This document shows, one piece after another, positions 1 to 53,949 of a DNA stretch of 53,949 nt. Within the stretch, counting starts at the first letter, position 1. Every line of letters begins with the position of its first letter. The notes below the pieces were generated by a model, which searched no databases, had not been told where the DNA came from, and was given only the letters and a program-made list of their open reading frames with translations. This DNA comes from a virus (taxonomy: Duplodnaviria > Caudoviricetes): positions 1 to 53,949 of IMG/VR virus record IMGVR_UViG_3300021093_000101; one strand, written 5' to 3'. Position numbers and translations under genes: made by a program.

Positions 1-172
1 CAAGCCTGCTAGGAATGAAACCTAGGTCTGGCCGGGTGATTTGCAAGAATTGCTCGGCTTCTTCTTTTGTTTCCCAAGGGAAAGTCATTGGCTGCGTCGT
101 GCCATCTTCATACCGAAGCGCAATACACCAGCCTCTATCGCATGGAGCAACAATAAGAGGAAGATCAACCAT
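1..172 (-). CDS. hypothetical protein, runs off the window start (MVDLPLIVAPCDRGW...)
   Basis: Read manually. ATG at 172, frame open to base 1. If the window ends are joined it continues a few codons to a TGA near 53933. Confidence 0.5.
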   Translation of the reverse strand, partial: MVDLPLIVAPCDRGWCIALRYEDGTTQPMTFPWETKEEAEQFLQITRPDLGFIPSRL

Positions 173-181
173 GACAAAATA

Positions 182-424
182 TTAGTTGCCAAACCCCCGT
201 CCGCTTGAGCGGACAAAAGGCCGCGCTGCTTCAAGCTCCTCAGTAATTTCCACGTCCATAGCCTCATCATCCTCGTCGCTTTCGTCGTCGCTGTACAAAA
301 TGTCTCCCAAATCGGCCATAGAACTTGCCGTCCAATCAAGCACGTCTTCTTTTGGCGAAAGAGGTTCAACGGTTTCTTCTGGCTCTTGAGACGGTTCAAA
401 GCGAGGTTCCCAAATGATTGCCAC
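182..424 (-). CDS. acidic hypothetical protein
   Basis: Track ORF 182..451; probable GTG start at 424; co-oriented downstream of the primase-helicase. Confidence 0.6.
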   Translation of the reverse strand: MAIIWEPRFEPSQEPEETVEPLSPKEDVLDWTASSMADLGDILYSDDESDEDDEAMDVEITEELEAARPFVRSSGRGFGN

Positions 425-476
425 AGTATTTACAAAATTATGAACTAGCAATAATTATAGACGAGCCGTAATTCTT

Positions 477-2516
477 CTAAAAGAAATCTTCATCGTCAAG
501 AGAGTCATCGCTCTCCATGTCATCGAGCCAAGACGAGCTATTGCTCTTCTTTTCTTGACTCACAATGGGGGTGGTATCGCTCACGATGGGGGTGACAATG
601 GGGAAGTCCGTGTCGGGCTCTTCATAGTCCCAAGAATGGTAAAGTCTTGTTTTCTCGCCGTTGGGGCCGTCTTGGAAACTGCTCGTAATCAGACCCTGCC
701 GCCGCGCCACTTCCAACATCTTGCCAGTGGTGGCCACATCCCAGCTTCCAGAAACCATCGCCACTTGCTGCTTGGTCAGGCGATCATTCTTCCTATTATT
801 CACGGCGTTCACCACTTGATCAAGCTCTTCAGCAGAGCCACCAAGAGGGCCAGCGTACCGCCAGCCGTAGTTGAGAGTGTCGCGCTGGAGCATGTGCTTG
901 CCAGTGAGTCCACTTCTACTTTTCAGCCACTCAAAGACGAACTGGTTGGTATCTGGGTTGTTTTCCTGCCTGGTGAGCTTTACAACTTCACTAACGTTGT
1001 CTACAAAACTCGTAGAGTCGCGGAGCCCGCCATTCTTGTTGAGATGGTGAAGGATGAGGATGGAGCATTTGTAAGTGTTGGCAATATCACGAAGTCCGTA
1101 AATAACATCGCCAGCATTGCTCTTGATTAAATCAACATTCATGCCAGCAAGGCACGCTGTGAGAGAGTCAATGGTGACAAACAAAGGACGATGCTTTCTC
1201 ACATATTCTTCCAATTGTTTCATATGGGCGAAGCGCCAGTTTTCCCAGAAAGCAATGGTGCCTTGTTCAATGCCAGCATCTTGATAACCAATCACTCCAA
1301 GCTTTTCGCTGGTATCCACTAATGGCTCATCACTTTGAATGATGAGGCTTTTGCCTTTCATGCAACGGCGTCCTGACCATGGCTGGCCCAAAGCAATGTT
1401 GAGCGCCCAGTTGTAGGCCACTGTGCTCTTGCCAGTGCCGCCAGACGCTGCCAGTAGCATCACGCTTCCCAAAGGCATGATGCCTGCAATCAGCCAGTCC
1501 CTGCTTTTGTCAGAGTTGGCAATGGTAAGGGCATCAATGGTTTCAATTTCTTCTCTTCCATAAATGCGTCCTTTTGCCTCGTCAATGATTTTGTCAATGT
1601 TTTGCTGATTCATCTTCACGCCACGCTGTTCTAGCCAGGCGCTGGTTTCGTAAGCAATGCGAGCATCATTGGCATAAAGCCCCACCATTCCTTCAATGGT
1701 GGAAATGATTTCTTCATAAGAAGGCTTGCCATCGTGTCCGCTATGTTTGCTTTTGGAAACAATGGAGGAAAGAAGATCGTCTTTAGTGGCACCCTCTTGA
1801 ATATAATCAGCAAGATCTAAGCCATTGCCACTTGGTAAATTTTGCCACTCCCACGAACGAGGATCGGCATAAAGCCACTGCGCTCCAGGATTGTCGCTTT
1901 CAATTTCTTTCATGAAAGCAACGCCTTGCTCATCACGATCAGGCGCTAAAACAATCTTTTTATTCTTGAAAAGCTGACTGTAATCTCCGTTGGTGCGATA
2001 TTGCTTACTGCCGCCAAGGAAAGTAACGCTAGGAAGACCAATACTCCACACTGATTCGCAAGTGAGTTCGCCTTCTACAACAATGATTGGCAAGCCAGTG
2101 CGCTCGCTTTCAGCAATGGCTTCGTTGTATTTATAAGGAAGAATGTTGGCCTTGGCTTCCTGAAGCGCAATCTTATGGTTGGGGGAATGGTGGTCAATGG
2201 AAGGGAAGTCTTGCCAGATGCGCTTGCTTCCGCTGGTGTCGTCACGATGCACCACCACCACTTCCTTTCCATCGCGATCCCTGTAGGCGAAGTCATAGGA
2301 GCCAGGATCTCGCGCAGGCTTTTCCCAGCGTGTCATCGGCGCCAAGGCGTCCCTTATTTCGGCGCGGTGTGCCGGAGAAGGGTCGTGCCAGCAGTTGTAG
2401 CCACCGTTGGCCTTGTTAACGGTAAAGTCGTTGCCACCACAGGCGGGACAAAGGAATTTTCCTGGTTCCTTGCTCGGCTCTAGCTGGTCAAGGAATTCCA
2501 GGATCGAGAAGGCCAT
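477..2516 (-). CDS. primase-helicase (Zn finger + TOPRIM + RecA/AAA_25-type helicase)
   Basis: CPACG Zn knuckle; TOPRIM VVEGE and PDRD; Walker A ASGGTGKS; Walker B VTIDS; LHHLNK motif; acidic DDEDFF tail. Confidence 0.9.
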   Translation of the reverse strand: MAFSILEFLDQLEPSKEPGKFLCPACGGNDFTVNKANGGYNCWHDPSPAHRAEIRDALAPMTRWEKPARDPGSYDFAYRDRDGKEVVVVHRDDTSGSKRIWQDFPSIDHHSPNHKIALQEAKANILPYKYNEAIAESERTGLPIIVVEGELTCESVWSIGLPSVTFLGGSKQYRTNGDYSQLFKNKKIVLAPDRDEQGVAFMKEIESDNPGAQWLYADPRSWEWQNLPSGNGLDLADYIQEGATKDDLLSSIVSKSKHSGHDGKPSYEEIISTIEGMVGLYANDARIAYETSAWLEQRGVKMNQQNIDKIIDEAKGRIYGREEIETIDALTIANSDKSRDWLIAGIMPLGSVMLLAASGGTGKSTVAYNWALNIALGQPWSGRRCMKGKSLIIQSDEPLVDTSEKLGVIGYQDAGIEQGTIAFWENWRFAHMKQLEEYVRKHRPLFVTIDSLTACLAGMNVDLIKSNAGDVIYGLRDIANTYKCSILILHHLNKNGGLRDSTSFVDNVSEVVKLTRQENNPDTNQFVFEWLKSRSGLTGKHMLQRDTLNYGWRYAGPLGGSAEELDQVVNAVNNRKNDRLTKQQVAMVSGSWDVATTGKMLEVARRQGLITSSFQDGPNGEKTRLYHSWDYEEPDTDFPIVTPIVSDTTPIVSQEKKSNSSSWLDDMESDDSLDDEDFF

Positions 2517-2663
2517 ATCGGGCAGGGCATCAGCAAAGCGTCACCATCATGGCAGGAACCGTGCCCCATGCAACTGGCCCGAACCATAAGAAATGCTGAT
2601 GGTTACAGGCACTTGCGACTGGGCTGGTGCAGACTATTGTGCTGAAGTCCCCTCGCCCCTACC

Positions 2664-2894
2664 ATGCCCAAGAGCTTGTATGAGGGTGGAAAACGGCGTC
2701 GCCACTTCACCCTGTCCGATCATGCCTATGCCCATTTAAGCAGCATTGCTGCAGAAGCTCAGCTTTCCCGCAGCGAAGCCCTTGAACGCCTCATTCGCTC
2801 AGTACCACAATGGGAAGGCATTGCTTCTCTTGCGGACGATGCTTGGTCCATGGTCATTGATTACTCCCTTCCCGAAAACCATGATTCTTTCTGA
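2664..2894 (+). CDS. ribbon-helix-helix (CopG-like) DNA-binding protein
   Basis: RRHFTLS strand followed by two helices with LSRSEALERLI; first gene of a divergent unit. Confidence 0.65.
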   Translation: MPKSLYEGGKRRRHFTLSDHAYAHLSSIAAEAQLSRSEALERLIRSVPQWEGIASLADDAWSMVIDYSLPENHDSF

Positions 2895-3138
2895 ACTGCT
2901 TGAAGTGCTGCATAAAGCAGAAGCCAAATATGGGGCTGATCTGCCAATTCTCCTTGCCTTTGAAGAAAGCGCAATGGACGAAGGCTATTCAGAAGATGCC
3001 ACTGAAGGCATTAGCGACGTGCGCGTTGTTAATGACTGGCCTCTTCCTGGAGAAAGCTTGATGACTTACGAGGGCGAACGCCCCAAGAAGCTTGTTATTT
3101 TTTATGACAACCACTACAAGCTTGATTCTTCCATCTAA
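2881..3138 (+). CDS. hypothetical protein
   Basis: ATG at 2881 overlaps the upstream gene end; typical small phage protein (MILSELLEVL...). Confidence 0.65.
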   Translation: MILSELLEVLHKAEAKYGADLPILLAFEESAMDEGYSEDATEGISDVRVVNDWPLPGESLMTYEGERPKKLVIFYDNHYKLDSSI

Positions 3139-3162
3139 TTGTCAACCCAAATCCTCGAAATC

Positions 3163-3987
3163 ATGTCTTCCCCTTTTGCTCAAGTTATCGAAATTACGCC
3201 TGAAATGGCGCAAAATTATTTATCCGCCAACGGCAACAATCGCCCTTTCTCCATCTCTTTGGCGCAAAAATATGCCAAGCAAATGGCTAACGGCGACTGG
3301 TACATAACTGGACAGGGAATTTCCTTGGCAGCAGACGGCTCGGTTCTTGACGGCCAGCATCGACTGCAGGGCATAATTGAACACAATTTCCCTGTCAAAA
3401 TGTTGGTCATGTACAACTGCGACAAAGAATCTTTTACAGTTCTCGACACGGGACGCTCTCGCAATGCCACTGACGTACTGAAAATTGCCGGTTGCGATAG
3501 TCATACAAAAATTATCTCCGCCGGTCTTCGATTGGTTATCCCATTGCTTATCAATCCTTCTAAATGGTTTGCCAGCTCGCAAGGAATTACCAATAAACAA
3601 ATTCGTCAAATGTGGGAAGACAACAAAGACCTTTGCTCTTGGGCTGCAGCTACAGCAAACATGAATAACAATAGAATTTTCTCCAAATCAGTATTCTTTA
3701 CTTTTTTATATTTTGCTGATAGCAGGGGCTGGGGCCACGAGGCTTTAGAGCGTTTTACGGAAGATTTCGTAGAATGCGCCGGACTAGAAAAGGGAAGTCC
3801 GATCTTGGCTTACAGGAATTATATTGCCGCCTATCGCCAGCAAGTAAACATGAACCAACAACGATTGGCGGCCCTCTCCTCGTTAATTAAATGCTTTAAT
3901 CAGACAATGGAAAGCAAGTATGTGGACAGCGATGGCTTTAAACCGCCGGAAAAAGGTTGCATCGCGTCATTGGTTTTTCCTGACTAA
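3163..3987 (+). CDS. ParB/Srx-like DGQHR-domain protein
   Basis: ITPEMAQNYL...NNR...LDGQHRL...LDTGRSR motif series; TTG at 3139 is an alternative start. Confidence 0.8.
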   Translation: MSSPFAQVIEITPEMAQNYLSANGNNRPFSISLAQKYAKQMANGDWYITGQGISLAADGSVLDGQHRLQGIIEHNFPVKMLVMYNCDKESFTVLDTGRSRNATDVLKIAGCDSHTKIISAGLRLVIPLLINPSKWFASSQGITNKQIRQMWEDNKDLCSWAAATANMNNNRIFSKSVFFTFLYFADSRGWGHEALERFTEDFVECAGLEKGSPILAYRNYIAAYRQQVNMNQQRLAALSSLIKCFNQTMESKYVDSDGFKPPEKGCIASLVFPD

Positions 3988-4038
3988 TTCGCGTGAAACA
4001 TCCTTTCTTTTTTTTACAACCCCAACGATTTTTAGACC

Positions 4039-4926
4039 ATGAATTTTCCCACTAATTCCATGAATGAAGCTATGCTCACTGAGCGTATGCTTGGCCATTT
4101 TTCTCCTCTTGAAATTACGCCTGAAGCCTTCAAAAAAGCTTACGAGCTTCCTATTGGTGAGCACGTTGAAAAGAATTACAAGGGCCTTTCCTATTTATCA
4201 TGGCCTTTTGCCTTCCGCTACCTCAACGAACAATTCCCTGGCACTTTTGTTGCCTTTGAAGAAAAGGAAGCTGGCTGGCCAGTGTTTGGTAAAGAAGGCT
4301 GTTGGCTGCTGCGTCCTTATTTGACGGATGGCATCAGGCGCACTCCTGCGCTGGTGTTTCCCATCATGGACAACAAGCACAATGCAGTGAAGGAGCTGGA
4401 TGCTCGTCAAGTGAGCGACAACATTCAACGGGCCAGCGTTAAATGCATTGCTACTTTCACTGGTCTTGGTCTCAAGCTCTATGCAGGCGAAGACATTCCC
4501 AAGGCGGATGATGCGCCAATAGAAGAGCAGCCCGCCCCAAAGTCTGCCCCTGAGGCCAAGACGGTTGCACCTTCTCCCAAGGAGGCTACTGGTGGCACTT
4601 CTAAAGAAGAGTTCAATGGGAAAGAAACCTTGCTTGCTTTCTGCAAAGCCAATCCTCTTGATTATGCAGACGAGCGCACCAGCATGATGGCTGGCAAGCG
4701 AGCCTTGGAAGCCATTGGGCTAGCCAAAGGCGAAGACATCAAGGACGGTGCCATGTTCGCCAATGTCGTGACCACCATGGTCAGCTCCTATATGAGCGAA
4801 AACGGCATCAAGATGACCAAGGCAACCATGGCAAAAGAGCTTGATACGCTTCGGGCCATTTGCGCCGAGGGTACTGCCGAACAAGCAGTGAAGGGAGTAA
4901 AGGTGCTGCTGGAAGGAAAAAAGTAG
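4039..4926 (+). CDS. Sak3/DUF1071-like single-strand annealing protein
   Basis: GLSYLSW, PIMDNKHNA and QRASVKCIA..GLGLKLYAGED motifs; next to an exonuclease and an SSB-like gene. Confidence 0.8.
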   Translation: MNFPTNSMNEAMLTERMLGHFSPLEITPEAFKKAYELPIGEHVEKNYKGLSYLSWPFAFRYLNEQFPGTFVAFEEKEAGWPVFGKEGCWLLRPYLTDGIRRTPALVFPIMDNKHNAVKELDARQVSDNIQRASVKCIATFTGLGLKLYAGEDIPKADDAPIEEQPAPKSAPEAKTVAPSPKEATGGTSKEEFNGKETLLAFCKANPLDYADERTSMMAGKRALEAIGLAKGEDIKDGAMFANVVTTMVSSYMSENGIKMTKATMAKELDTLRAICAEGTAEQAVKGVKVLLEGKK

Positions 4927-4962
4927 ACTTGGCGGCGGCCCGTCTCGCACGGGCCTTCGCTG
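4917..4962 (+). other. candidate -1 programmed ribosomal frameshift signal (A AAA AAG + stem-loop)
   Basis: Heptamer at 4917-4923 immediately before TAG; 7-nt spacer; stem 4931-4961; -1 frame open to TGA at 5028-5030. Confidence 0.7.
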
Positions 4963-5005
4963 GCGTCATTGTTACAAACGAAGACGGCTCCTTTTTTGAT
5001 GGCCC

Positions 5006-5128
5006 ATGTCCCTGGCATTTTCCTTCCTGACAATTTTGGTGACCATCCTTCTGATGGTGGCAATCATGGGCATTTCCATTTTGATTGCATTATTGATTGA
5101 AAAACTTTTTGATTTGGATTCTTATTAA
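5006..5128 (+). CDS. small single-pass membrane protein (40 aa)
   Basis: Read manually: MSLAFSFLTILVTILLMVAIMGISILIALLIEKLFDLDSY. Confidence 0.5.
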   Translation: MSLAFSFLTILVTILLMVAIMGISILIALLIEKLFDLDSY

Positions 5129-5130
5129 CC

Positions 5131-5271
5131 ATGAAAACTATTTTTCTTTTTCTTTCCATCATTCTCCTGACTGCTCCTGCATTTGCCTGCAAGGAGCCCA
5201 TTACAAAAGTGGGCAAGAGCTGTCCGCTGGGCTACTACAGTTCAAGCGGCTATTGCATTCCTAGCAGATAG
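5131..5271 (+). CDS. small secreted Cys-containing peptide (46 aa)
   Basis: Read manually: signal-peptide-like MKTIFLFLSIILLTAPAFA followed by CKEPITKVGKSCPLGYYSSSGYCIPSR. Confidence 0.65.
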   Translation: MKTIFLFLSIILLTAPAFACKEPITKVGKSCPLGYYSSSGYCIPSR

Positions 5272-5278
5272 AGGTAAA

Positions 5279-6076
5279 GTGGCTTGTCTGGATCTTTGTC
5301 TGGCAGCCACTGTGCCTTCTTTTGAGCGCTTTGAGCCCAACCGCATTAGCCTCAATGGCAAGAGGCACTATCAATGTGTGGGTTTTCCCAATGTGCCGGA
5401 GGGCATGCTGTTGCCCTCTGTCACCACTGTTTTATCTTCAATGGCGCCAGTGGCCAAGATCATGGCGCTTATCAATTGGCGCAAGCGTGTGGGAGACGAT
5501 GAAGCTAATCGCCGCACTCGCTTAGCAGCTAATCGTGGCACGTGGATGCACGGCGTGCTGGAAGACTATTTCGATGGGGAAGATATTGAGCATCATCTCG
5601 AAAAAGCTCCTGATTGGCAGCCCTATTTCCAAGCAGTGGAGCCTTTTCTGGAAGGAGTGGTCGAGCCAATTCTCGTGGAAAGCGCAGTGGCCTGGTACGA
5701 CACCAATCTCGGTATGGGCTACTCAGGCACGCTTGATATGGTGGCGCAAATGACCAGCGGCTCTATTGCCTTGGTCGATTGGAAGACCAGCTATAAGGAA
5801 AAGAAAGACTACCAACTGGCTGATTACAAGCGGCAACTTGGCGCTTATTCCATGGCAGCAGAACAAATGTACGACCAGCCCATTGACGAGGCTTGGTGCG
5901 TGATTGCCTGCTACGACCCAGAAGAAGAAGATAGCGAGCCGTCGCTGCAGCTAGTCCACCTCGATGGCTTTGAGCTGCTCAGCCAGCAGCGCATCATGGA
6001 AGACACCGTGAAGAGATACTTTAGCCAGTTCTACCCTGGCGGCAAGGCATTTGCGCTAACGATGGATAGGGGGTAA
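5279..6076 (+). CDS. PD-(D/E)XK exonuclease (Cas4/lambda-exo-like)
   Basis: LPSVTTVL, RGTWMH, VE, SGTLD, VDWKT and QLGAY motifs; start uncertain (GTG 5279 after GAGG). Confidence 0.85.
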   Translation: MACLDLCLAATVPSFERFEPNRISLNGKRHYQCVGFPNVPEGMLLPSVTTVLSSMAPVAKIMALINWRKRVGDDEANRRTRLAANRGTWMHGVLEDYFDGEDIEHHLEKAPDWQPYFQAVEPFLEGVVEPILVESAVAWYDTNLGMGYSGTLDMVAQMTSGSIALVDWKTSYKEKKDYQLADYKRQLGAYSMAAEQMYDQPIDEAWCVIACYDPEEEDSEPSLQLVHLDGFELLSQQRIMEDTVKRYFSQFYPGGKAFALTMDRG

Positions 6077-6126
6077 GATTGGCAAGCCCTGCGGGGCATC
6101 AACCATCACTCCCCTGGAGAAACACC

Positions 6127-6375
6127 ATGGCCAATCGGCCTCCTATCACTGCCGCCATCGACCTCACCCCTGAATTGCTTAATGCAATGAAGAAGGCTGG
6201 TCCCAATGATCGCGGCAACTATTCCCTTGACATGGCAGTCTGGGAAAATACCAAAAAGACTTCTGAGCGCTCGCCTGGTTTTACGGGCAGCATCAAAGTG
6301 AAGGGCGCAGACAAGGACAGCCCCAAGGGCTATGCCTCAGTTTGGCAAAACAGTGGTTCCGACGATCTGTTCTGA
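6127..6375 (+). CDS. putative single-stranded DNA-binding protein
   Basis: AVWEN...SPGFTGSI motif, acidic-aromatic SDDLF C-terminus, position after annealase and exonuclease. Confidence 0.55.
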   Translation: MANRPPITAAIDLTPELLNAMKKAGPNDRGNYSLDMAVWENTKKTSERSPGFTGSIKVKGADKDSPKGYASVWQNSGSDDLF

Positions 6376-6378
6376 ATC

Positions 6379-6573
6379 ATGATCTCCCCAAGACCAGAAA
6401 AGAAAGATCCGCTCGTAGAGTTATTGGCATTGCTTATTGGATTTGGCCTTGCTTTTCTTTTGGCTCTTGGGGCTGGTTGGGCATGGACGGCCATTTGGCC
6501 GTCTTTGCCTTTCTGGCCCATCGTCTATCTTTCTTGGATTGCCATTGCCCTTTGTAATCGCGTTGGATCATGA
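6379..6573 (+). CDS. small membrane protein
   Basis: Two hydrophobic segments; ATGA overlap with dcd. Confidence 0.65.
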   Translation: MISPRPEKKDPLVELLALLIGFGLAFLLALGAGWAWTAIWPSLPFWPIVYLSWIAIALCNRVGS

Positions 6574-7160
6574 CCCTCTTAAATGACAATCAAATTGCCA
6601 AGTTTGCAGAGAATGACATTTTTTTGCCCTACGTTGGCGAAAAACGGCGCACTCTTGACAATGGCACGAAAGCAATTTCCTATGGGCTTTCGCAGGCAGG
6701 ATATGACATCCGCCTGTCCTCAGTGGAATTTTTAGTGTTCGACACGCTTCCGTTTGAAGGCGACGAGGACATTATTGATGCCAAAAATTTTACGCTGCAG
6801 CCAGAAGAAGCCAAGCTTCATGAGCAGGAAGATGGCGCCGCCTATTTTATTCTTCCATCAATGAGCTACGGTCTTGGCACCAGCCTTGAGCTGATCAACA
6901 TGCCAGACAATGTGTTTGCAATGGTGGAAGGCAAAAGCACCTATGGGCGCTGTGGCCTTATTGCTAACATTCTTCCCATTGAACCTGGCTGGTCTGGCTA
7001 TTTGACCATGTGCCTAATCAACCCTACGGGCTTTCCAATGAAGCTCTACGCCAATGAAGGCATTGCACAGGTGGTCATGTGGGAAATTGATCCCGTGGGG
7101 AAGGCTTATGAAGGTCTCTACCAGAAACAATCCGCTAGGGTGCAACTAGCTGCCGTGTAG
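6570..7160 (+). CDS. dcd: dCTP deaminase
   Basis: ISYGLSQAGYDIRL, GKSTYGRCG, PIEPGWSG, YANEGIAQ and YQKQ motifs. Confidence 0.9.
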   Translation: MTLLNDNQIAKFAENDIFLPYVGEKRRTLDNGTKAISYGLSQAGYDIRLSSVEFLVFDTLPFEGDEDIIDAKNFTLQPEEAKLHEQEDGAAYFILPSMSYGLGTSLELINMPDNVFAMVEGKSTYGRCGLIANILPIEPGWSGYLTMCLINPTGFPMKLYANEGIAQVVMWEIDPVGKAYEGLYQKQSARVQLAAV

Positions 7161-7163
7161 GCA

Positions 7164-7541
7164 TTGAGCGCTCTTGAAGATCAATTCCTTAGCCTTTGGC
7201 AGGCTCATTATCCTCAGTGGTCTCTAGAAAGAGAATTCTCTGATATTGAAGCTTGGGAAAAAGACTATCAAGAGCGCTACGCCCGTTCAAAACGAAGCAA
7301 AAGGTATCGCCTTGACTTTGCTCACCCCCTCTCTCGCACTGGCGTCGAAATACAAGGCGGCGTATATTCTCGTGGTCGTCATGTCACAGGCAGCGGCTAC
7401 GAGCGCGATTGTAAAAAATACAATCTTGCCTATACAAGCGGTTGGACGATTTTTCTCCTCACGTCTACCATGGCCAAAGATTCCGCTTGGCTCGCCGTGA
7501 TTGCTGAACATATTGCTCAACAATGCCAGAAGCTTCATTGA
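7164..7541 (+). CDS. Vsr/DUF559-like endonuclease
   Basis: SALE...YRLDFA...VEIQGG...GRH...DCKKYN...GW pattern. Confidence 0.75.
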   Translation: MSALEDQFLSLWQAHYPQWSLEREFSDIEAWEKDYQERYARSKRSKRYRLDFAHPLSRTGVEIQGGVYSRGRHVTGSGYERDCKKYNLAYTSGWTIFLLTSTMAKDSAWLAVIAEHIAQQCQKLH

Positions 7542-7824
7542 GAATTTCGTCTGCTGCCTGCAAGTCATTGTCGCGTTGAGCAAGAGCTTGACGAAGCTGA
7601 ATGTTTTCTAGCATCAAGCTTTGCAAGGCAGTTTGCATGGAAGACCATCCTTCAAGCAAATTCTTTGCCACTGGTTTTAATTGATCCAAGCTTGAGCATT
7701 CATCAATAGCGCGACGATTAACAGTTAGCGCAAATTCACGCTCCGTGGAATGCTCGAACGGACCCATGGCACCAATAATATTTTCACCATTGTAAGAAAG
7801 ACTCACGGGAATACAAAACTGCAT
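7465..7824 (-). CDS. hypothetical coiled-coil protein
   Basis: Track ORF with probable ATG at 7824; its 3' end overlaps the convergent endonuclease gene. Confidence 0.6.
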   Translation of the reverse strand: MQFCIPVSLSYNGENIIGAMGPFEHSTEREFALTVNRRAIDECSSLDQLKPVAKNLLEGWSSMQTALQSLMLENIQLRQALAQRDNDLQAADEILNEASGIVEQYVQQSRRAKRNLWPW

Positions 7825-7940
7825 GATTATTCTTCCGCTCTCCATAGCCTAAGTCGAAATGATTCCGCTTTGCTTTTGAAGAGCCTGCCAAAAAGCCGAG
7901 AATGCCGCACTATTGATTTCGGAAAGCCGATGGTTTATGC

Positions 7941-8189
7941 TTGGCAAGCCTTGCAACCACTGCTTTGAACGAAGAATCTTGGCGACTTTTGGACGATTTC
8001 GCTCTTGCTGCTATGCAGCAACTGGCCATGACTTGTGCACCCAATACCATTGGCGATCCGAAGAATTTTGAGCAATGGTGCGATGGAGTGGCGAAATGTT
8101 CTTATTTCATGGCTAGTTGCATGATGGAACAACGCAATAAAACTCATGAAATTATTTTGGATGCCATTGAAGGCAAGGAGGCAGAATGA
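7941..8189 (+). CDS. hypothetical protein
   Basis: DDFALAAMQ..A..SY.MA..MM..R pattern common in small phage proteins; ATGA coupling to thyX. Confidence 0.65.
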   Translation: MASLATTALNEESWRLLDDFALAAMQQLAMTCAPNTIGDPKNFEQWCDGVAKCSYFMASCMMEQRNKTHEIILDAIEGKEAE

Positions 8190-8896
8190 AGAAAGCATGT
8201 TTAGATCCGCTTGGTGATGGCATTAGTTCTGTACGATTGCTTGATTCCATGGGGAATAGCCTTTCTGTTGTCAATGATGCTCGTCAGTCTTTTGCTACGG
8301 AAAGCGAGCAATGGACAGAACGAGATGGCAAGCTTCTTCGCTACCTTGCAAGCCATCATCACACTTCTCCTTTCAGGGGTGTGGTATTTAAATGGGCAGT
8401 AAAGGCTCCTTTGTTTGTTGCTAGGCAATGGTGGAAGCATACGGTGGCTTCCACTTATGTGGACGATCAACTGGGCTGGAATGAAAAAAGCTTTCGCTAT
8501 TGCTCTGCAGAGGAAGCTGAGTTTTACACTCCCATCATTTTCATGAAACAAAGCGAGAGCAATAGGCAGGCCTCTGACGGACCCTTGGATGCTAACTCTC
8601 AGCAACTGGCTCTGAACCAATACGTGAGGGCCACGGAGGCTTGCAAGAGCGCCTATGAAGGGCTTTTGTTGACTGGCGTGAGCAAGGAACAGGCTCGTGC
8701 CGTGCTGCCTTCAGCTCTATACACTTCCTTCATTTGGACCTGCTCCCTTCAGGCTCTATTTCATTTCATCTCCTTGCGCATGGACAAGGGCGCCCAAGGC
8801 GAAATCGTGGCTTACGCTAGAGCCTTGCTTGAGCTTGGCGAGCCAGTGGCTCCTGAAGCCTTTGACGCCTTTGCTGAAAACAACTACCAATTCTGA
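8186..8896 (+). CDS. thyX: flavin-dependent thymidylate synthase
   Basis: HTSPF, PLFVARQWWKH, NEKSFRY, EQARAVLP, LR....AQGEI motifs. Confidence 0.92.
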   Translation: MKKACLDPLGDGISSVRLLDSMGNSLSVVNDARQSFATESEQWTERDGKLLRYLASHHHTSPFRGVVFKWAVKAPLFVARQWWKHTVASTYVDDQLGWNEKSFRYCSAEEAEFYTPIIFMKQSESNRQASDGPLDANSQQLALNQYVRATEACKSAYEGLLLTGVSKEQARAVLPSALYTSFIWTCSLQALFHFISLRMDKGAQGEIVAYARALLELGEPVAPEAFDAFAENNYQF

Positions 8897-8898
8897 CC

Positions 8899-9276
8899 AT
8901 GCACGATTCCGTGAATAGCCCCTCTCATTACCAGGGCGCCATTGAATGTATTGAGGCCATTGAAGCTTCTATGAGCAACGAAGCCTTTAAGGGCATGCTC
9001 AAGGGCAACATCCTTAAATATATTTGGCGCTACGAAGGCAAAAATGGCCTGGAAGATTTGCGCAAAGCTCAATGGTACTTAGAGCGTCTCATTTATGCAG
9101 TTGAATGCGAGGGTGACACTGCTCAAAGAGTGGCGAAGGTAATGGAGGAAGCTTTTGCTATTCATTATGACCCCGATGATTACATGGCCAGCGGCTGTCC
9201 CGATGGGTTCTGTCCCATGCCATCTGTCAGAACAGGCCCTTCCGAGCCCATGTTTCAGCCAGTTCACGACGCATAA
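8899..9276 (+). CDS. DUF3310 protein (T7 gp1.7-like nucleotide kinase family)
   Basis: VNSPSHY..IECIEAI...GNILKYIWR...KNGLEDLRKAQWYL. Confidence 0.85.
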   Translation: MHDSVNSPSHYQGAIECIEAIEASMSNEAFKGMLKGNILKYIWRYEGKNGLEDLRKAQWYLERLIYAVECEGDTAQRVAKVMEEAFAIHYDPDDYMASGCPDGFCPMPSVRTGPSEPMFQPVHDA

Positions 9277-9752
9277 AGCATTGATAATTTACTAAAAGGA
9301 AAGGGGCTCACAGAGGCCCCTTTTTCATGCAATGGCAGCGCTCGGTGGGTGGCTTCGCACCATGCTTCCCAGTCACTTAAGTCAGTGTGGGCGCTTACAA
9401 AACTATGAGCATAAATCCAGCTCATTAATTTTTCTTCCCTTTCTGGCGTCCAGAATTCTTTTGGTCGCCACCATTCAAAGAGCAAGAGGCTTCCCTTGTC
9501 TGCATTGCAAGACAAGCACGATGGAGCATTATTCCACTTGGCAAAATGAGGACCGCCTTTGCTCTTGGGAACAATATGGTCAATGGTCAGCTTTTCGTTC
9601 CATCGTCCACAATAGGCACAAGCGCAATGACCGAACGGTCCTCTTGTGGGATAATCTTCAAAAATACTTTTGCGATAACGACGCTTAGCATCACCAGGGC
9701 GTAATTCATGCAGAGAGTGGAGAAGTTCATTGGGTCCATTTCTCATCCCCAT
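9264..9752 (-). CDS. HNH endonuclease
   Basis: CAYCG...TIDHIVPKSKGG...N...CLSCN..K. Confidence 0.85.
   Translation of the reverse strand: MGMRNGPNELLHSLHELRPGDAKRRYRKSIFEDYPTRGPFGHCACAYCGRWNEKLTIDHIVPKSKGGPHFAKWNNAPSCLSCNADKGSLLLFEWWRPKEFWTPEREEKLMSWIYAHSFVSAHTDLSDWEAWCEATHRALPLHEKGASVSPFPFSKLSMLYAS
9300..9325 (+). terminator. rho-independent terminator after the nucleotide-metabolism operon
   Basis: GGGGCTC-ACA-GAGGCCCC hairpin followed by TTTTT. Confidence 0.6.
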
Positions 9753-9838
9753 GGCAATATTTAATTGGCCTGAATCTAGCTTAAAGGGAAAAAATGATGA
9801 TGGTGGAATGTTTAGAATGGACAAAATGCTCATTCAAA

Positions 9839-10048
9839 ATGAATGCCTGGCAGGCTAAACTTGCTGATTTTGCAGTGGTTCTCACCTCTGGCATGTTGCT
9901 TGCTACGGGCGGAATGATGATGAGCATTGGTCAGCAACAAGTGCAAATTACCACGCAAGTAGAAAATATCACTCACAAGCTTGATACTCTCACTGAAAGC
10001 ATTAAAGAACTAGAAAATCGTGTGCGCTCTTTGGAAATTCAGCGCTAA
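9839..10048 (+). CDS. membrane-anchored coiled-coil protein, lysis-associated candidate
   Basis: N-terminal hydrophobic helix and coiled coil ending ENRVRSLE; lies upstream of the holin-like and lysin genes. Confidence 0.6.
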   Translation: MNAWQAKLADFAVVLTSGMLLATGGMMMSIGQQQVQITTQVENITHKLDTLTESIKELENRVRSLEIQR

Positions 10049-10076
10049 GCTTAAATAAATTGCTCTATTTATTGTC

Positions 10077-10217
10077 ATGGGCGCTGCTGAATGGTTCGTA
10101 ATTGGTGGCATTGTCATTGCCGCCGTTGATGAAATTGTTAATCGTTCTTCTCTGAAAGAAAATTCCACCTTGCAACTGCTGCTAGGTATTTTGAAGCGCG
10201 TTTTTCCAAAGCGCTGA
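10077..10217 (+). CDS. putative holin-like peptide (46 aa)
   Basis: Read manually: MGAAEWFVIGGIVIAAVDEIVNRSSLKENSTLQLLLGILKRVFPKR; directly precedes the lysin. Confidence 0.6.
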   Translation: MGAAEWFVIGGIVIAAVDEIVNRSSLKENSTLQLLLGILKRVFPKR

Positions 10218-10260
10218 TCTCGGCAGGGGCCATAGAATTAAGGCAGCTCTGCCCAAAACT

Positions 10261-10932
10261 ATGGCCTTCATTCGCTTGACCAGCGCTGCTAAATATTTCA
10301 ATGGTGAAAGCCATCAATTGGCGGCCTGGAACTGGCTGGAAGCAGAGCTAACAAAAGCTCAGTTGGAGGAGTTTGCCGAAATGTACAGGGCAGCTCCTGC
10401 TCCTAAGCCCTCAAATCCCCTACAAGTGCCCTATTTCAGCCAGAGGGACAATGCCTCGGGACAGGGCTATAGAGAGTGTTTCAGCAGCTCCTGCGCAATG
10501 CTGGCGGCTTTCTACGGGAAGGTCAGCAGCGATGATGAATACAATCGCATTAGGCAGCGCTATGGCGATTCCACTGATGCTCAAGCACAGGTAAAAACAC
10601 TTCAGCATCTTGGTCTTTCTCCATTGTTTCGGCAAAATATGAGCCTGCCAGAATTACAGGCAGAAATTAATGCTGGACGCCCAGTGGCTGTTGGCTGGCT
10701 TCGTAAAGGCTCTTATATAAACCCTTCGGGCGATGGTCATTGGAGCGTGGCAGTTGGTCACACCAGTACAAGCACCATCATGCATGACCCCTATGGCGCC
10801 TGTGATTTAGCAAAAGGCATCTACCCAAGTGGACAAGGGGGTAAATTTGCTCATTATGCAAACAAATTCTGGATTCCGCGCTGGCTAGTCAAGTCTCAAA
10901 ATGATGGATGGGCAGTTCTCATTAGACCATGA
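10261..10932 (+). CDS. endolysin candidate, C39-like cysteine peptidase
   Basis: VPYFSQRDN, ECFSSSCAM (Cys), GHWSV (His), HDPYG (Asp). Confidence 0.8.
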   Translation: MAFIRLTSAAKYFNGESHQLAAWNWLEAELTKAQLEEFAEMYRAAPAPKPSNPLQVPYFSQRDNASGQGYRECFSSSCAMLAAFYGKVSSDDEYNRIRQRYGDSTDAQAQVKTLQHLGLSPLFRQNMSLPELQAEINAGRPVAVGWLRKGSYINPSGDGHWSVAVGHTSTSTIMHDPYGACDLAKGIYPSGQGGKFAHYANKFWIPRWLVKSQNDGWAVLIRP

Positions 10933-11336
10933 CAAACGAAACTATTGTTAATGCATTGTGCTACGAAGTGGCAATGTGGGCTGTTGAAAGATGGCCTTCA
11001 ATTGCTTTTCAACCATGGTTCAAGCTTCTAATTGAACATTGTCGCCCGTTCTGGACAGAATGGAAAACGCAGCTCACCATGCAAAAAGTGGATGAGCAAG
11101 CAAAAAAATTAGTGGAGCAATGGGAAAAAGAAGAAAGAGAAATAGTGGCAAATAAACTCGCCTCTAAAGCTCAAAAGATGTTTCCAAAGGCTACTGTCAC
11201 GCCCCTGCCCAATGCGATTGTCCCTTCAGTAATGATCGTCCACGAAGCCCCTCCAGAAGCATCAGATGAGGTAAAGGCCCTTGGCGGAGAATTGCGCATC
11301 ACTTGGACTCTCGATGGCGAAAACCGACCCAGCTAA
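10929..11336 (+). CDS. hypothetical protein
   Basis: 135-aa ORF with ATGA coupling to the lysin. Confidence 0.7.
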   Translation: MTNETIVNALCYEVAMWAVERWPSIAFQPWFKLLIEHCRPFWTEWKTQLTMQKVDEQAKKLVEQWEKEEREIVANKLASKAQKMFPKATVTPLPNAIVPSVMIVHEAPPEASDEVKALGGELRITWTLDGENRPS

Positions 11337-11403
11337 AATAGTAAAAGTTGATTAAAGGCCATGACTTTTGTCTTGGGAGCATTTCTATTTGCAACAGGCT
11401 TGT

Positions 11404-11781
11404 TCATGGCCTCTCATCGCGCTCGTCATCGTCTAATCGCCTGCTCTTCACAGCCTTCGCTTCAGCATCCAGGCCCAACCAAATAAGATTGTGAAGCCGC
11501 ATGTAATGGCTTAAACCGTCGGAATAGTCCAAACCAAACACTTCGTATAGAGCATGGCGGTAAGAACCCCTATCTTCCACTTCAGCTCTATGCATTAGTT
11601 TCATAATTTGCCTAAAGGCACGACCTCGTTGCTCCGTATCGAGGCTATGCCACCAAGCGTCGTCTTCTGCTTTTTCCCTTGTTTCAGCTTCGCGCCACAC
11701 TTGCCGCAAAGCCTTCATCTCGCTTCCATTGAGCCAGTCAAAGATGGATCGCTTTTGATCATCTCCTTCAAAATCAGCCAT
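11404..11781 (-). CDS. hypothetical protein
   Basis: 125-aa ORF with a GSYRHALYEVFG motif of phage-protein type. Confidence 0.7.
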   Translation of the reverse strand: MADFEGDDQKRSIFDWLNGSEMKALRQVWREAETREKAEDDAWWHSLDTEQRGRAFRQIMKLMHRAEVEDRGSYRHALYEVFGLDYSDGLSHYMRLHNLIWLGLDAEAKAVKSRRLDDDERDERP

Positions 11782-11945
11782 TTCTGCATTTCCTGATAGT
11801 GGTAATCGTACCAGCTTTCAATGGCTTCGCACAGTCCTTTCTGCGCATTTGAAGGGCCATCATGCATTAGCTCTTGCAGGGCGTCGGCAATGCTTTCAAC
11901 TTGCGTTTGGTAATGATCGCAAGAGAAAATGGTGGTCGTAGTCAT
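11715..11945 (-). CDS. hypothetical protein
   Basis: Probable ATG at 11945 with a TAAGCT -10-like box upstream. Confidence 0.55.
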   Translation of the reverse strand: MTTTTIFSCDHYQTQVESIADALQELMHDGPSNAQKGLCEAIESWYDYHYQEMQKWLILKEMIKSDPSLTGSMEAR

Positions 11946-11975
11946 GGCAGATTTAAGGCTGCTCAAAGCTTAGCC

Positions 11976-12935
11976 TTAAAACTCGCCGCAATCAATGGTC
12001 ACTGCATCAATGGTTGCGCCACTAATCGTAGTGGTGGCCGAGATAAGCCCGCCAGTAATGGCCACATTATTCGCATCTTGAGTGGCGATAGTGCCAAGGC
12101 CTAATGAAGTGCGAGCCGTGGAGCCACTTTCAATGACAAAGGCACTTCCATTGCCAACAATAAAACCACCATCACCGGGAGTGAGTCCTCCGATGGCTGT
12201 TAATGCAGCACTATAAGCCTGCACATCCACGCCAATCTCAAGATCTAGATTGACCCTTGCGTCAGCAGCGTTAGCAGCCCCTGTGCCGCCATAGGCCACA
12301 CCAATCGCCGCGCCCTGCCAAGTGCCTCCGCTAATAGTGCCAACAGTAGTAAGAGAGGAGGAGACGATGGAGGAGCCAAGTGTGGTGGAGCTTAAAACGC
12401 TCGTCCCATTGATTTTGTATTCTTTACCGCTGGCCAGACTTAAGTGCTCGCTGGAAGTCCAGGCATCAGTGGAATCAACCCAAGTAAAAGTTTTATTGGT
12501 GCTGCCCAGCAGTGTAATGCCACCCCCATCGGCACCAGCATCAGAAGGGCTGTCAACTTTACCAAGCTCTAAATTTTTATCTTTAATCTCAACAGTAGTG
12601 CTATTTACAAAAGTAGTGGTTCCAGAAACCGTAAGATTGCCAACAACACTAAAATTTCCGTTGACTGTAAAGCCGGAAACCGTAGCCCCAGAAAAATCTA
12701 CTGGTCCGCTATAAATCTTTTTTCCGCTAATTGTTTGCTCACCAGTGAGCGTGACAAAAGCTCCTTTACCTCCAATGGTTTCAATGGTTGTGGCAGTGCC
12801 ACCGGCTCCGCCAGTGCCTTTGCCATAGTAAAGAATATCATCAACTTCGTTAAAAGCAAGTTCAGCATTGGCCAGGCTTGAAGGGGCGCCAGCCGAGCCA
12901 GACGAACGGCGCTTAATGCGTACAGTGTTGGCCAC
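11976..12935 (-). CDS. tail fibre-like structural protein
   Basis: N-terminal RIKR....GAPSSL..AELAFNE fibre-attachment motif; G/S/T-rich; DCGEF end. Confidence 0.75.
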   Translation of the reverse strand: MANTVRIKRRSSGSAGAPSSLANAELAFNEVDDILYYGKGTGGAGGTATTIETIGGKGAFVTLTGEQTISGKKIYSGPVDFSGATVSGFTVNGNFSVVGNLTVSGTTTFVNSTTVEIKDKNLELGKVDSPSDAGADGGGITLLGSTNKTFTWVDSTDAWTSSEHLSLASGKEYKINGTSVLSSTTLGSSIVSSSLTTVGTISGGTWQGAAIGVAYGGTGAANAADARVNLDLEIGVDVQAYSAALTAIGGLTPGDGGFIVGNGSAFVIESGSTARTSLGLGTIATQDANNVAITGGLISATTTISGATIDAVTIDCGEF

Positions 12936-13345
12936 TAAAAATTACCTCCGTCCGTAAGTGCCGTAAGAGTGGTAGAAGAGTTTGCCAGAAACTTTTGGCT
13001 CCCTCCATCATAAACAAGCACGCTACCATTCGTTTTTGCACTAATATCTACATCCACCAATGCTGCAAGTTCTAACGTTTGCCAGTACATGTCAAAGTTA
13101 ACATTGCTGGCTTTGCTTAACACTTGATTGGTGGTGCCACTGGTAATAATGCCGGGACCAGGCACACCCTGCGGCCCATCGCTTTGCAGTTCAATCACTA
13201 CATCATCCGTCGCCTCAACAGAAATAATGGAAGAAAAATTAGCAACGATTTCCACATTGTTACTGTCAACTTCTTCTACCAATACGGAGGATTGTTGACC
13301 AACAATTTCAACAGTACTTGACGATTGCTCAACAATGACTGTCAT
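12935..13345 (-). CDS. fibre-associated structural protein
   Basis: GPQGVPG, GTTNQVLSK and DGGNF end motifs. Confidence 0.65.
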   Translation of the reverse strand: MTVIVEQSSSTVEIVGQQSSVLVEEVDSNNVEIVANFSSIISVEATDDVVIELQSDGPQGVPGPGIITSGTTNQVLSKASNVNFDMYWQTLELAALVDVDISAKTNGSVLVYDGGSQKFLANSSTTLTALTDGGNF

Positions 13346-13680
13346 TTGCAGCTAAGACCAAGATTAATAAAAGCAGCGCCTTCTAAAAGATAATAAGAAT
13401 CATTGGTTGGTTCCGTCACGAGAATGTCATATTGTCCTTGCTCGGTGATGCCGCTAGTTCCAGAAGCTTCTAGGCGAATTTTAAAAATGCCACTTGGCTC
13501 GCTCACGTAGTTTACGGCAAAATCAGCAAGTTTTTCAACGCCTAGACGATCATAAAGCTTGGATACCACTGTATATCCACTCATATTCACTGGCACGCCA
13601 GAAGGATCTTTGTATTGAACTTGCAGCTCAAACGTGGCTCCCTGATAAATCGTAATATCATGTTTACCAGGAGTGACCAT
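13342..13680 (-). CDS. fibre/baseplate adaptor-like protein
   Basis: DITIYQGATF...PVNMSGYT...YDI...LLEG; paralog of 14645..14986. Confidence 0.65.
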   Translation of the reverse strand: MVTPGKHDITIYQGATFELQVQYKDPSGVPVNMSGYTVVSKLYDRLGVEKLADFAVNYVSEPSGIFKIRLEASGTSGITEQGQYDILVTEPTNDSYYLLEGAAFINLGLSCK

Positions 13681-13710
13681 GATTAAACTCTTGAGCGTCT
13701 ATAAAATATT

Positions 13711-13968
13711 TTAGACAACTTCTTGCCAGCCAATTAGTCCAGTGGCTTCTTGGGAAGAACTACATTCAATGGTAAGGGCTAATACATCGCTTACGCCCGA
13801 AGCATTTGTGCCTAATGAAAGAGCTAAACCACTTTCAGGACTAAACTCAATATCACTTCTTGCCGCAATTAAACCTCCGCCTACAACAGTGCCGCCACTA
13901 AATGTGCCGCTTGCCATCGTTTCCACATTGCCCCTGCCATTGGCAGAGCCGCGAACGATTTGTCCCAT
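13711..13968 (-). CDS. short structural-type ORF, possibly an internally deleted gene
   Basis: 85 aa ending GLIGWQEVV; fills the gap between co-oriented genes. Confidence 0.55.
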   Translation of the reverse strand: MGQIVRGSANGRGNVETMASGTFSGGTVVGGGLIAARSDIEFSPESGLALSLGTNASGVSDVLALTIECSSSQEATGLIGWQEVV

Positions 13969-13976
13969 GGTAAAAA

Positions 13977-14642
13977 TTAAGCGAGAAGACCAAGAGTTTG
14001 AAGGGCGACAATCACGCCACTCACGGCAGCATTCACTTCATCAACTGTGGCACCACCGCTGGGAATAGCAATGCCAGACGGCTGCACCGTTGCACTTGCT
14101 CCATAGAAGCCCAAAACATCAGAAGCTTCTCCAATAATCAAGCCTGAGCCAGCAGAAATGGTGCCGGAAATAGTAGGAGAAAGGACGATGGAGGAAGAAT
14201 AAGTGCCGCTAGTGACAGTGGCATTATTCGTGACAGTGCCAGACAGCGTGATTGAAGATAAAACTGTATTTTCGATGGCAGAATTGTCAATGGTGCAATT
14301 ATCAATAACTGCATTAGAAAGTGCTGTGCCATCAGCCGTGCCGCTGCTAATGGTTGCATCCGTAATCGTTGGCGCCGTAATTGTTGCACCATCTACAATG
14401 CCGCCCGCAATCGTGCCTGCATTGGTAACAGTGCCAGACAATGTGGCTGCATTTAACGTTAAGCCAGAAGCTTCGCCGGTCCAAGCGGCATCGTAATTAG
14501 TGGCGCTTTGCTTAACAAGGATGTTGCCAGCACTGCCGCCAGAAGGCATTGTGTCGCCACCAATTGGCCCTTGCACGCCAGGAATAGAAAGGCCAAGCTC
14601 AGTGGTTTCGCCACTAACAACAGTAATAATAATGTCAGCCAT
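13977..14642 (-). CDS. fibre-like structural protein
   Basis: PGVQGP, PSGGSAGNILVK..NYD..W, I/T/S/G-rich repeats, LGFYG...LQTLGLLA end. Confidence 0.7.
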   Translation of the reverse strand: MADIIITVVSGETTELGLSIPGVQGPIGGDTMPSGGSAGNILVKQSATNYDAAWTGEASGLTLNAATLSGTVTNAGTIAGGIVDGATITAPTITDATISSGTADGTALSNAVIDNCTIDNSAIENTVLSSITLSGTVTNNATVTSGTYSSSIVLSPTISGTISAGSGLIIGEASDVLGFYGASATVQPSGIAIPSGGATVDEVNAAVSGVIVALQTLGLLA

Positions 14643-14644
14643 AA

Positions 14645-14986
14645 TTAATTCCTAGAGCAAGTGCCAGAAACAGTGCAGGCTCCCTTGAGCCAATAATAAC
14701 GATCACCGCTTCCCGCAGTTGCACTCACATCATACTTATACGAGCCAGCTTCAATGCCACTTGTCGTTGCAGGAGAAAGCTCTAATTGAAACACTCCACT
14801 GGCTGCATTAGTAATTGTGGGCGTAAAACTTGCAACAATGGAATGATCAATAACGCCACAAATATCGCTATCAATCGTGTAGCCAGAAAGATTAATGGGC
14901 GTACCGCCACTTTCCGTGACGGTTAGCTCCAAGCGAAAAGTTGCGTTTTGCAACACAACAATATCGTAAGTGGCGGGATAAATCAT
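14645..14986 (-). CDS. fibre/baseplate adaptor-like protein
   Basis: YDIVVLQNATF...PINLSGYT...YDV...WLKG; paralog of 13342..13680. Confidence 0.65.
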   Translation of the reverse strand: MIYPATYDIVVLQNATFRLELTVTESGGTPINLSGYTIDSDICGVIDHSIVASFTPTITNAASGVFQLELSPATTSGIEAGSYKYDVSATAGSGDRYYWLKGACTVSGTCSRN

Positions 14987-14992
14987 GCCCCA

Positions 14993-15265
14993 TTACGGCT
15001 CTTGATTCTTTTCATTGTAGCCAAGTGCTTCGCCATATTCAGCGGCAAGCGAATAAAATGCGTCAATGATGTTTTGAGGAGCATATCCGCAACCAAGAGC
15101 AAATTGATAAAACTGTCTGGTCAAGCCAAAAGCATTTACTTCCTGGCATTGATGAATAATTTCCTGATAACCAGCCGTATCAAAAGTGGTTTCTGCAGAC
15201 CAGCGATGGGAAAAGGAATAGGAATCAACAACAGCAGCCATGGCAAAAGAAAAGGGCCAGTCCAT
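14993..15265 (-). CDS. hypothetical protein
   Basis: 90-aa ORF with an F..FALGCGY motif. Confidence 0.6.
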   Translation of the reverse strand: MDWPFSFAMAAVVDSYSFSHRWSAETTFDTAGYQEIIHQCQEVNAFGLTRQFYQFALGCGYAPQNIIDAFYSLAAEYGEALGYNEKNQEP

Positions 15266-15289
15266 AGACTAGCCCTTCTTTTCCTATTG

Positions 15290-15427
15290 TCAACCGCCTT
15301 GTCCGCGACTAAGTTTGCGACCATGGCTTGACTTGCTATTTTTGCCTTGGCCCTGGCGAGTGCGCTTAGGCTTGCTGATGATGAGGCGCTTAGAGCTTGA
15401 TGCTCCCACCTTGCTTTTGACTGCCAT
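15290..15427 (-). CDS. small basic virion-region peptide (45 aa; KRTRQG...RGQG type)
   Basis: Read manually: MAVKSKVGASSSKRLIISKPKRTRQGQGKNSKSSHGRKLSRGQGG; TAATG coupling; a motif I recognise from cyanophage tail regions. Confidence 0.75.
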   Translation of the reverse strand: MAVKSKVGASSSKRLIISKPKRTRQGQGKNSKSSHGRKLSRGQGG

Positions 15428-15621
15428 TATTCAGCAGCCTCCTCTTCAGCAGAAACTTCGGCAGTCTCAACGGCTTTCTCTTCAGAAGAAAAAACCAGAC
15501 CGTCAAGCATGTTTTGCAGCAATCCTCCCGCCATATTAATAAGCGTGGCATCTTGGGTAAGGCGAGCATTGACATAAGCATTGACTGCAGTGATCAGCTC
15601 GCTTTTTTTGCAAGGCATCAT
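15427..15621 (-). CDS. small protein after tail fibre (possible fibre chaperone)
   Basis: 64-aa ORF immediately downstream of the fibre gene. Confidence 0.6.
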   Translation of the reverse strand: MMPCKKSELITAVNAYVNARLTQDATLINMAGGLLQNMLDGLVFSSEEKAVETAEVSAEEEAAE

Positions 15622-15686
15622 ATCAAATGAAAGCAGGCTTTATTTTAACCATAAAATTCAACCATTCATAGTCGGATGGGTCAAAA

Positions 15687-18191
15687 TTAAGCAAGTCGAT
15701 AAGAGACAAAAGTGTTGGCGGCTGTGCGACGGCTTACAAATCGGCCAGAATTAGCAGCCGTAACAATTGCGCTTCCAACGATAGTGTGACCAGTGTTGCC
15801 AGCAACTGTTACAGAGTTAGTGGCACCAGTGTTAATAATGGACCATTCAAAAGCAAAGTTTGTATAAAGGCTATTAAATCCTGCTTCAGCATTTGTACCA
15901 GTCGGTAAAGTCATCGTAACTGCAGCCGCAGTTGTTGAGGTGATGATACCAGTTTTCATGTTGGCAATGGTAATAGTTGCACTTGTATTAACTGCAGCCG
16001 GGGTTACTTGGTGGTAGCCAATTACGCCTTCCCGTGTAATACGCATGCGTTCAGTTGATGAAGCAGCACCATCCGATGTTGTCGAAAATACGAGCCTTCC
16101 AGGCATATCATTGTCCCCGCTAGTGCCATCAACATCTGCCCTAATTTCAGCTCCATTAACAAAATCAGTACCATCAGCACCTTGAAAACTGATCCGGCCA
16201 ATATTATGGTTGATAGGCACTAAAGTAGTATCATTCTTGCTAATTCCGGCTGATTTTGCAAAAATTAAATTTGGGGCCAAAGCATTTGCCACTATTCCAG
16301 CAACAATTGCCATGGAAGCGGTAGTATTGCTGGTGCCTTCTACTTGAAAACTTGCGCTGGTAGTGGCGCTATTATGAAATCCATCACGCAAACTTTCCTC
16401 CTCTCCCACACAAAATCCACCAGGAACGACGCTGGCTGTAAGAACACCAGCGGCCCAAAAGTTTGTGGCGGAAGACTTCACCTGTAACGTTTGTAATGTG
16501 AGAATACTAGGACTGCCAGCATTCAACCCAATTTCTAAATAAGTAGAAGGATCAGTAAAATTATCTGTAAGGAGAATTGCGGGATTGTTGTACGTGTCAA
16601 TATGAAGCTTGGAAGTCGGATTATTTGTTCCAATTCCCACTTCGCCAAACGAGGAAATTCTCATCACTTCATCTAAGCTGGTGCCGCCAGTATTGACAGA
16701 AAAAATCAATGCGCCTGGCATTACATCGGCGGCTGGTGCGCCATCTATTTCTGCAACGATGCGTGCAGCAGAAACAAATTGCGCCCCATCACTTCCCTGG
16801 AAATCAATTTGACCACATCTGTCATTGTCCGTAACAATAGTATTGCTGCCAATGGCACTGCCGCCAGTCCTGGCAAATACCATGAATGGGCCGTTTGCAT
16901 CAGCGGTGGCATTATGAATTAGAGCAAGTGATCCCCAAGATCCAGCCGCTGTAGTACCACTGCCTTCAATTTGCAATGGAGTGGTAAAAGTGCTGTTGTA
17001 AAAATTTGCACGCGCAGTAGAATTTCCAATTAAAAACCGTCGCGAAGTATCAAAACGAGCCGCTTCAACGCCACTAATAGCAACAGCAATAGTATCTCCA
17101 GCAGGATTCCAAAAACCACTGTTTAAATCAGTGCTAAATGCGTATGATGGTGCACCAACGGCTCCAGAACCAGCCTGGAAGGGATTGGTGCCACTTGCCG
17201 TGACACTTGTTGCAGATAATGTTCCAGTTGTTGTAATGTTTTGAGAGCCAAAATCTGGGGCAATTTTGGTGCCAGCGATGGCGGCAGAAGTATTTACATC
17301 AGCATTAACAATCGCTCCAGAAGCAATGGCTGTTACACCAGCATCGCTAATTGTTACATCGCCCGTAACTGCAGTGGAAGTGGCAACATTGCTTGCATTG
17401 CCAAGCAAAATATTGCCAGCCGTCATTGTCGCCAATTTGCTATAGGCAATGGCGGCAGCACTGTTTATATCAGCATTTACAATTGTGTCATTCGCAATCA
17501 TTGTGCTGGTAACCGTGCCACTGTCACCAGTAGTAACTACTGTGCCCGTTACATTGGGGAAAGTGATCGTCCTGTCGGCTGTTGGGTCGATCACGGCAAG
17601 AGTGGTTTCAAAGCTATCGTCCGTGCTGCCTTCAAAAACCAAACTGCCAGTGGTGCCTATTAAAAGCTCCCCAGTAACCGTGCCGCCAGCTTTTGGCAAT
17701 GCTGCATTGGCCAGGTCGTAAGCCGCCTTTACGGCAGTAGAAGAAGCAATGGTGGTAGAGCTAGTAGTGCTTGTGCTATCGCTAACTTTGCTTTGCAATC
17801 CAGAAGGCGTAACTGCCCTAATCGCATCAGTGCCCGCCTGTGTTTCCGCTGGTGTCGCCAGTTCAACTAAACCAACGACAGTTTCAGTGCCAGAAGGCGT
17901 GAGATTGATAAAAGCACTGCCTGTGTAGTATTTCAAGCCTGGTGTGGTCAGGCTATTATCCACCCATAGTTCGCCCAAAGAATTGCCAGCACTGCCAGCG
18001 GGTACGGCATTTGGAGCGGCACTTCCTACATGCGCTGGCCCCACTTTCACCACTCCCCCATTGCTATCCTTGAAGAATAATGCAGGCGTTCCAGAAGCAG
18101 TATTGATGGCAAGTTGTCCATCTACTAAGCCTGACGCAGTGGGGCGCTTGTCAGCAGTGGACGAACGAAGATGCTTGAGGGTGGAAGCCAT
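15687..18191 (-). CDS. tail fibre / receptor-binding protein
   Basis: N-terminal LRSSTADKRP..L.DGQLAIN; GLVELAT; two copies of a G.I.FQG.DG..F...A.I.A..DG....MPG.L.FS module. Confidence 0.8.
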   Translation of the reverse strand: MASTLKHLRSSTADKRPTASGLVDGQLAINTASGTPALFFKDSNGGVVKVGPAHVGSAAPNAVPAGSAGNSLGELWVDNSLTTPGLKYYTGSAFINLTPSGTETVVGLVELATPAETQAGTDAIRAVTPSGLQSKVSDSTSTTSSTTIASSTAVKAAYDLANAALPKAGGTVTGELLIGTTGSLVFEGSTDDSFETTLAVIDPTADRTITFPNVTGTVVTTGDSGTVTSTMIANDTIVNADINSAAAIAYSKLATMTAGNILLGNASNVATSTAVTGDVTISDAGVTAIASGAIVNADVNTSAAIAGTKIAPDFGSQNITTTGTLSATSVTASGTNPFQAGSGAVGAPSYAFSTDLNSGFWNPAGDTIAVAISGVEAARFDTSRRFLIGNSTARANFYNSTFTTPLQIEGSGTTAAGSWGSLALIHNATADANGPFMVFARTGGSAIGSNTIVTDNDRCGQIDFQGSDGAQFVSAARIVAEIDGAPAADVMPGALIFSVNTGGTSLDEVMRISSFGEVGIGTNNPTSKLHIDTYNNPAILLTDNFTDPSTYLEIGLNAGSPSILTLQTLQVKSSATNFWAAGVLTASVVPGGFCVGEEESLRDGFHNSATTSASFQVEGTSNTTASMAIVAGIVANALAPNLIFAKSAGISKNDTTLVPINHNIGRISFQGADGTDFVNGAEIRADVDGTSGDNDMPGRLVFSTTSDGAASSTERMRITREGVIGYHQVTPAAVNTSATITIANMKTGIITSTTAAAVTMTLPTGTNAEAGFNSLYTNFAFEWSIINTGATNSVTVAGNTGHTIVGSAIVTAANSGRFVSRRTAANTFVSYRLA

Positions 18192-18243
18192 AAGAATGGA
18201 AGCCGAACCAAAAGGCGGCGGTTAATTTTGCTCTATTCTAAAG

Positions 18244-18417
18244 CTAAGTATATTCTCCTTCGTCAATAACACTATTTGTTTCGTTAATAACATAATCTAG
18301 ATCGTCCCATGCAGTGTAATAAAACGCACTAGCAACTTTTACGAGCACCTGTCCCGGTGCTCCGTAAGGAGGAACTTCTGTCCCTGAATAAACAAATTGC
18401 GCGGGACGATGTGGCAT
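18244..18417 (-). CDS. small fibre-associated protein (57 aa)
   Basis: Read manually: MPHRPAQ...PPYGAPGQVLVK...IDEGEYT; shares the GQVLVK and DxGxY motifs of neighbouring genes. Confidence 0.7.
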   Translation of the reverse strand: MPHRPAQFVYSGTEVPPYGAPGQVLVKVASAFYYTAWDDLDYVINETNSVIDEGEYT

Positions 18418-18445
18418 TTATTTTCTCCCATAACTTGACAAAAAA

Positions 18446-20698
18446 TTAATAAGAACCATCATCTAGCGTGCCAATCGTCATAACACCCGTGCCAGAGGCT
18501 ACTAAGACTTCCGAAGATCCTCTTACGACGCCAGTTGTGCCACTTGTTGCAATTTGTATTTTTGACCAAATCAATTCATTAAAATCCTCTTGACTCGCCA
18601 CCCCGGAAGCCACTGGAACAAGAGAGCTGCCATCAACAAGCACGTCTTGATCGGAAATGCCAGCGACAGCACTCGCCAGTTCAACTTTCGTCCAAGTGGA
18701 TCCAGTGCCTTCTGATAGCACCCAATTGCCTATGGATAGGGCGACATTGGGGGCTGGAGTTGAGCCAACGCCACTTGCAGTAACAATAAGATAAATGCCA
18801 TTATTGCTCGTATTGGGCGAAGACAACGGCGAGCCTACAGTCAGACCGGCTTCAATGCCATAAGAGTTAATGCTTTCAACAACATTGCCGGAAGCATTAT
18901 AAGTGCCACCAAAACGAAGATTGATCTGAGTGGGACTGCCATATCCCAAATTCAACCAATAACCATTAATACTAGGGCTAACCTCGCCCACCCAAATATA
19001 GGCAGAACGGTCATTAGGATTAACCCACCACTGTCCAGCAAATTCAGGCGTTGGGGCGCTTTCGCTAATCTGAGCGATGCCATAATCGGCAAGTTGCTGA
19101 GCGGTGACACTATTCTCAGCTAAAAATGTACTATCAAATGTGCCTGTAGTGATTTTGCTGGTGTCAAGATCTGGAATGTCAGAAGCCTGTAAAGTGGCTT
19201 GCGCTGTCACAATATGACCTTGAGCATCAATTGTTACTGATCCCGCATAAGTGCCCGCAATTGCTACGTTGCTATGGTCAATGACGCCTAAAGCATCCAC
19301 GGCCAAGCCAGCGCCAGGTCGCATTGCCCCTGTGTCCCCACTTGTCGCAATCGGCAAGTCTGCTGCAACTAAGTTTCTAAAGGTGGGAGCGGCATCAACT
19401 CCAGTGGAAGGTCCTGCAAAAATTTGATTGGCTACTTGCGTGTCAAGAGTGGTGGTAATTGTTGCCGAAAAATTATCTGGATAGGCAACAGAAAAAGCAA
19501 TGGGAGTGGAATCGGCAAAAGTGAGCGTGCCAATTGCAGCTTGACGCTCCCAAGTGCCACCATCCCACGTGTATTCAATTTTGGTCGAATCATCAAACCA
19601 TTTTTGTCCTACAAACGTGCCATTGCCCACAGGCGCATTTGCGGCAACAATAGAGGAAGAATTGTCGGCAAGTTTGATTGCAGTGATGCCACTATCTGCA
19701 ATTTGAGAACTTCCCACTGCCCCATCGGCAATCTTTGCCTGGGTGATGGCATCATCAAGAACGTTAATTGTCACCACTGCGTCAGCAGCAAGTTTCCCAG
19801 CCTCAATGCCGCTTGCCGCGATCTTGGCATTAGTAATTGCTCCATCGGCTAAATTGGCAGTTAAAACGCCGCCAGCGGCAATTTGCAGGCCGCTAATTGT
19901 TGCGCTGGTAATCTTGCTGCCAGGCACACTGCCATCGGCCAAATTGAGCTTGGCATAAGCAATGGTGGCATCGGCAATTTTGTCGTTTGTAATTGCTAAC
20001 GCCCCAAGAGCCGTAGTGTTCACTGCTCCGGCAGCAAATTTAGCGCTAGTAATGCCTTCATCTGCCAGCGCCAATGTGCCAACTGCTCCATTAGCAAGTC
20101 TTGACGCTTCAATGGTGGAAGCAGCAATATCAGCGTTGACGATGGTGCCATCAGCAATTTTGGCTGAAGTGATGGCTCCATTCGCCACCTTTGCCGTGAT
20201 TACAGCACTATCAGCTAATGCCGCAGAGCTGAGACCCGAAGCGCTGATCTTGGCAGTGGTAACATTGCCATCAGCAATTTTGTCAGTGGTAACTGCACTG
20301 TCCCCGATGCCCGCAGTGGGCATAACCACTTGCTGATAGTCGCCTGCTGAATAAATAAAAAGATTACTATCAGTAGTGCGAAACCATCCGCGTCCGCCAA
20401 AATTATCAGCTACAGGCGCCGTGCTTTGTTCTGCAATGGAACTATCATTGGCCAGCTTGATGGCCGTGATTGCACCAGTGGCAATGGCGGCGGAGCCAAG
20501 CTTGACAGTACTGGCTTGATTAAGCTTGCTTAAATCAATATTGCCACTTGCCGTTAGCGCAATGCCATTCTGAACAAACTGATTGGCTTTGATTTTCTTG
20601 GTTTCGCTAGAACTAATATCAACAATGGCCAGCAAATCATTCGCTGCCAGAGCGGCTCCAGAAAGCTCTGTAAGCTGTGAAATAGTTTGGTCGGCCAT
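18446..20698 (-). CDS. tail fibre protein with 10-residue (I/V)T..K(I/L)AD.A repeats
   Basis: MADQTISQL N-terminus; many decamer repeats; DDGSY end. Confidence 0.8.
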   Translation of the reverse strand: MADQTISQLTELSGAALAANDLLAIVDISSSETKKIKANQFVQNGIALTASGNIDLSKLNQASTVKLGSAAIATGAITAIKLANDSSIAEQSTAPVADNFGGRGWFRTTDSNLFIYSAGDYQQVVMPTAGIGDSAVTTDKIADGNVTTAKISASGLSSAALADSAVITAKVANGAITSAKIADGTIVNADIAASTIEASRLANGAVGTLALADEGITSAKFAAGAVNTTALGALAITNDKIADATIAYAKLNLADGSVPGSKITSATISGLQIAAGGVLTANLADGAITNAKIAASGIEAGKLAADAVVTINVLDDAITQAKIADGAVGSSQIADSGITAIKLADNSSSIVAANAPVGNGTFVGQKWFDDSTKIEYTWDGGTWERQAAIGTLTFADSTPIAFSVAYPDNFSATITTTLDTQVANQIFAGPSTGVDAAPTFRNLVAADLPIATSGDTGAMRPGAGLAVDALGVIDHSNVAIAGTYAGSVTIDAQGHIVTAQATLQASDIPDLDTSKITTGTFDSTFLAENSVTAQQLADYGIAQISESAPTPEFAGQWWVNPNDRSAYIWVGEVSPSINGYWLNLGYGSPTQINLRFGGTYNASGNVVESINSYGIEAGLTVGSPLSSPNTSNNGIYLIVTASGVGSTPAPNVALSIGNWVLSEGTGSTWTKVELASAVAGISDQDVLVDGSSLVPVASGVASQEDFNELIWSKIQIATSGTTGVVRGSSEVLVASGTGVMTIGTLDDGSY

Positions 20699-20740
20699 CT
20701 TAAAAGACTATTCCTGATAATGGGATTCTAGCGATGATCA

Positions 20741-21622
20741 TTAATCATCCACCTCTTTTAGTAAAGCGTCCACCGTATATTCGCTCAAGTTAATCTTGTC
20801 AAGATTTTCTTGTAGCACGTAAGAAGGAGCCTGCCCCACTTGTAATTTCACTTCGCCAGTGGTCAAAAAATCTACAGCGCATGAAATAATATTGTCGCTT
20901 CTTACTTCCACGCCAGCGCGAGTGACAACAGCTTCAAATTGATACCACACGTCTAAATTGCTGCCATACGACATTTCTGTTGCTAAAAACAAAGAAGCCT
21001 CAAATGCACTGCCAGTTTCCACTCTCTGAATAAGTTGCAGCAGAAGCAAAGGAGTTTCTTCGTTCGCAATTGTGTCGTAGCCAAACAACACATCAATACT
21101 TCCATTGCCGCTAATAAGCCCAGCGGAATATTGCTGTCTAAATTTGTCGCTCAAGCTTGTAATATCAACGGCTTCTCTTTCAGTGTTAAGCGTATAACCA
21201 GTCACTTTTCCTAGCGTATTAAAATTAGTGTCTTCTATGCTTATTTCTACGGTTAATGGTTCGCCCTCAAAAGAAACCAAGGCAATTTCATTGTCTCGAT
21301 TATTGTTGATAGCGTCGTTAAACTGCGAAAAACCTCTTAATCCGCCAAGAGTATTGACATTCACATAGAACGCCGCCCTGTTTAAAGATACGGTTGTATC
21401 TGTCCAGCTCCAAAATGATGGGGGAAGAAATGCAAGCCCGCGAGGATCCTCTGTAGTGATGGTAATAAAATCACCAGTCAAAAGATCTTCTTCGGAACCG
21501 TCGAAACCAAATCTATTCAGAGTGGTATTAATATCGTCCGAAACAATTGATTTAGAAAGCACAATTTTTTGCGTGCTTCTCCGCAGTTTAACTACGCCAT
21601 TATGCCCTGCAAATAGCGTCAT
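20741..21622 (-). CDS. tail structural protein (tube-fold-like)
   Basis: REAVDITSLSD...GLISGNGS...F.TTG pattern. Confidence 0.65.
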   Translation of the reverse strand: MTLFAGHNGVVKLRRSTQKIVLSKSIVSDDINTTLNRFGFDGSEEDLLTGDFITITTEDPRGLAFLPPSFWSWTDTTVSLNRAAFYVNVNTLGGLRGFSQFNDAINNNRDNEIALVSFEGEPLTVEISIEDTNFNTLGKVTGYTLNTEREAVDITSLSDKFRQQYSAGLISGNGSIDVLFGYDTIANEETPLLLLQLIQRVETGSAFEASLFLATEMSYGSNLDVWYQFEAVVTRAGVEVRSDNIISCAVDFLTTGEVKLQVGQAPSYVLQENLDKINLSEYTVDALLKEVDD

Positions 21623-21627
21623 AACAA

Positions 21628-22110
21628 TTAAACAACGGTTTCAACAAAGTCACCATCCATCGTAAATTGAATGGGAACAGTCGAAAGTTCTCCAGTGGAG
21701 ACGGCGATACCAGCGGAAGTAATATAGGCCCAAAATTTAATATCATCGCTTGAATCCCCGCCTACGTTTAATTGAAGAAACACGCGGTCTGCTTCAGTAA
21801 TATTTCCAGTTTTGTGAATAGCGCCACTCAGAAGAGTGTTAAAACCATAGAGCGTATTACTTTCTGCGCCCTCAAGCCGATAATAAATTAATGTGGCACT
21901 GCCAGTAGCACCCTTAACGCCAGGGGTAAAGGTATTAACACCACTATCAATGGAGTTGGTGGAAATTAGCTCAACAGTAGTATCTAAGTTCCAATCACGA
22001 ATTTTTGCCACTTGACGAATATTAGTGGGCGCTGTCAGCGAACTAGAAGGCGCTGTGCTATCCGTTGTGCCAAACGACAGGCTTCCAGAGCGGCCAGTAT
22101 AGAAAGCCAT
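21628..22110 (-). CDS. tail structural protein (tube-fold-like)
   Basis: FYTGRSGSL...VAKIRDWNLD...GVKGATGS...ITS...IQFT. Confidence 0.65.
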   Translation of the reverse strand: MAFYTGRSGSLSFGTTDSTAPSSSLTAPTNIRQVAKIRDWNLDTTVELISTNSIDSGVNTFTPGVKGATGSATLIYYRLEGAESNTLYGFNTLLSGAIHKTGNITEADRVFLQLNVGGDSSDDIKFWAYITSAGIAVSTGELSTVPIQFTMDGDFVETVV

Positions 22111-22150
22111 GGATAATCAATAAGTCTTTTGATTGTATTCTAAAAGCATT

Positions 22151-25100
22151 TTATTCGGGGCGGCCATCAATGGTAAACAATCCAGCCACTCTTGATGCCA
22201 AGCCATTACTAATAAGTGAAAGGCCATTGGCATCCACGCCATGCTCTACGCCACGCACTGTCACTTCTCCTTCTTCATCCATCGCCACTTCTGTCACTTT
22301 AAACACACGCTTATTGCGAATGGCCGTGCCAAGCACAAAGATATTGCCAGCAAAGCCTGCCAATGACGAAGCCGTGTTATTACTCACAACAACATTAGAG
22401 CGGGCAACTGTCCCAGAAGTGGTGGCATCAGGATCATACAGAAGAAACTGATACGAACCATTGCTTACGGTGCCAGCTAGCGGCAAATTCAAAACTCCTC
22501 CCTCTCCAATGCTGCCCGTTTGAATGCCATTCCATTGGTTCTGCGCAAGCTCTACATAGATGTAGCCGCCAGGGGCCACAAAGCTATCCGTGGGGAAAGT
22601 TTTAAATTCAATGGCGCGGCGAGAATGGCGCTTCACTTGACAAAGATATTTGGCCAGCTTGATGGCCTGTTCCCTATTTGTTATGAATCTTGATGCGTCG
22701 ATTGTTTCGCGAATTGCCAAATCAGGACTTAATGTATTTCCATTTATGTCGTTTGTGAGGTAAACTTCTACGCTATTATTGCGCGGAAACACGCCATCGC
22801 GTTCATTTTGCCTATAAATTACTGTAAGAATTACATCTTCGGTGTTGCTGCCATAATCGATAAACTCTTCTTTATAACTATCCTCCAAAATGTTACCAGG
22901 ACTAAATAGGGCCGTGATGGGAATAGTTCTTGAGATTGCACCAGTATTTCTGTCGTAAGGTACTGCAGGAATCAGGGCGTCTCGACCATCTTTTTTGACG
23001 AGCTCTAACAAGCTAAACCCTGCAACGGATGCCCAAAACTCACGCCAAGAAGAAGGCTCTGCAATAATACCATCCATAAACAATCGGTTGACTTCGCAAA
23101 ACTTTTTACTCCTGGCAAGCTCTTCTAAATCAACAGAAAATGGAACGCCCGTTGGTGCATTTCCAGCATATTTGCCAATGCCATCATTTACATCCAAAAT
23201 GGTATCTATAAAAATATCTGGCGCTGTATTGGCATGGCCATTAGCGGTGGGAGATAAATATTGAAAATTTGGTTGTCCCCATGCGATGCCACTCACTGTT
23301 CCAGAAGTTCGCAACAATCTTGACTTGCGTCCCTGCGTGACAAACATTGTCAGCGAACGCAAATCTTGAACATTACGACCAGAATATAAATTCAATCCCA
23401 CTAGTGAAAGATCGCTATATAAGCCAGCAAAAGTTGTAAATGGCTCAGTAATTTGCTCTGTAACTGCCGTTAAAGTAAGCTCTGGACCGTTGTCAAACGA
23501 GGTTTGATATTGTGTGTCAGCAGTATTGCTAAACAAATCCCATTCGTTGGTTTTGATTGGAGAATTATTCAATGGGGGAAGCATATTTGTGCTATTAACC
23601 ACTCGCCCCGTAAAGGTCAGTGTTCTTCCGCCGCCAAGACTAATGCGGGCACTACTGCCACTATTTTCCAGATAAAAGAAACGATACAAGGAACCTTCAT
23701 TAAGAGCCCTGCTCCTGAATTCAGACGTTGTGTCATGAATGGGTTCTAGTTCAAAGTGCCAATTGGCAGCATTGTTCACTCCTGTTTGTCCAGAATTGAA
23801 TCGCAGATAAATAAAATTATCGTTATCTGCGGCACGTCTCACTGCAAAAATACCCTTTACATAGGAAAAATTACTGTCTCCAGAACGCTTATATTTCATC
23901 AAAAATAAAGATGTGCGCAGTTTGATGCCATTGTCGCTAATGGGATAGCCTGTAACGTTTCTACTGCCATATTTTTCTTGTCGCCCGCTAATCCTCCGAA
24001 AAACTCGTGCCTTTAGTGCTAGGTCAATAATGTGACATGGAGAAAGCGTTTCGTAGCTTGCTTTTTCAATTTTTACTAATGCTTTTGTAAAGAAATAATC
24101 ATCTGATCTTGTTCCAGCGTTAATTTCGTTTTGATAATCAATATAGGCCTGAAGGTCCGCTCGTTCCTGTGTTGTTAATAAGCGCTTGAAGACAAGGCGC
24201 GTCGAAGGGCGAGCAAGGCCTCCTCTCACCGAAGTAACTTGAGTGACTTCCAATTCACGAATGCGGTTATTTCTCAATAAATCTTGCGGGGTTCTAGCGT
24301 TAGGGCTATCGTCTTCTGCCAACAAATCATCAACCACCCTTCTTAAGCGCACATAATTGGGATCGCTATCTGCAAGAGCTTGTGCACTTTCAGCGGCAGT
24401 ATTGGCGCTGTAAGGCACGCTAGGGGCAAGTCCAGCTTCTACGCAGCGAAGCGTGACAGTCATGTTGCCATCATCGGTAGAGCCTCTGTTGACAGTGACA
24501 ACGCTAAATTGAGCAGATCCAAGTTTGAAAATTGCTGCATTGTCAAACGCAGAAGACAATGCCCGTCGTTGATCAGCAGCCTCTTCTTCAACAGTAGTAC
24601 TTTGTTGAGTGACGGTAGATGCAAGAGTGATCCTCAAAGTGGTTCCAACTGCAATGGGGCGAAGAGTTGAGGAAGGCGCAGAAGCCCCCCACGCGCTTAA
24701 CGATGATGCAGTGATACCATTTATGGCACTTTCTTCCCTTCCGGCCTGATTGCGAATAATAATATCTACATTGATTGGTACTGGCGAATAAACCCCAAAT
24801 CTATTAGCAATGGCGGGCGATAAAGCATGGCTAAAACCATCCCCGGCAGAAGTGGAAGACGATGGAACAATGCGATATAAATTACGACTACCCACGCCAC
24901 TGGCAGCGGGATCTGCCTCGCCATTACCCCCAATTCTTAAGTCATTACCGCGAATAATACCAGTGCTATTAGGGCGAAAATAAAGCCAATAGTTTTGAGC
25001 AATGAGATCGCGAAGAGGAGTTTGGCCAAAAGCAGCGCGTTGATAATCAATAGCGCCAATACCACCGGCCCCAAGAACAAGTAACATTTGCACATATTGA

Positions 25101-25531
25101 CTGCTGCCAAAACTTTTTACAGACGACCATAAAAGCGAAGTAGCTACTCTTACTCCGCCATTGGAATTAGTAGTTGTATTTGTATAAATTAAAATGACTG
25201 GATCGCCATATTTAGCGAGATCTTGAACAGTATTAAACCCAAAGCGTGGCGCAAATACATCATCGCGAGTTTGTTGGCGCTGGCCTGGTTGGTTCGGAGG
25301 GGACGGGCGAGGCGCCAAAAGCACTGCCGCTACTTGAAATAAAATGCCAACAATAGTTAAAATTGTAGTAACAATGGCAGGAAAATTTCGCGCATCTAAA
25401 ATTGTTCCCTCTTTGATATCGCGATATTCATTTTGCTCTAAAACAAAATCTAAATATTGCTCTTTTGTGATCCCAAGACTTTCAATTAATTGATACTCGT
25501 AGGGCAATAATTTGCGATAATTATTTTTCAT
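22151..25531 (-). CDS. tail tip / central baseplate hub protein (lambda J-like)
   Basis: ~1126 aa; follows M/L/K-like genes; TGATG coupling at 25531. Confidence 0.7.
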   Translation of the reverse strand: MKNNYRKLLPYEYQLIESLGITKEQYLDFVLEQNEYRDIKEGTILDARNFPAIVTTILTIVGILFQVAAVLLAPRPSPPNQPGQRQQTRDDVFAPRFGFNTVQDLAKYGDPVILIYTNTTTNSNGGVRVATSLLWSSVKSFGSSQYVQMLLVLGAGGIGAIDYQRAAFGQTPLRDLIAQNYWLYFRPNSTGIIRGNDLRIGGNGEADPAASGVGSRNLYRIVPSSSTSAGDGFSHALSPAIANRFGVYSPVPINVDIIIRNQAGREESAINGITASSLSAWGASAPSSTLRPIAVGTTLRITLASTVTQQSTTVEEEAADQRRALSSAFDNAAIFKLGSAQFSVVTVNRGSTDDGNMTVTLRCVEAGLAPSVPYSANTAAESAQALADSDPNYVRLRRVVDDLLAEDDSPNARTPQDLLRNNRIRELEVTQVTSVRGGLARPSTRLVFKRLLTTQERADLQAYIDYQNEINAGTRSDDYFFTKALVKIEKASYETLSPCHIIDLALKARVFRRISGRQEKYGSRNVTGYPISDNGIKLRTSLFLMKYKRSGDSNFSYVKGIFAVRRAADNDNFIYLRFNSGQTGVNNAANWHFELEPIHDTTSEFRSRALNEGSLYRFFYLENSGSSARISLGGGRTLTFTGRVVNSTNMLPPLNNSPIKTNEWDLFSNTADTQYQTSFDNGPELTLTAVTEQITEPFTTFAGLYSDLSLVGLNLYSGRNVQDLRSLTMFVTQGRKSRLLRTSGTVSGIAWGQPNFQYLSPTANGHANTAPDIFIDTILDVNDGIGKYAGNAPTGVPFSVDLEELARSKKFCEVNRLFMDGIIAEPSSWREFWASVAGFSLLELVKKDGRDALIPAVPYDRNTGAISRTIPITALFSPGNILEDSYKEEFIDYGSNTEDVILTVIYRQNERDGVFPRNNSVEVYLTNDINGNTLSPDLAIRETIDASRFITNREQAIKLAKYLCQVKRHSRRAIEFKTFPTDSFVAPGGYIYVELAQNQWNGIQTGSIGEGGVLNLPLAGTVSNGSYQFLLYDPDATTSGTVARSNVVVSNNTASSLAGFAGNIFVLGTAIRNKRVFKVTEVAMDEEGEVTVRGVEHGVDANGLSLISNGLASRVAGLFTIDGRPE

Positions 25532-25938
25532 CACTCCGCCCAATAATACTTGCCTTTGGTTACTGTAGCAAATGGCAAACGAGTCACATGCTTACCGGGA
25601 CTTAGCATTAGACAGGATTCGCCATCGATAATAACGGCCATTGCAATGCCGCCTGATGGGGATGGCAAGCAAAAAAGTGCTCCAGGAATGGCTTCGTGAA
25701 TGCATTGACCATATTGTCGCAATAATTTTAAAATTTGGCGAATACTGATGTCTTGTGGACTATGTTCTTTGTATAAATTTTCAAATTGTTTCCGAAAATC
25801 AGTTAACCCTAAACGCTTTCTTGCTTCCATGCATAAAGCAAAGCAATTGGTTCTGCCAGTTCCATCGGAAGGACTGGACGACCAGTCGTATTTCATGCCA
25901 ATTAAATCGTTAAAAGACGGCGATGGAGAAGAAGTCAT
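25531..25938 (-). CDS. NlpC/P60-like tail assembly protein (lambda K-like)
   Basis: LIGMKY.W....DG....NCF.L motif and synteny. Confidence 0.65.
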   Translation of the reverse strand: MTSSPSPSFNDLIGMKYDWSSSPSDGTGRTNCFALCMEARKRLGLTDFRKQFENLYKEHSPQDISIRQILKLLRQYGQCIHEAIPGALFCLPSPSGGIAMAVIIDGESCLMLSPGKHVTRLPFATVTKGKYYWAE

Positions 25939-26471
25939 TGAAGAAAAAGGTCAGCGCTAAGAGGAAGAATACCAACTAAATTGCGGGACAAGGAACGCGC
26001 AGGGAAATTAGCTCCCACGCTATCCATTGCTCCCCTGAATCTAAGCTCAATGGTAGTTTCTGAAAAAGCAGAGCCAATGCCAAGGTAACGCTCGGAATAA
26101 GTTTTAATTACAGCATCATTAGCATTGATCCAGTCAGTGGTTAATTTTAACCGGCTCAAGCGATTTCCGTTTCCTTGCTCGACCAAGCGCACGGCCACCT
26201 CTACATTTGGAAACAATATTTGCATTAATGAATTGTCTCCTCCTGAACTGGAAACTATTCCCTCTACGCGAAAAGGAACAAATGAATATCTTTGGCCGTC
26301 TTTAGTTCGTTGTTCATTAATAAAATAATTTTGATAGCGATGGATAACGGTGCCTCTTTCGGCGCCAAGCGTAATAGTATCGCTTGTACTTAAAGCAGCA
26401 AGCTGATTGGCAGTGCTACTGCTTGTAAAAGCAACAAGTTCAAAATACTGTACAATGCGAATATTGCTCAT
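25935..26471 (-). CDS. minor tail protein (lambda L-like)
   Basis: YQNYF...Y.F.PF, ..DSVG..FP.R motifs and synteny. Confidence 0.6.
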   Translation of the reverse strand: MSNIRIVQYFELVAFTSSSTANQLAALSTSDTITLGAERGTVIHRYQNYFINEQRTKDGQRYSFVPFRVEGIVSSSGGDNSLMQILFPNVEVAVRLVEQGNGNRLSRLKLTTDWINANDAVIKTYSERYLGIGSAFSETTIELRFRGAMDSVGANFPARSLSRNLVGILPLSADLFLQ

Positions 26472-26473
26472 TG

Positions 26474-26857
26474 CTACACCAAGTCGGCAATTAATTTAAC
26501 ACCCACACTGCTAATATTTCGATAAACAGATTGAATGGTTGGAGCCTCGGCATAAAACCATAAAGTTTGAGCCGGAGCTCTTACTAAATTAATAGTGGCC
26601 GTAGACAAACCAGCAAACACCTCTACGGGCAAAGCAAAACCAATGCCTTGTCCCTGCTGTGTATTGTAGTGGTTAATAATTGCCTGTACAGTGCTTTCCG
26701 GCACATTAGCAAATTCAAGTTCTAAATTAAACCCAAAAGGACGATTGCCAAAGCTGCGGCGAATTGTTTTTCCAGATAATGCACGATAAATTTTTACGGG
26801 ATATTCGCCAGTTGTTAATTGCCGATTTGTTGGCTTTAATGATGGAAAATTAGCCAT
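26474..26857 (-). CDS. distal tail protein (lambda M-like)
   Basis: FPSLKP..R...G; W.Y...P; immediately follows the tape measure gene. Confidence 0.65.
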   Translation of the reverse strand: MANFPSLKPTNRQLTTGEYPVKIYRALSGKTIRRSFGNRPFGFNLELEFANVPESTVQAIINHYNTQQGQGIGFALPVEVFAGLSTATINLVRAPAQTLWFYAEAPTIQSVYRNISSVGVKLIADLV

Positions 26858-26859
26858 GA

Positions 26860-29800
26860 TTAACGAAGGCCAATACGACGGCGAGAATTGGGAGAGTTAG
26901 CGAGACGGTCAAGAGCAATAGTGGCTCCACGAGAAGCGCCTTCCCTGACAGCTATTCTACGAGTTTCGGCCATAGCAACTTCCAACTGGGCTCTATCCAC
27001 ATATTCCACGCCATTAATAGTCGTACTTTGGAAACTCATTGATAATACAGGAGTCGTAGCATTATTGCTTGCAGTATTGCCCATGCGATCACGAATGCTC
27101 GTGTCTTGAAGTTGCACTGGAATTGAACGACCATCAGGAAGCGGAACAATGGCTTCGTTGTAGCGCCCTTCTCCGACCAGTCCAAGCGTTGGGCCGGTAA
27201 CCATGCCTCCATTGGCAAATGGCGTTACGGGGAATGGTTCCCAGCCGCCAGTGGCAATGCCACCATTGGCCCCAAAACGCCCGCCAAGAAATCTAGGCAC
27301 TCTTAAGGCGCCAGTGCCAGAAAGATTATTGCTGGCCGTGGCGAGAGAACCACCTCCACCACCTCCACCAAACAATCCTCCTAAACCACTAAAAGCACTG
27401 CCCAAGCCAGCAACACTCATGAGGATGCTGCCGATACCACCAAGAACGCCAGATGTGCCTCCGCTTTGAATTTGTTGCACGCCAGCAGCAATACCCAATA
27501 CTGAGCCAGCGGCGGCGCCAAGAGTTTGCACTGCTCTTCCAAGTGCTTGCCCAAAGCTACTACCTTGTCTTTGAGTTTCTTGAGTGCCAGCAGCTAAAAC
27601 ATTGCTAGCCATTTCAGTTTGCTGACTGATGCCAAATGTAGCATTTGAAAACACGTCTCTAGTGGCAGCAATGGATTGCATATAATCTTCTTGAACGCTA
27701 GTGAGAGAGCTAAGTTGTTCAGAAATGCCAGCAAAATTAACGCTTGTATCCCCCATTGCTTGTGCATATGTAACGCCAGTCATGTCTACACCTGCTCCGC
27801 CAAGTAAACCAGCAAGACCTCCAACAGCAGTAGTTGCTGTCTGTCCAGAAGGAGCAGCACCACCTCCTATTGCATTGGTAAGTTCTTTAATCGCTTTTGT
27901 ATTGTCAATTGTGGCATTTGTATTGGCTTCTACTGGCGTAGCTGCTTTCTTTTGTTCTTCGTCTATGCCTGGAATATTTTTAGGAAGGAACATATCTCTT
28001 AAGCTTTCCTGGAAGAATTTTTCCACTGGGGCCATGGTGAAGTCCAGGAAAATTGTCAATACACGATCAGTAAGAGCTTCTTGGAACTGCTTTAACGCAT
28101 CAGTTGCATCTTCACCTTTAATAACGGCCTTCAAGAAGCCTTTGTAGTCATTGCTTGTGCTCTTGACGAAATCATCAATCAATGCACGAGTTTGCTCAAG
28201 ATTTCTCTTCACCTCTTGCAGGCGATAGATTTCGTCTTCCTTTTCCTTGGAAATACCTTTGTTTTCTTGACGAATCCTGAGACGACGTTCTTCTTCGTCG
28301 GAAATAGCACGCAGCAGTTTAAGTTCTTCTTTTAAATTAGCAATAACTTTATCGCTAATTCCTTCTTTTTTGAGTAGATTATTTTCATCGATAAGCTTGT
28401 TGGCTTCGGGGAGTAATTTTCTAAGCTTCTCTATTAAATCATTTTGAATTTTGTTTCTCTTATTTGCTTCGTCTGTCGTAATAATTCCATCTTTAACTTT
28501 TTGATTGTTTTCTTCAATAACTCTTGTCGCCTCTGCGATGCCAGCGTTGATCCTTTCTTGGATTTCATATTTTTGCATGGCTGCATCTAAGTCGTCACCT
28601 TCCAGCCCTTGAGCCTCAAGACGATTCCTTTCCGCAAGTAATGAATTTTGAAGCTTTTGTTCTGCTGGAGAGAAAATTGACGCCACATAATTTTCCAGCG
28701 CTAATTGAATTTTGCCATAAGCAATCTCTTCCGCTTGCAGGAGAATTAAGTTTTCTTTGCGTTGTGCAATTTCTACTTGCTGAGCCGCTAACGCATCACG
28801 CTTTTCACTGCCAGGCACTTTGCGGGGGGCGCCAGGACCAACTGCCTCGGGAGCCAAGGAAGCCAAGTGTCCAAGCTGGAAGTTGCCCTCTGGAGTGGTC
28901 ACTTGCGCCATTAGTCCTCCTCTGCCTCCCACTTGACCATATTGGCCAATGGAAGCGCCTGGTTTCAGGGCAATGGGAGTACCTTGGGGAGTGAGATAGT
29001 CAATGGCGTTATAGCCATGCCCAGCAGCACCCCTAGACGTGCCAAAACTGCTTGCCGCCTTCCCGCCGATTTCCAAATACTTATCCACTAAATAACGCAA
29101 AGTCTTTTCTGTCATGCCAGCCGCTTGTGCGTGGAGATGAGGACCAGTAGAACGTCCTCGCGTGAGAGCGTCTTGGGACAAAGCTCCACCAGTTGTTGCT
29201 ACTGTCCCAGGCAGAGCGGCGCCGCCAGCCACGCTTCCTTGCGCCAAAAGCACAGCGCTACGTGCTTTAAGCAGCGCCGATTGCCTTTCCATTTCGATTT
29301 GAGACAATTCTTTCTGCAGGCGAATGGCTGCTTTTTGAAAGCTATTGGCACGAGCTTCTTGAAGATCAAACTCAGCATTGATCATGCTCATGCGATGCTC
29401 GTGCAGTTGCTCAATGCGATCAATTTCTGCTTGAGTGAAAGCCTTGGCAAGCTGGTCTTGAAGGTTGTAGTAACTTTCAAGGTTAGTTGTTTTAGTATCT
29501 TGGAGCGTATTTTCTGCTTGCGTAGCGGCAGGATCAGGCTTGTTTAGTCCAAGCTGGGCGGCCCTTCGTTTTGCCACCTCTAAGTCTGCTCGCCCTTCGG
29601 TTTCTACTTTCTCGAGTGGCTCCTTCAGTTTATTTAACGACCCAAGCAAAAAGCCTTTGGTTGCTTCCTCGCCTACTTCTACACCAAGCCGCTCGGCCTC
29701 TCTTTTTTGCGCTGGAGTTAGAGTAATGAACTCGACCACTTTACCACCAGGAGCATTCCTTTTCGTGCCCGTTGTACCCTCTATCTGTTGAATAAAACCT

Positions 29801-32800
29801 TCCAAATCTTGCCTGTCCGCTTTGTTCTCGGCAAGAGTCCTTTCTATCATGGCCACGTTGCCGGTTCTGCGGGCATCCGCCATTGAGTCGATAGCTTGCT
29901 TGGCTCTGTCTGCCGCCTCTTTCGCGCTATTTCCTACTGACAAAAATGCAGCAGCGAGACTTCCCAAGAGGACAACTACCGCCCCAATACCAGTGCCAAT
30001 TAACAGTCCCTTGATGGCAAGCCCAAAAGCAGTCGTTGCTCCACTGGCGCCTAACGTGGCGATTTGCGCCCCCGTGGCTTGAACACCAAGAATCCTGTAG
30101 GCGGCAGCTAAAATAGTTGCGCCTGCTGCCCCGCTCCTGCTTATGCCCTCAACGGCTTGCATCGTATTCAGCGTTCCCATTAAAAGCAACGCCGCTAGCT
30201 TGGCCGCATTAAAGCCTAGAACTAACAAAGCAAGATTGCCAATAACAGAAGTAAGATTTCCTCCTAGAAATGTAAACAATGGGTTGAGAACATTGCCAAT
30301 TATTCCGGCCAAATTCATTGTAAAAGTAGCCGCTTTTTGTACTTCCGCCACGAAGGCTTCAATATTTTTAACTTGTTGAGCAATAGCTGGATCTTTTGCG
30401 GCTTCGTTTAAAGATTCATACTTGGCAGTCAAAGCTGCAACATTCTGCTCGGCGGCCTTAATTTCCTTGGCATCGGCTCCACCAGTCTTCAAAGCGGAAA
30501 CATCCGATTGAGCAGCCTCTAATTGCTTTCTTACTCTGTCCTGCTCGCCCATGGCGATTTGAGCCGCAGCGGAAATCTCCCTCATCGCTCCCCCGAGTGG
30601 TCCCAGAATGGCTTGCGCCGCAGCATTAGCCAATGGAGCGAAGCTTTCCAATGTGCGCTGGAAATCGCCGCCAACAGTATTCAACAAACCCTGCAACGAC
30701 CTACCCGCTGCTTGAGCGCCAGTGCCAAAACGATTCATCAATTCATCACTTACCTTCGCAAACACTTCTCTAAATTTGCCGCCGACAAACACTCCATCTT
30801 CCATCGCCTTGCTGAAATCCTTGACGGACATGCCAGCGGCTTTTGCAAAGATGGCCAAGGCACCAGGCAGTACGTCGCCTAACTGTCCTTTAAGTTCTTC
30901 GCTCATGATTTGCCCCTTGCTGGCCATTTGCCCAAAGGCATAAATCACTCGCTCCGCTTTGTCTGGAGTGAGCTGAAGGGCTGCAGTGGCGGCACTGATG
31001 CCGGTAAAGAGTTTTTCAATGGACCCCGAATCGAAGCCAGTGGGGGCCATGGAAGCATAAAGACGAGTGAAGCCCGTGCGTGTGGTTTCTAGATTGAGGC
31101 CAAAGGCTCGCTGTACGTTGTCCACGTACAACAGCTCCTTGGCGAACGTGCCGGTGTCTTGCGTTGCCGTTTGTAACGCATTATTGTATTGTTGTTGACT
31201 CTTGGCCGCATTGAGCACTTGACCAGGGAGGCTCGTAATAAAAGCAAGGCCCTTATAGGCAGTGCCGTAGAGCAACACTTGCTTTGTTGCCATTAAAAAT
31301 TCACCGCCGATCTCACGCAAGCCGCCAAGGAGAGGCACTTGCGAAGCTCGAAAGTTTTTCATTGATGCGCTAGCCACGTCCAAGACCGTCTTAAACTTCT
31401 CCATTTGACTGCCTGGACCGATGAACGTGGCGGGGCCTTGACGCCCTCCCAGTGGTAAAGTGTCCGACGGAAAGCCACCAGGAGGCACATAGCCCTGTCC
31501 AGTAAAACCGCCTCCACCTCCTCCACCGCCGCCTCTTTCTAGTGATCTCCTGAATCCAATGATGCCAGCTTCTTGCTCGAGAACCGCACGCTCTCGTTCC
31601 GCCGAGCGTTCATAAGCTCGCCTAATCCGATCTTCTTGCGCCGCATTGGCGCCAGTCATCCCAGCGGGCGGAAGACGTAGCTGGCTTGAGCCTCCCATCG
31701 CATATCTTTGTCCAGCACTAAAGCCCATTTGCTGCGCGATGGTATTAAAAATACCTTGCACACCTGGATCTTTGCGCTTAGAAGCAAACGTTTGTCCTGC
31801 TCCAGGCAGTAAGCCTCGATTTAATTCTTGGCGTAAAGCTACAAATGCTGCTCGTGCGGCATTGCGAGCGTCAATGGCCGCAGCCTTGTTGATAGCCTCT
31901 TGGAATTTCTGTCTTTCTTCCAATGGCAATACCTTGCCTGTCATGTCGATCTTGGCTCGCCCAGCACCCACCTCTGGCGCCCTGTATGAGGGTTGATCAG
32001 CTAACATGCGCTGAAAGCCCTTTGTGCCGCCTGCAGCAGGTAACAGGCGTCCACTCATTTGCGTGGCTATGGCATTTTGAAAATCAATGACAATAGCCTT
32101 CTGGATGGCGCTAGCGAATTTACGCGCATCCAGCATTTCGCGAGATGGCAACACACCTGCAATTTTTCCTGCAGAAAGTGCACGTAACGTTGTGGCCGCA
32201 TTGTTCATTGCGTCCGCAAGTTTGCGAGTAGATTGCGGAAGGTAACTGTTAGCAGAGAAGGCCTCGGCAAACATTTGCGTGCTCTTGCGCAGTTGTTCGT
32301 AGAAATTCCGAACAACTTGCTCTTGAGCACCTATGCCTCCACCAGTCTGTCGGCCTGGCGCAAGCAATCGTCCTGTTATAGGAGGAATCATTTTTGCCGC
32401 GATTTGCGCGGCGTATTGACTAGCGCCTTGAAGGTTTTGCGCAAAACGATCGAAAGATTTTAACTCTGTTTTTAATACTTGTCCGTCAAAAATTTCAGCA
32501 ACTTTAATTTCTACAACTTTGAAATAACTAGCAAGAATTGCATCGACACGTTTCTTTAATGTTTCTATGGAAAGAGCAAGTTTTCCAGAAGGTCCTTCTG
32601 GAAACATAGGCCCTCCAGCGGCAAAAATCGCTTGGAGACCAGTTGCAACAGACGCCTTTTGTGCACTTGTCCTGCTAATACTTGGGAGCAAGCCAGCAGG
32701 ACTCGCCTCTGGAGGGGCTGCCGACAGCAAACGCCCGGATGATGATGGTCCCGCAAAAACGCGCTGTGGCGTTACTGCTGGCCAAGAAATCGCGGGAAGA

Positions 32801-34101
32801 CTTTTTTGCGCCGCCAGTTTTGCTTGATTGCCTGCCTGCCTCAACAGAACAGAACCCACCTCTGTGATTACGACTTTGACAATATTGTCAAGCGTAATAG
32901 TACGCTGCCCCGCTTGAATTAATCTTTGGACAGTGGCATTTATGCCTTCCAAGCTTTGCTTCGCCAATGACTTTGTAGAGCCCCTAGCAAAACCAGCCAA
33001 TGCGGCGACGCCTCCAACCCCTAAGGCGCCTATTAACATCGCTTCTCCGCCTACTTCCAGAGCTTTATGAAGAGCCTGCAAGCTAACCTCTTGTACTACG
33101 CCAGTTAGGCCAGCGGTATCACCAATGCTAAGGCGACCCAGTTGCCTTCCAACTCCCAATACTCCCATGCCGCCAAGCTTGGTTAGTCCGCCGGTCACGC
33201 CAGCTCCAATACCTTTAGCGCCACCAACAATCGCTCCGGTTGCACCACCTCCTAATGCACCTAACGCTCCTCCACGCACTCCAGACCTTGTGGCAGCTCT
33301 TCTTCCCTCTTCAAAGCTCGTTTCAAAAGCAAAACCAAGAGACCTACCAGCGCTGCGCAACAGTGCAAGTAGCCGATCTAAGGCTTGGCTGATTCGCGTT
33401 TCGCCTTTTGCAATACTGGATTCAATTCCAAGAACAAGCCCTTCCCCAGTGTCTTTGCCAATCTTTTCTGTTTTTTTCGATGGAGATCGAGTGTCAAGGC
33501 TGGTGCGCAATTTTTCAAGGACAGCATTGCCCATTTTTGCCGCCGCCTGACCGGCCTCCGTTGTTCCATCGAGAAGCTTATTAATAAGCCCTTTGTTGGC
33601 GTCATCAGCAGCCAACTCAAAGCCCTGGCGTAATTGCTTTTTAATTTCCTCAGTTGACTTGCTAAGGTCAATTCCACCAATGCCTTCGTCAATTGCTGTT
33701 TGTGCAACACGTCGAATCGCGTTTTTATCAAAACCTCCTTCTCTGACCAGTATGCGAGTTAAATTTTGCAACTCTTTAACGCGAGCAGCGCCGCCAGCGG
33801 TGCGCTGTCCAATCACTCCTGCCTTTCCGGCAGAGGCGGGCGGCATTGTCGCCAAAGTCCTGGCTAGTTCTTGAGCCCTTTCTAGTTCTTTTTTAAGATT
33901 GGTATTAACTTCAACGTAAAATTTCTTATCGCTTATATAACGATTTAAAAGTCTAAATTCACTAACAATTTTTGTTCTGTCAAATTTGACGCTTAGATTG
34001 ATTGACTGACCAGCAAGATCTGTGCCAAGACGATTTAACTGCCCGCGAAAATGGCTAAGATCTAAACCTACCTTTAGCAGAAGTTCAGCGTCTTGAGCCA
34101 C
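26860..34101 (-). CDS. tape measure protein with an M23-like peptidase segment
   Basis: 2413 aa, A/G-rich helical; tape-measure motif AFGQMASKGQIMSEELKGQLGD; STGPHLH; C-terminal FANGG.V.GPT.GLVGEG...EAIVPL. Confidence 0.92.
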   Translation of the reverse strand: MAQDAELLLKVGLDLSHFRGQLNRLGTDLAGQSINLSVKFDRTKIVSEFRLLNRYISDKKFYVEVNTNLKKELERAQELARTLATMPPASAGKAGVIGQRTAGGAARVKELQNLTRILVREGGFDKNAIRRVAQTAIDEGIGGIDLSKSTEEIKKQLRQGFELAADDANKGLINKLLDGTTEAGQAAAKMGNAVLEKLRTSLDTRSPSKKTEKIGKDTGEGLVLGIESSIAKGETRISQALDRLLALLRSAGRSLGFAFETSFEEGRRAATRSGVRGGALGALGGGATGAIVGGAKGIGAGVTGGLTKLGGMGVLGVGRQLGRLSIGDTAGLTGVVQEVSLQALHKALEVGGEAMLIGALGVGGVAALAGFARGSTKSLAKQSLEGINATVQRLIQAGQRTITLDNIVKVVITEVGSVLLRQAGNQAKLAAQKSLPAISWPAVTPQRVFAGPSSSGRLLSAAPPEASPAGLLPSISRTSAQKASVATGLQAIFAAGGPMFPEGPSGKLALSIETLKKRVDAILASYFKVVEIKVAEIFDGQVLKTELKSFDRFAQNLQGASQYAAQIAAKMIPPITGRLLAPGRQTGGGIGAQEQVVRNFYEQLRKSTQMFAEAFSANSYLPQSTRKLADAMNNAATTLRALSAGKIAGVLPSREMLDARKFASAIQKAIVIDFQNAIATQMSGRLLPAAGGTKGFQRMLADQPSYRAPEVGAGRAKIDMTGKVLPLEERQKFQEAINKAAAIDARNAARAAFVALRQELNRGLLPGAGQTFASKRKDPGVQGIFNTIAQQMGFSAGQRYAMGGSSQLRLPPAGMTGANAAQEDRIRRAYERSAERERAVLEQEAGIIGFRRSLERGGGGGGGGGFTGQGYVPPGGFPSDTLPLGGRQGPATFIGPGSQMEKFKTVLDVASASMKNFRASQVPLLGGLREIGGEFLMATKQVLLYGTAYKGLAFITSLPGQVLNAAKSQQQYNNALQTATQDTGTFAKELLYVDNVQRAFGLNLETTRTGFTRLYASMAPTGFDSGSIEKLFTGISAATAALQLTPDKAERVIYAFGQMASKGQIMSEELKGQLGDVLPGALAIFAKAAGMSVKDFSKAMEDGVFVGGKFREVFAKVSDELMNRFGTGAQAAGRSLQGLLNTVGGDFQRTLESFAPLANAAAQAILGPLGGAMREISAAAQIAMGEQDRVRKQLEAAQSDVSALKTGGADAKEIKAAEQNVAALTAKYESLNEAAKDPAIAQQVKNIEAFVAEVQKAATFTMNLAGIIGNVLNPLFTFLGGNLTSVIGNLALLVLGFNAAKLAALLLMGTLNTMQAVEGISRSGAAGATILAAAYRILGVQATGAQIATLGASGATTAFGLAIKGLLIGTGIGAVVVLLGSLAAAFLSVGNSAKEAADRAKQAIDSMADARRTGNVAMIERTLAENKADRQDLEGFIQQIEGTTGTKRNAPGGKVVEFITLTPAQKREAERLGVEVGEEATKGFLLGSLNKLKEPLEKVETEGRADLEVAKRRAAQLGLNKPDPAATQAENTLQDTKTTNLESYYNLQDQLAKAFTQAEIDRIEQLHEHRMSMINAEFDLQEARANSFQKAAIRLQKELSQIEMERQSALLKARSAVLLAQGSVAGGAALPGTVATTGGALSQDALTRGRSTGPHLHAQAAGMTEKTLRYLVDKYLEIGGKAASSFGTSRGAAGHGYNAIDYLTPQGTPIALKPGASIGQYGQVGGRGGLMAQVTTPEGNFQLGHLASLAPEAVGPGAPRKVPGSEKRDALAAQQVEIAQRKENLILLQAEEIAYGKIQLALENYVASIFSPAEQKLQNSLLAERNRLEAQGLEGDDLDAAMQKYEIQERINAGIAEATRVIEENNQKVKDGIITTDEANKRNKIQNDLIEKLRKLLPEANKLIDENNLLKKEGISDKVIANLKEELKLLRAISDEEERRLRIRQENKGISKEKEDEIYRLQEVKRNLEQTRALIDDFVKSTSNDYKGFLKAVIKGEDATDALKQFQEALTDRVLTIFLDFTMAPVEKFFQESLRDMFLPKNIPGIDEEQKKAATPVEANTNATIDNTKAIKELTNAIGGGAAPSGQTATTAVGGLAGLLGGAGVDMTGVTYAQAMGDTSVNFAGISEQLSSLTSVQEDYMQSIAATRDVFSNATFGISQQTEMASNVLAAGTQETQRQGSSFGQALGRAVQTLGAAAGSVLGIAAGVQQIQSGGTSGVLGGIGSILMSVAGLGSAFSGLGGLFGGGGGGGSLATASNNLSGTGALRVPRFLGGRFGANGGIATGGWEPFPVTPFANGGMVTGPTLGLVGEGRYNEAIVPLPDGRSIPVQLQDTSIRDRMGNTASNNATTPVLSMSFQSTTINGVEYVDRAQLEVAMAETRRIAVREGASRGATIALDRLANSPNSRRRIGLR

Positions 34102-34137
34102 GTTTACACTGTTGCCACTATTCTCTTAATTCTATAG

Positions 34138-34605
34138 TCATTGCTCTTGATTGCGCCCGGCAAAAGCTTTTAGTTCATCTGCCAAGAGAGCAATAACGCG
34201 ACCATCCATCACGCGCTCTTTCATGAGACGCTGAAGCACAATAAGACTCTCATCCGTCACTCCATCTTCTTTTTTGATTGCTTTGGTATCAAATGGCAGG
34301 AAATCTTCTGGTTTAATCTTGCTCTTCTTGCCCGCCATCATTCCAGCAGCCATGGCGCCAAGCTTTGCCGTGGCCAGGCTTTCCGTATTGTATTTAGTAA
34401 TATCGTGCTTCTCTAAAAATTTCAGGGCAAGCTTTACATCGTGAACGCGCTGCTTTCCAAAATTATGCGCATACCAACGATCATCCTTATAGTCGGACGA
34501 ACAGAGGCGAAAATACACCTCGTTCCAATTGGTCATGTTTTTTAGGAAATGACGCGCTTGGTCCTCTAGCTGTTCTGCGACTGAGCTGGAGCTTTCCTTT
34601 GAGCT
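34138..34605 (-). CDS. tail assembly chaperone T segment (-1 frame extension of G)
   Basis: Frame is open from the slippery site at 34605 through MTNW... to TGA at 34138. Confidence 0.75.
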   Translation of the reverse strand, partial: SSKESSSSVAEQLEDQARHFLKNMTNWNEVYFRLCSSDYKDDRWYAHNFGKQRVHDVKLALKFLEKHDITKYNTESLATAKLGAMAAGMMAGKKSKIKPEDFLPFDTKAIKKEDGVTDESLIVLQRLMKERVMDGRVIALLADELKAFAGRNQEQ

Positions 34606-35120
34606 TTTTTTGCTGCGGTGTTAGCCTCCTTGACTTCTGCGTCTTGCTCAGCAGCAATAAATTCAACCACTTTTGTGATAATAGAACGAGGCAGGCCCTT
34701 GGTGTCTTCTAAGTCCCAATCAGACAGGTCTTGCCATTCGTTGTCAATCATGCCCTGACCTCGAGAGCGCATAAAGGCAGTAACCATGCGAGCATTAATG
34801 GCTTCCACGGAAGTAGTGCCAGTAATCATTGCAAGAGTTTCGTCAGTGAAGTCTGACAGCAGTTCTGCTTCGCTAATAGCACCACCGCCTTGAAGAAGGG
34901 CAAATGCTTCATCCAAGGGGATTTCCTTCGATGCAGCAATGCGCTTGGCCAATTGAACGGCACGAATGGTGGCTTGGCTTTGAAGCTTGCTGATTTCCTC
35001 TTGCTCAATGGCTTCCGCCACAAGCCAGCCATTGTATTTCTTCAGTCGAATGTCAGGAAGAAGATCGAAATAATCTTCAGCCTTAGTTTGGACTAGGAAG
35101 CTGTACTTGCTCATGATCAA
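34566..35120 (-). CDS. tail assembly chaperone G
   Basis: Position upstream of the TMP; GCA AAA AAA slippery run near the 3' end. Confidence 0.8.
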   Translation of the reverse strand: MIMSKYSFLVQTKAEDYFDLLPDIRLKKYNGWLVAEAIEQEEISKLQSQATIRAVQLAKRIAASKEIPLDEAFALLQGGGAISEAELLSDFTDETLAMITGTTSVEAINARMVTAFMRSRGQGMIDNEWQDLSDWDLEDTKGLPRSIITKVVEFIAAEQDAEVKEANTAAKKAQRKAPAQSQNS

Positions 35121-35340
35121 GAATGTTTAGCAAAGCGTTGAACACTTTCACTCGTTCATGACTGGAGCGAAATTCTTTGGGAATCTCGACCAGGAACGAA
35201 TGGTTGTCGTTTGAAATTCTAATGGTGGTTTCGCGACAAGCAACAAGACAAAGAATGCCAGCTTGTAAAGCAGTGCCTTCTATTTCGTTGTTAATAGCGT
35301 GGACTGTTTTATCATGGCTATGGAGATAGTCAATTTTCAT
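35083..35340 (-). CDS. hypothetical protein
   Basis: 85-aa ORF coupled to both neighbours. Confidence 0.6.
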   Translation of the reverse strand: MKIDYLHSHDKTVHAINNEIEGTALQAGILCLVACRETTIRISNDNHSFLVEIPKEFRSSHERVKVFNALLNILDHEQVQLPSPN

Positions 35341-35810
35341 TAGGACGAAAATGCTGCTCGTATCCTATTTAATAATTCTTGCTTAATTTCACTGGTGTCA
35401 AATTTTTGAGGCACTGCAAGCTCATCAGTCCATTCGCGAGGTTTTAAATTTGTTTTGGATCCATCGTGGACATAACGGGCGTAAGCCTGACCGGCCTCGT
35501 TCTTGGCGTCCCACTTCCAACTGGCCATGGCAGTAGTAGGCGACAGCGTGACGTTGCAATTTTCCACGCCACTGTCGTACAGTTTTCCATAATCGTAAAT
35601 ATCGCGAGGACTGTCAGCGTCTCGTATTAGCGCCGTAGAGCTTTTGCGCTTAGTTTCCCCTGGATAGTCCCATTTAGGCGTTTTAAATTGCTGTTCCCAA
35701 TATTTTTCATTAATGTCTTCCCAAACCCACTGCTCAAAAGCTTGCGCTAATTTATTGGCCAAAACTTGAGCATTGCGCATGCGAGCGCCAGTAATCGTAA
35801 TGACGCTCAT
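35340..35810 (-). CDS. neck / tail-completion protein (HK97 gp10-like)
   Basis: SPRDIYD.G.L..S, YA.YVHDG and PR.W motifs. Confidence 0.7.
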   Translation of the reverse strand: MSVITITGARMRNAQVLANKLAQAFEQWVWEDINEKYWEQQFKTPKWDYPGETKRKSSTALIRDADSPRDIYDYGKLYDSGVENCNVTLSPTTAMASWKWDAKNEAGQAYARYVHDGSKTNLKPREWTDELAVPQKFDTSEIKQELLNRIRAAFSS

Positions 35811-36217
35811 GATGGATATAAATGACGAAGCACTAGTTCGGGAATTACAAAACGACAACGTTCGTAAGCCACGTCGTCTCCAGGGGAATAACGAGGTGTG
35901 GAGTCAGGAAATCTTCTGATTATTCTTTCCATTGCCTCTGCGATTTCCTTGCCGTCGGGATTGTATTGGACTAAAATCACTTCCCAAAGCTGCCGTATTT
36001 TTACGGTGCCCCCCAAGGGCGAACGAGGGGAAAGCTCAGGATATTGTCGCATTGTCACTTCTAAGCCCACTGCTCTCCATTCGCTTGGCACGCTCTTTTG
36101 CCCCACCACGTACACGGCAGGAATAGAAGAGCCGTCTGGCAGGATGTACGAGCCGATTAAGCTTGGAGCGGCGTCCAGAAGCTCTGTGATGGTTTCGCGA
36201 AGTTGAGAGACATTCAT
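35807..36217 (-). CDS. tail terminator-like protein
   Basis: Size, synteny and LRETI..LL...PAVYV pattern. Confidence 0.6.
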   Translation of the reverse strand: MNVSQLRETITELLDAAPSLIGSYILPDGSSIPAVYVVGQKSVPSEWRAVGLEVTMRQYPELSPRSPLGGTVKIRQLWEVILVQYNPDGKEIAEAMERIIRRFPDSTPRYSPGDDVAYERCRFVIPELVLRHLYPS

Positions 36218-36231
36218 AATGCCATGCTAAG

Positions 36232-36259
36232 AAAGAAAAAGCCTCCCGCAGGGGAGGCT
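36232..36259 (-). terminator. rho-independent terminator after the major tail gene
   Basis: AGCCTCCC-CTGC-GGGAGGCT followed by TTTTCTTT on the minus strand. Confidence 0.8.
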
Positions 36260-36281
36260 AAGGAAACCATGGGAGGGAAGG

Positions 36282-36860
36282 TCAGGAGTTGGGAGCAGTC
36301 GGAATGATGCTGCCAGCCTCTTCGGCGTTTTGATGGATGCCGATGCGACCACGGCTGGTCAGGTCGAAGGTCACTTCCACGAGGTTATCGGCAGGATAGC
36401 TCTCGTTGTAGTTCATAACGCAGGCAACAAAGGCCACGCGGTCATAGTAGTAAGTGTTGCCCGAAGCACCCAGTTGCTTGTTGATTTCCACATACACTTC
36501 GTGGTTTTTGTCATACCGCGAAGCACTAATGGTTTGGAAAGCTTCGTCGAAGCTATTGGGAATGAAGACGGTGCCATCAACGTCCTTCTGGAAGTAGGAG
36601 GTGATGGAAGCAGTGGCTTGGCTGGTAACGATCACGCTATCAGCAAAACCGCCGCCGCCAAGCAGATAGAATTCGGTGTTGCCATCGTTAAAGGCAACAG
36701 TGGCGGTAGTAGCTGCTTGCAGCGTATAAAGGGTGGGAGCGCCGCTAACAGTGAAAGTAGCGCCGCTTTGAGTGATGGTAGGACGAGCCGTCCCTGCAAT
36801 TGAGCCAACACGAACAATAACGTCTTGGCTCTTAACCAATTCTGTGGGGTGGTAGAGCAT
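36282..36860 (-). CDS. major tail tube protein
   Basis: 192 aa; strong codon bias like the capsid gene; followed by a terminator; synteny. Confidence 0.7.
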   Translation of the reverse strand: MLYHPTELVKSQDVIVRVGSIAGTARPTITQSGATFTVSGAPTLYTLQAATTATVAFNDGNTEFYLLGGGGFADSVIVTSQATASITSYFQKDVDGTVFIPNSFDEAFQTISASRYDKNHEVYVEINKQLGASGNTYYYDRVAFVACVMNYNESYPADNLVEVTFDLTSRGRIGIHQNAEEAGSIIPTAPNS

Positions 36861-36899
36861 GATGATGCCTCAACAATGGAGAGAGAAAGTGGTCGAGCG

Positions 36900-37289
36900 T
36901 CAGACGTTCTGAACGCTTCCTTTGCCAACCAGTCTAAAAATTCCTCTGATTGGCGTGCCTAAGAATTGCCAATAATGTTCAGCAATTTGTTCATTAGGCA
37001 ATAGCTCAAACCGTCCTTCTCTTCCATTGATTGTGGCAGCAGCGGAGCTTCCAGGAGAGACGCCAGAGAGAGCCAAGGGGCTCGTCAATCTTCCCTCCAT
37101 GTAAACAGCCGTATTATCTGCACCAAGCAAATAATCGTACTGAGGATTCCGCTTTTGCCTCAAGGTGGCATAATACGTGACGCCCGAAGACAATGGCACG
37201 TAATTACCAGTGGATTGATCAACGGCATAGCCAGAAGCCACTGACCACACAAGCGTGGCATTAGCTAAAGGCAGGAGACCATTGATCAT
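36900..37289 (-). CDS. head closure protein
   Basis: Synteny after the adaptor; VDQSTGNY motif. Confidence 0.55.
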   Translation of the reverse strand: MINGLLPLANATLVWSVASGYAVDQSTGNYVPLSSGVTYYATLRQKRNPQYDYLLGADNTAVYMEGRLTSPLALSGVSPGSSAAATINGREGRFELLPNEQIAEHYWQFLGTPIRGIFRLVGKGSVQNV

Positions 37290-37600
37290 ACAACGAAGCC
37301 AATAGAAGAAGAACCAGCGACGGTTTCAAGCATTCGTTTGAACTCTTGGCCATATTGAGTGGCATTGAGTCCTTCGCCATACACTTTGCCTTCTGTGGCA
37401 CCAATTTGGATGCCCATTTGAGCCAATTGAATGGCGATAATGTGAGCCGCAAGGTGCTTTACTGCCCTGTCGGTTTGGCTACCAAACACATCAGCCGACG
37501 CATCGGCAGTTGCTTCAGTGATAGCCCCGTTCACAATTCCCGATGGATGGGGAGTGAATTCAGGGAAGCGCTCTAGAAAGCTTGCGTAGGTGACGGCCAT
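37286..37600 (-). CDS. head-tail adaptor (DUF4054-like)
   Basis: FLERFPEF...LAAH...ATQYGQEF. Confidence 0.8.
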   Translation of the reverse strand: MAVTYASFLERFPEFTPHPSGIVNGAITEATADASADVFGSQTDRAVKHLAAHIIAIQLAQMGIQIGATEGKVYGEGLNATQYGQEFKRMLETVAGSSSIGFVV

Positions 37601-37602
37601 GA

Positions 37603-37989
37603 TTATGCCTTTCCAGTGCGAATAGCTTCCAAACGCTTGTTAATGGCATTACGAATGCGCACTCGCCCTTCAATCTTTTTCCAATCGCCCAATTGCTCGG
37701 GATCATGGATAAGTTCAACAGTGCGAATGGCTTCGACGAGAGGAAGTTGAGAAAGAGTGCGAACATCCTGCGGAATGTTTTCTACAGTCAGTTGCTCTTT
37801 AAGCTCTTCGATGGCACCAATGGCCATAAGACGTTTAACGGTCCTGTTTTCCCGAGCTACTTTCCATTGACCCTCAGGCACTTCTTGGTTAAGACCAGGA
37901 GTGAGTTGGATCATTCCTCCGTCGGTGATAATGCCAAAGCCACCTTCACGCGGCGGGTTTTCAAGTTCGGGGCGATAAGCAATAAGCAT
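37603..37989 (-). CDS. hypothetical head-associated protein
   Basis: L.PG.N.V...W and E.R..IRNAI..R motifs; directly after the MCP gene. Confidence 0.65.
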   Translation of the reverse strand: MLIAYRPELENPPREGGFGIITDGGMIQLTPGLNQEVPEGQWKVARENRTVKRLMAIGAIEELKEQLTVENIPQDVRTLSQLPLVEAIRTVELIHDPEQLGDWKKIEGRVRIRNAINKRLEAIRTGKA

Positions 37990-38042
37990 TTGATGTTCAA
38001 AAAGAACTGTTGATTAGCTTAACGCCCCTCCCTTGACTACGC

Positions 38043-38951
38043 TCAAGCCGATTCTTGAACGTAAATGACGCTCTTGGGATAGTACAGAGCGACACCACCC
38101 ACACGGGCATGAGCAGGAACGATGAATTCCAGACCACGCTGCTGGGGCGGGAACAGTTCAAGCGGCTGAGGAATGTGCAGTTGCACTTTCTCGGGGTCAC
38201 GCTTGTACACCACCATCCGATTGGTGTTGAGCACGCTATTGCCAGCATCAAGCTGGTTCAGAGGCTCAACGTTACGGATGTAGGGGTTGGTGCGCAGGAA
38301 GTATTCCAGCACGGTCACATCCGAGGAGTCCGAATTACGACGAGTGGAGATCTCGCGGTAATCGTCATAAGCCATCAGGATGGTGTCGGGCTGCTCCTTC
38401 ATCTTGGAAGCGTTGATGATGGCAGTCACGCCATAGTTCAACAGTTCCAGCATTTCCTGAGCAGTGGTGCCGCTGCTGGTGAACCACTTGTCAGCAGTCA
38501 CCACATCAACGGTGGAGTTGTTCAGGAAGCCAGCCAGACCAACGGACGACTCTCCGAAGAAGGCCACATCTTCCACTTTCTCTTCGTAAGCACGACGCAC
38601 TGCAGAAGCACGGCGTTGCTCAAGAGCAATGTTGGCCATTTGAGCAGCACGCAGTTCTTGAACGGTGTAGCCGAAGCTGCCGCCAAACGAACGGATGTTG
38701 ATGCTCTTTTCCACCTGGCTGATGTCGGCACGGGGCAGATCATCGGCAGCATCCGCAATCAGACGGAACTCACCAGTGGAGTCCATGATGCGGTAGGTGA
38801 AGGTTTGGGCGCCAGGACCAGCTTCGCTGGTTACAGGCAGAATGGTCGGGTATTTGATGTCAGCGTACTGAACTTCAAACACCTGAGGGCGGATAAATTC
38901 AAGCTGACGCTCAAGAAAGAGCCCAGCTTCGTCCATGCGAAAATCAGACAT
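38043..38951 (-). CDS. major capsid protein (DUF2184, HK97/encapsulin-like fold)
   Basis: FLERQLEFI, YTVQELRAA, GLAGFLN, GGVALYYP motifs. Confidence 0.9.
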   Translation of the reverse strand: MSDFRMDEAGLFLERQLEFIRPQVFEVQYADIKYPTILPVTSEAGPGAQTFTYRIMDSTGEFRLIADAADDLPRADISQVEKSINIRSFGGSFGYTVQELRAAQMANIALEQRRASAVRRAYEEKVEDVAFFGESSVGLAGFLNNSTVDVVTADKWFTSSGTTAQEMLELLNYGVTAIINASKMKEQPDTILMAYDDYREISTRRNSDSSDVTVLEYFLRTNPYIRNVEPLNQLDAGNSVLNTNRMVVYKRDPEKVQLHIPQPLELFPPQQRGLEFIVPAHARVGGVALYYPKSVIYVQESA

Positions 38952-38965
38952 TTGGGGGCCTCCTA

Positions 38966-39526
38966 TCAAGTGTCAGCGGTGAGGGTGAACGAAGGGCCGT
39001 TCAACTCAACAATCGCCAGGCCGGAGCCAGTGACGGAAGTGAGATAGCGAGCGTTCGACAGAACAGCGCTCTTGTTGGCAATAGCATCGCCAGTAAACTG
39101 ACCGGCATATTTAACGCCAGTAGCAGTGTGAATGACGCGCACTGCAGTGGCGGGGGTGCAATCGCCATGCACGTACACGGCAACAGCGCCTTCGTTGGCC
39201 ACGTTCAGCACTTGCTCATCCTTCACGCCAGGACGGCTGTTGGAATCAAGAGCGGTTTCGTCCACATAGGTGAGGACATTGAGGCCAACAACGGTTTCGC
39301 CAGTACCACCAAGAGTCTTGGCAGAATTAGCAACAGTGCCGCCGGAAGCATAAGCAACGACATTACCGAAGGCGATAACAGCGTTGGTTTCATTGACATA
39401 GGTGCCAATGGTATTGTCGCGAATGTCGGACAGTTGACCTTCCAGCAGGGGATCATGCTCCAGGGCATAAGCCTGTTGCACACCACCAGCGGTAGGAGAG
39501 CCCGAAGCAGTAAAAACTACAGCCAT
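38966..39526 (-). CDS. capsid decoration/cement protein
   Basis: Lies between protease and MCP; I.FG..V and G.V.V motifs. Confidence 0.75.
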   Translation of the reverse strand: MAVVFTASGSPTAGGVQQAYALEHDPLLEGQLSDIRDNTIGTYVNETNAVIAFGNVVAYASGGTVANSAKTLGGTGETVVGLNVLTYVDETALDSNSRPGVKDEQVLNVANEGAVAVYVHGDCTPATAVRVIHTATGVKYAGQFTGDAIANKSAVLSNARYLTSVTGSGLAIVELNGPSFTLTADT

Positions 39527-39529
39527 GGA

Positions 39530-40723
39530 TCAGCGCTCCTTAGAGACGGAGAGGGGGTTTTTCCAAGCGTTCTGCAGCTTTTCCATATAGGAAGCAGGAG
39601 CAGAAGCAGGAGTGGCGATGGAAGCAACGGCTTTGCGAAGCTCATCAGTGGTGGCAGAGTCGCTGCGAGGAGCAGCTTCGGCCAGAGTGTCAAACATGGC
39701 AGTCACATAATCGTCGGAACGCTCCGACAGATCAGCATCGCCACGAACGGCCTTGATAGAGGCTTCCATGATCTCACGGGCAGTTTTGCCAGCAAAATCA
39801 AAAGCCGAATCAAGAGAAGGACGAGCTTTGTCAATCAGAGCAATGCGCTCTTCAACAAGGCTGTCCACGTTGACTTGCTCAGCAGCGTCAAGCTCTTGCT
39901 TAAGGCTTGCCACCTCTTCAGCGAGGGCATCGGCGCGGCCTTCGGCAGCGTCGCATTTGCCTTGCATTTCTTTTTGCATGGCGTCCATTTCTTCCTTCAT
40001 TTTGGAAGCTTCGGACATCATGGCATCGTACTTTTTCTTCATGTCCTCGTAAGACATGCGGGCGTCGTCGCGTTCTTTAGTGATCGCCAGAGCTACGCTC
40101 TCGCTCACTTCAAACTCGGCGCCATCAAAATTGACCTTTGCAGTCATAGATGGTTCCTCAATGGTGGGAATCAGTGAAGGATCAGCAGCATCTAGACGAT
40201 CTAGATGAAGCTTCACTTGCGGGCCTGCGCGGCCCCGACGAACAACGGCCACGTGATTACCATTAATGGCACGTTGAATGCCATCGTAGTTCTCGCCGCC
40301 GTCAGTGACGCCAGGCGTAGGATCGTAATCAACCCTGTAGCCAGCGCTGACCTCCTTTGCATCTCCCCGCATAATGCGTGCAATAGCTTCTTGATCAGTA
40401 ATGGTCATGACGGCACGGACAAAGCCGTTGTCATAAACAATTTCTGAGCCAGTGAAGCCCACTTGATAGTCCTTTGTATTGGCGCTATCTAGTAGTACGG
40501 GAGGATGCTCAAAGGTGATTGCTTTGCCCGCAAATGAGGCCAAGCTTTCGGGAGACGCCACTTCTGTTTCAGGACGATATTCACGCCTAATGGAACCATC
40601 GGCATCGGTGTAATGTTGTACACCAGTGCGAGCAATGGTTGCCCAAGCACGAAGATAACCCTCAGGGGTTAGCTCGTACTTGTCAATGGGCGCGATGTCG
40701 TAACGAAAACATGTGTCGCTCAT
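39530..40723 (-). CDS. prohead protease-scaffold (DUF2213)
   Basis: TPEGYL...ARTGVQ.Y, T.EHP, EVSAGY, NHVAVV.RGRAG; coiled-coil scaffold C-terminal half. Confidence 0.9.
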   Translation of the reverse strand: MSDTCFRYDIAPIDKYELTPEGYLRAWATIARTGVQHYTDADGSIRREYRPETEVASPESLASFAGKAITFEHPPVLLDSANTKDYQVGFTGSEIVYDNGFVRAVMTITDQEAIARIMRGDAKEVSAGYRVDYDPTPGVTDGGENYDGIQRAINGNHVAVVRRGRAGPQVKLHLDRLDAADPSLIPTIEEPSMTAKVNFDGAEFEVSESVALAITKERDDARMSYEDMKKKYDAMMSEASKMKEEMDAMQKEMQGKCDAAEGRADALAEEVASLKQELDAAEQVNVDSLVEERIALIDKARPSLDSAFDFAGKTAREIMEASIKAVRGDADLSERSDDYVTAMFDTLAEAAPRSDSATTDELRKAVASIATPASAPASYMEKLQNAWKNPLSVSKER

Positions 40724-40784
40724 ATATTAAAAATAACAAAATAAATGTATTAAACTACGATTCTTGTTCCATAGGTGAAACACC

Positions 40785-41087
40785 GTGCGTCATTTGCTCA
40801 ATAGCACGACCAATGTTCTCAACATGCCTCACCTAGAGCGACGCATGCTTGTGGCTCAGCGCATGAAGGAGGCGCGTTTACATAGCGGCATGTCACAAAG
40901 AGACATTGCCAAAGAACTACACATTGGAGCAGCCACTTACTGCCGCATGGAAAGAGGAGAAAGCGAGCCGTCAGCAGTGCAAATTACGACACTCAGTGGT
41001 CTCTATGGAGTGACGGTGCTGTGGCTTCTTGGTCTGCCTAATTTCGTCGTAACTGTTGATCAATCCTCTTCATCGTCATCGTCTTGA
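40785..41087 (+). CDS. XRE-family HTH regulator
   Basis: RMKEAR...MSQ.DIA..L.I...TY.R.ERG..EP...L..LYGV...WLLG. Confidence 0.85.
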   Translation: MRHLLNSTTNVLNMPHLERRMLVAQRMKEARLHSGMSQRDIAKELHIGAATYCRMERGESEPSAVQITTLSGLYGVTVLWLLGLPNFVVTVDQSSSSSSS

Positions 41088-41371
41088 AGCCCTTCAAGCT
41101 GATTCTCAATGCCAGTCATTACATAAGATTTGGCAATGGCTTCAGCTTCAAAAACAAGCATTTTCACAGGATCAAAATACTCATGGGGCTTGTCATAGCT
41201 ATTCACAACAAAAATGTGAGTTTCATCTAGTCGCCCATTCTTAAAATGCTGCTCCTCGACTAGCCGCCAATTGGAAGTGTCACGATGTTCGTGAGCAGAA
41301 AGAATGCACAGCGCCTTCATCACGCCAATGCCATCTTCCTCATCTTCAATAACGCGCACGTATTCGCTCAC
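41060..41371 (-). CDS. hypothetical acidic protein
   Basis: 103-aa ORF with GTGA coupling to the upstream ORF. Confidence 0.7.
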   Translation of the reverse strand: MSEYVRVIEDEEDGIGVMKALCILSAHEHRDTSNWRLVEEQHFKNGRLDETHIFVVNSYDKPHEYFDPVKMLVFEAEAIAKSYVMTGIENQLEGLQDDDDEED

Positions 41372-41721
41372 TGTTCCTTATTGCGACTTTCCACCATTGT
41401 AATGATGCGATTAGCCCACGCCCTGCCTGCATCTCCGCCCCATAGAAGCCATGCAATGTAACCAGCATCATTTTCGCCACCGCTTTTATTCTTTTCGTGA
41501 CGAGAAAAGAATGCCGCCATTCGTTTAATCGTCGCATAGCTGATTTTGCTACCACCGGCTAAATCACCAGCCCGCGCCACTCCACTGCCAATGCCCTGCT
41601 TGCCAGCTTCTTGGGTGGTCAAACCACCTTTGCCATGTTTCTTGCGAAGTTCAAGGCCGCGACGCGCTGCAGACCTTACAGACGATGGAGGGGCGAATGA
41701 TTCAGCGTCGCCCCTCAATCC
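41368..41721 (-). CDS. basic head-region domain, probably expressed by -1 frameshift from the DUF6496-like ORF
   Basis: PP..VR..ARRGL...GG...G..RA...RM..FFSRH...AW.LWGGDAG..WA; no convincing own start. Confidence 0.7.
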   Translation of the reverse strand, partial: GLRGDAESFAPPSSVRSAARRGLELRKKHGKGGLTTQEAGKQGIGSGVARAGDLAGGSKISYATIKRMAAFFSRHEKNKSGGENDAGYIAWLLWGGDAGRAWANRIITMVESRNKEQ

Positions 41722-41969
41722 TTTCCCATGGAATCTTCCACTTCTTTTTCTTCCATTTCGTTTTCCTCTTCTTCGCCCATAATGGTCATGACATAGCTGT
41801 CCCAATATTCATCACTCTTTCCTTGGCGGCTCATGCCAGCTTCTGACAAAGCAATTGCAATTGCTTGCTTGCGATTTGTAACAGGCTTTTTATCGCTGCC
41901 CTTAAGGGTGCCAGCCTTAAATTCACGCATCACCTTGCGAACTTTGGCTTGCTTTTGCTTGCTAGTCAT
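41715..41969 (-). CDS. DUF6496-like small basic protein
   Basis: KVRKVMREFKAGTL......VTNRKQAIAIALSEA. Confidence 0.8.
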   Translation of the reverse strand: MTSKQKQAKVRKVMREFKAGTLKGSDKKPVTNRKQAIAIALSEAGMSRQGKSDEYWDSYVMTIMGEEEENEMEEKEVEDSMGKD

Positions 41970-41973
41970 GATC

Positions 41974-42690
41974 CTATGGGAAAAAAGTAATGGGCGCTGT
42001 TTCAATATTAACGCCTGGCCACACTTTGCCTCGATGCAAAATTAATGCAGTCATCACGCGCTCGGCTAAGAAAGAAATATAACGACAGTTATATCCTTCA
42101 ATTTGCATAATTTGCTTTTGATGGTTGTCCCAAATAGGCCACATACAGTCAAGAAGCGTTTGCATAATTTCGCAATAGTTTGCATGGTACCCTCGCGCCA
42201 TGATATGACCAAAGAAAACATTCTGATTGAATGCTTGTTCAAGATCAGTGCGGGAAATTGGCATGAAGCCTTTGTCAGCCGCCCATAAAGCAGCTTCGAT
42301 GCCATTCATGCCTTCATGCCCTTCACGGTATTGACGGGCGATGGAAAAAGGAAAGTTGACAGGCTCTGGAATATAAACCGTATCTTCCTTAGAAGGTTCT
42401 AATGCTTCATCGCTCCATTGCCTGCGATATTGAGCATTGCCAATAAATTCATCAGTGGCATTATTAATAAGCCAATAAATACCAGTGAGTTCTGACCACC
42501 ATTTGTTATACGACGAAATATTGTGACCAGCATTGTCCAAAAGCCATCCCGCATGATTTAATTGCAATTGTTCTGCCATGGAAAGATTTTCAGCCCCTAA
42601 TTTCATCCAATACAAAGAAGCGGAGGAGGAATAGCGAGGTTCATTGTCTCCATGACACATCACATAGAGATGGTGATCTTCAGCTTTCAT
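41974..42690 (-). CDS. DUF4422-like glycosyltransferase
   Basis: NIS.YN.WWSELTGIYW, IG..QYRR and R...FLAER motifs. Confidence 0.75.
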   Translation of the reverse strand: MKAEDHHLYVMCHGDNEPRYSSSASLYWMKLGAENLSMAEQLQLNHAGWLLDNAGHNISSYNKWWSELTGIYWLINNATDEFIGNAQYRRQWSDEALEPSKEDTVYIPEPVNFPFSIARQYREGHEGMNGIEAALWAADKGFMPISRTDLEQAFNQNVFFGHIMARGYHANYCEIMQTLLDCMWPIWDNHQKQIMQIEGYNCRYISFLAERVMTALILHRGKVWPGVNIETAPITFFP

Positions 42691-43399
42691 AAACCTGCCT
42701 CGCCGCCCATAGTTCGTTGTAATTGTTCACGCCTTTGGCTCCCACGCCAGTCAAATCGCCGCCACCAGAAGGCTTGCTCCATGCAAAAATGGTGCCATCG
42801 GGCAGCACAAATGCACGATTTTTTTGTTGATGAGTGGGAGTGAGTTCAAGATAGTCGCCATAAATAAAATCAGCATCGCCTCCGTTCATGGCCAATGCCT
42901 GTCCGAGCAACGTAGGACCAGTGGGGCACAGTGGAGTAATGCCATAGTATTTTTCTTGACAATTGCCGACAATTAAATCAATTGCATTTTGCAGGGCAAA
43001 GTTATTAGGTTTTGAATAGAGAACAGTGGTAGCGCACGCCCAACTGGTATAACTAAAACGTTGAATGTCTCTAAATGCAAGCCATTTAATTCTGTCGCCA
43101 AGCTCTACTGGCGTAACGCAACGAATAGCAATATCAAAATACCATCCGCCAAGTTTATTGAGAAGACAAAATCTTCCTAAATCAGCCTTGTAAGAATAGG
43201 GCCGAAGCGAATCATAAGCTTCAACCACAGAAGAACAATAATTGTCTGCAATAAATTGGCGAAGCGTGGTTTTGTCGTAAATGGTATGCGTGGCATTTGG
43301 AAACGCTTGTTTAATAGTGCCAGTGGCGTATTGAAGAAAAGGAGAGAGCGATTGATCTTCGCTATCAGAAAGATAAATTTGTGAAATGTGCATGATCAA
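42680..43399 (-). CDS. glycosyltransferase, GT32/DXD sugar-binding family
   Basis: YKADLGRFCLL..LGGWYFD and PTGP.LLG motifs. Confidence 0.85.
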   Translation of the reverse strand: MIMHISQIYLSDSEDQSLSPFLQYATGTIKQAFPNATHTIYDKTTLRQFIADNYCSSVVEAYDSLRPYSYKADLGRFCLLNKLGGWYFDIAIRCVTPVELGDRIKWLAFRDIQRFSYTSWACATTVLYSKPNNFALQNAIDLIVGNCQEKYYGITPLCPTGPTLLGQALAMNGGDADFIYGDYLELTPTHQQKNRAFVLPDGTIFAWSKPSGGGDLTGVGAKGVNNYNELWAARQVYES

Positions 43400-44616
43400 T
43401 CAATGCGAGCGGGAGTGCCAAAACCTTTAAATTCTTTTTGTTTAGTGGTCGCCAATGTACGCTCCACTGCTTTCAGCATTTGCTTGGTGACGTAAGGCCA
43501 AGTGAATGGCTTTTCATGCACGCGATTAAAACACCACTGCCCTGCCTTCGCCAATTCATCGCGGTTTGCATAGTACCAATCCAAAATGTCGCAAAGACTT
43601 TCGGGCGATGCTTGACCGCGCTCTAGTCCATAGTTTCTATCAGTTTCCCAGCTTTCAATGGCAATGCGAGGAATGTCATGAAAAATTTCTTTCAAGCTTG
43701 TATGGTCGGGAACAATTTGAGCCACGCCAGTTGCGGCATGTTCAGTGTTTACAAGCCCCCAACCCTCACCTAGACAAGTATTGATGCCCACGTCTGCAGC
43801 ATTGTACACTTCGTTAAGTTTTTCAACAGGAAGGCAATTATGAGTGGAGAATTGTGGGCTACTAAGAATAAGTTTGCCAGTTGGGTCGTAGCCTTTATCG
43901 CGAGCCACTCGCTTAAACAACGGAACAATTTCCCATCCCATATCTTTGGCGCCCATATTGAGCCATAGGCGAGCATCTGGCTTATCTTTTGCAAATTGAA
44001 CGAAGCCTTTGATGGTTAAATCAATGCGCTTGCGAGGCTGATTTCTGTTGCCATTGAAGACGATAAACACATCTTCTGGCACTCCCAAGCTCTTTCGGCA
44101 TTCATTCTTATCAATGGGAAAAAATTTAGTGAAATCAGTGCCGTGACCAATGATGTCAATTGGCTTGGTGTAGCCCATTTTTTCAAGCTCAAGCTTGCCA
44201 AATTCTGTGTAGGTGGCAAGTCCATCCCATTCGTTAATGCTCTCTAGAAGCTCCGGGAAAAGCCCGTAGCTGTCAATAGGAGTGTAGGTGAACCACTTAA
44301 AGCCAATGCTTTCCTGGAAGGGCTTAGCTGCTTTCCAGAGACTGATAGCGCACCAAATATCATTTGTCACCCACACCAAGTCGGGTTTAATAATTTGAAC
44401 TAGTTCGCCAATGCGATGAGAGCCAAACGGGTCGGAACCATGCACCATGGCTGGATACATTTTGCAATATTCGTGCATTGGCGTAGGGTCACCATGCCAA
44501 TTTACTGCGAGCACATGCACTTCATGCTCTTTTGCCAATGCGGGCAGAAGATATTCCGCCACTCGCCCAAAACCAGTTTGCACACTTGCGTCGCCGCAAT
44601 AAAGAATTTTGGCCAC
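43396..44616 (-). CDS. glycosyltransferase, GT-B/GT4 family
   Basis: TGFGRV, NRNQPRKRID, YNAAD.....GEGWGL...E motifs. Confidence 0.88.
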   Translation of the reverse strand: MAKILYCGDASVQTGFGRVAEYLLPALAKEHEVHVLAVNWHGDPTPMHEYCKMYPAMVHGSDPFGSHRIGELVQIIKPDLVWVTNDIWCAISLWKAAKPFQESIGFKWFTYTPIDSYGLFPELLESINEWDGLATYTEFGKLELEKMGYTKPIDIIGHGTDFTKFFPIDKNECRKSLGVPEDVFIVFNGNRNQPRKRIDLTIKGFVQFAKDKPDARLWLNMGAKDMGWEIVPLFKRVARDKGYDPTGKLILSSPQFSTHNCLPVEKLNEVYNAADVGINTCLGEGWGLVNTEHAATGVAQIVPDHTSLKEIFHDIPRIAIESWETDRNYGLERGQASPESLCDILDWYYANRDELAKAGQWCFNRVHEKPFTWPYVTKQMLKAVERTLATTKQKEFKGFGTPARID

Positions 44617-44677
44617 AAAACCATTAAAGCTTGCTCAATAATACAAGGCTTTTAGACTGTGGCAAAGGGAAGGCGAC

Positions 44678-45658
44678 ATGCGCATCGCAATTATTGGCGC
44701 GGGATGGACTGGCTGTCATTTAGCGGCAACGCTCATGAAGGAGCATGAAATTATCCTTATTGATAAGGAAGGGCAGCCTTTTTGCGGCACGTCACAAATC
44801 AATCAAAATCGCTTGCATCTTGGTTATCACTACGCCAGGAATAAAGCCACCCGAGATATGTGCCGCAATACATTTGCTCGATTTATGCAGGATTATGGCC
44901 ACCTAACGGATGGCATGAACAATAATTTCTATGCCGTGCCGCAAAACGAAAGTTTGTTGGACTATGGCACCATTGCTCAAATTTTTAGCGATGGTTGGGA
45001 GCATGAGGAGGTAAGCGCTTCGTTTCTTTTGCAGACAGAAGCCGTCATTCGCACGCAAGAGCGCTTCATCTCGCCATTGGCGGCACAGCGCTTTTTTGCC
45101 GACTTGCTAAAAGATGTGCTTTGGCAAGAAGATATTAAGCAAAGTGATATTAATGGATTAAAAGAAAAATATGATTTAGTGCTGGACTGCACAAACAATA
45201 CTTTGCTTCGTCCTTTGCACAATGACTATTTTGAAACAGTGGCAATGTTTCTCTATAGCAAGAAGAAGACTTTGCCCTTTGACGCCCTCACTTATATTGA
45301 CGGCCCATTGTTCTCTTTCTATCCCTACGAGCACGGTTTAGTTTCTTTTAGCCACGTAGAGGATAGCATCATTGATGCGGCCAAAATGCCCATTGCTTGC
45401 TATCCATGCAGCACCACTAAGCTGAAGCAGGCAAGAGAAAGGGCTGAACTGCATGCAAGACTTTACTGGCCATCTATGAATGATTACTTGTCTTACGAAG
45501 AAACAGTGGTATCAATGAAAAGTAAGCGAGCAAATGCCAGCGCTTATAGGGCTCCGTTATTTCGCCAGCAAGATAATTTGCTCTCCATTTTTACAGGCAA
45601 AATTCAAGGCATTTATGCCATTGAAGAGCGCGTAAGGCAAACCATTCAAGGCTTATAA
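44678..45658 (+). CDS. FAD-dependent oxidoreductase
   Basis: IAIIGAGWTG Rossmann motif, NQNRLHLGYHY, GKI near the C-terminus. Confidence 0.85.
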   Translation: MRIAIIGAGWTGCHLAATLMKEHEIILIDKEGQPFCGTSQINQNRLHLGYHYARNKATRDMCRNTFARFMQDYGHLTDGMNNNFYAVPQNESLLDYGTIAQIFSDGWEHEEVSASFLLQTEAVIRTQERFISPLAAQRFFADLLKDVLWQEDIKQSDINGLKEKYDLVLDCTNNTLLRPLHNDYFETVAMFLYSKKKTLPFDALTYIDGPLFSFYPYEHGLVSFSHVEDSIIDAAKMPIACYPCSTTKLKQARERAELHARLYWPSMNDYLSYEETVVSMKSKRANASAYRAPLFRQQDNLLSIFTGKIQGIYAIEERVRQTIQGL

Positions 45659-46362
45659 ATTTCAGCAAAAAGATGATATTCGCCTGGATGTCGCTGACAG
45701 TGCAACAATTCGCGCACCACTGCTTGCGAATAACCACTACTTCTTAATGCGCTAGCAAAATTAATATGATCGTCATCTTCAACGATGCGACCAATGTCTT
45801 TATCACTTACATGCACATGGGCAATATATGGAAAGTAACCGTACAACACATCAGCGGGGCATTGATCTTCTAACCATGAATTAGAAGTGTCGATCATGGT
45901 ACGCACTGCCTTAAATTGATATGGAAGTATGGCTTCTACGATTTCGCTAACTGTAAAAAAATAATTTCCCCCATAATGTCTCGCAATTGGTTCAATGCAA
46001 ATGATGGTATTGTTTTCCGCAAAATCATCGTCAAATTTCTTTAATACGCTTAGCAATGTATGGTAACTACCTTTACGCAGGCCGGGACTGCCGAGAACCA
46101 TGCGCTGTAAATGCAAGCGCTGTGCACATTCTAAAAGCCATTTGAAATGTTTTTCCAAGTTGCAAGTATCGGTGAAAGAGTCAATGGGGACGCCCCAAAA
46201 CAATGATTGAGCTGAATAAATTTGCAAATAACCAGTAAATAACTGTTGGCGCCGCGCCGGTACAACTTCCAAAAGCTCAATGCCATCAGGAAGATGCAAC
46301 AATACTTCGCTTTGATTTTCAGGCTCCCACCCGATGGCGCTAATTCCGAGTTTCATCGACAA
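45646..46362 (-). CDS. sugar phosphate isomerase/epimerase (xylose-isomerase-like TIM barrel)
   Basis: LGISAIGW, VLGSP..R, IEP...YG, DT, HVHVSD motifs. Confidence 0.8.
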   Translation of the reverse strand: MSMKLGISAIGWEPENQSEVLLHLPDGIELLEVVPARRQQLFTGYLQIYSAQSLFWGVPIDSFTDTCNLEKHFKWLLECAQRLHLQRMVLGSPGLRKGSYHTLLSVLKKFDDDFAENNTIICIEPIARHYGGNYFFTVSEIVEAILPYQFKAVRTMIDTSNSWLEDQCPADVLYGYFPYIAHVHVSDKDIGRIVEDDDHINFASALRSSGYSQAVVRELLHCQRHPGEYHLFAEIYKP

Positions 46363-47089
46363 ATTCCTTAATTCCCTTTAAAGATGATTGGGCGTCGCAG
46401 ATATAGCCAGTGGGAGAAAAAATTGTGCGGTAGTCGTAGCGCACTGTCTGGCCGTAATTTACTTTGTCAATATACTCTGGAAAACATTCCTTCAAGAGAA
46501 TAGTGGTATCCAATGGTTCGGGGAATAAATTAATAACGCGATTGGCAGGTGCATTTTGCGTGTCTTCCCAAAGATGATTTAAGTTGTACCATTGATAAAA
46601 AGAATTGCCATTAATTTTGTCAATGTTATTGTCGTTAATTAAGTCAAATAAGATGTTCTTTTTGATGAGGCGATGGAAAAGAGCGGGCAGGCGAATGATT
46701 GTCACTTCTTTGATGGACAATGGCCTCACTAGCATTTCAAACAAAAAGCGATTACTCCCATAGTCCACCCCGTTCATGCGCGGGAAATACCTTTCATCCA
46801 CTAATAATGGCGAGTGCAAATATACGTCAATGGTGGAATAGACAAAAACTTTTCTCGCCTGTGCACGTTGAAGTACGCTGACAATATTGATAATATTTTC
46901 CAGATCGGCCAGTGGCTGTTGATTTACCTTCCATTTTGCTGCTGGCAGGCAAGCTAGATATAAAGCATCAATGTATGGACAAACAGCAGGTAGCTCTTCA
47001 ATATTTTGCGAATTGAAGCAATAATCAAAACCAGTCTGTTCGCGCAGCACTGAGCCGATTAAGCCCGTGCTTCCCACCAGAACCTTCAT
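46340..47089 (-). CDS. NAD-dependent epimerase/dehydratase-like protein
   Basis: LVGSTGLIG, PAAKW..N, STIDVY, YG.NR, RLPALF, KKN..FDL motifs. Confidence 0.8.
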   Translation of the reverse strand: MKVLVGSTGLIGSVLREQTGFDYCFNSQNIEELPAVCPYIDALYLACLPAAKWKVNQQPLADLENIINIVSVLQRAQARKVFVYSTIDVYLHSPLLVDERYFPRMNGVDYGSNRFLFEMLVRPLSIKEVTIIRLPALFHRLIKKNILFDLINDNNIDKINGNSFYQWYNLNHLWEDTQNAPANRVINLFPEPLDTTILLKECFPEYIDKVNYGQTVRYDYRTIFSPTGYICDAQSSLKGIKEFVDETRN

Positions 47090-47105
47090 GCCAAATCAGC
47101 AATGG

Positions 47106-47783
47106 TCACACTATAACGGCGGGAGCTTGTTGGCGAAAGTATTCAACTGAACACTTGCATCTAGCTCTGCATGCACATCGCTGTCCCGGCATAGGGAGGC
47201 TTCCAATAGGGACGATTCCACGAGCGGCATAGTCCAAACAATCTTGACAATGCTGCGCCTGTGCGTCTAATTTGCGTCGCATGAGAGAGAATCCTCGTTC
47301 TTGTTCACGAAGTTCTGTTCCCTGCCAGTAAGAACCACGAACGCTTTGAGCATATAAGCCAATGCGAGCCATAGCCATGGGAGTAGAAACGCGGCTAGAA
47401 AGCAAATCGCGAACAAAATTTTGAAGATAACCATATTCCAAACGAAGCCTTTGACCAATACGACCAAATTCTGCACTTCCCATAGTCTCTCTTCCGCCAT
47501 AGCCAATAATTGCTGCTTGAATATGAGCGCTTTTAATTGCTTCGCGGACACTCCCTTGCCATTGATCAAGCGTAATTTGGCCATCACTCAGCATGCGCGT
47601 ATAGCGCTTTAACAAGCTTTCCAGTTTATCAATGCGCTTATCCACCAATTGGCCAACTGAAGCCTTGCTTAAAAATTTGCCGCGCTCATCTCGGTAACGA
47701 CCAGTAATACGGTCATAAGACCAGGCAGCGTCCATTCTCGCGGACAACACTGCCTGTCTAAATGAAGACAAATCATTCAGCAT
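47106..47783 (-). CDS. minor head protein (MuF-like)
   Basis: ATG at 47783 overlaps the portal end; HC.DC...PG..C.C...CKC C-terminus. Confidence 0.7.
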   Translation of the reverse strand: MLNDLSSFRQAVLSARMDAAWSYDRITGRYRDERGKFLSKASVGQLVDKRIDKLESLLKRYTRMLSDGQITLDQWQGSVREAIKSAHIQAAIIGYGGRETMGSAEFGRIGQRLRLEYGYLQNFVRDLLSSRVSTPMAMARIGLYAQSVRGSYWQGTELREQERGFSLMRRKLDAQAQHCQDCLDYAARGIVPIGSLPMPGQRCACRARCKCSVEYFRQQAPAVIV

Positions 47784-49824
47784 CGCCAGCTTCCAAGAGA
47801 TCCTGAAATTTTGCAGGCGCTTCTTCTTTCCATTCGGACAATGCCTTGTCAATGTCCTCGTCGGAAATAAAAGCAGCTTCATCGATGCCGCCAAGCATCA
47901 ACCCTTCCACTTTCATGGGATCAATAGCATCCACCTTGCTGCTCACATTCTTGGCTGGTCCGCGCCGTTCGGGGTCGGGATCGGCTTTGCGCTTGCGAGC
48001 AACAATAGTCTGACGCTCTTCTTTGCTCATCGCCTGAGCCTTGGCCTGCGGCAAGCATTTAGGCTTGCCTTCTTTTTCTTCGCGGCCACCACAAGGCCCA
48101 AGAATTTCACCATTAGCACCAATCCTCACCCATTTTTCCTTAAACCATTGCTCAAGATCATCAGCATGAATTTCTCCTTCATCGCCCTTAAAAGCGCCAC
48201 TTAAAGAGCCATGCTTTTTCTTATACATCTCTTTATAGCTTTTTACCACATAACCACTCGCATAAGCCGAAGGCCACACCTTAAACTTTGCCTTTGCCGC
48301 AGCAGTAGCGCGGGAATGAAGCTCCTTGTCTGTGAATTTTACGTCGCCACGAATCTCTTCTAAATCTCGCGGCAGAAACAAACCAGCGGCATCTGCCACC
48401 TCCCGACTTCCGTCCATGGGAAGAGTGCCATTCTCTTCATTCAATGGGTCGCGTCCGCCAGGGGGCACATTCATTTTTCCCGGCTGCATCGGCAACTCGC
48501 GAACCACAGACGGATCAAGCGTGAGTTCCATGGACCATTCCGAGCCGCCATAGCGAGCATCTGCCACTTCCTTCGGAGTGAGCACGCCCAGTTGGATGTA
48601 ACGACCATCAACAGCAGCCACGCGAGCCCTTACGTCTGCCTTTTCGCGCTCATTAAGTTCAAACAAATCATTAAACTTGACGCGCCACGATTCAGGCAAG
48701 CGTCCACTAGTTGGGCCAGTGCGACTCAACATGATGTATTCCATCAACTTCTTCAGGGGACGATGGAAAGTGGCTTGTTGGTAATCTGCCAACGTTTTAG
48801 CAAAATCACGCTCTTCGCTTCTGCCAGTAGAGCCAAGGCCACTAGGGCTTTCGCCAAACAAAATCGTATGAGGAATCTTGGAGGCGCCAATAATATCCAC
48901 GCGCATTTTTTCCAGGATCTCGCCCACGCCGCCAAAATTGCGACTAATAAAAGCCAGCTCTTCTTTTTCTGCATCAATGGCATAGCCGCGATAAACGCTC
49001 TTGCTCATATCGTTTAGCACAAGACGATCCCTTACGTCTTTCTCCTTACCAGCAGCAAGCATTTGTGACAGGCCACGAATTTTATGCACAAAAATATCAA
49101 ACTCGCTTAAAAGCGTGGCAGCAGAATTTAAGCCGGTCCAGTAGTGCTTAAAGCTTTCATAGACAGTCTGCAAACTGCTCATTCCCCACCCATAGTTTCT
49201 CTGCCTAATGCGATAGGGAAGCCAGTCACCATCAAAGCGCAAAATGCGATCTTTATGAATGTACGTAAGCTGGGGCTGGCGGATGAGATCGCCAGAAATA
49301 ATTTGATAGTACGTTGCCTTGGAATAGTCGTATAGATTCTCTTCGTTGATAACTGGCGCAATCTGCCAGCGATCCAGCACTTCCATGCCTTCCACGGCAT
49401 AAATCTTGCTTTTGTCCACTGGCTGGTCAGCGGGACGACCATCGTCGATGTAAAGAAGAATGACAGAGCCGCCGTAAAGCCTTGCATTTTTGCTGGCTAG
49501 CATAAAATTTTCAAGGATGTGCAAGTCCTCAATCGCTTGCTCCACTCCCACCACTTCCTCAGCAGCAGCGCCTTCTCCTCCAAACAGCACCTTGAAGCCC
49601 TTGCGCGTGGCCTGTTCTGCATAGATGTCCACAATGCGACGCGGCAACCATTCGCCATAGAGAGCTTCAAGCTCCTCTTGAGCCAAGAAAACAATGGGCT
49701 GAGCGTTGGTATAAAGACTCTTGTCCCTGCCTGGCATTCCCATGCCCGTCAGAGCATTGGCAAGACCATCGTTCCGCAGGCCAGCGGCAGTGGCATGTCC
49801 TAAATCTACGCTTTCTTCAGACAT
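47773..49824 (-). CDS. portal protein (DUF1073 family) with C-terminal accessory domains
   Basis: ARLYGG, IHKDR.L.F.G, WGMS.L, IP.T.LFG.SP.G, F..L motifs; extension with WPSAYASG and WFKEKW..CG..KCLP. Confidence 0.88.
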   Translation of the reverse strand: MSEESVDLGHATAAGLRNDGLANALTGMGMPGRDKSLYTNAQPIVFLAQEELEALYGEWLPRRIVDIYAEQATRKGFKVLFGGEGAAAEEVVGVEQAIEDLHILENFMLASKNARLYGGSVILLYIDDGRPADQPVDKSKIYAVEGMEVLDRWQIAPVINEENLYDYSKATYYQIISGDLIRQPQLTYIHKDRILRFDGDWLPYRIRQRNYGWGMSSLQTVYESFKHYWTGLNSAATLLSEFDIFVHKIRGLSQMLAAGKEKDVRDRLVLNDMSKSVYRGYAIDAEKEELAFISRNFGGVGEILEKMRVDIIGASKIPHTILFGESPSGLGSTGRSEERDFAKTLADYQQATFHRPLKKLMEYIMLSRTGPTSGRLPESWRVKFNDLFELNEREKADVRARVAAVDGRYIQLGVLTPKEVADARYGGSEWSMELTLDPSVVRELPMQPGKMNVPPGGRDPLNEENGTLPMDGSREVADAAGLFLPRDLEEIRGDVKFTDKELHSRATAAAKAKFKVWPSAYASGYVVKSYKEMYKKKHGSLSGAFKGDEGEIHADDLEQWFKEKWVRIGANGEILGPCGGREEKEGKPKCLPQAKAQAMSKEERQTIVARKRKADPDPERRGPAKNVSSKVDAIDPMKVEGLMLGGIDEAAFISDEDIDKALSEWKEEAPAKFQDLLEAGDAE

Positions 49825-49890
49825 TGTTCAGAATGATGGGCTTGTCACTATTCTAGAAGCGGTTAAGATGTGCAGGAAGTTTTGGTGTTT

Positions 49891-50388
49891 ATGCCCACTC
49901 CCATTGAATTTGTCTTCTCCGAAGAGGAAAGAAAGCAAGCGATGGAGGAGGGATTGAGGCGGCAAGGCGTCAACGAAGCCAAAGGACTTCGTGGGCGGAA
50001 TAAAGGGGCGGCAGTGGGCCAGAAGGCTCTTGACATTCATTTGCTTGGCGCGGCGGGGGAAATGGCAGTAGCTTCATATTTGGGCATGAAAGACCACCTT
50101 TATAAAGAAAGCGAGGCTAGACGCGGTTCAGACGACTTGCCTGGCATCGATATAAAAACACGCTCGAAACACTCATACGATTTAATTGTGCAACGTAGTG
50201 AAAATCCAGCAAAAAAGTTTATCCTGGTTACTATTGAAAACAAAACCACTTTCATTCATGGCTGGTGTTATGGCCATGAAGCCATGCAGGAACAATATTG
50301 GGCTGACCCAGCACGGGGGCGTCCTGCATATTTCGTTCCTAAGGAAGCTTTAAAACCATTGTCGTCTCTTCAAGATGCTGCGCTGTAG
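49891..50388 (+). CDS. hypothetical protein, possible PD-(D/E)XK fold
   Basis: GAAGEMAVA.YL...D....IDIKT pattern; overlaps the terL start. Confidence 0.6.
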   Translation: MPTPIEFVFSEEERKQAMEEGLRRQGVNEAKGLRGRNKGAAVGQKALDIHLLGAAGEMAVASYLGMKDHLYKESEARRGSDDLPGIDIKTRSKHSYDLIVQRSENPAKKFILVTIENKTTFIHGWCYGHEAMQEQYWADPARGRPAYFVPKEALKPLSSLQDAAL

Positions 50389-51748
50389 TGAATTTGCCGA
50401 GCATGTGCTAAAAACGCCGTTATGGCCGCGTCAACAACGTGTGCTCAATAGCTTGTTTGAAGATAAAATCAGCCATGCCATTTGGTCGATGGGACGACGC
50501 AGTGGCAAAACTTTCATGGCATCAGTGGCTGCCACTTACATGGCATTCTGTCAAGACGAAGTGTTCCGTAGGAAGGTCAGGAAAGGGGAAAAGTGGTATG
50601 TGGTGACAGTGGCTAACGACTTGGGACAGTCCAAGATTGCTCTTGATAACATTCGCCAATTAATTATCAACAGCCCTTTAGAGCAAGAAATTGTTCGCGA
50701 AACAGCGTTAGAAATTGAACTAAGCAATGGCTGTGTGTTCCAAGCCATTCCAGCATCGGCACGCGCCTCTCGGGGTAAAGCAGTATGTGCAGTGGTTATG
50801 GACGAGCTGGCTTTCTCAATTGATGGTGATGCAAATAGGGGCGCTGAAGCGATGTACACAGCTCTTGCCCCTTCCATTGCTCAGTTCGGGAAATACGGAA
50901 AAGTTATTGAACTTTCATCGCCATGGTTGACAAGTGGTTTGTTTTATGACCATTTCAAACAAGCTCAAAGCGGCGACTTTCCTGGCATGCAAGCTTTGCA
51001 AATTCCCACCTGGGAAATCAATCCAAGCCTGCCTTTTGATTGCGACTTCCTGCAAAACGCCAGGAAGAAAGACGAAGAATCGTTTTGGGTGGAATATGGC
51101 GCTCAGTTTAGAAGCAATAATGCCGTGCTATTGGCGCCAGAGATTGTAGATATTGCTGTGAATAAAGACCGCACCATTCTTCCTCCAAAGAAAGAATTTA
51201 TGGGCACCTATGTGCTAGCCCTTGACCCTGCCCGTGGCGGCGTGGGCCGAGACGATTACACGGCTTGCATTGTTCATTACGAAGGCCAAAGGCTAATCGT
51301 GGACAAGTTTCATTCCTTCGAGCCTGATTTTGATATTGCTGGCAAGAAAGAAGTAAATATTGCAAAGGTGGAAGAATGGATTAAAGAACACCATCGCATT
51401 TACGACTTTGCCAGCATCGTGCTTGACCAGTTCAACTCCAGCGGCACCATCCAGACTCTTGCAAAAGAATTTCCCGTGGCAGAACTTGCCTGGTCAGTAA
51501 GTACCAAAATGAAAGCATTTAGCAAGATGAAAGAGCTTTTTAATGCTGGGCTTATGGAGCTATACCCCCACAAAAAAGCAGTGTGGCAACTTAAAAACTT
51601 GGGAGTTATTTATAGGCAGAGTGGGCAATGGAGCGTCACTGGTGGTAAAGAAACTGGCGTGGACGACTTTGCTTTTGCACTAGCTGGTGCCATTCTTGAA
51701 GCATCAAAAGACGATGATATTGATTGGCTGAATAGTCTCATTCGCTAA
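50375..51748 (+). CDS. terL: terminase large subunit
   Basis: Walker A GRRSGKT, Walker B VVMDE, LSSP coupling motif, RNase H-like LALDPA and DD. Confidence 0.9.
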   Translation: MLRCSEFAEHVLKTPLWPRQQRVLNSLFEDKISHAIWSMGRRSGKTFMASVAATYMAFCQDEVFRRKVRKGEKWYVVTVANDLGQSKIALDNIRQLIINSPLEQEIVRETALEIELSNGCVFQAIPASARASRGKAVCAVVMDELAFSIDGDANRGAEAMYTALAPSIAQFGKYGKVIELSSPWLTSGLFYDHFKQAQSGDFPGMQALQIPTWEINPSLPFDCDFLQNARKKDEESFWVEYGAQFRSNNAVLLAPEIVDIAVNKDRTILPPKKEFMGTYVLALDPARGGVGRDDYTACIVHYEGQRLIVDKFHSFEPDFDIAGKKEVNIAKVEEWIKEHHRIYDFASIVLDQFNSSGTIQTLAKEFPVAELAWSVSTKMKAFSKMKELFNAGLMELYPHKKAVWQLKNLGVIYRQSGQWSVTGGKETGVDDFAFALAGAILEASKDDDIDWLNSLIR

Positions 51749-51823
51749 TCGCAAATAGCAAATGGCCTGACAGTGTGTAGAATTTTCAACATTGCTGAAA
51801 AAGCATTTTTATGAAAATTAACG

Positions 51824-52000
51824 ATGAACAACTTTGATTTATCACTAAAAGAGGCCACTTATTTAGTGGCCTTGCTAGAGGCAGACAATCAAACGGCCCT
51901 GCAGCTTCTTTCTGCGGATCATTTTTACGAGCCTTCTTTGCTTCCTCGCCTCAAAAAGCATCAGCAAGGCTTGAAACAGCAACAGTTAAATCCGGCGTAG
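51824..52000 (+). CDS. hypothetical protein (58 aa)
   Basis: Read manually: MNNFDLSLKEATYLVALLEAD...; TAGAAT box upstream. Confidence 0.55.
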   Translation: MNNFDLSLKEATYLVALLEADNQTALQLLSADHFYEPSLLPRLKKHQQGLKQQQLNPA

Positions 52001-52025
52001 ACTAGGAAAACACGCCTTACTTCCC

Positions 52026-52265
52026 ATGGCTCTCTCTGCAGCGGCTGAGGAGGCTTTTCATGCGGCAATTGAAGCTGCTTATGCCATGGAAGATGCAGTG
52101 AAGCTATGGGGAAGAGAAGATAGGAGATCTTTGCTGGCCTATGAAACGTATGAGGCCCGCATGCAAAAATATTACGAATTAACACACAATTATCGCGAAC
52201 GCTTTTGGAGCAGGATTTGCAGCAAGGAGCCATGGCTGCCCAATTGTCGCCTATATGATGTGTAG
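52026..52265 (+). CDS. hypothetical protein
   Basis: Ends FW...C..EPW...CRLYDV, a CP12-like C-terminal pattern. Confidence 0.65.
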   Translation: MALSAAAEEAFHAAIEAAYAMEDAVKLWGREDRRSLLAYETYEARMQKYYELTHNYRERFWSRICSKEPWLPNCRLYDV

Positions 52266-52267
52266 CC

Positions 52268-52396
52268 ATGGTGAAGTTTTGCTTTTCGCTCCATGGCAAT
52301 CGCTATGAAGAGTGGGTGCCGTTTCACTGGGCTCGTCATAGAAATAAGCAATTGTTCCTAGAAGGCGCTGCCGTATACTGGTCGGAAGTCTGCTAA
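52268..52396 (+). CDS. hypothetical protein (42 aa)
   Basis: Read manually: MVKFCFSLHGNRYEEWVPFHWARHRNKQLFLEGAAVYWSEVC. Confidence 0.5.
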   Translation: MVKFCFSLHGNRYEEWVPFHWARHRNKQLFLEGAAVYWSEVC

Positions 52397-52405
52397 GCTT
52401 CTTAA

Positions 52406-52616
52406 GCTTCCTGCAGGAGCCCACTAGGCGCCTAGTGGTATTTAATAGGGGAGGGCTTCGGCTCTCTCCGCCCAACATCCTCGTCAATGTTGGTTTTTAG
52501 GGATTCCGTGGTTTTGTAGGCCCCTGGTATCCTGGGCGAGTTGAAGCGCCCATGATGAAGCAAGGCAGAGCACTGGCCGCACCAGTTGATCGTCTATTGC
52601 GACGAAACTCTGCCTC
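52406..52616 (+). ncRNA. candidate structured non-coding RNA (unassigned)
   Basis: Five or more consecutive hairpins including a cUUCGg tetraloop and a three-way junction, in a non-coding gap after a TAAGCT box and before the tRNA. Confidence 0.6.
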
Positions 52617-52619
52617 TTC

Positions 52620-52695
52620 GCCCCTGTAGCCCAATCAGGCAGTAGGCAAACGACTTAAAATCGTTCAAGTGCAGGTTCAAATCCTGCCAGGGGCA
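52620..52695 (+). tRNA. trnL: tRNA-Leu(UAA), short variable loop, no encoded CCA
   Basis: Acceptor GCCCCTG/CAGGGGC, discriminator A; anticodon arm AACGA-CTTAAAA-TCGTT; T arm GCAGG-TTCAAAT-CCTGC. Confidence 0.92.
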
Positions 52696-52711
52696 TCTGG
52701 TAAGCTAAAAG

Positions 52712-52778
52712 AACGTTCACCCTTTTAGGGGCGCATGCAAGCCAGGCACGGAACGGGGCCTGGATCATGGAGGAACGC
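52712..52778 (+). promoter_or_regulatory. glutamine-II (Downstream-peptide) riboswitch-like element
   Basis: CGTTCA-CCC/GGG hairpin-CGCA, then a CCAGGC/GCCTGG hairpin with loop GGAACG complementary to the 5' CGTTC; precedes a short peptide ORF. Confidence 0.75.
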
Positions 52779-52779
52779 C

Positions 52780-52881
52780 ATGAACAAGCTCATGCTTGTG
52801 AAGCTTCAGCTTCTAAAAGCCGCTCGGCTTCGCGAGGCCCAGTTGGCTTCAATCACTGGCTATCGCCTTTGCCTCGCTTGA
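52780..52881 (+). CDS. riboswitch-associated downstream peptide (33 aa)
   Basis: Read manually: GGAGG RBS, MNKLMLVKLQLLKAARLREAQLASITGYRLCLA. Confidence 0.7.
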   Translation: MNKLMLVKLQLLKAARLREAQLASITGYRLCLA

Positions 52882-52884
52882 GGC

Positions 52885-53043
52885 TTATTTCCAGCCGCTC
52901 TTGTCTATTTGGCAAGGGCGGTATTTTTGTCCTCTGTATTTCAGCCAAAGTGCAGGGCGATGCACCCATTGCCACCAAGAAGTGAATTCTTCGGCGGCCT
53001 CTTCCTTGTAGTAAGGCACACCACGGTACACAAGTGTAGTCAT
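52885..53043 (-). CDS. DUF4278-like small protein
   Basis: Two L.YRG..Y motifs (LVYRGVPY, LKYRGQKY). Confidence 0.75.
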   Translation of the reverse strand: MTTLVYRGVPYYKEEAAEEFTSWWQWVHRPALWLKYRGQKYRPCQIDKSGWK

Positions 53044-53127
53044 TGCTACGAAAGCAATTTCTTCAATGCTACGCCTGTAAAATTGCTCAATCATTCTCTT
53101 GCTGCTACATTAATTGTTAAGAAAATA

Positions 53128-53325
53128 TTATTCCTCTTGTTTGTGAATGTAAGTTTTAAGCTCATGCAAATAAGTTCTTAATTGAGCAGCTTTCGCTAGG
53201 TGCCAAGGGTCACGATGGAGGAAATATAAGCGCATGTGTTCATCAACTGCTTTTAACAATTGATGAATAATGGGATTCCATGGCGCTCTAATGGGCGTGT
53301 TGAACGTCCGTTTGCGCTCGTCCAT
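53128..53325 (-). CDS. hypothetical protein
   Basis: FNTPIR.PWN.IIH..LKAVD.H motif; probable ATG at 53325. Confidence 0.7.
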   Translation of the reverse strand: MDERKRTFNTPIRAPWNPIIHQLLKAVDEHMRLYFLHRDPWHLAKAAQLRTYLHELKTYIHKQEE

Positions 53326-53860
53326 CGCCCTTGAAATAGGCAACAATGTCTTCTAATGCTACAGGCGTAAAATTGTTTCTCTCTACACATCCGTTGAAAT
53401 AACGACGATCAACATCTCCATCTTTAAGCACTAAATGGCAATGCAAGTGTCCATGAACATTGCCTTGATAGTGCCCTTGAAGATTATCGGGATGCACGGG
53501 AATGTGCGTGAAGATAAGGCCGCCAAGCATGGTAGAACCACCATGGTAGAAATGAGCGCCACGAATGTCTTCAAAATGCTCTGCGTAATCTTTAAGCTTA
53601 AAACAATCATGATTGCCCCTTATCAAAATCTTTCTTCCATTACACTTAGCCAAGTTAGCTAAGCCACTCCTAGGAATTGCAACGTCGCCCAAGTGATACA
53701 CAGTGTCTTTAGCTTTGACCACGGAGTTCCATCGCTCCACCATTGTCTCGTCCATTTCTTCAACAGAATCAAAAGGACGCAATGGGGAACCATCGGGCTG
53801 GATGAACGACAAGCTTTTGGCATGTCCCCAGTGGGTGTCTCCAATGACAAAGGCGCTCAT
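53288..53860 (-). CDS. calcineurin-like metallophosphoesterase
   Basis: DTHWGH, HLGD, GNHD, H.P and HGHLH motifs. Confidence 0.9.
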   Translation of the reverse strand: MSAFVIGDTHWGHAKSLSFIQPDGSPLRPFDSVEEMDETMVERWNSVVKAKDTVYHLGDVAIPRSGLANLAKCNGRKILIRGNHDCFKLKDYAEHFEDIRGAHFYHGGSTMLGGLIFTHIPVHPDNLQGHYQGNVHGHLHCHLVLKDGDVDRRYFNGCVERNNFTPVALEDIVAYFKGDGRAQTDVQHAH

Positions 53861-53861
53861 G

Positions 53862-53883
53862 AGAAAGGGGGCTTTCGCCCCCT
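53862..53883 (-). terminator. GC hairpin, terminator-like
   Basis: GGGGGC-GAAA-GCCCCC followed by TTTCT on the minus strand, just before the phosphoesterase ATG. Confidence 0.45.
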
Positions 53884-53949
53884 AGCCTATCAAGCCCGAC
53901 CGTAAGAAGGTAGGTCGTAATTTGGTGCCTCAAAGAAAGCAATTTGCCT

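What the first reader, a model, noticed from the sequence alone, without database searches (positions are those of the whole stretch)
4901..5030. Annealase with a dnaX-style -1 frameshift adding a tail that resembles the DnaX (tau) C-terminus
Seen: the Sak3/DUF1071 gene ends GGA AAA AAG TAG, placing the heptamer A AAA AAG (4917-4923) directly before the stop. After a 7-nt spacer comes a long stem: GGCGG-C-GGCCCGT / ACGGGCC-T-TCGCT (4931-4961, loop CTCGC), with no U-tract. An SD-like AGGTG (4901-4905) lies 11 nt upstream. The -1 frame reads VDLAAARLARAFAGVIVTNEDGSFFDGPCPWHFPS* (35 aa, stop 5028-5030). Established: A AAA AAG plus upstream SD plus downstream hairpin is the E. coli dnaX frameshift architecture, and the tau C-terminus binds the Pol III alpha subunit. 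Inference: D..A..LA..F.G.IV resembles, from memory, the extreme C-terminus of cyanobacterial DnaX (A..LA.FF.G.(I/V)). I recognised no DNA polymerase in this phage. A minority of annealase subunits could therefore carry a tau-mimic tail that recruits host Pol III to recombination intermediates. I know of no description of such a system.
Basis: partly seen in the sequence, partly recalled or inferred. Interest (0 to 1): 0.85.

Follow-up and report, generated by a model that had tools for sequence, protein, structure and literature searches.

The report
Frameshift-made tail on phage annealase
A group of viruses of freshwater and estuarine cyanobacteria appears to make two versions of its DNA-annealing protein by letting ribosomes slip back one base at the end of the gene, which adds a short conserved tail whose job is still unknown.

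Summary
The frameshift reading is strongly supported by comparison; the tau-mimic reading is not.

The Sak-family annealase gene (4039-4926) ends GGA AAA AAG TAG. A hairpin follows at 4931-4961, and the -1 frame stays open for 35 codons.

All 86 homologues examined carry an in-frame X_XXY_YYZ heptamer 0-3 nt before the stop: 40 A_AAA_AAG and 46 G_GGA_AAG. These are the window, the isolated phage S-CBS4, 79 IMG/VR contigs and 5 contigs binned into MAGs. The codon before the heptamer encodes 6 or 5 different residues but always ends in the base that slippage needs.

The -1 tail (25-45 aa, consensus VDLAAARLARAFAG...DGSPL) is the only frame open in 60 of 60 distinct cores. Its pN/pS is 0.50, against 0.94-1.38 for four of the other five frames and 0.60 for one antisense frame. 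Downstream hairpins of at least two architectures show compensatory changes and fold more stably than synonymous-codon randomisations.

This is most likely a programmed -1 ribosomal frameshift that makes a tailed annealase isoform. I found no report of it in print.

The tail matched nothing in Pfam, NCBIfam, PDB or 1.84 billion proteins. Cyanobacterial DnaX could not be fetched, so Pol III recruitment remains an untested guess. These phages do lack a recognisable DNA polymerase.

The parts
4039..4926 (+). Sak-family single-strand annealing protein gene, zero frame (295 aa, stop TAG 4924-4926). It has a Rad52-like N-terminal domain (about residues 1-150), a disordered linker (152-189) and a helical C-terminal domain (190-295).
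   Evidence: ORF list. Pfam PF06378 E 1.4e-17. PHROG 8492 Sak-like, E 1.6e-42. AlphaFold2 model, mean pLDDT 72. Foldseek top hits are the 80alpha Sak SSAP (8qe9, 8pq8), then Rad52 and Mgm101.
4893..4905 (+). Purine-rich SD-like stretch (GGGAG 4893-4897, AGGTG 4901-4905), 11-19 nt upstream of the slip site. It is weak in this window.
   Evidence: Sequence. Best duplex with an anti-SD motif is -6.4 kcal/mol. Among relatives, 24 of 28 distinct G_GGA_AAG upstream 24-mers have a match <= -8 kcal/mol at 6-16 nt, against 3 of 25 for A_AAA_AAG and 3.6% of 810 internal 24-mers.
4917..4923 (+). Slippery heptamer A_AAA_AAG in the X_XXY_YYZ register, directly before the zero-frame stop.
   Evidence: Conserved as A_AAA_AAG (40) or G_GGA_AAG (46) in 86 of 86 homologues. 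The codon before it encodes S/G/A/T/R/E or Q/E/A/V/K but always ends in A or G respectively.
4931..4961 (+). Stimulatory hairpin: 5-bp outer stem, 1-nt bulges, 7-bp G+C-rich inner stem, loop CTCGC. It starts 7 nt after the heptamer and has no T-run.
   Evidence: Folds. Type-A alignment A4, 32 sequences: 92.5% of cells paired, 9 of 15 pairs with compensatory changes, 0 of 500 shuffles as high, and slid controls reach at most 52%. The native folds beat synonymous-codon randomisations.
4923..5030 (+). -1 frame tail of 35 codons (VDLAAARLARAFAGVIVTNEDGSFFDGPCPWHFPS) plus stop TGA 5028-5030. Joined after ...EGKK it would give a trans-frame isoform of 330 aa.
   Evidence: The tail is conserved in 85 of the 86 homologues (L082's contig ends 4 nt after the stop), with 63 distinct tails among the 81. 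It is the only frame open in 60 of 60 distinct cores, and pN/pS is 0.50.
5279..6076 (+). Context: PD-(D/E)XK exonuclease, the usual partner gene of an annealase.
   Evidence: Pfam PF12705 E 1.1e-8. Conserved downstream of the annealase gene in the related loci.
477..2516 (-). Context: Toprim + AAA_25 primase-helicase, the only replisome protein recognised in the window.
   Evidence: Pfam PF13481 E 2.3e-26 and Toprim_2 E 7.6e-4. 28 homologues in IMG/VR.

Best explanation
This is a programmed -1 ribosomal frameshift site at the 3' end of a phage annealase gene. Most ribosomes stop at TAG 4924-4926 and make the 295-aa Sak-type annealase. A fraction pause with the two lysine tRNAs on AAA AAG, held up by the hairpin 7 nt downstream and probably by the stop codon in the A site. 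They slip back one base to AAA AAA and go on in the -1 frame for 35 codons. The result is a second isoform that carries a conserved tail: an alanine- and arginine-rich stretch of helix-like composition (D-L-A-A-A-R-L-A-R-A-F-A-G), then a short hydrophobic stretch and a D-G-S-P-L/F turn; this reading of its shape is from the residues alone, and its fold was not predicted with confidence.

Shown by comparison: the slippery site, the downstream RNA structure and the tail peptide are each under selection across the whole S-CBS4-like phage clade.

Inferred: Sak-type annealases work as large rings, and their C-terminal domains are the contact points for partner proteins. The frameshift would therefore set a fixed low number of tailed subunits per ring, and the tail would be a docking peptide for a partner that is still unidentified. 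I put about 0.85 on the frameshift and the tailed isoform, and about 0.5 on the docking-peptide role.
For: (1) Slip site. 81 of 81 evaluable homologues have an in-frame X_XXY_YYZ heptamer 0 or 3 nt before the stop (35 A_AAA_AAG, 46 G_GGA_AAG). These are the window, S-CBS4 and 79 IMG/VR loci; L053 runs off its contig. In addition, 5 of 5 loci from genome contigs have it, down to 51% protein identity. Selection acts on the bases, not the residues. The preceding codon is TCA/GGA/GCA/ACA/AGA/GAA in 40 of 40, where third-position A has a background of 0.20. It is CAG/GAG/GCG/GTG/AAG in 46 of 46. Gly is always GGA, against 0.19 background usage. On a quick tree of 71 annealases the heptamer type changes 7 times, and well-supported branches force at least 3 changes.

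(2) Tail. There are 63 distinct tails with D2, A4, A6 and F12 at >= 90% and G14 invariant. Entropy per -1-frame codon position is 0.95/0.74/1.40. pN/pS is 0.49-0.50 in the -1 frame, against 0.94-1.38 in four of the other five frames and 0.60 in one antisense frame. Stops occur in 0 of 60 cores in the -1 frame, against 12-48 of 60 in the others. The signal persists after the hairpin, at 0.53-0.63. L048 has a 24-nt insertion that keeps the frame.

(3) No start of its own. 58 of 81 loci have no ATG/GTG/TTG in the -1 frame between the upstream stop and the conserved Asp codon, and 70 of 81 have no ATG.

(4) RNA structure. Hairpins lie a few nt after the heptamer, with at least two architectures in different registers. 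Type A: 32 sequences, 92.5% paired, 9 of 15 pairs compensatory, 0 of 500 shuffles as high. Type B: 20 sequences, 87.6% paired, 33 compensatory cells against 11.1 expected, 0 of 500. Native 54-nt segments fold at a mean of -24.2 kcal/mol, against -15.3 for synonymous-codon randomisations, and 52 of 63 are within the best 5%.

(5) Other points. With G_GGA_AAG the runs are only 3 nt long, so transcriptional slippage cannot be the general mechanism. The same window has the classical tail-chaperone arrangement upstream of the tape-measure gene, with A_AAA_AAA at 34611-34605 (-) and a 160-codon -1 ORF. This suggests, though it was not tested, that this phage also uses A-rich slip sites elsewhere. 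In passages of PMC11846896, Sak of phage 80alpha forms 17-18-mer rings and its C-terminal domain coordinates with the SSB tail. In passages of PMC11611040, the Red-beta C-terminal domain binds lambda Exo and SSB.
Against: There is no direct evidence of the trans-frame protein. No RNA run holds the sequence, and no proteomic or ribosome-profiling data were available. Efficiency is unknown.

The window's own hairpin is not exceptional against dinucleotide shuffles (z = -1.64). Eleven of 63 distinct sequences do not exceed synonymous randomisations at the 5% level: L026, L027, L040, L041, L042, L046, L048, L049, L058, L060 and L079. Five of these (L040, L042, L046, L049, L060) form the clade with tails reading LALCFNG.

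For type B, the count of pairs with a change on both sides (5) is not above shuffles (219 of 500 reach it). The sequences are related, and the structures were derived from them, which inflates such tests. An SD-like stimulator is common only with G_GGA_AAG (24 of 28) and rare at the right spacing with A_AAA_AAG (3 of 25).

None of the 120 best annealase gene calls carries the tail in frame, so there is no natural fusion to prove that the joined protein works. The tail has no detectable relative. Whether the host's lysine tRNAs make AAG slippery, as in E. coli, is unknown.
Confidence: 0.85

Rival explanations
1. The tail mimics the C-terminus of host DnaX (tau), so that a minority of annealase subunits recruit host Pol III alpha to recombination intermediates in a phage that has no polymerase.
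For: No family A, B or C polymerase was found in 5 of 5 records, among them complete S-CBS4 and three contigs at least 95% complete. The phage must therefore borrow the host polymerase, and a sub-stoichiometric adaptor would make sense. From recall, not from any call here: in Bacillus phage SPP1 the annealase G35P contacts the phage helicase, and host tau contacts that helicase.
Against: No sequence support was found. 0 of 62 tails hit Pfam at E <= 10. There was no DnaX model in NCBIfam. The best PDB hit had E 0.22 and none was tau. The 21 hits in 1.84 billion proteins were 6 short ORFs of the same tail and 15 long proteins matched in 5-23 repeated stretches; the 7 I scanned are Ig/cadherin, FG-GAP and similar repeat proteins or carry only weak marginal matches, and none is DnaX. 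Short motifs could escape these searches, and cyanobacterial DnaX was not compared directly.
Confidence: 0.06
2. The frameshift is real, but the tail works within the phage's own machinery. It would dock on the phage primase-helicase or exonuclease, or fold back on the annealase to tune ring assembly or DNA binding.
For: Annealase C-terminal regions are the known contact sites for the exonuclease partner and SSB (passages of PMC11611040; PMC11846896). The annealase, exonuclease and primase-helicase genes are neighbours and are conserved together. The primase-helicase ends in an acidic stretch with an invariant terminal Phe, and the 98-aa ORF after the exonuclease ends SDDLF. Both are possible ligands for a basic helix.
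Against: Nothing points directly to any one partner. No second copy of the tail motif exists in the window or in the flanks of the loci.
Confidence: 0.25
3. The -1 ORF is a separate small gene, translated from its own start or by reinitiation, and is not joined to the annealase.
For: Gene callers have predicted 30-41-aa proteins from this frame in some contigs (P0003, P0004, P0006, P0007, P0009, P0011).
Against: 58 of 81 loci have no ATG/GTG/TTG upstream of the conserved Asp in that frame. In L052 the frame opens only at the heptamer. A separate gene would not explain the invariant slippery heptamer or the selected third base of the preceding codon.
Confidence: 0.03
4. The conserved element is only an RNA signal (processing, stability, or control of downstream genes), and the peptide is not made. 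Alternatively, the shift happens by RNA polymerase slippage on the A run.
For: The hairpins are under selection beyond what the peptide requires. A_AAA_AAG contains six A in a row.
Against: Codon-periodic conservation and low pN/pS extend past the hairpins (0.53-0.63). The -1 frame is open in 60 of 60 cores. 46 of 86 sites are G_GGA_AAG, with runs of only 3, which is too short for the transcriptional slippage known from long homopolymers (that rule is from recall).
Confidence: 0.04

Closest known systems
E. coli dnaX -1 frameshift (tau/gamma)
   Same: It uses the same heptamer A_AAA_AAG and a downstream hairpin a few nt away. In many relatives there is also an SD-like element about 7-16 nt upstream. 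It produces two isoforms of a DNA-metabolism protein at a fixed ratio. The dnaX signals are recalled; Blinkowa and Walker 1990 was seen only in a reference list.
   Different: In dnaX the shift truncates the protein (gamma loses the tau domains). Here it extends the protein by 25-45 aa. The site sits at the very end of the gene, with the zero-frame stop as the next codon. The gene is an annealase, not a clamp-loader subunit.
Phage tail assembly chaperone G/GT frameshift (lambda G_GGA_AAG) and T7 capsid 10A/10B
   Same: The second heptamer used in this clade, G_GGA_AAG, is the lambda G/GT site (recalled). In both, a shift near the gene's end adds a C-terminal extension to a minority of molecules of an oligomeric protein. 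The window has its own tail-chaperone-type site at 34611-34605 (-).
   Different: Those cases concern virion assembly proteins. This one concerns a recombination protein, and the extension is a short peptide rather than a domain.
Sak / Rad52-like phage annealases (PF06378; phage 80alpha Sak, lactococcal Sak)
   Same: The N-terminal domain matches the family by sequence and fold. It has the flexible linker plus C-terminal partner-binding domain layout described for 80alpha Sak.
   Different: Only S-CBS4 among 328 matching phage records shares the full length. The others share the N-terminal domain at 25-32% identity. I did not examine their gene ends for slip sites. I found no report of a frameshift in any annealase.
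Red-beta C-terminal domain and annealase-SSB/exonuclease contacts
   Same: The C-terminal parts of annealases serve as docking modules for partners (passages).
   Different: Those modules are made in frame on every subunit. Here an extra peptide would be present on only some subunits, and its partner is unknown.

Membership tests
Programmed -1 ribosomal frameshift cassette (dnaX / G-GT type) | X_XXY_YYZ heptamer in the zero-frame register | tested here: met
   4917-4923 A_AAA_AAG. 86 of 86 homologues have A_AAA_AAG or G_GGA_AAG in register.
Programmed -1 ribosomal frameshift cassette (dnaX / G-GT type) | -1 frame open after the site and conserved as protein | tested here: met
   Open in 60 of 60 distinct cores. 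pN/pS is 0.50, against 0.60-1.38 in the other five frames. 63 distinct tails share one motif.
Programmed -1 ribosomal frameshift cassette (dnaX / G-GT type) | Downstream RNA structure about 5-9 nt from the site, maintained by compensatory change | tested here: met
   Eleven of 63 distinct sequences do not exceed synonymous randomisations at the 5% level, five of them from one clade (L040/42/46/49/60).
Programmed -1 ribosomal frameshift cassette (dnaX / G-GT type) | Upstream SD-like stimulator (dnaX type only) | tested here: inconclusive
   Weak in the window (-6.4 kcal/mol). Present in 24 of 28 G_GGA_AAG upstream regions but only 3 of 25 A_AAA_AAG ones at 6-16 nt.
Programmed -1 ribosomal frameshift cassette (dnaX / G-GT type) | Trans-frame protein actually made | not testable with these tools
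   No RNA holder was listed. No proteomic data were available.
Sak / Rad52-like single-strand annealing proteins (PF06378) | Sequence match over the family threshold, and a Rad52-like fold | tested here: met
   64.1 bits against a cut-off of 22.3. Foldseek hits 8qe9/8pq8 (80alpha Sak), Rad52 and Mgm101.
DnaX (tau) C-terminal, Pol III alpha-binding segment | Detectable similarity of the tail to DnaX C-termini | tested here: not met
   There were no tau or DnaX hits in Pfam (0 of 62), NCBIfam, PDB or 1.84 billion proteins. Caveat: the motif is short, and no direct comparison with cyanobacterial DnaX was possible.
DnaX (tau) C-terminal, Pol III alpha-binding segment | Binding to DnaE | not tested
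   No host genome could be reached (the genome-contig scan gave no cyanobacterium).

The most novel reading that the evidence does not exclude
In polymerase-less S-CBS4-like cyanophages, the frameshift-made tail turns a few subunits of each annealase ring into an adaptor. Recombination intermediates would then be converted directly into replication forks. That would be a recoding-controlled switch for recombination-dependent replication.
Probability: 0.15. Interest if true: 0.85.

Novelty: new member of a known kind. Interest (0 to 1): 0.62.

Why it matters
Programmed frameshifting in phages is textbook for tail chaperones and some capsid genes. I found no report of it in any recombination protein (full-text searches; passages of two frameshift surveys).

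This case has unusually clean comparative support, and it exists in a cultured phage-host pair (S-CBS4 and Synechococcus CB0101), so it can be tested at the bench. It implies that annealase rings can be deliberately heterogeneous, which matters for understanding how phages without a polymerase link recombination to replication. It may also matter for the use of annealases in recombineering, where only the annotated short form would be cloned.

It also shows that the annotated Sak-like gene of S-CBS4 and its relatives in metagenomes probably encodes a second, unannotated product.

Tried and rejected
- **Structure-based docking.** One complex-prediction job used the tail (alignment A1) as partner against the primase-helicase residues 290-679 (A6), the exonuclease (A7) and the annealase C-terminal domain 186-295 (A3). 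The verdict was 'no answer' (score 0.00), which counts neither for nor against binding.
- **Expression.** No RNA holder was listed; the 20 DNA runs are lake or freshwater metagenomes.
- **Protein Atlas for the tail.** Best score 0.89, below the level of a lead.
- **tblastn of the tail against 50,697 phage records.** Only a chance hit at E 5.
- **Rfam on 4700-5200.** Nothing near any gathering score; the best was Alpha_RBS, 14.3 bits against 38.
- **Word-indexed search for longer proteins that carry the tail.** One protein, P0001 (214 aa). Its last ~54 residues are the -1 frame of an annealase 3' end plus the tail, and its first ~160 residues match nothing in IMG/VR. I read it as a gene call in the -1 frame on an unusual contig and did not follow it further.
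- **Second copy of the tail motif.** A six-frame HMM scan of the window and all loci held at that point found none.
- **Tail in frame.** None among the 120 best of 691 annealase homologues; the other 571 were not seen.
- **Host DnaX.** The window is a virus record without drawn relatives. The single genome-contig scan returned only 5 phage-like contigs, binned into Verrucomicrobia, Gammaproteobacteria and Rhodobiaceae MAGs. The direct comparison with cyanobacterial DnaX was therefore left undone.
- **Promoter at the TAGACT box, or a terminator reading of the hairpin.** 0 promoter-like sites in 3800-5400, and no T-run after the stem.
- **Closed or unused.** Supplementary files of papers were not consulted. 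The careful tree search did not finish, so the tree is the quick one with a midpoint root.
Full report
**What is there.** The window is a 53,949-base IMG/VR virus record, estimated 75% complete. Its nearest named relative is Synechococcus phage S-CBS4. The ORF 4039-4926 (+) encodes a 295-aa protein of the Sak single-strand annealing family: Pfam PF06378, E 1.4e-17, and PHROG 8492. An AlphaFold2 model (mean pLDDT 72) shows a Rad52-like N-terminal domain, a disordered linker (152-189) and a confident helical C-terminal domain (190-295). Foldseek puts the 80alpha Sak structures first, then Rad52 and Mgm101.

The gene ends GGA AAA AAG TAG. This places A_AAA_AAG (4917-4923) in the X_XXY_YYZ register directly before the stop. 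A hairpin lies at 4931-4961, and the -1 frame is open for 35 codons to TGA 5028-5030.

**Is it more than chance?** Not in the window alone. AAAAAAG occurs 20 times against 25.9 expected. The local fold has z = -1.64. The SD-like match is weak. The case rests on comparison.

**Slip site in relatives.**
- A scan of IMG/VR gave 84 relatives, of which the best 80 were kept (61-83% identity).
- Together with the window and S-CBS4, 81 could be read to the end of the gene; L053 runs off its contig.
- All 81 have an in-frame slippery heptamer 0 or 3 nt before the stop: 35 A_AAA_AAG and 46 G_GGA_AAG.
- Five more loci from genome assemblies, three of them only 51-53% identical, all have A_AAA_AAG directly before the stop.
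- The codon in front of the heptamer encodes Ser, Gly, Ala, Thr, Arg or Glu in the A type, yet ends in A in 40 of 40.
- In the G type it encodes Gln, Glu, Ala, Val or Lys, yet ends in G in 46 of 46.
- The Gly codon inside the heptamer is GGA in 46 of 46, although GGA makes up only 19% of the Gly codons in these genes.
- On a quick tree of 71 distinct annealases the two heptamers interchange 7 times, and well-supported branches force at least 3 changes (the careful search did not finish).

Selection therefore keeps the site slippery rather than keeping a particular sequence or residue.

**The tail is a coding sequence in the -1 frame.**
- The 81 loci give 63 distinct tails of 25-45 residues with one motif, consensus xVDLAAARLARAFAGxxxxxxDGSPLxE. 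G14 is invariant, and D2, A4, A6 and F12 are at 90% or more.
- Variation is greatest at the third codon position of that frame: entropy 0.95/0.74/1.40.
- Over 60 distinct 72-nt cores it is the only one of six frames without a stop in any sequence. Its pN/pS is 0.50, against 0.94-1.38 in four of the other frames and 0.60 in one antisense frame.
- The signal holds for the part beyond the hairpins, at 0.53-0.63.
- One relative (L048) has an eight-codon insertion that keeps the frame.
- The peptide cannot generally start on its own. 58 of 81 loci have no ATG, GTG or TTG in that frame between the upstream stop and the conserved Asp.

**RNA structure.**
- Nearly every relative has a strong hairpin a few nucleotides after the heptamer, but in different registers.
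- The window's type (32 sequences) has 92.5% of cells paired and 9 of 15 pairs with compensatory changes. No shuffle of 500 reaches this, and slid controls reach at most 52%. Many of the changes are at synonymous sites of the tail, such as CGT...GCA to CGC...GCG.
- A second type (20 sequences) pairs the Arg-Leu-Ala-Arg codons with the Phe-Ala-Gly codons. It has 87.6% paired and 33 compensatory cells against 11.1 expected. Its count of covarying pairs (5) is not above shuffles.
- Further types occur in smaller clades. In the clade whose tails read LALVFKG (L032, L036, L038, L041, L079) the predicted hairpin lies in another register, over those codons.
- Native 54-nt segments fold at a mean of -24.2 kcal/mol, against -15.3 for randomisations that keep the peptide. 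52 of 63 are within the best 5%.
- The 11 exceptions are the clade L040/42/46/49/60, plus L026/27, L041/79, L048 and L058.
- An SD-like element 6-16 nt upstream accompanies 24 of 28 distinct G_GGA_AAG contexts. It accompanies only 3 of 25 A_AAA_AAG contexts, and 3.6% of internal control 24-mers.

**Mechanism.** These are the three classical signals of bacterial -1 frameshifting, as known from dnaX (A_AAA_AAG, upstream SD, downstream hairpin) and from the lambda tail chaperone (G_GGA_AAG); both comparisons are from recall. The zero-frame stop codon directly after the site may add to the pause (recalled 'shifty stop' effect).

Transcriptional slippage cannot be the general route, because the G type has no long run. 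Assembly error is excluded by the two heptamer types, by an isolate genome, and by contigs of three other runs that show no indel. The window also carries the usual tail-chaperone arrangement before its tape-measure gene, with A_AAA_AAA at 34611-34605 (-) and a 160-codon -1 ORF. I conclude, with about 0.85 confidence, that a fraction of ribosomes make a 330-aa tailed annealase.

**What the tail does.** This is open.
- It matched no Pfam family (0 of 62 tails at E <= 10) and no relevant NCBIfam model.
- It matched no PDB chain better than E 0.22 and gave nothing in the Atlas.
- A profile scan of 1.84 billion proteins gave 21 hits. Six are 30-41-aa gene calls of the same tail. Fifteen are long proteins matched in 5-23 repeated stretches; the seven I scanned carry Ig/cadherin, FG-GAP and similar repeats, or only weak marginal matches, and none is DnaX.
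- No other gene of the window or of the flanks carries the motif.
- Among the 120 best of 691 homologues, none has the tail in frame.

The tau resemblance is therefore unsupported. It is not refuted, because a short motif can escape these searches and I could not reach cyanobacterial DnaX.

The premise that the phage lacks a polymerase holds. Passages in two papers show that annealase C-terminal regions are partner-docking modules, and that 80alpha Sak forms 17-18-mer rings. From this I infer that the frameshift fixes a small number of tails per ring, and that the tail docks a partner from the host or phage replication or recombination machinery.

**Novelty.** Full-text searches for frameshifting together with annealing proteins, or in cyanosiphoviruses, found nothing on this. 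Passages of the PRFect paper and of a 2025 frameshift survey do not mention recombinases. The S-CBS4 record annotates only the short gene. It is a new member of a known kind of signal, in a new class of gene.

Noticed in passing
window 34138-35126 (-): This looks like the classical tail-assembly-chaperone frameshift. The ORF 34566-35126 ends ...AAKKAQRKAPAQSQNS, with GCA AAA AAA GCT (A_AAA_AAA, 34611-34605). A 160-codon -1 ORF (34138-34620) runs up to the 2413-aa tape-measure gene (26860-34101).
   Followed up: partly
window 6079-6375 (+) and 477-2516 (-): The 98-aa ORF after the exonuclease ends ...GSDDLF. The primase-helicase family ends in an acidic stretch with an invariant terminal Phe (...EFF). 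Both resemble the acidic-aromatic tips of SSB tails. The 98-aa ORF has no Pfam or PHROG hit.
   Followed up: partly
L113, L114 (IMG/VR): Two primase-helicase homologues match over 2961 nt for only 640 query residues. That implies an insertion of about 1 kb inside the gene, possibly an intein or a homing endonuclease.
   Followed up: no
P0001 (214 aa): This protein ends with the -1 frame of an annealase 3' end plus a full tail. Its first ~160 residues match neither the annealase nor anything in IMG/VR. It may be a rearranged locus or a gene call across a broken annealase.
   Followed up: partly
L082-L086 (genome contigs): Phage-like contigs carrying this annealase sit in MAGs labelled Methylacidiphilales, Verrucomicrobia, Gammaproteobacteria and Rhodobiaceae, one of them a 76.8-kb contig. 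They are probably phage genomes mis-binned into MAGs rather than evidence of those hosts.
   Followed up: no
window 5006-5128 and 5131-5271 (+): Two small hydrophobic ORFs (40 and 46 aa, the second resembling a signal peptide or lipoprotein) lie between the annealase and the exonuclease. The first overlaps the last 8 codons of the tail. Neither has a PHROG hit. The number of small ORFs in this gap varies among relatives.
   Followed up: no
window 52620-52695 (+): A single tRNA gene, tRNA-Leu(TAA). No tRNA-Lys is encoded, so the slip would rely on host lysine tRNAs.
   Followed up: no
window 4927-4937: In run X9 the two laid contigs end at 4927 and begin at 4937, at the foot of the G+C-rich hairpin. 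This looks like an assembly break rather than biology.
   Followed up: no
window 41974-47894 (-/+): A cluster of glycosyltransferase-like genes (DUF4422, Gly_transf_sug, Glycos_transf_1), a DAO-type oxidoreductase and a xylose-isomerase-like TIM barrel lies next to the portal gene.
   Followed up: no
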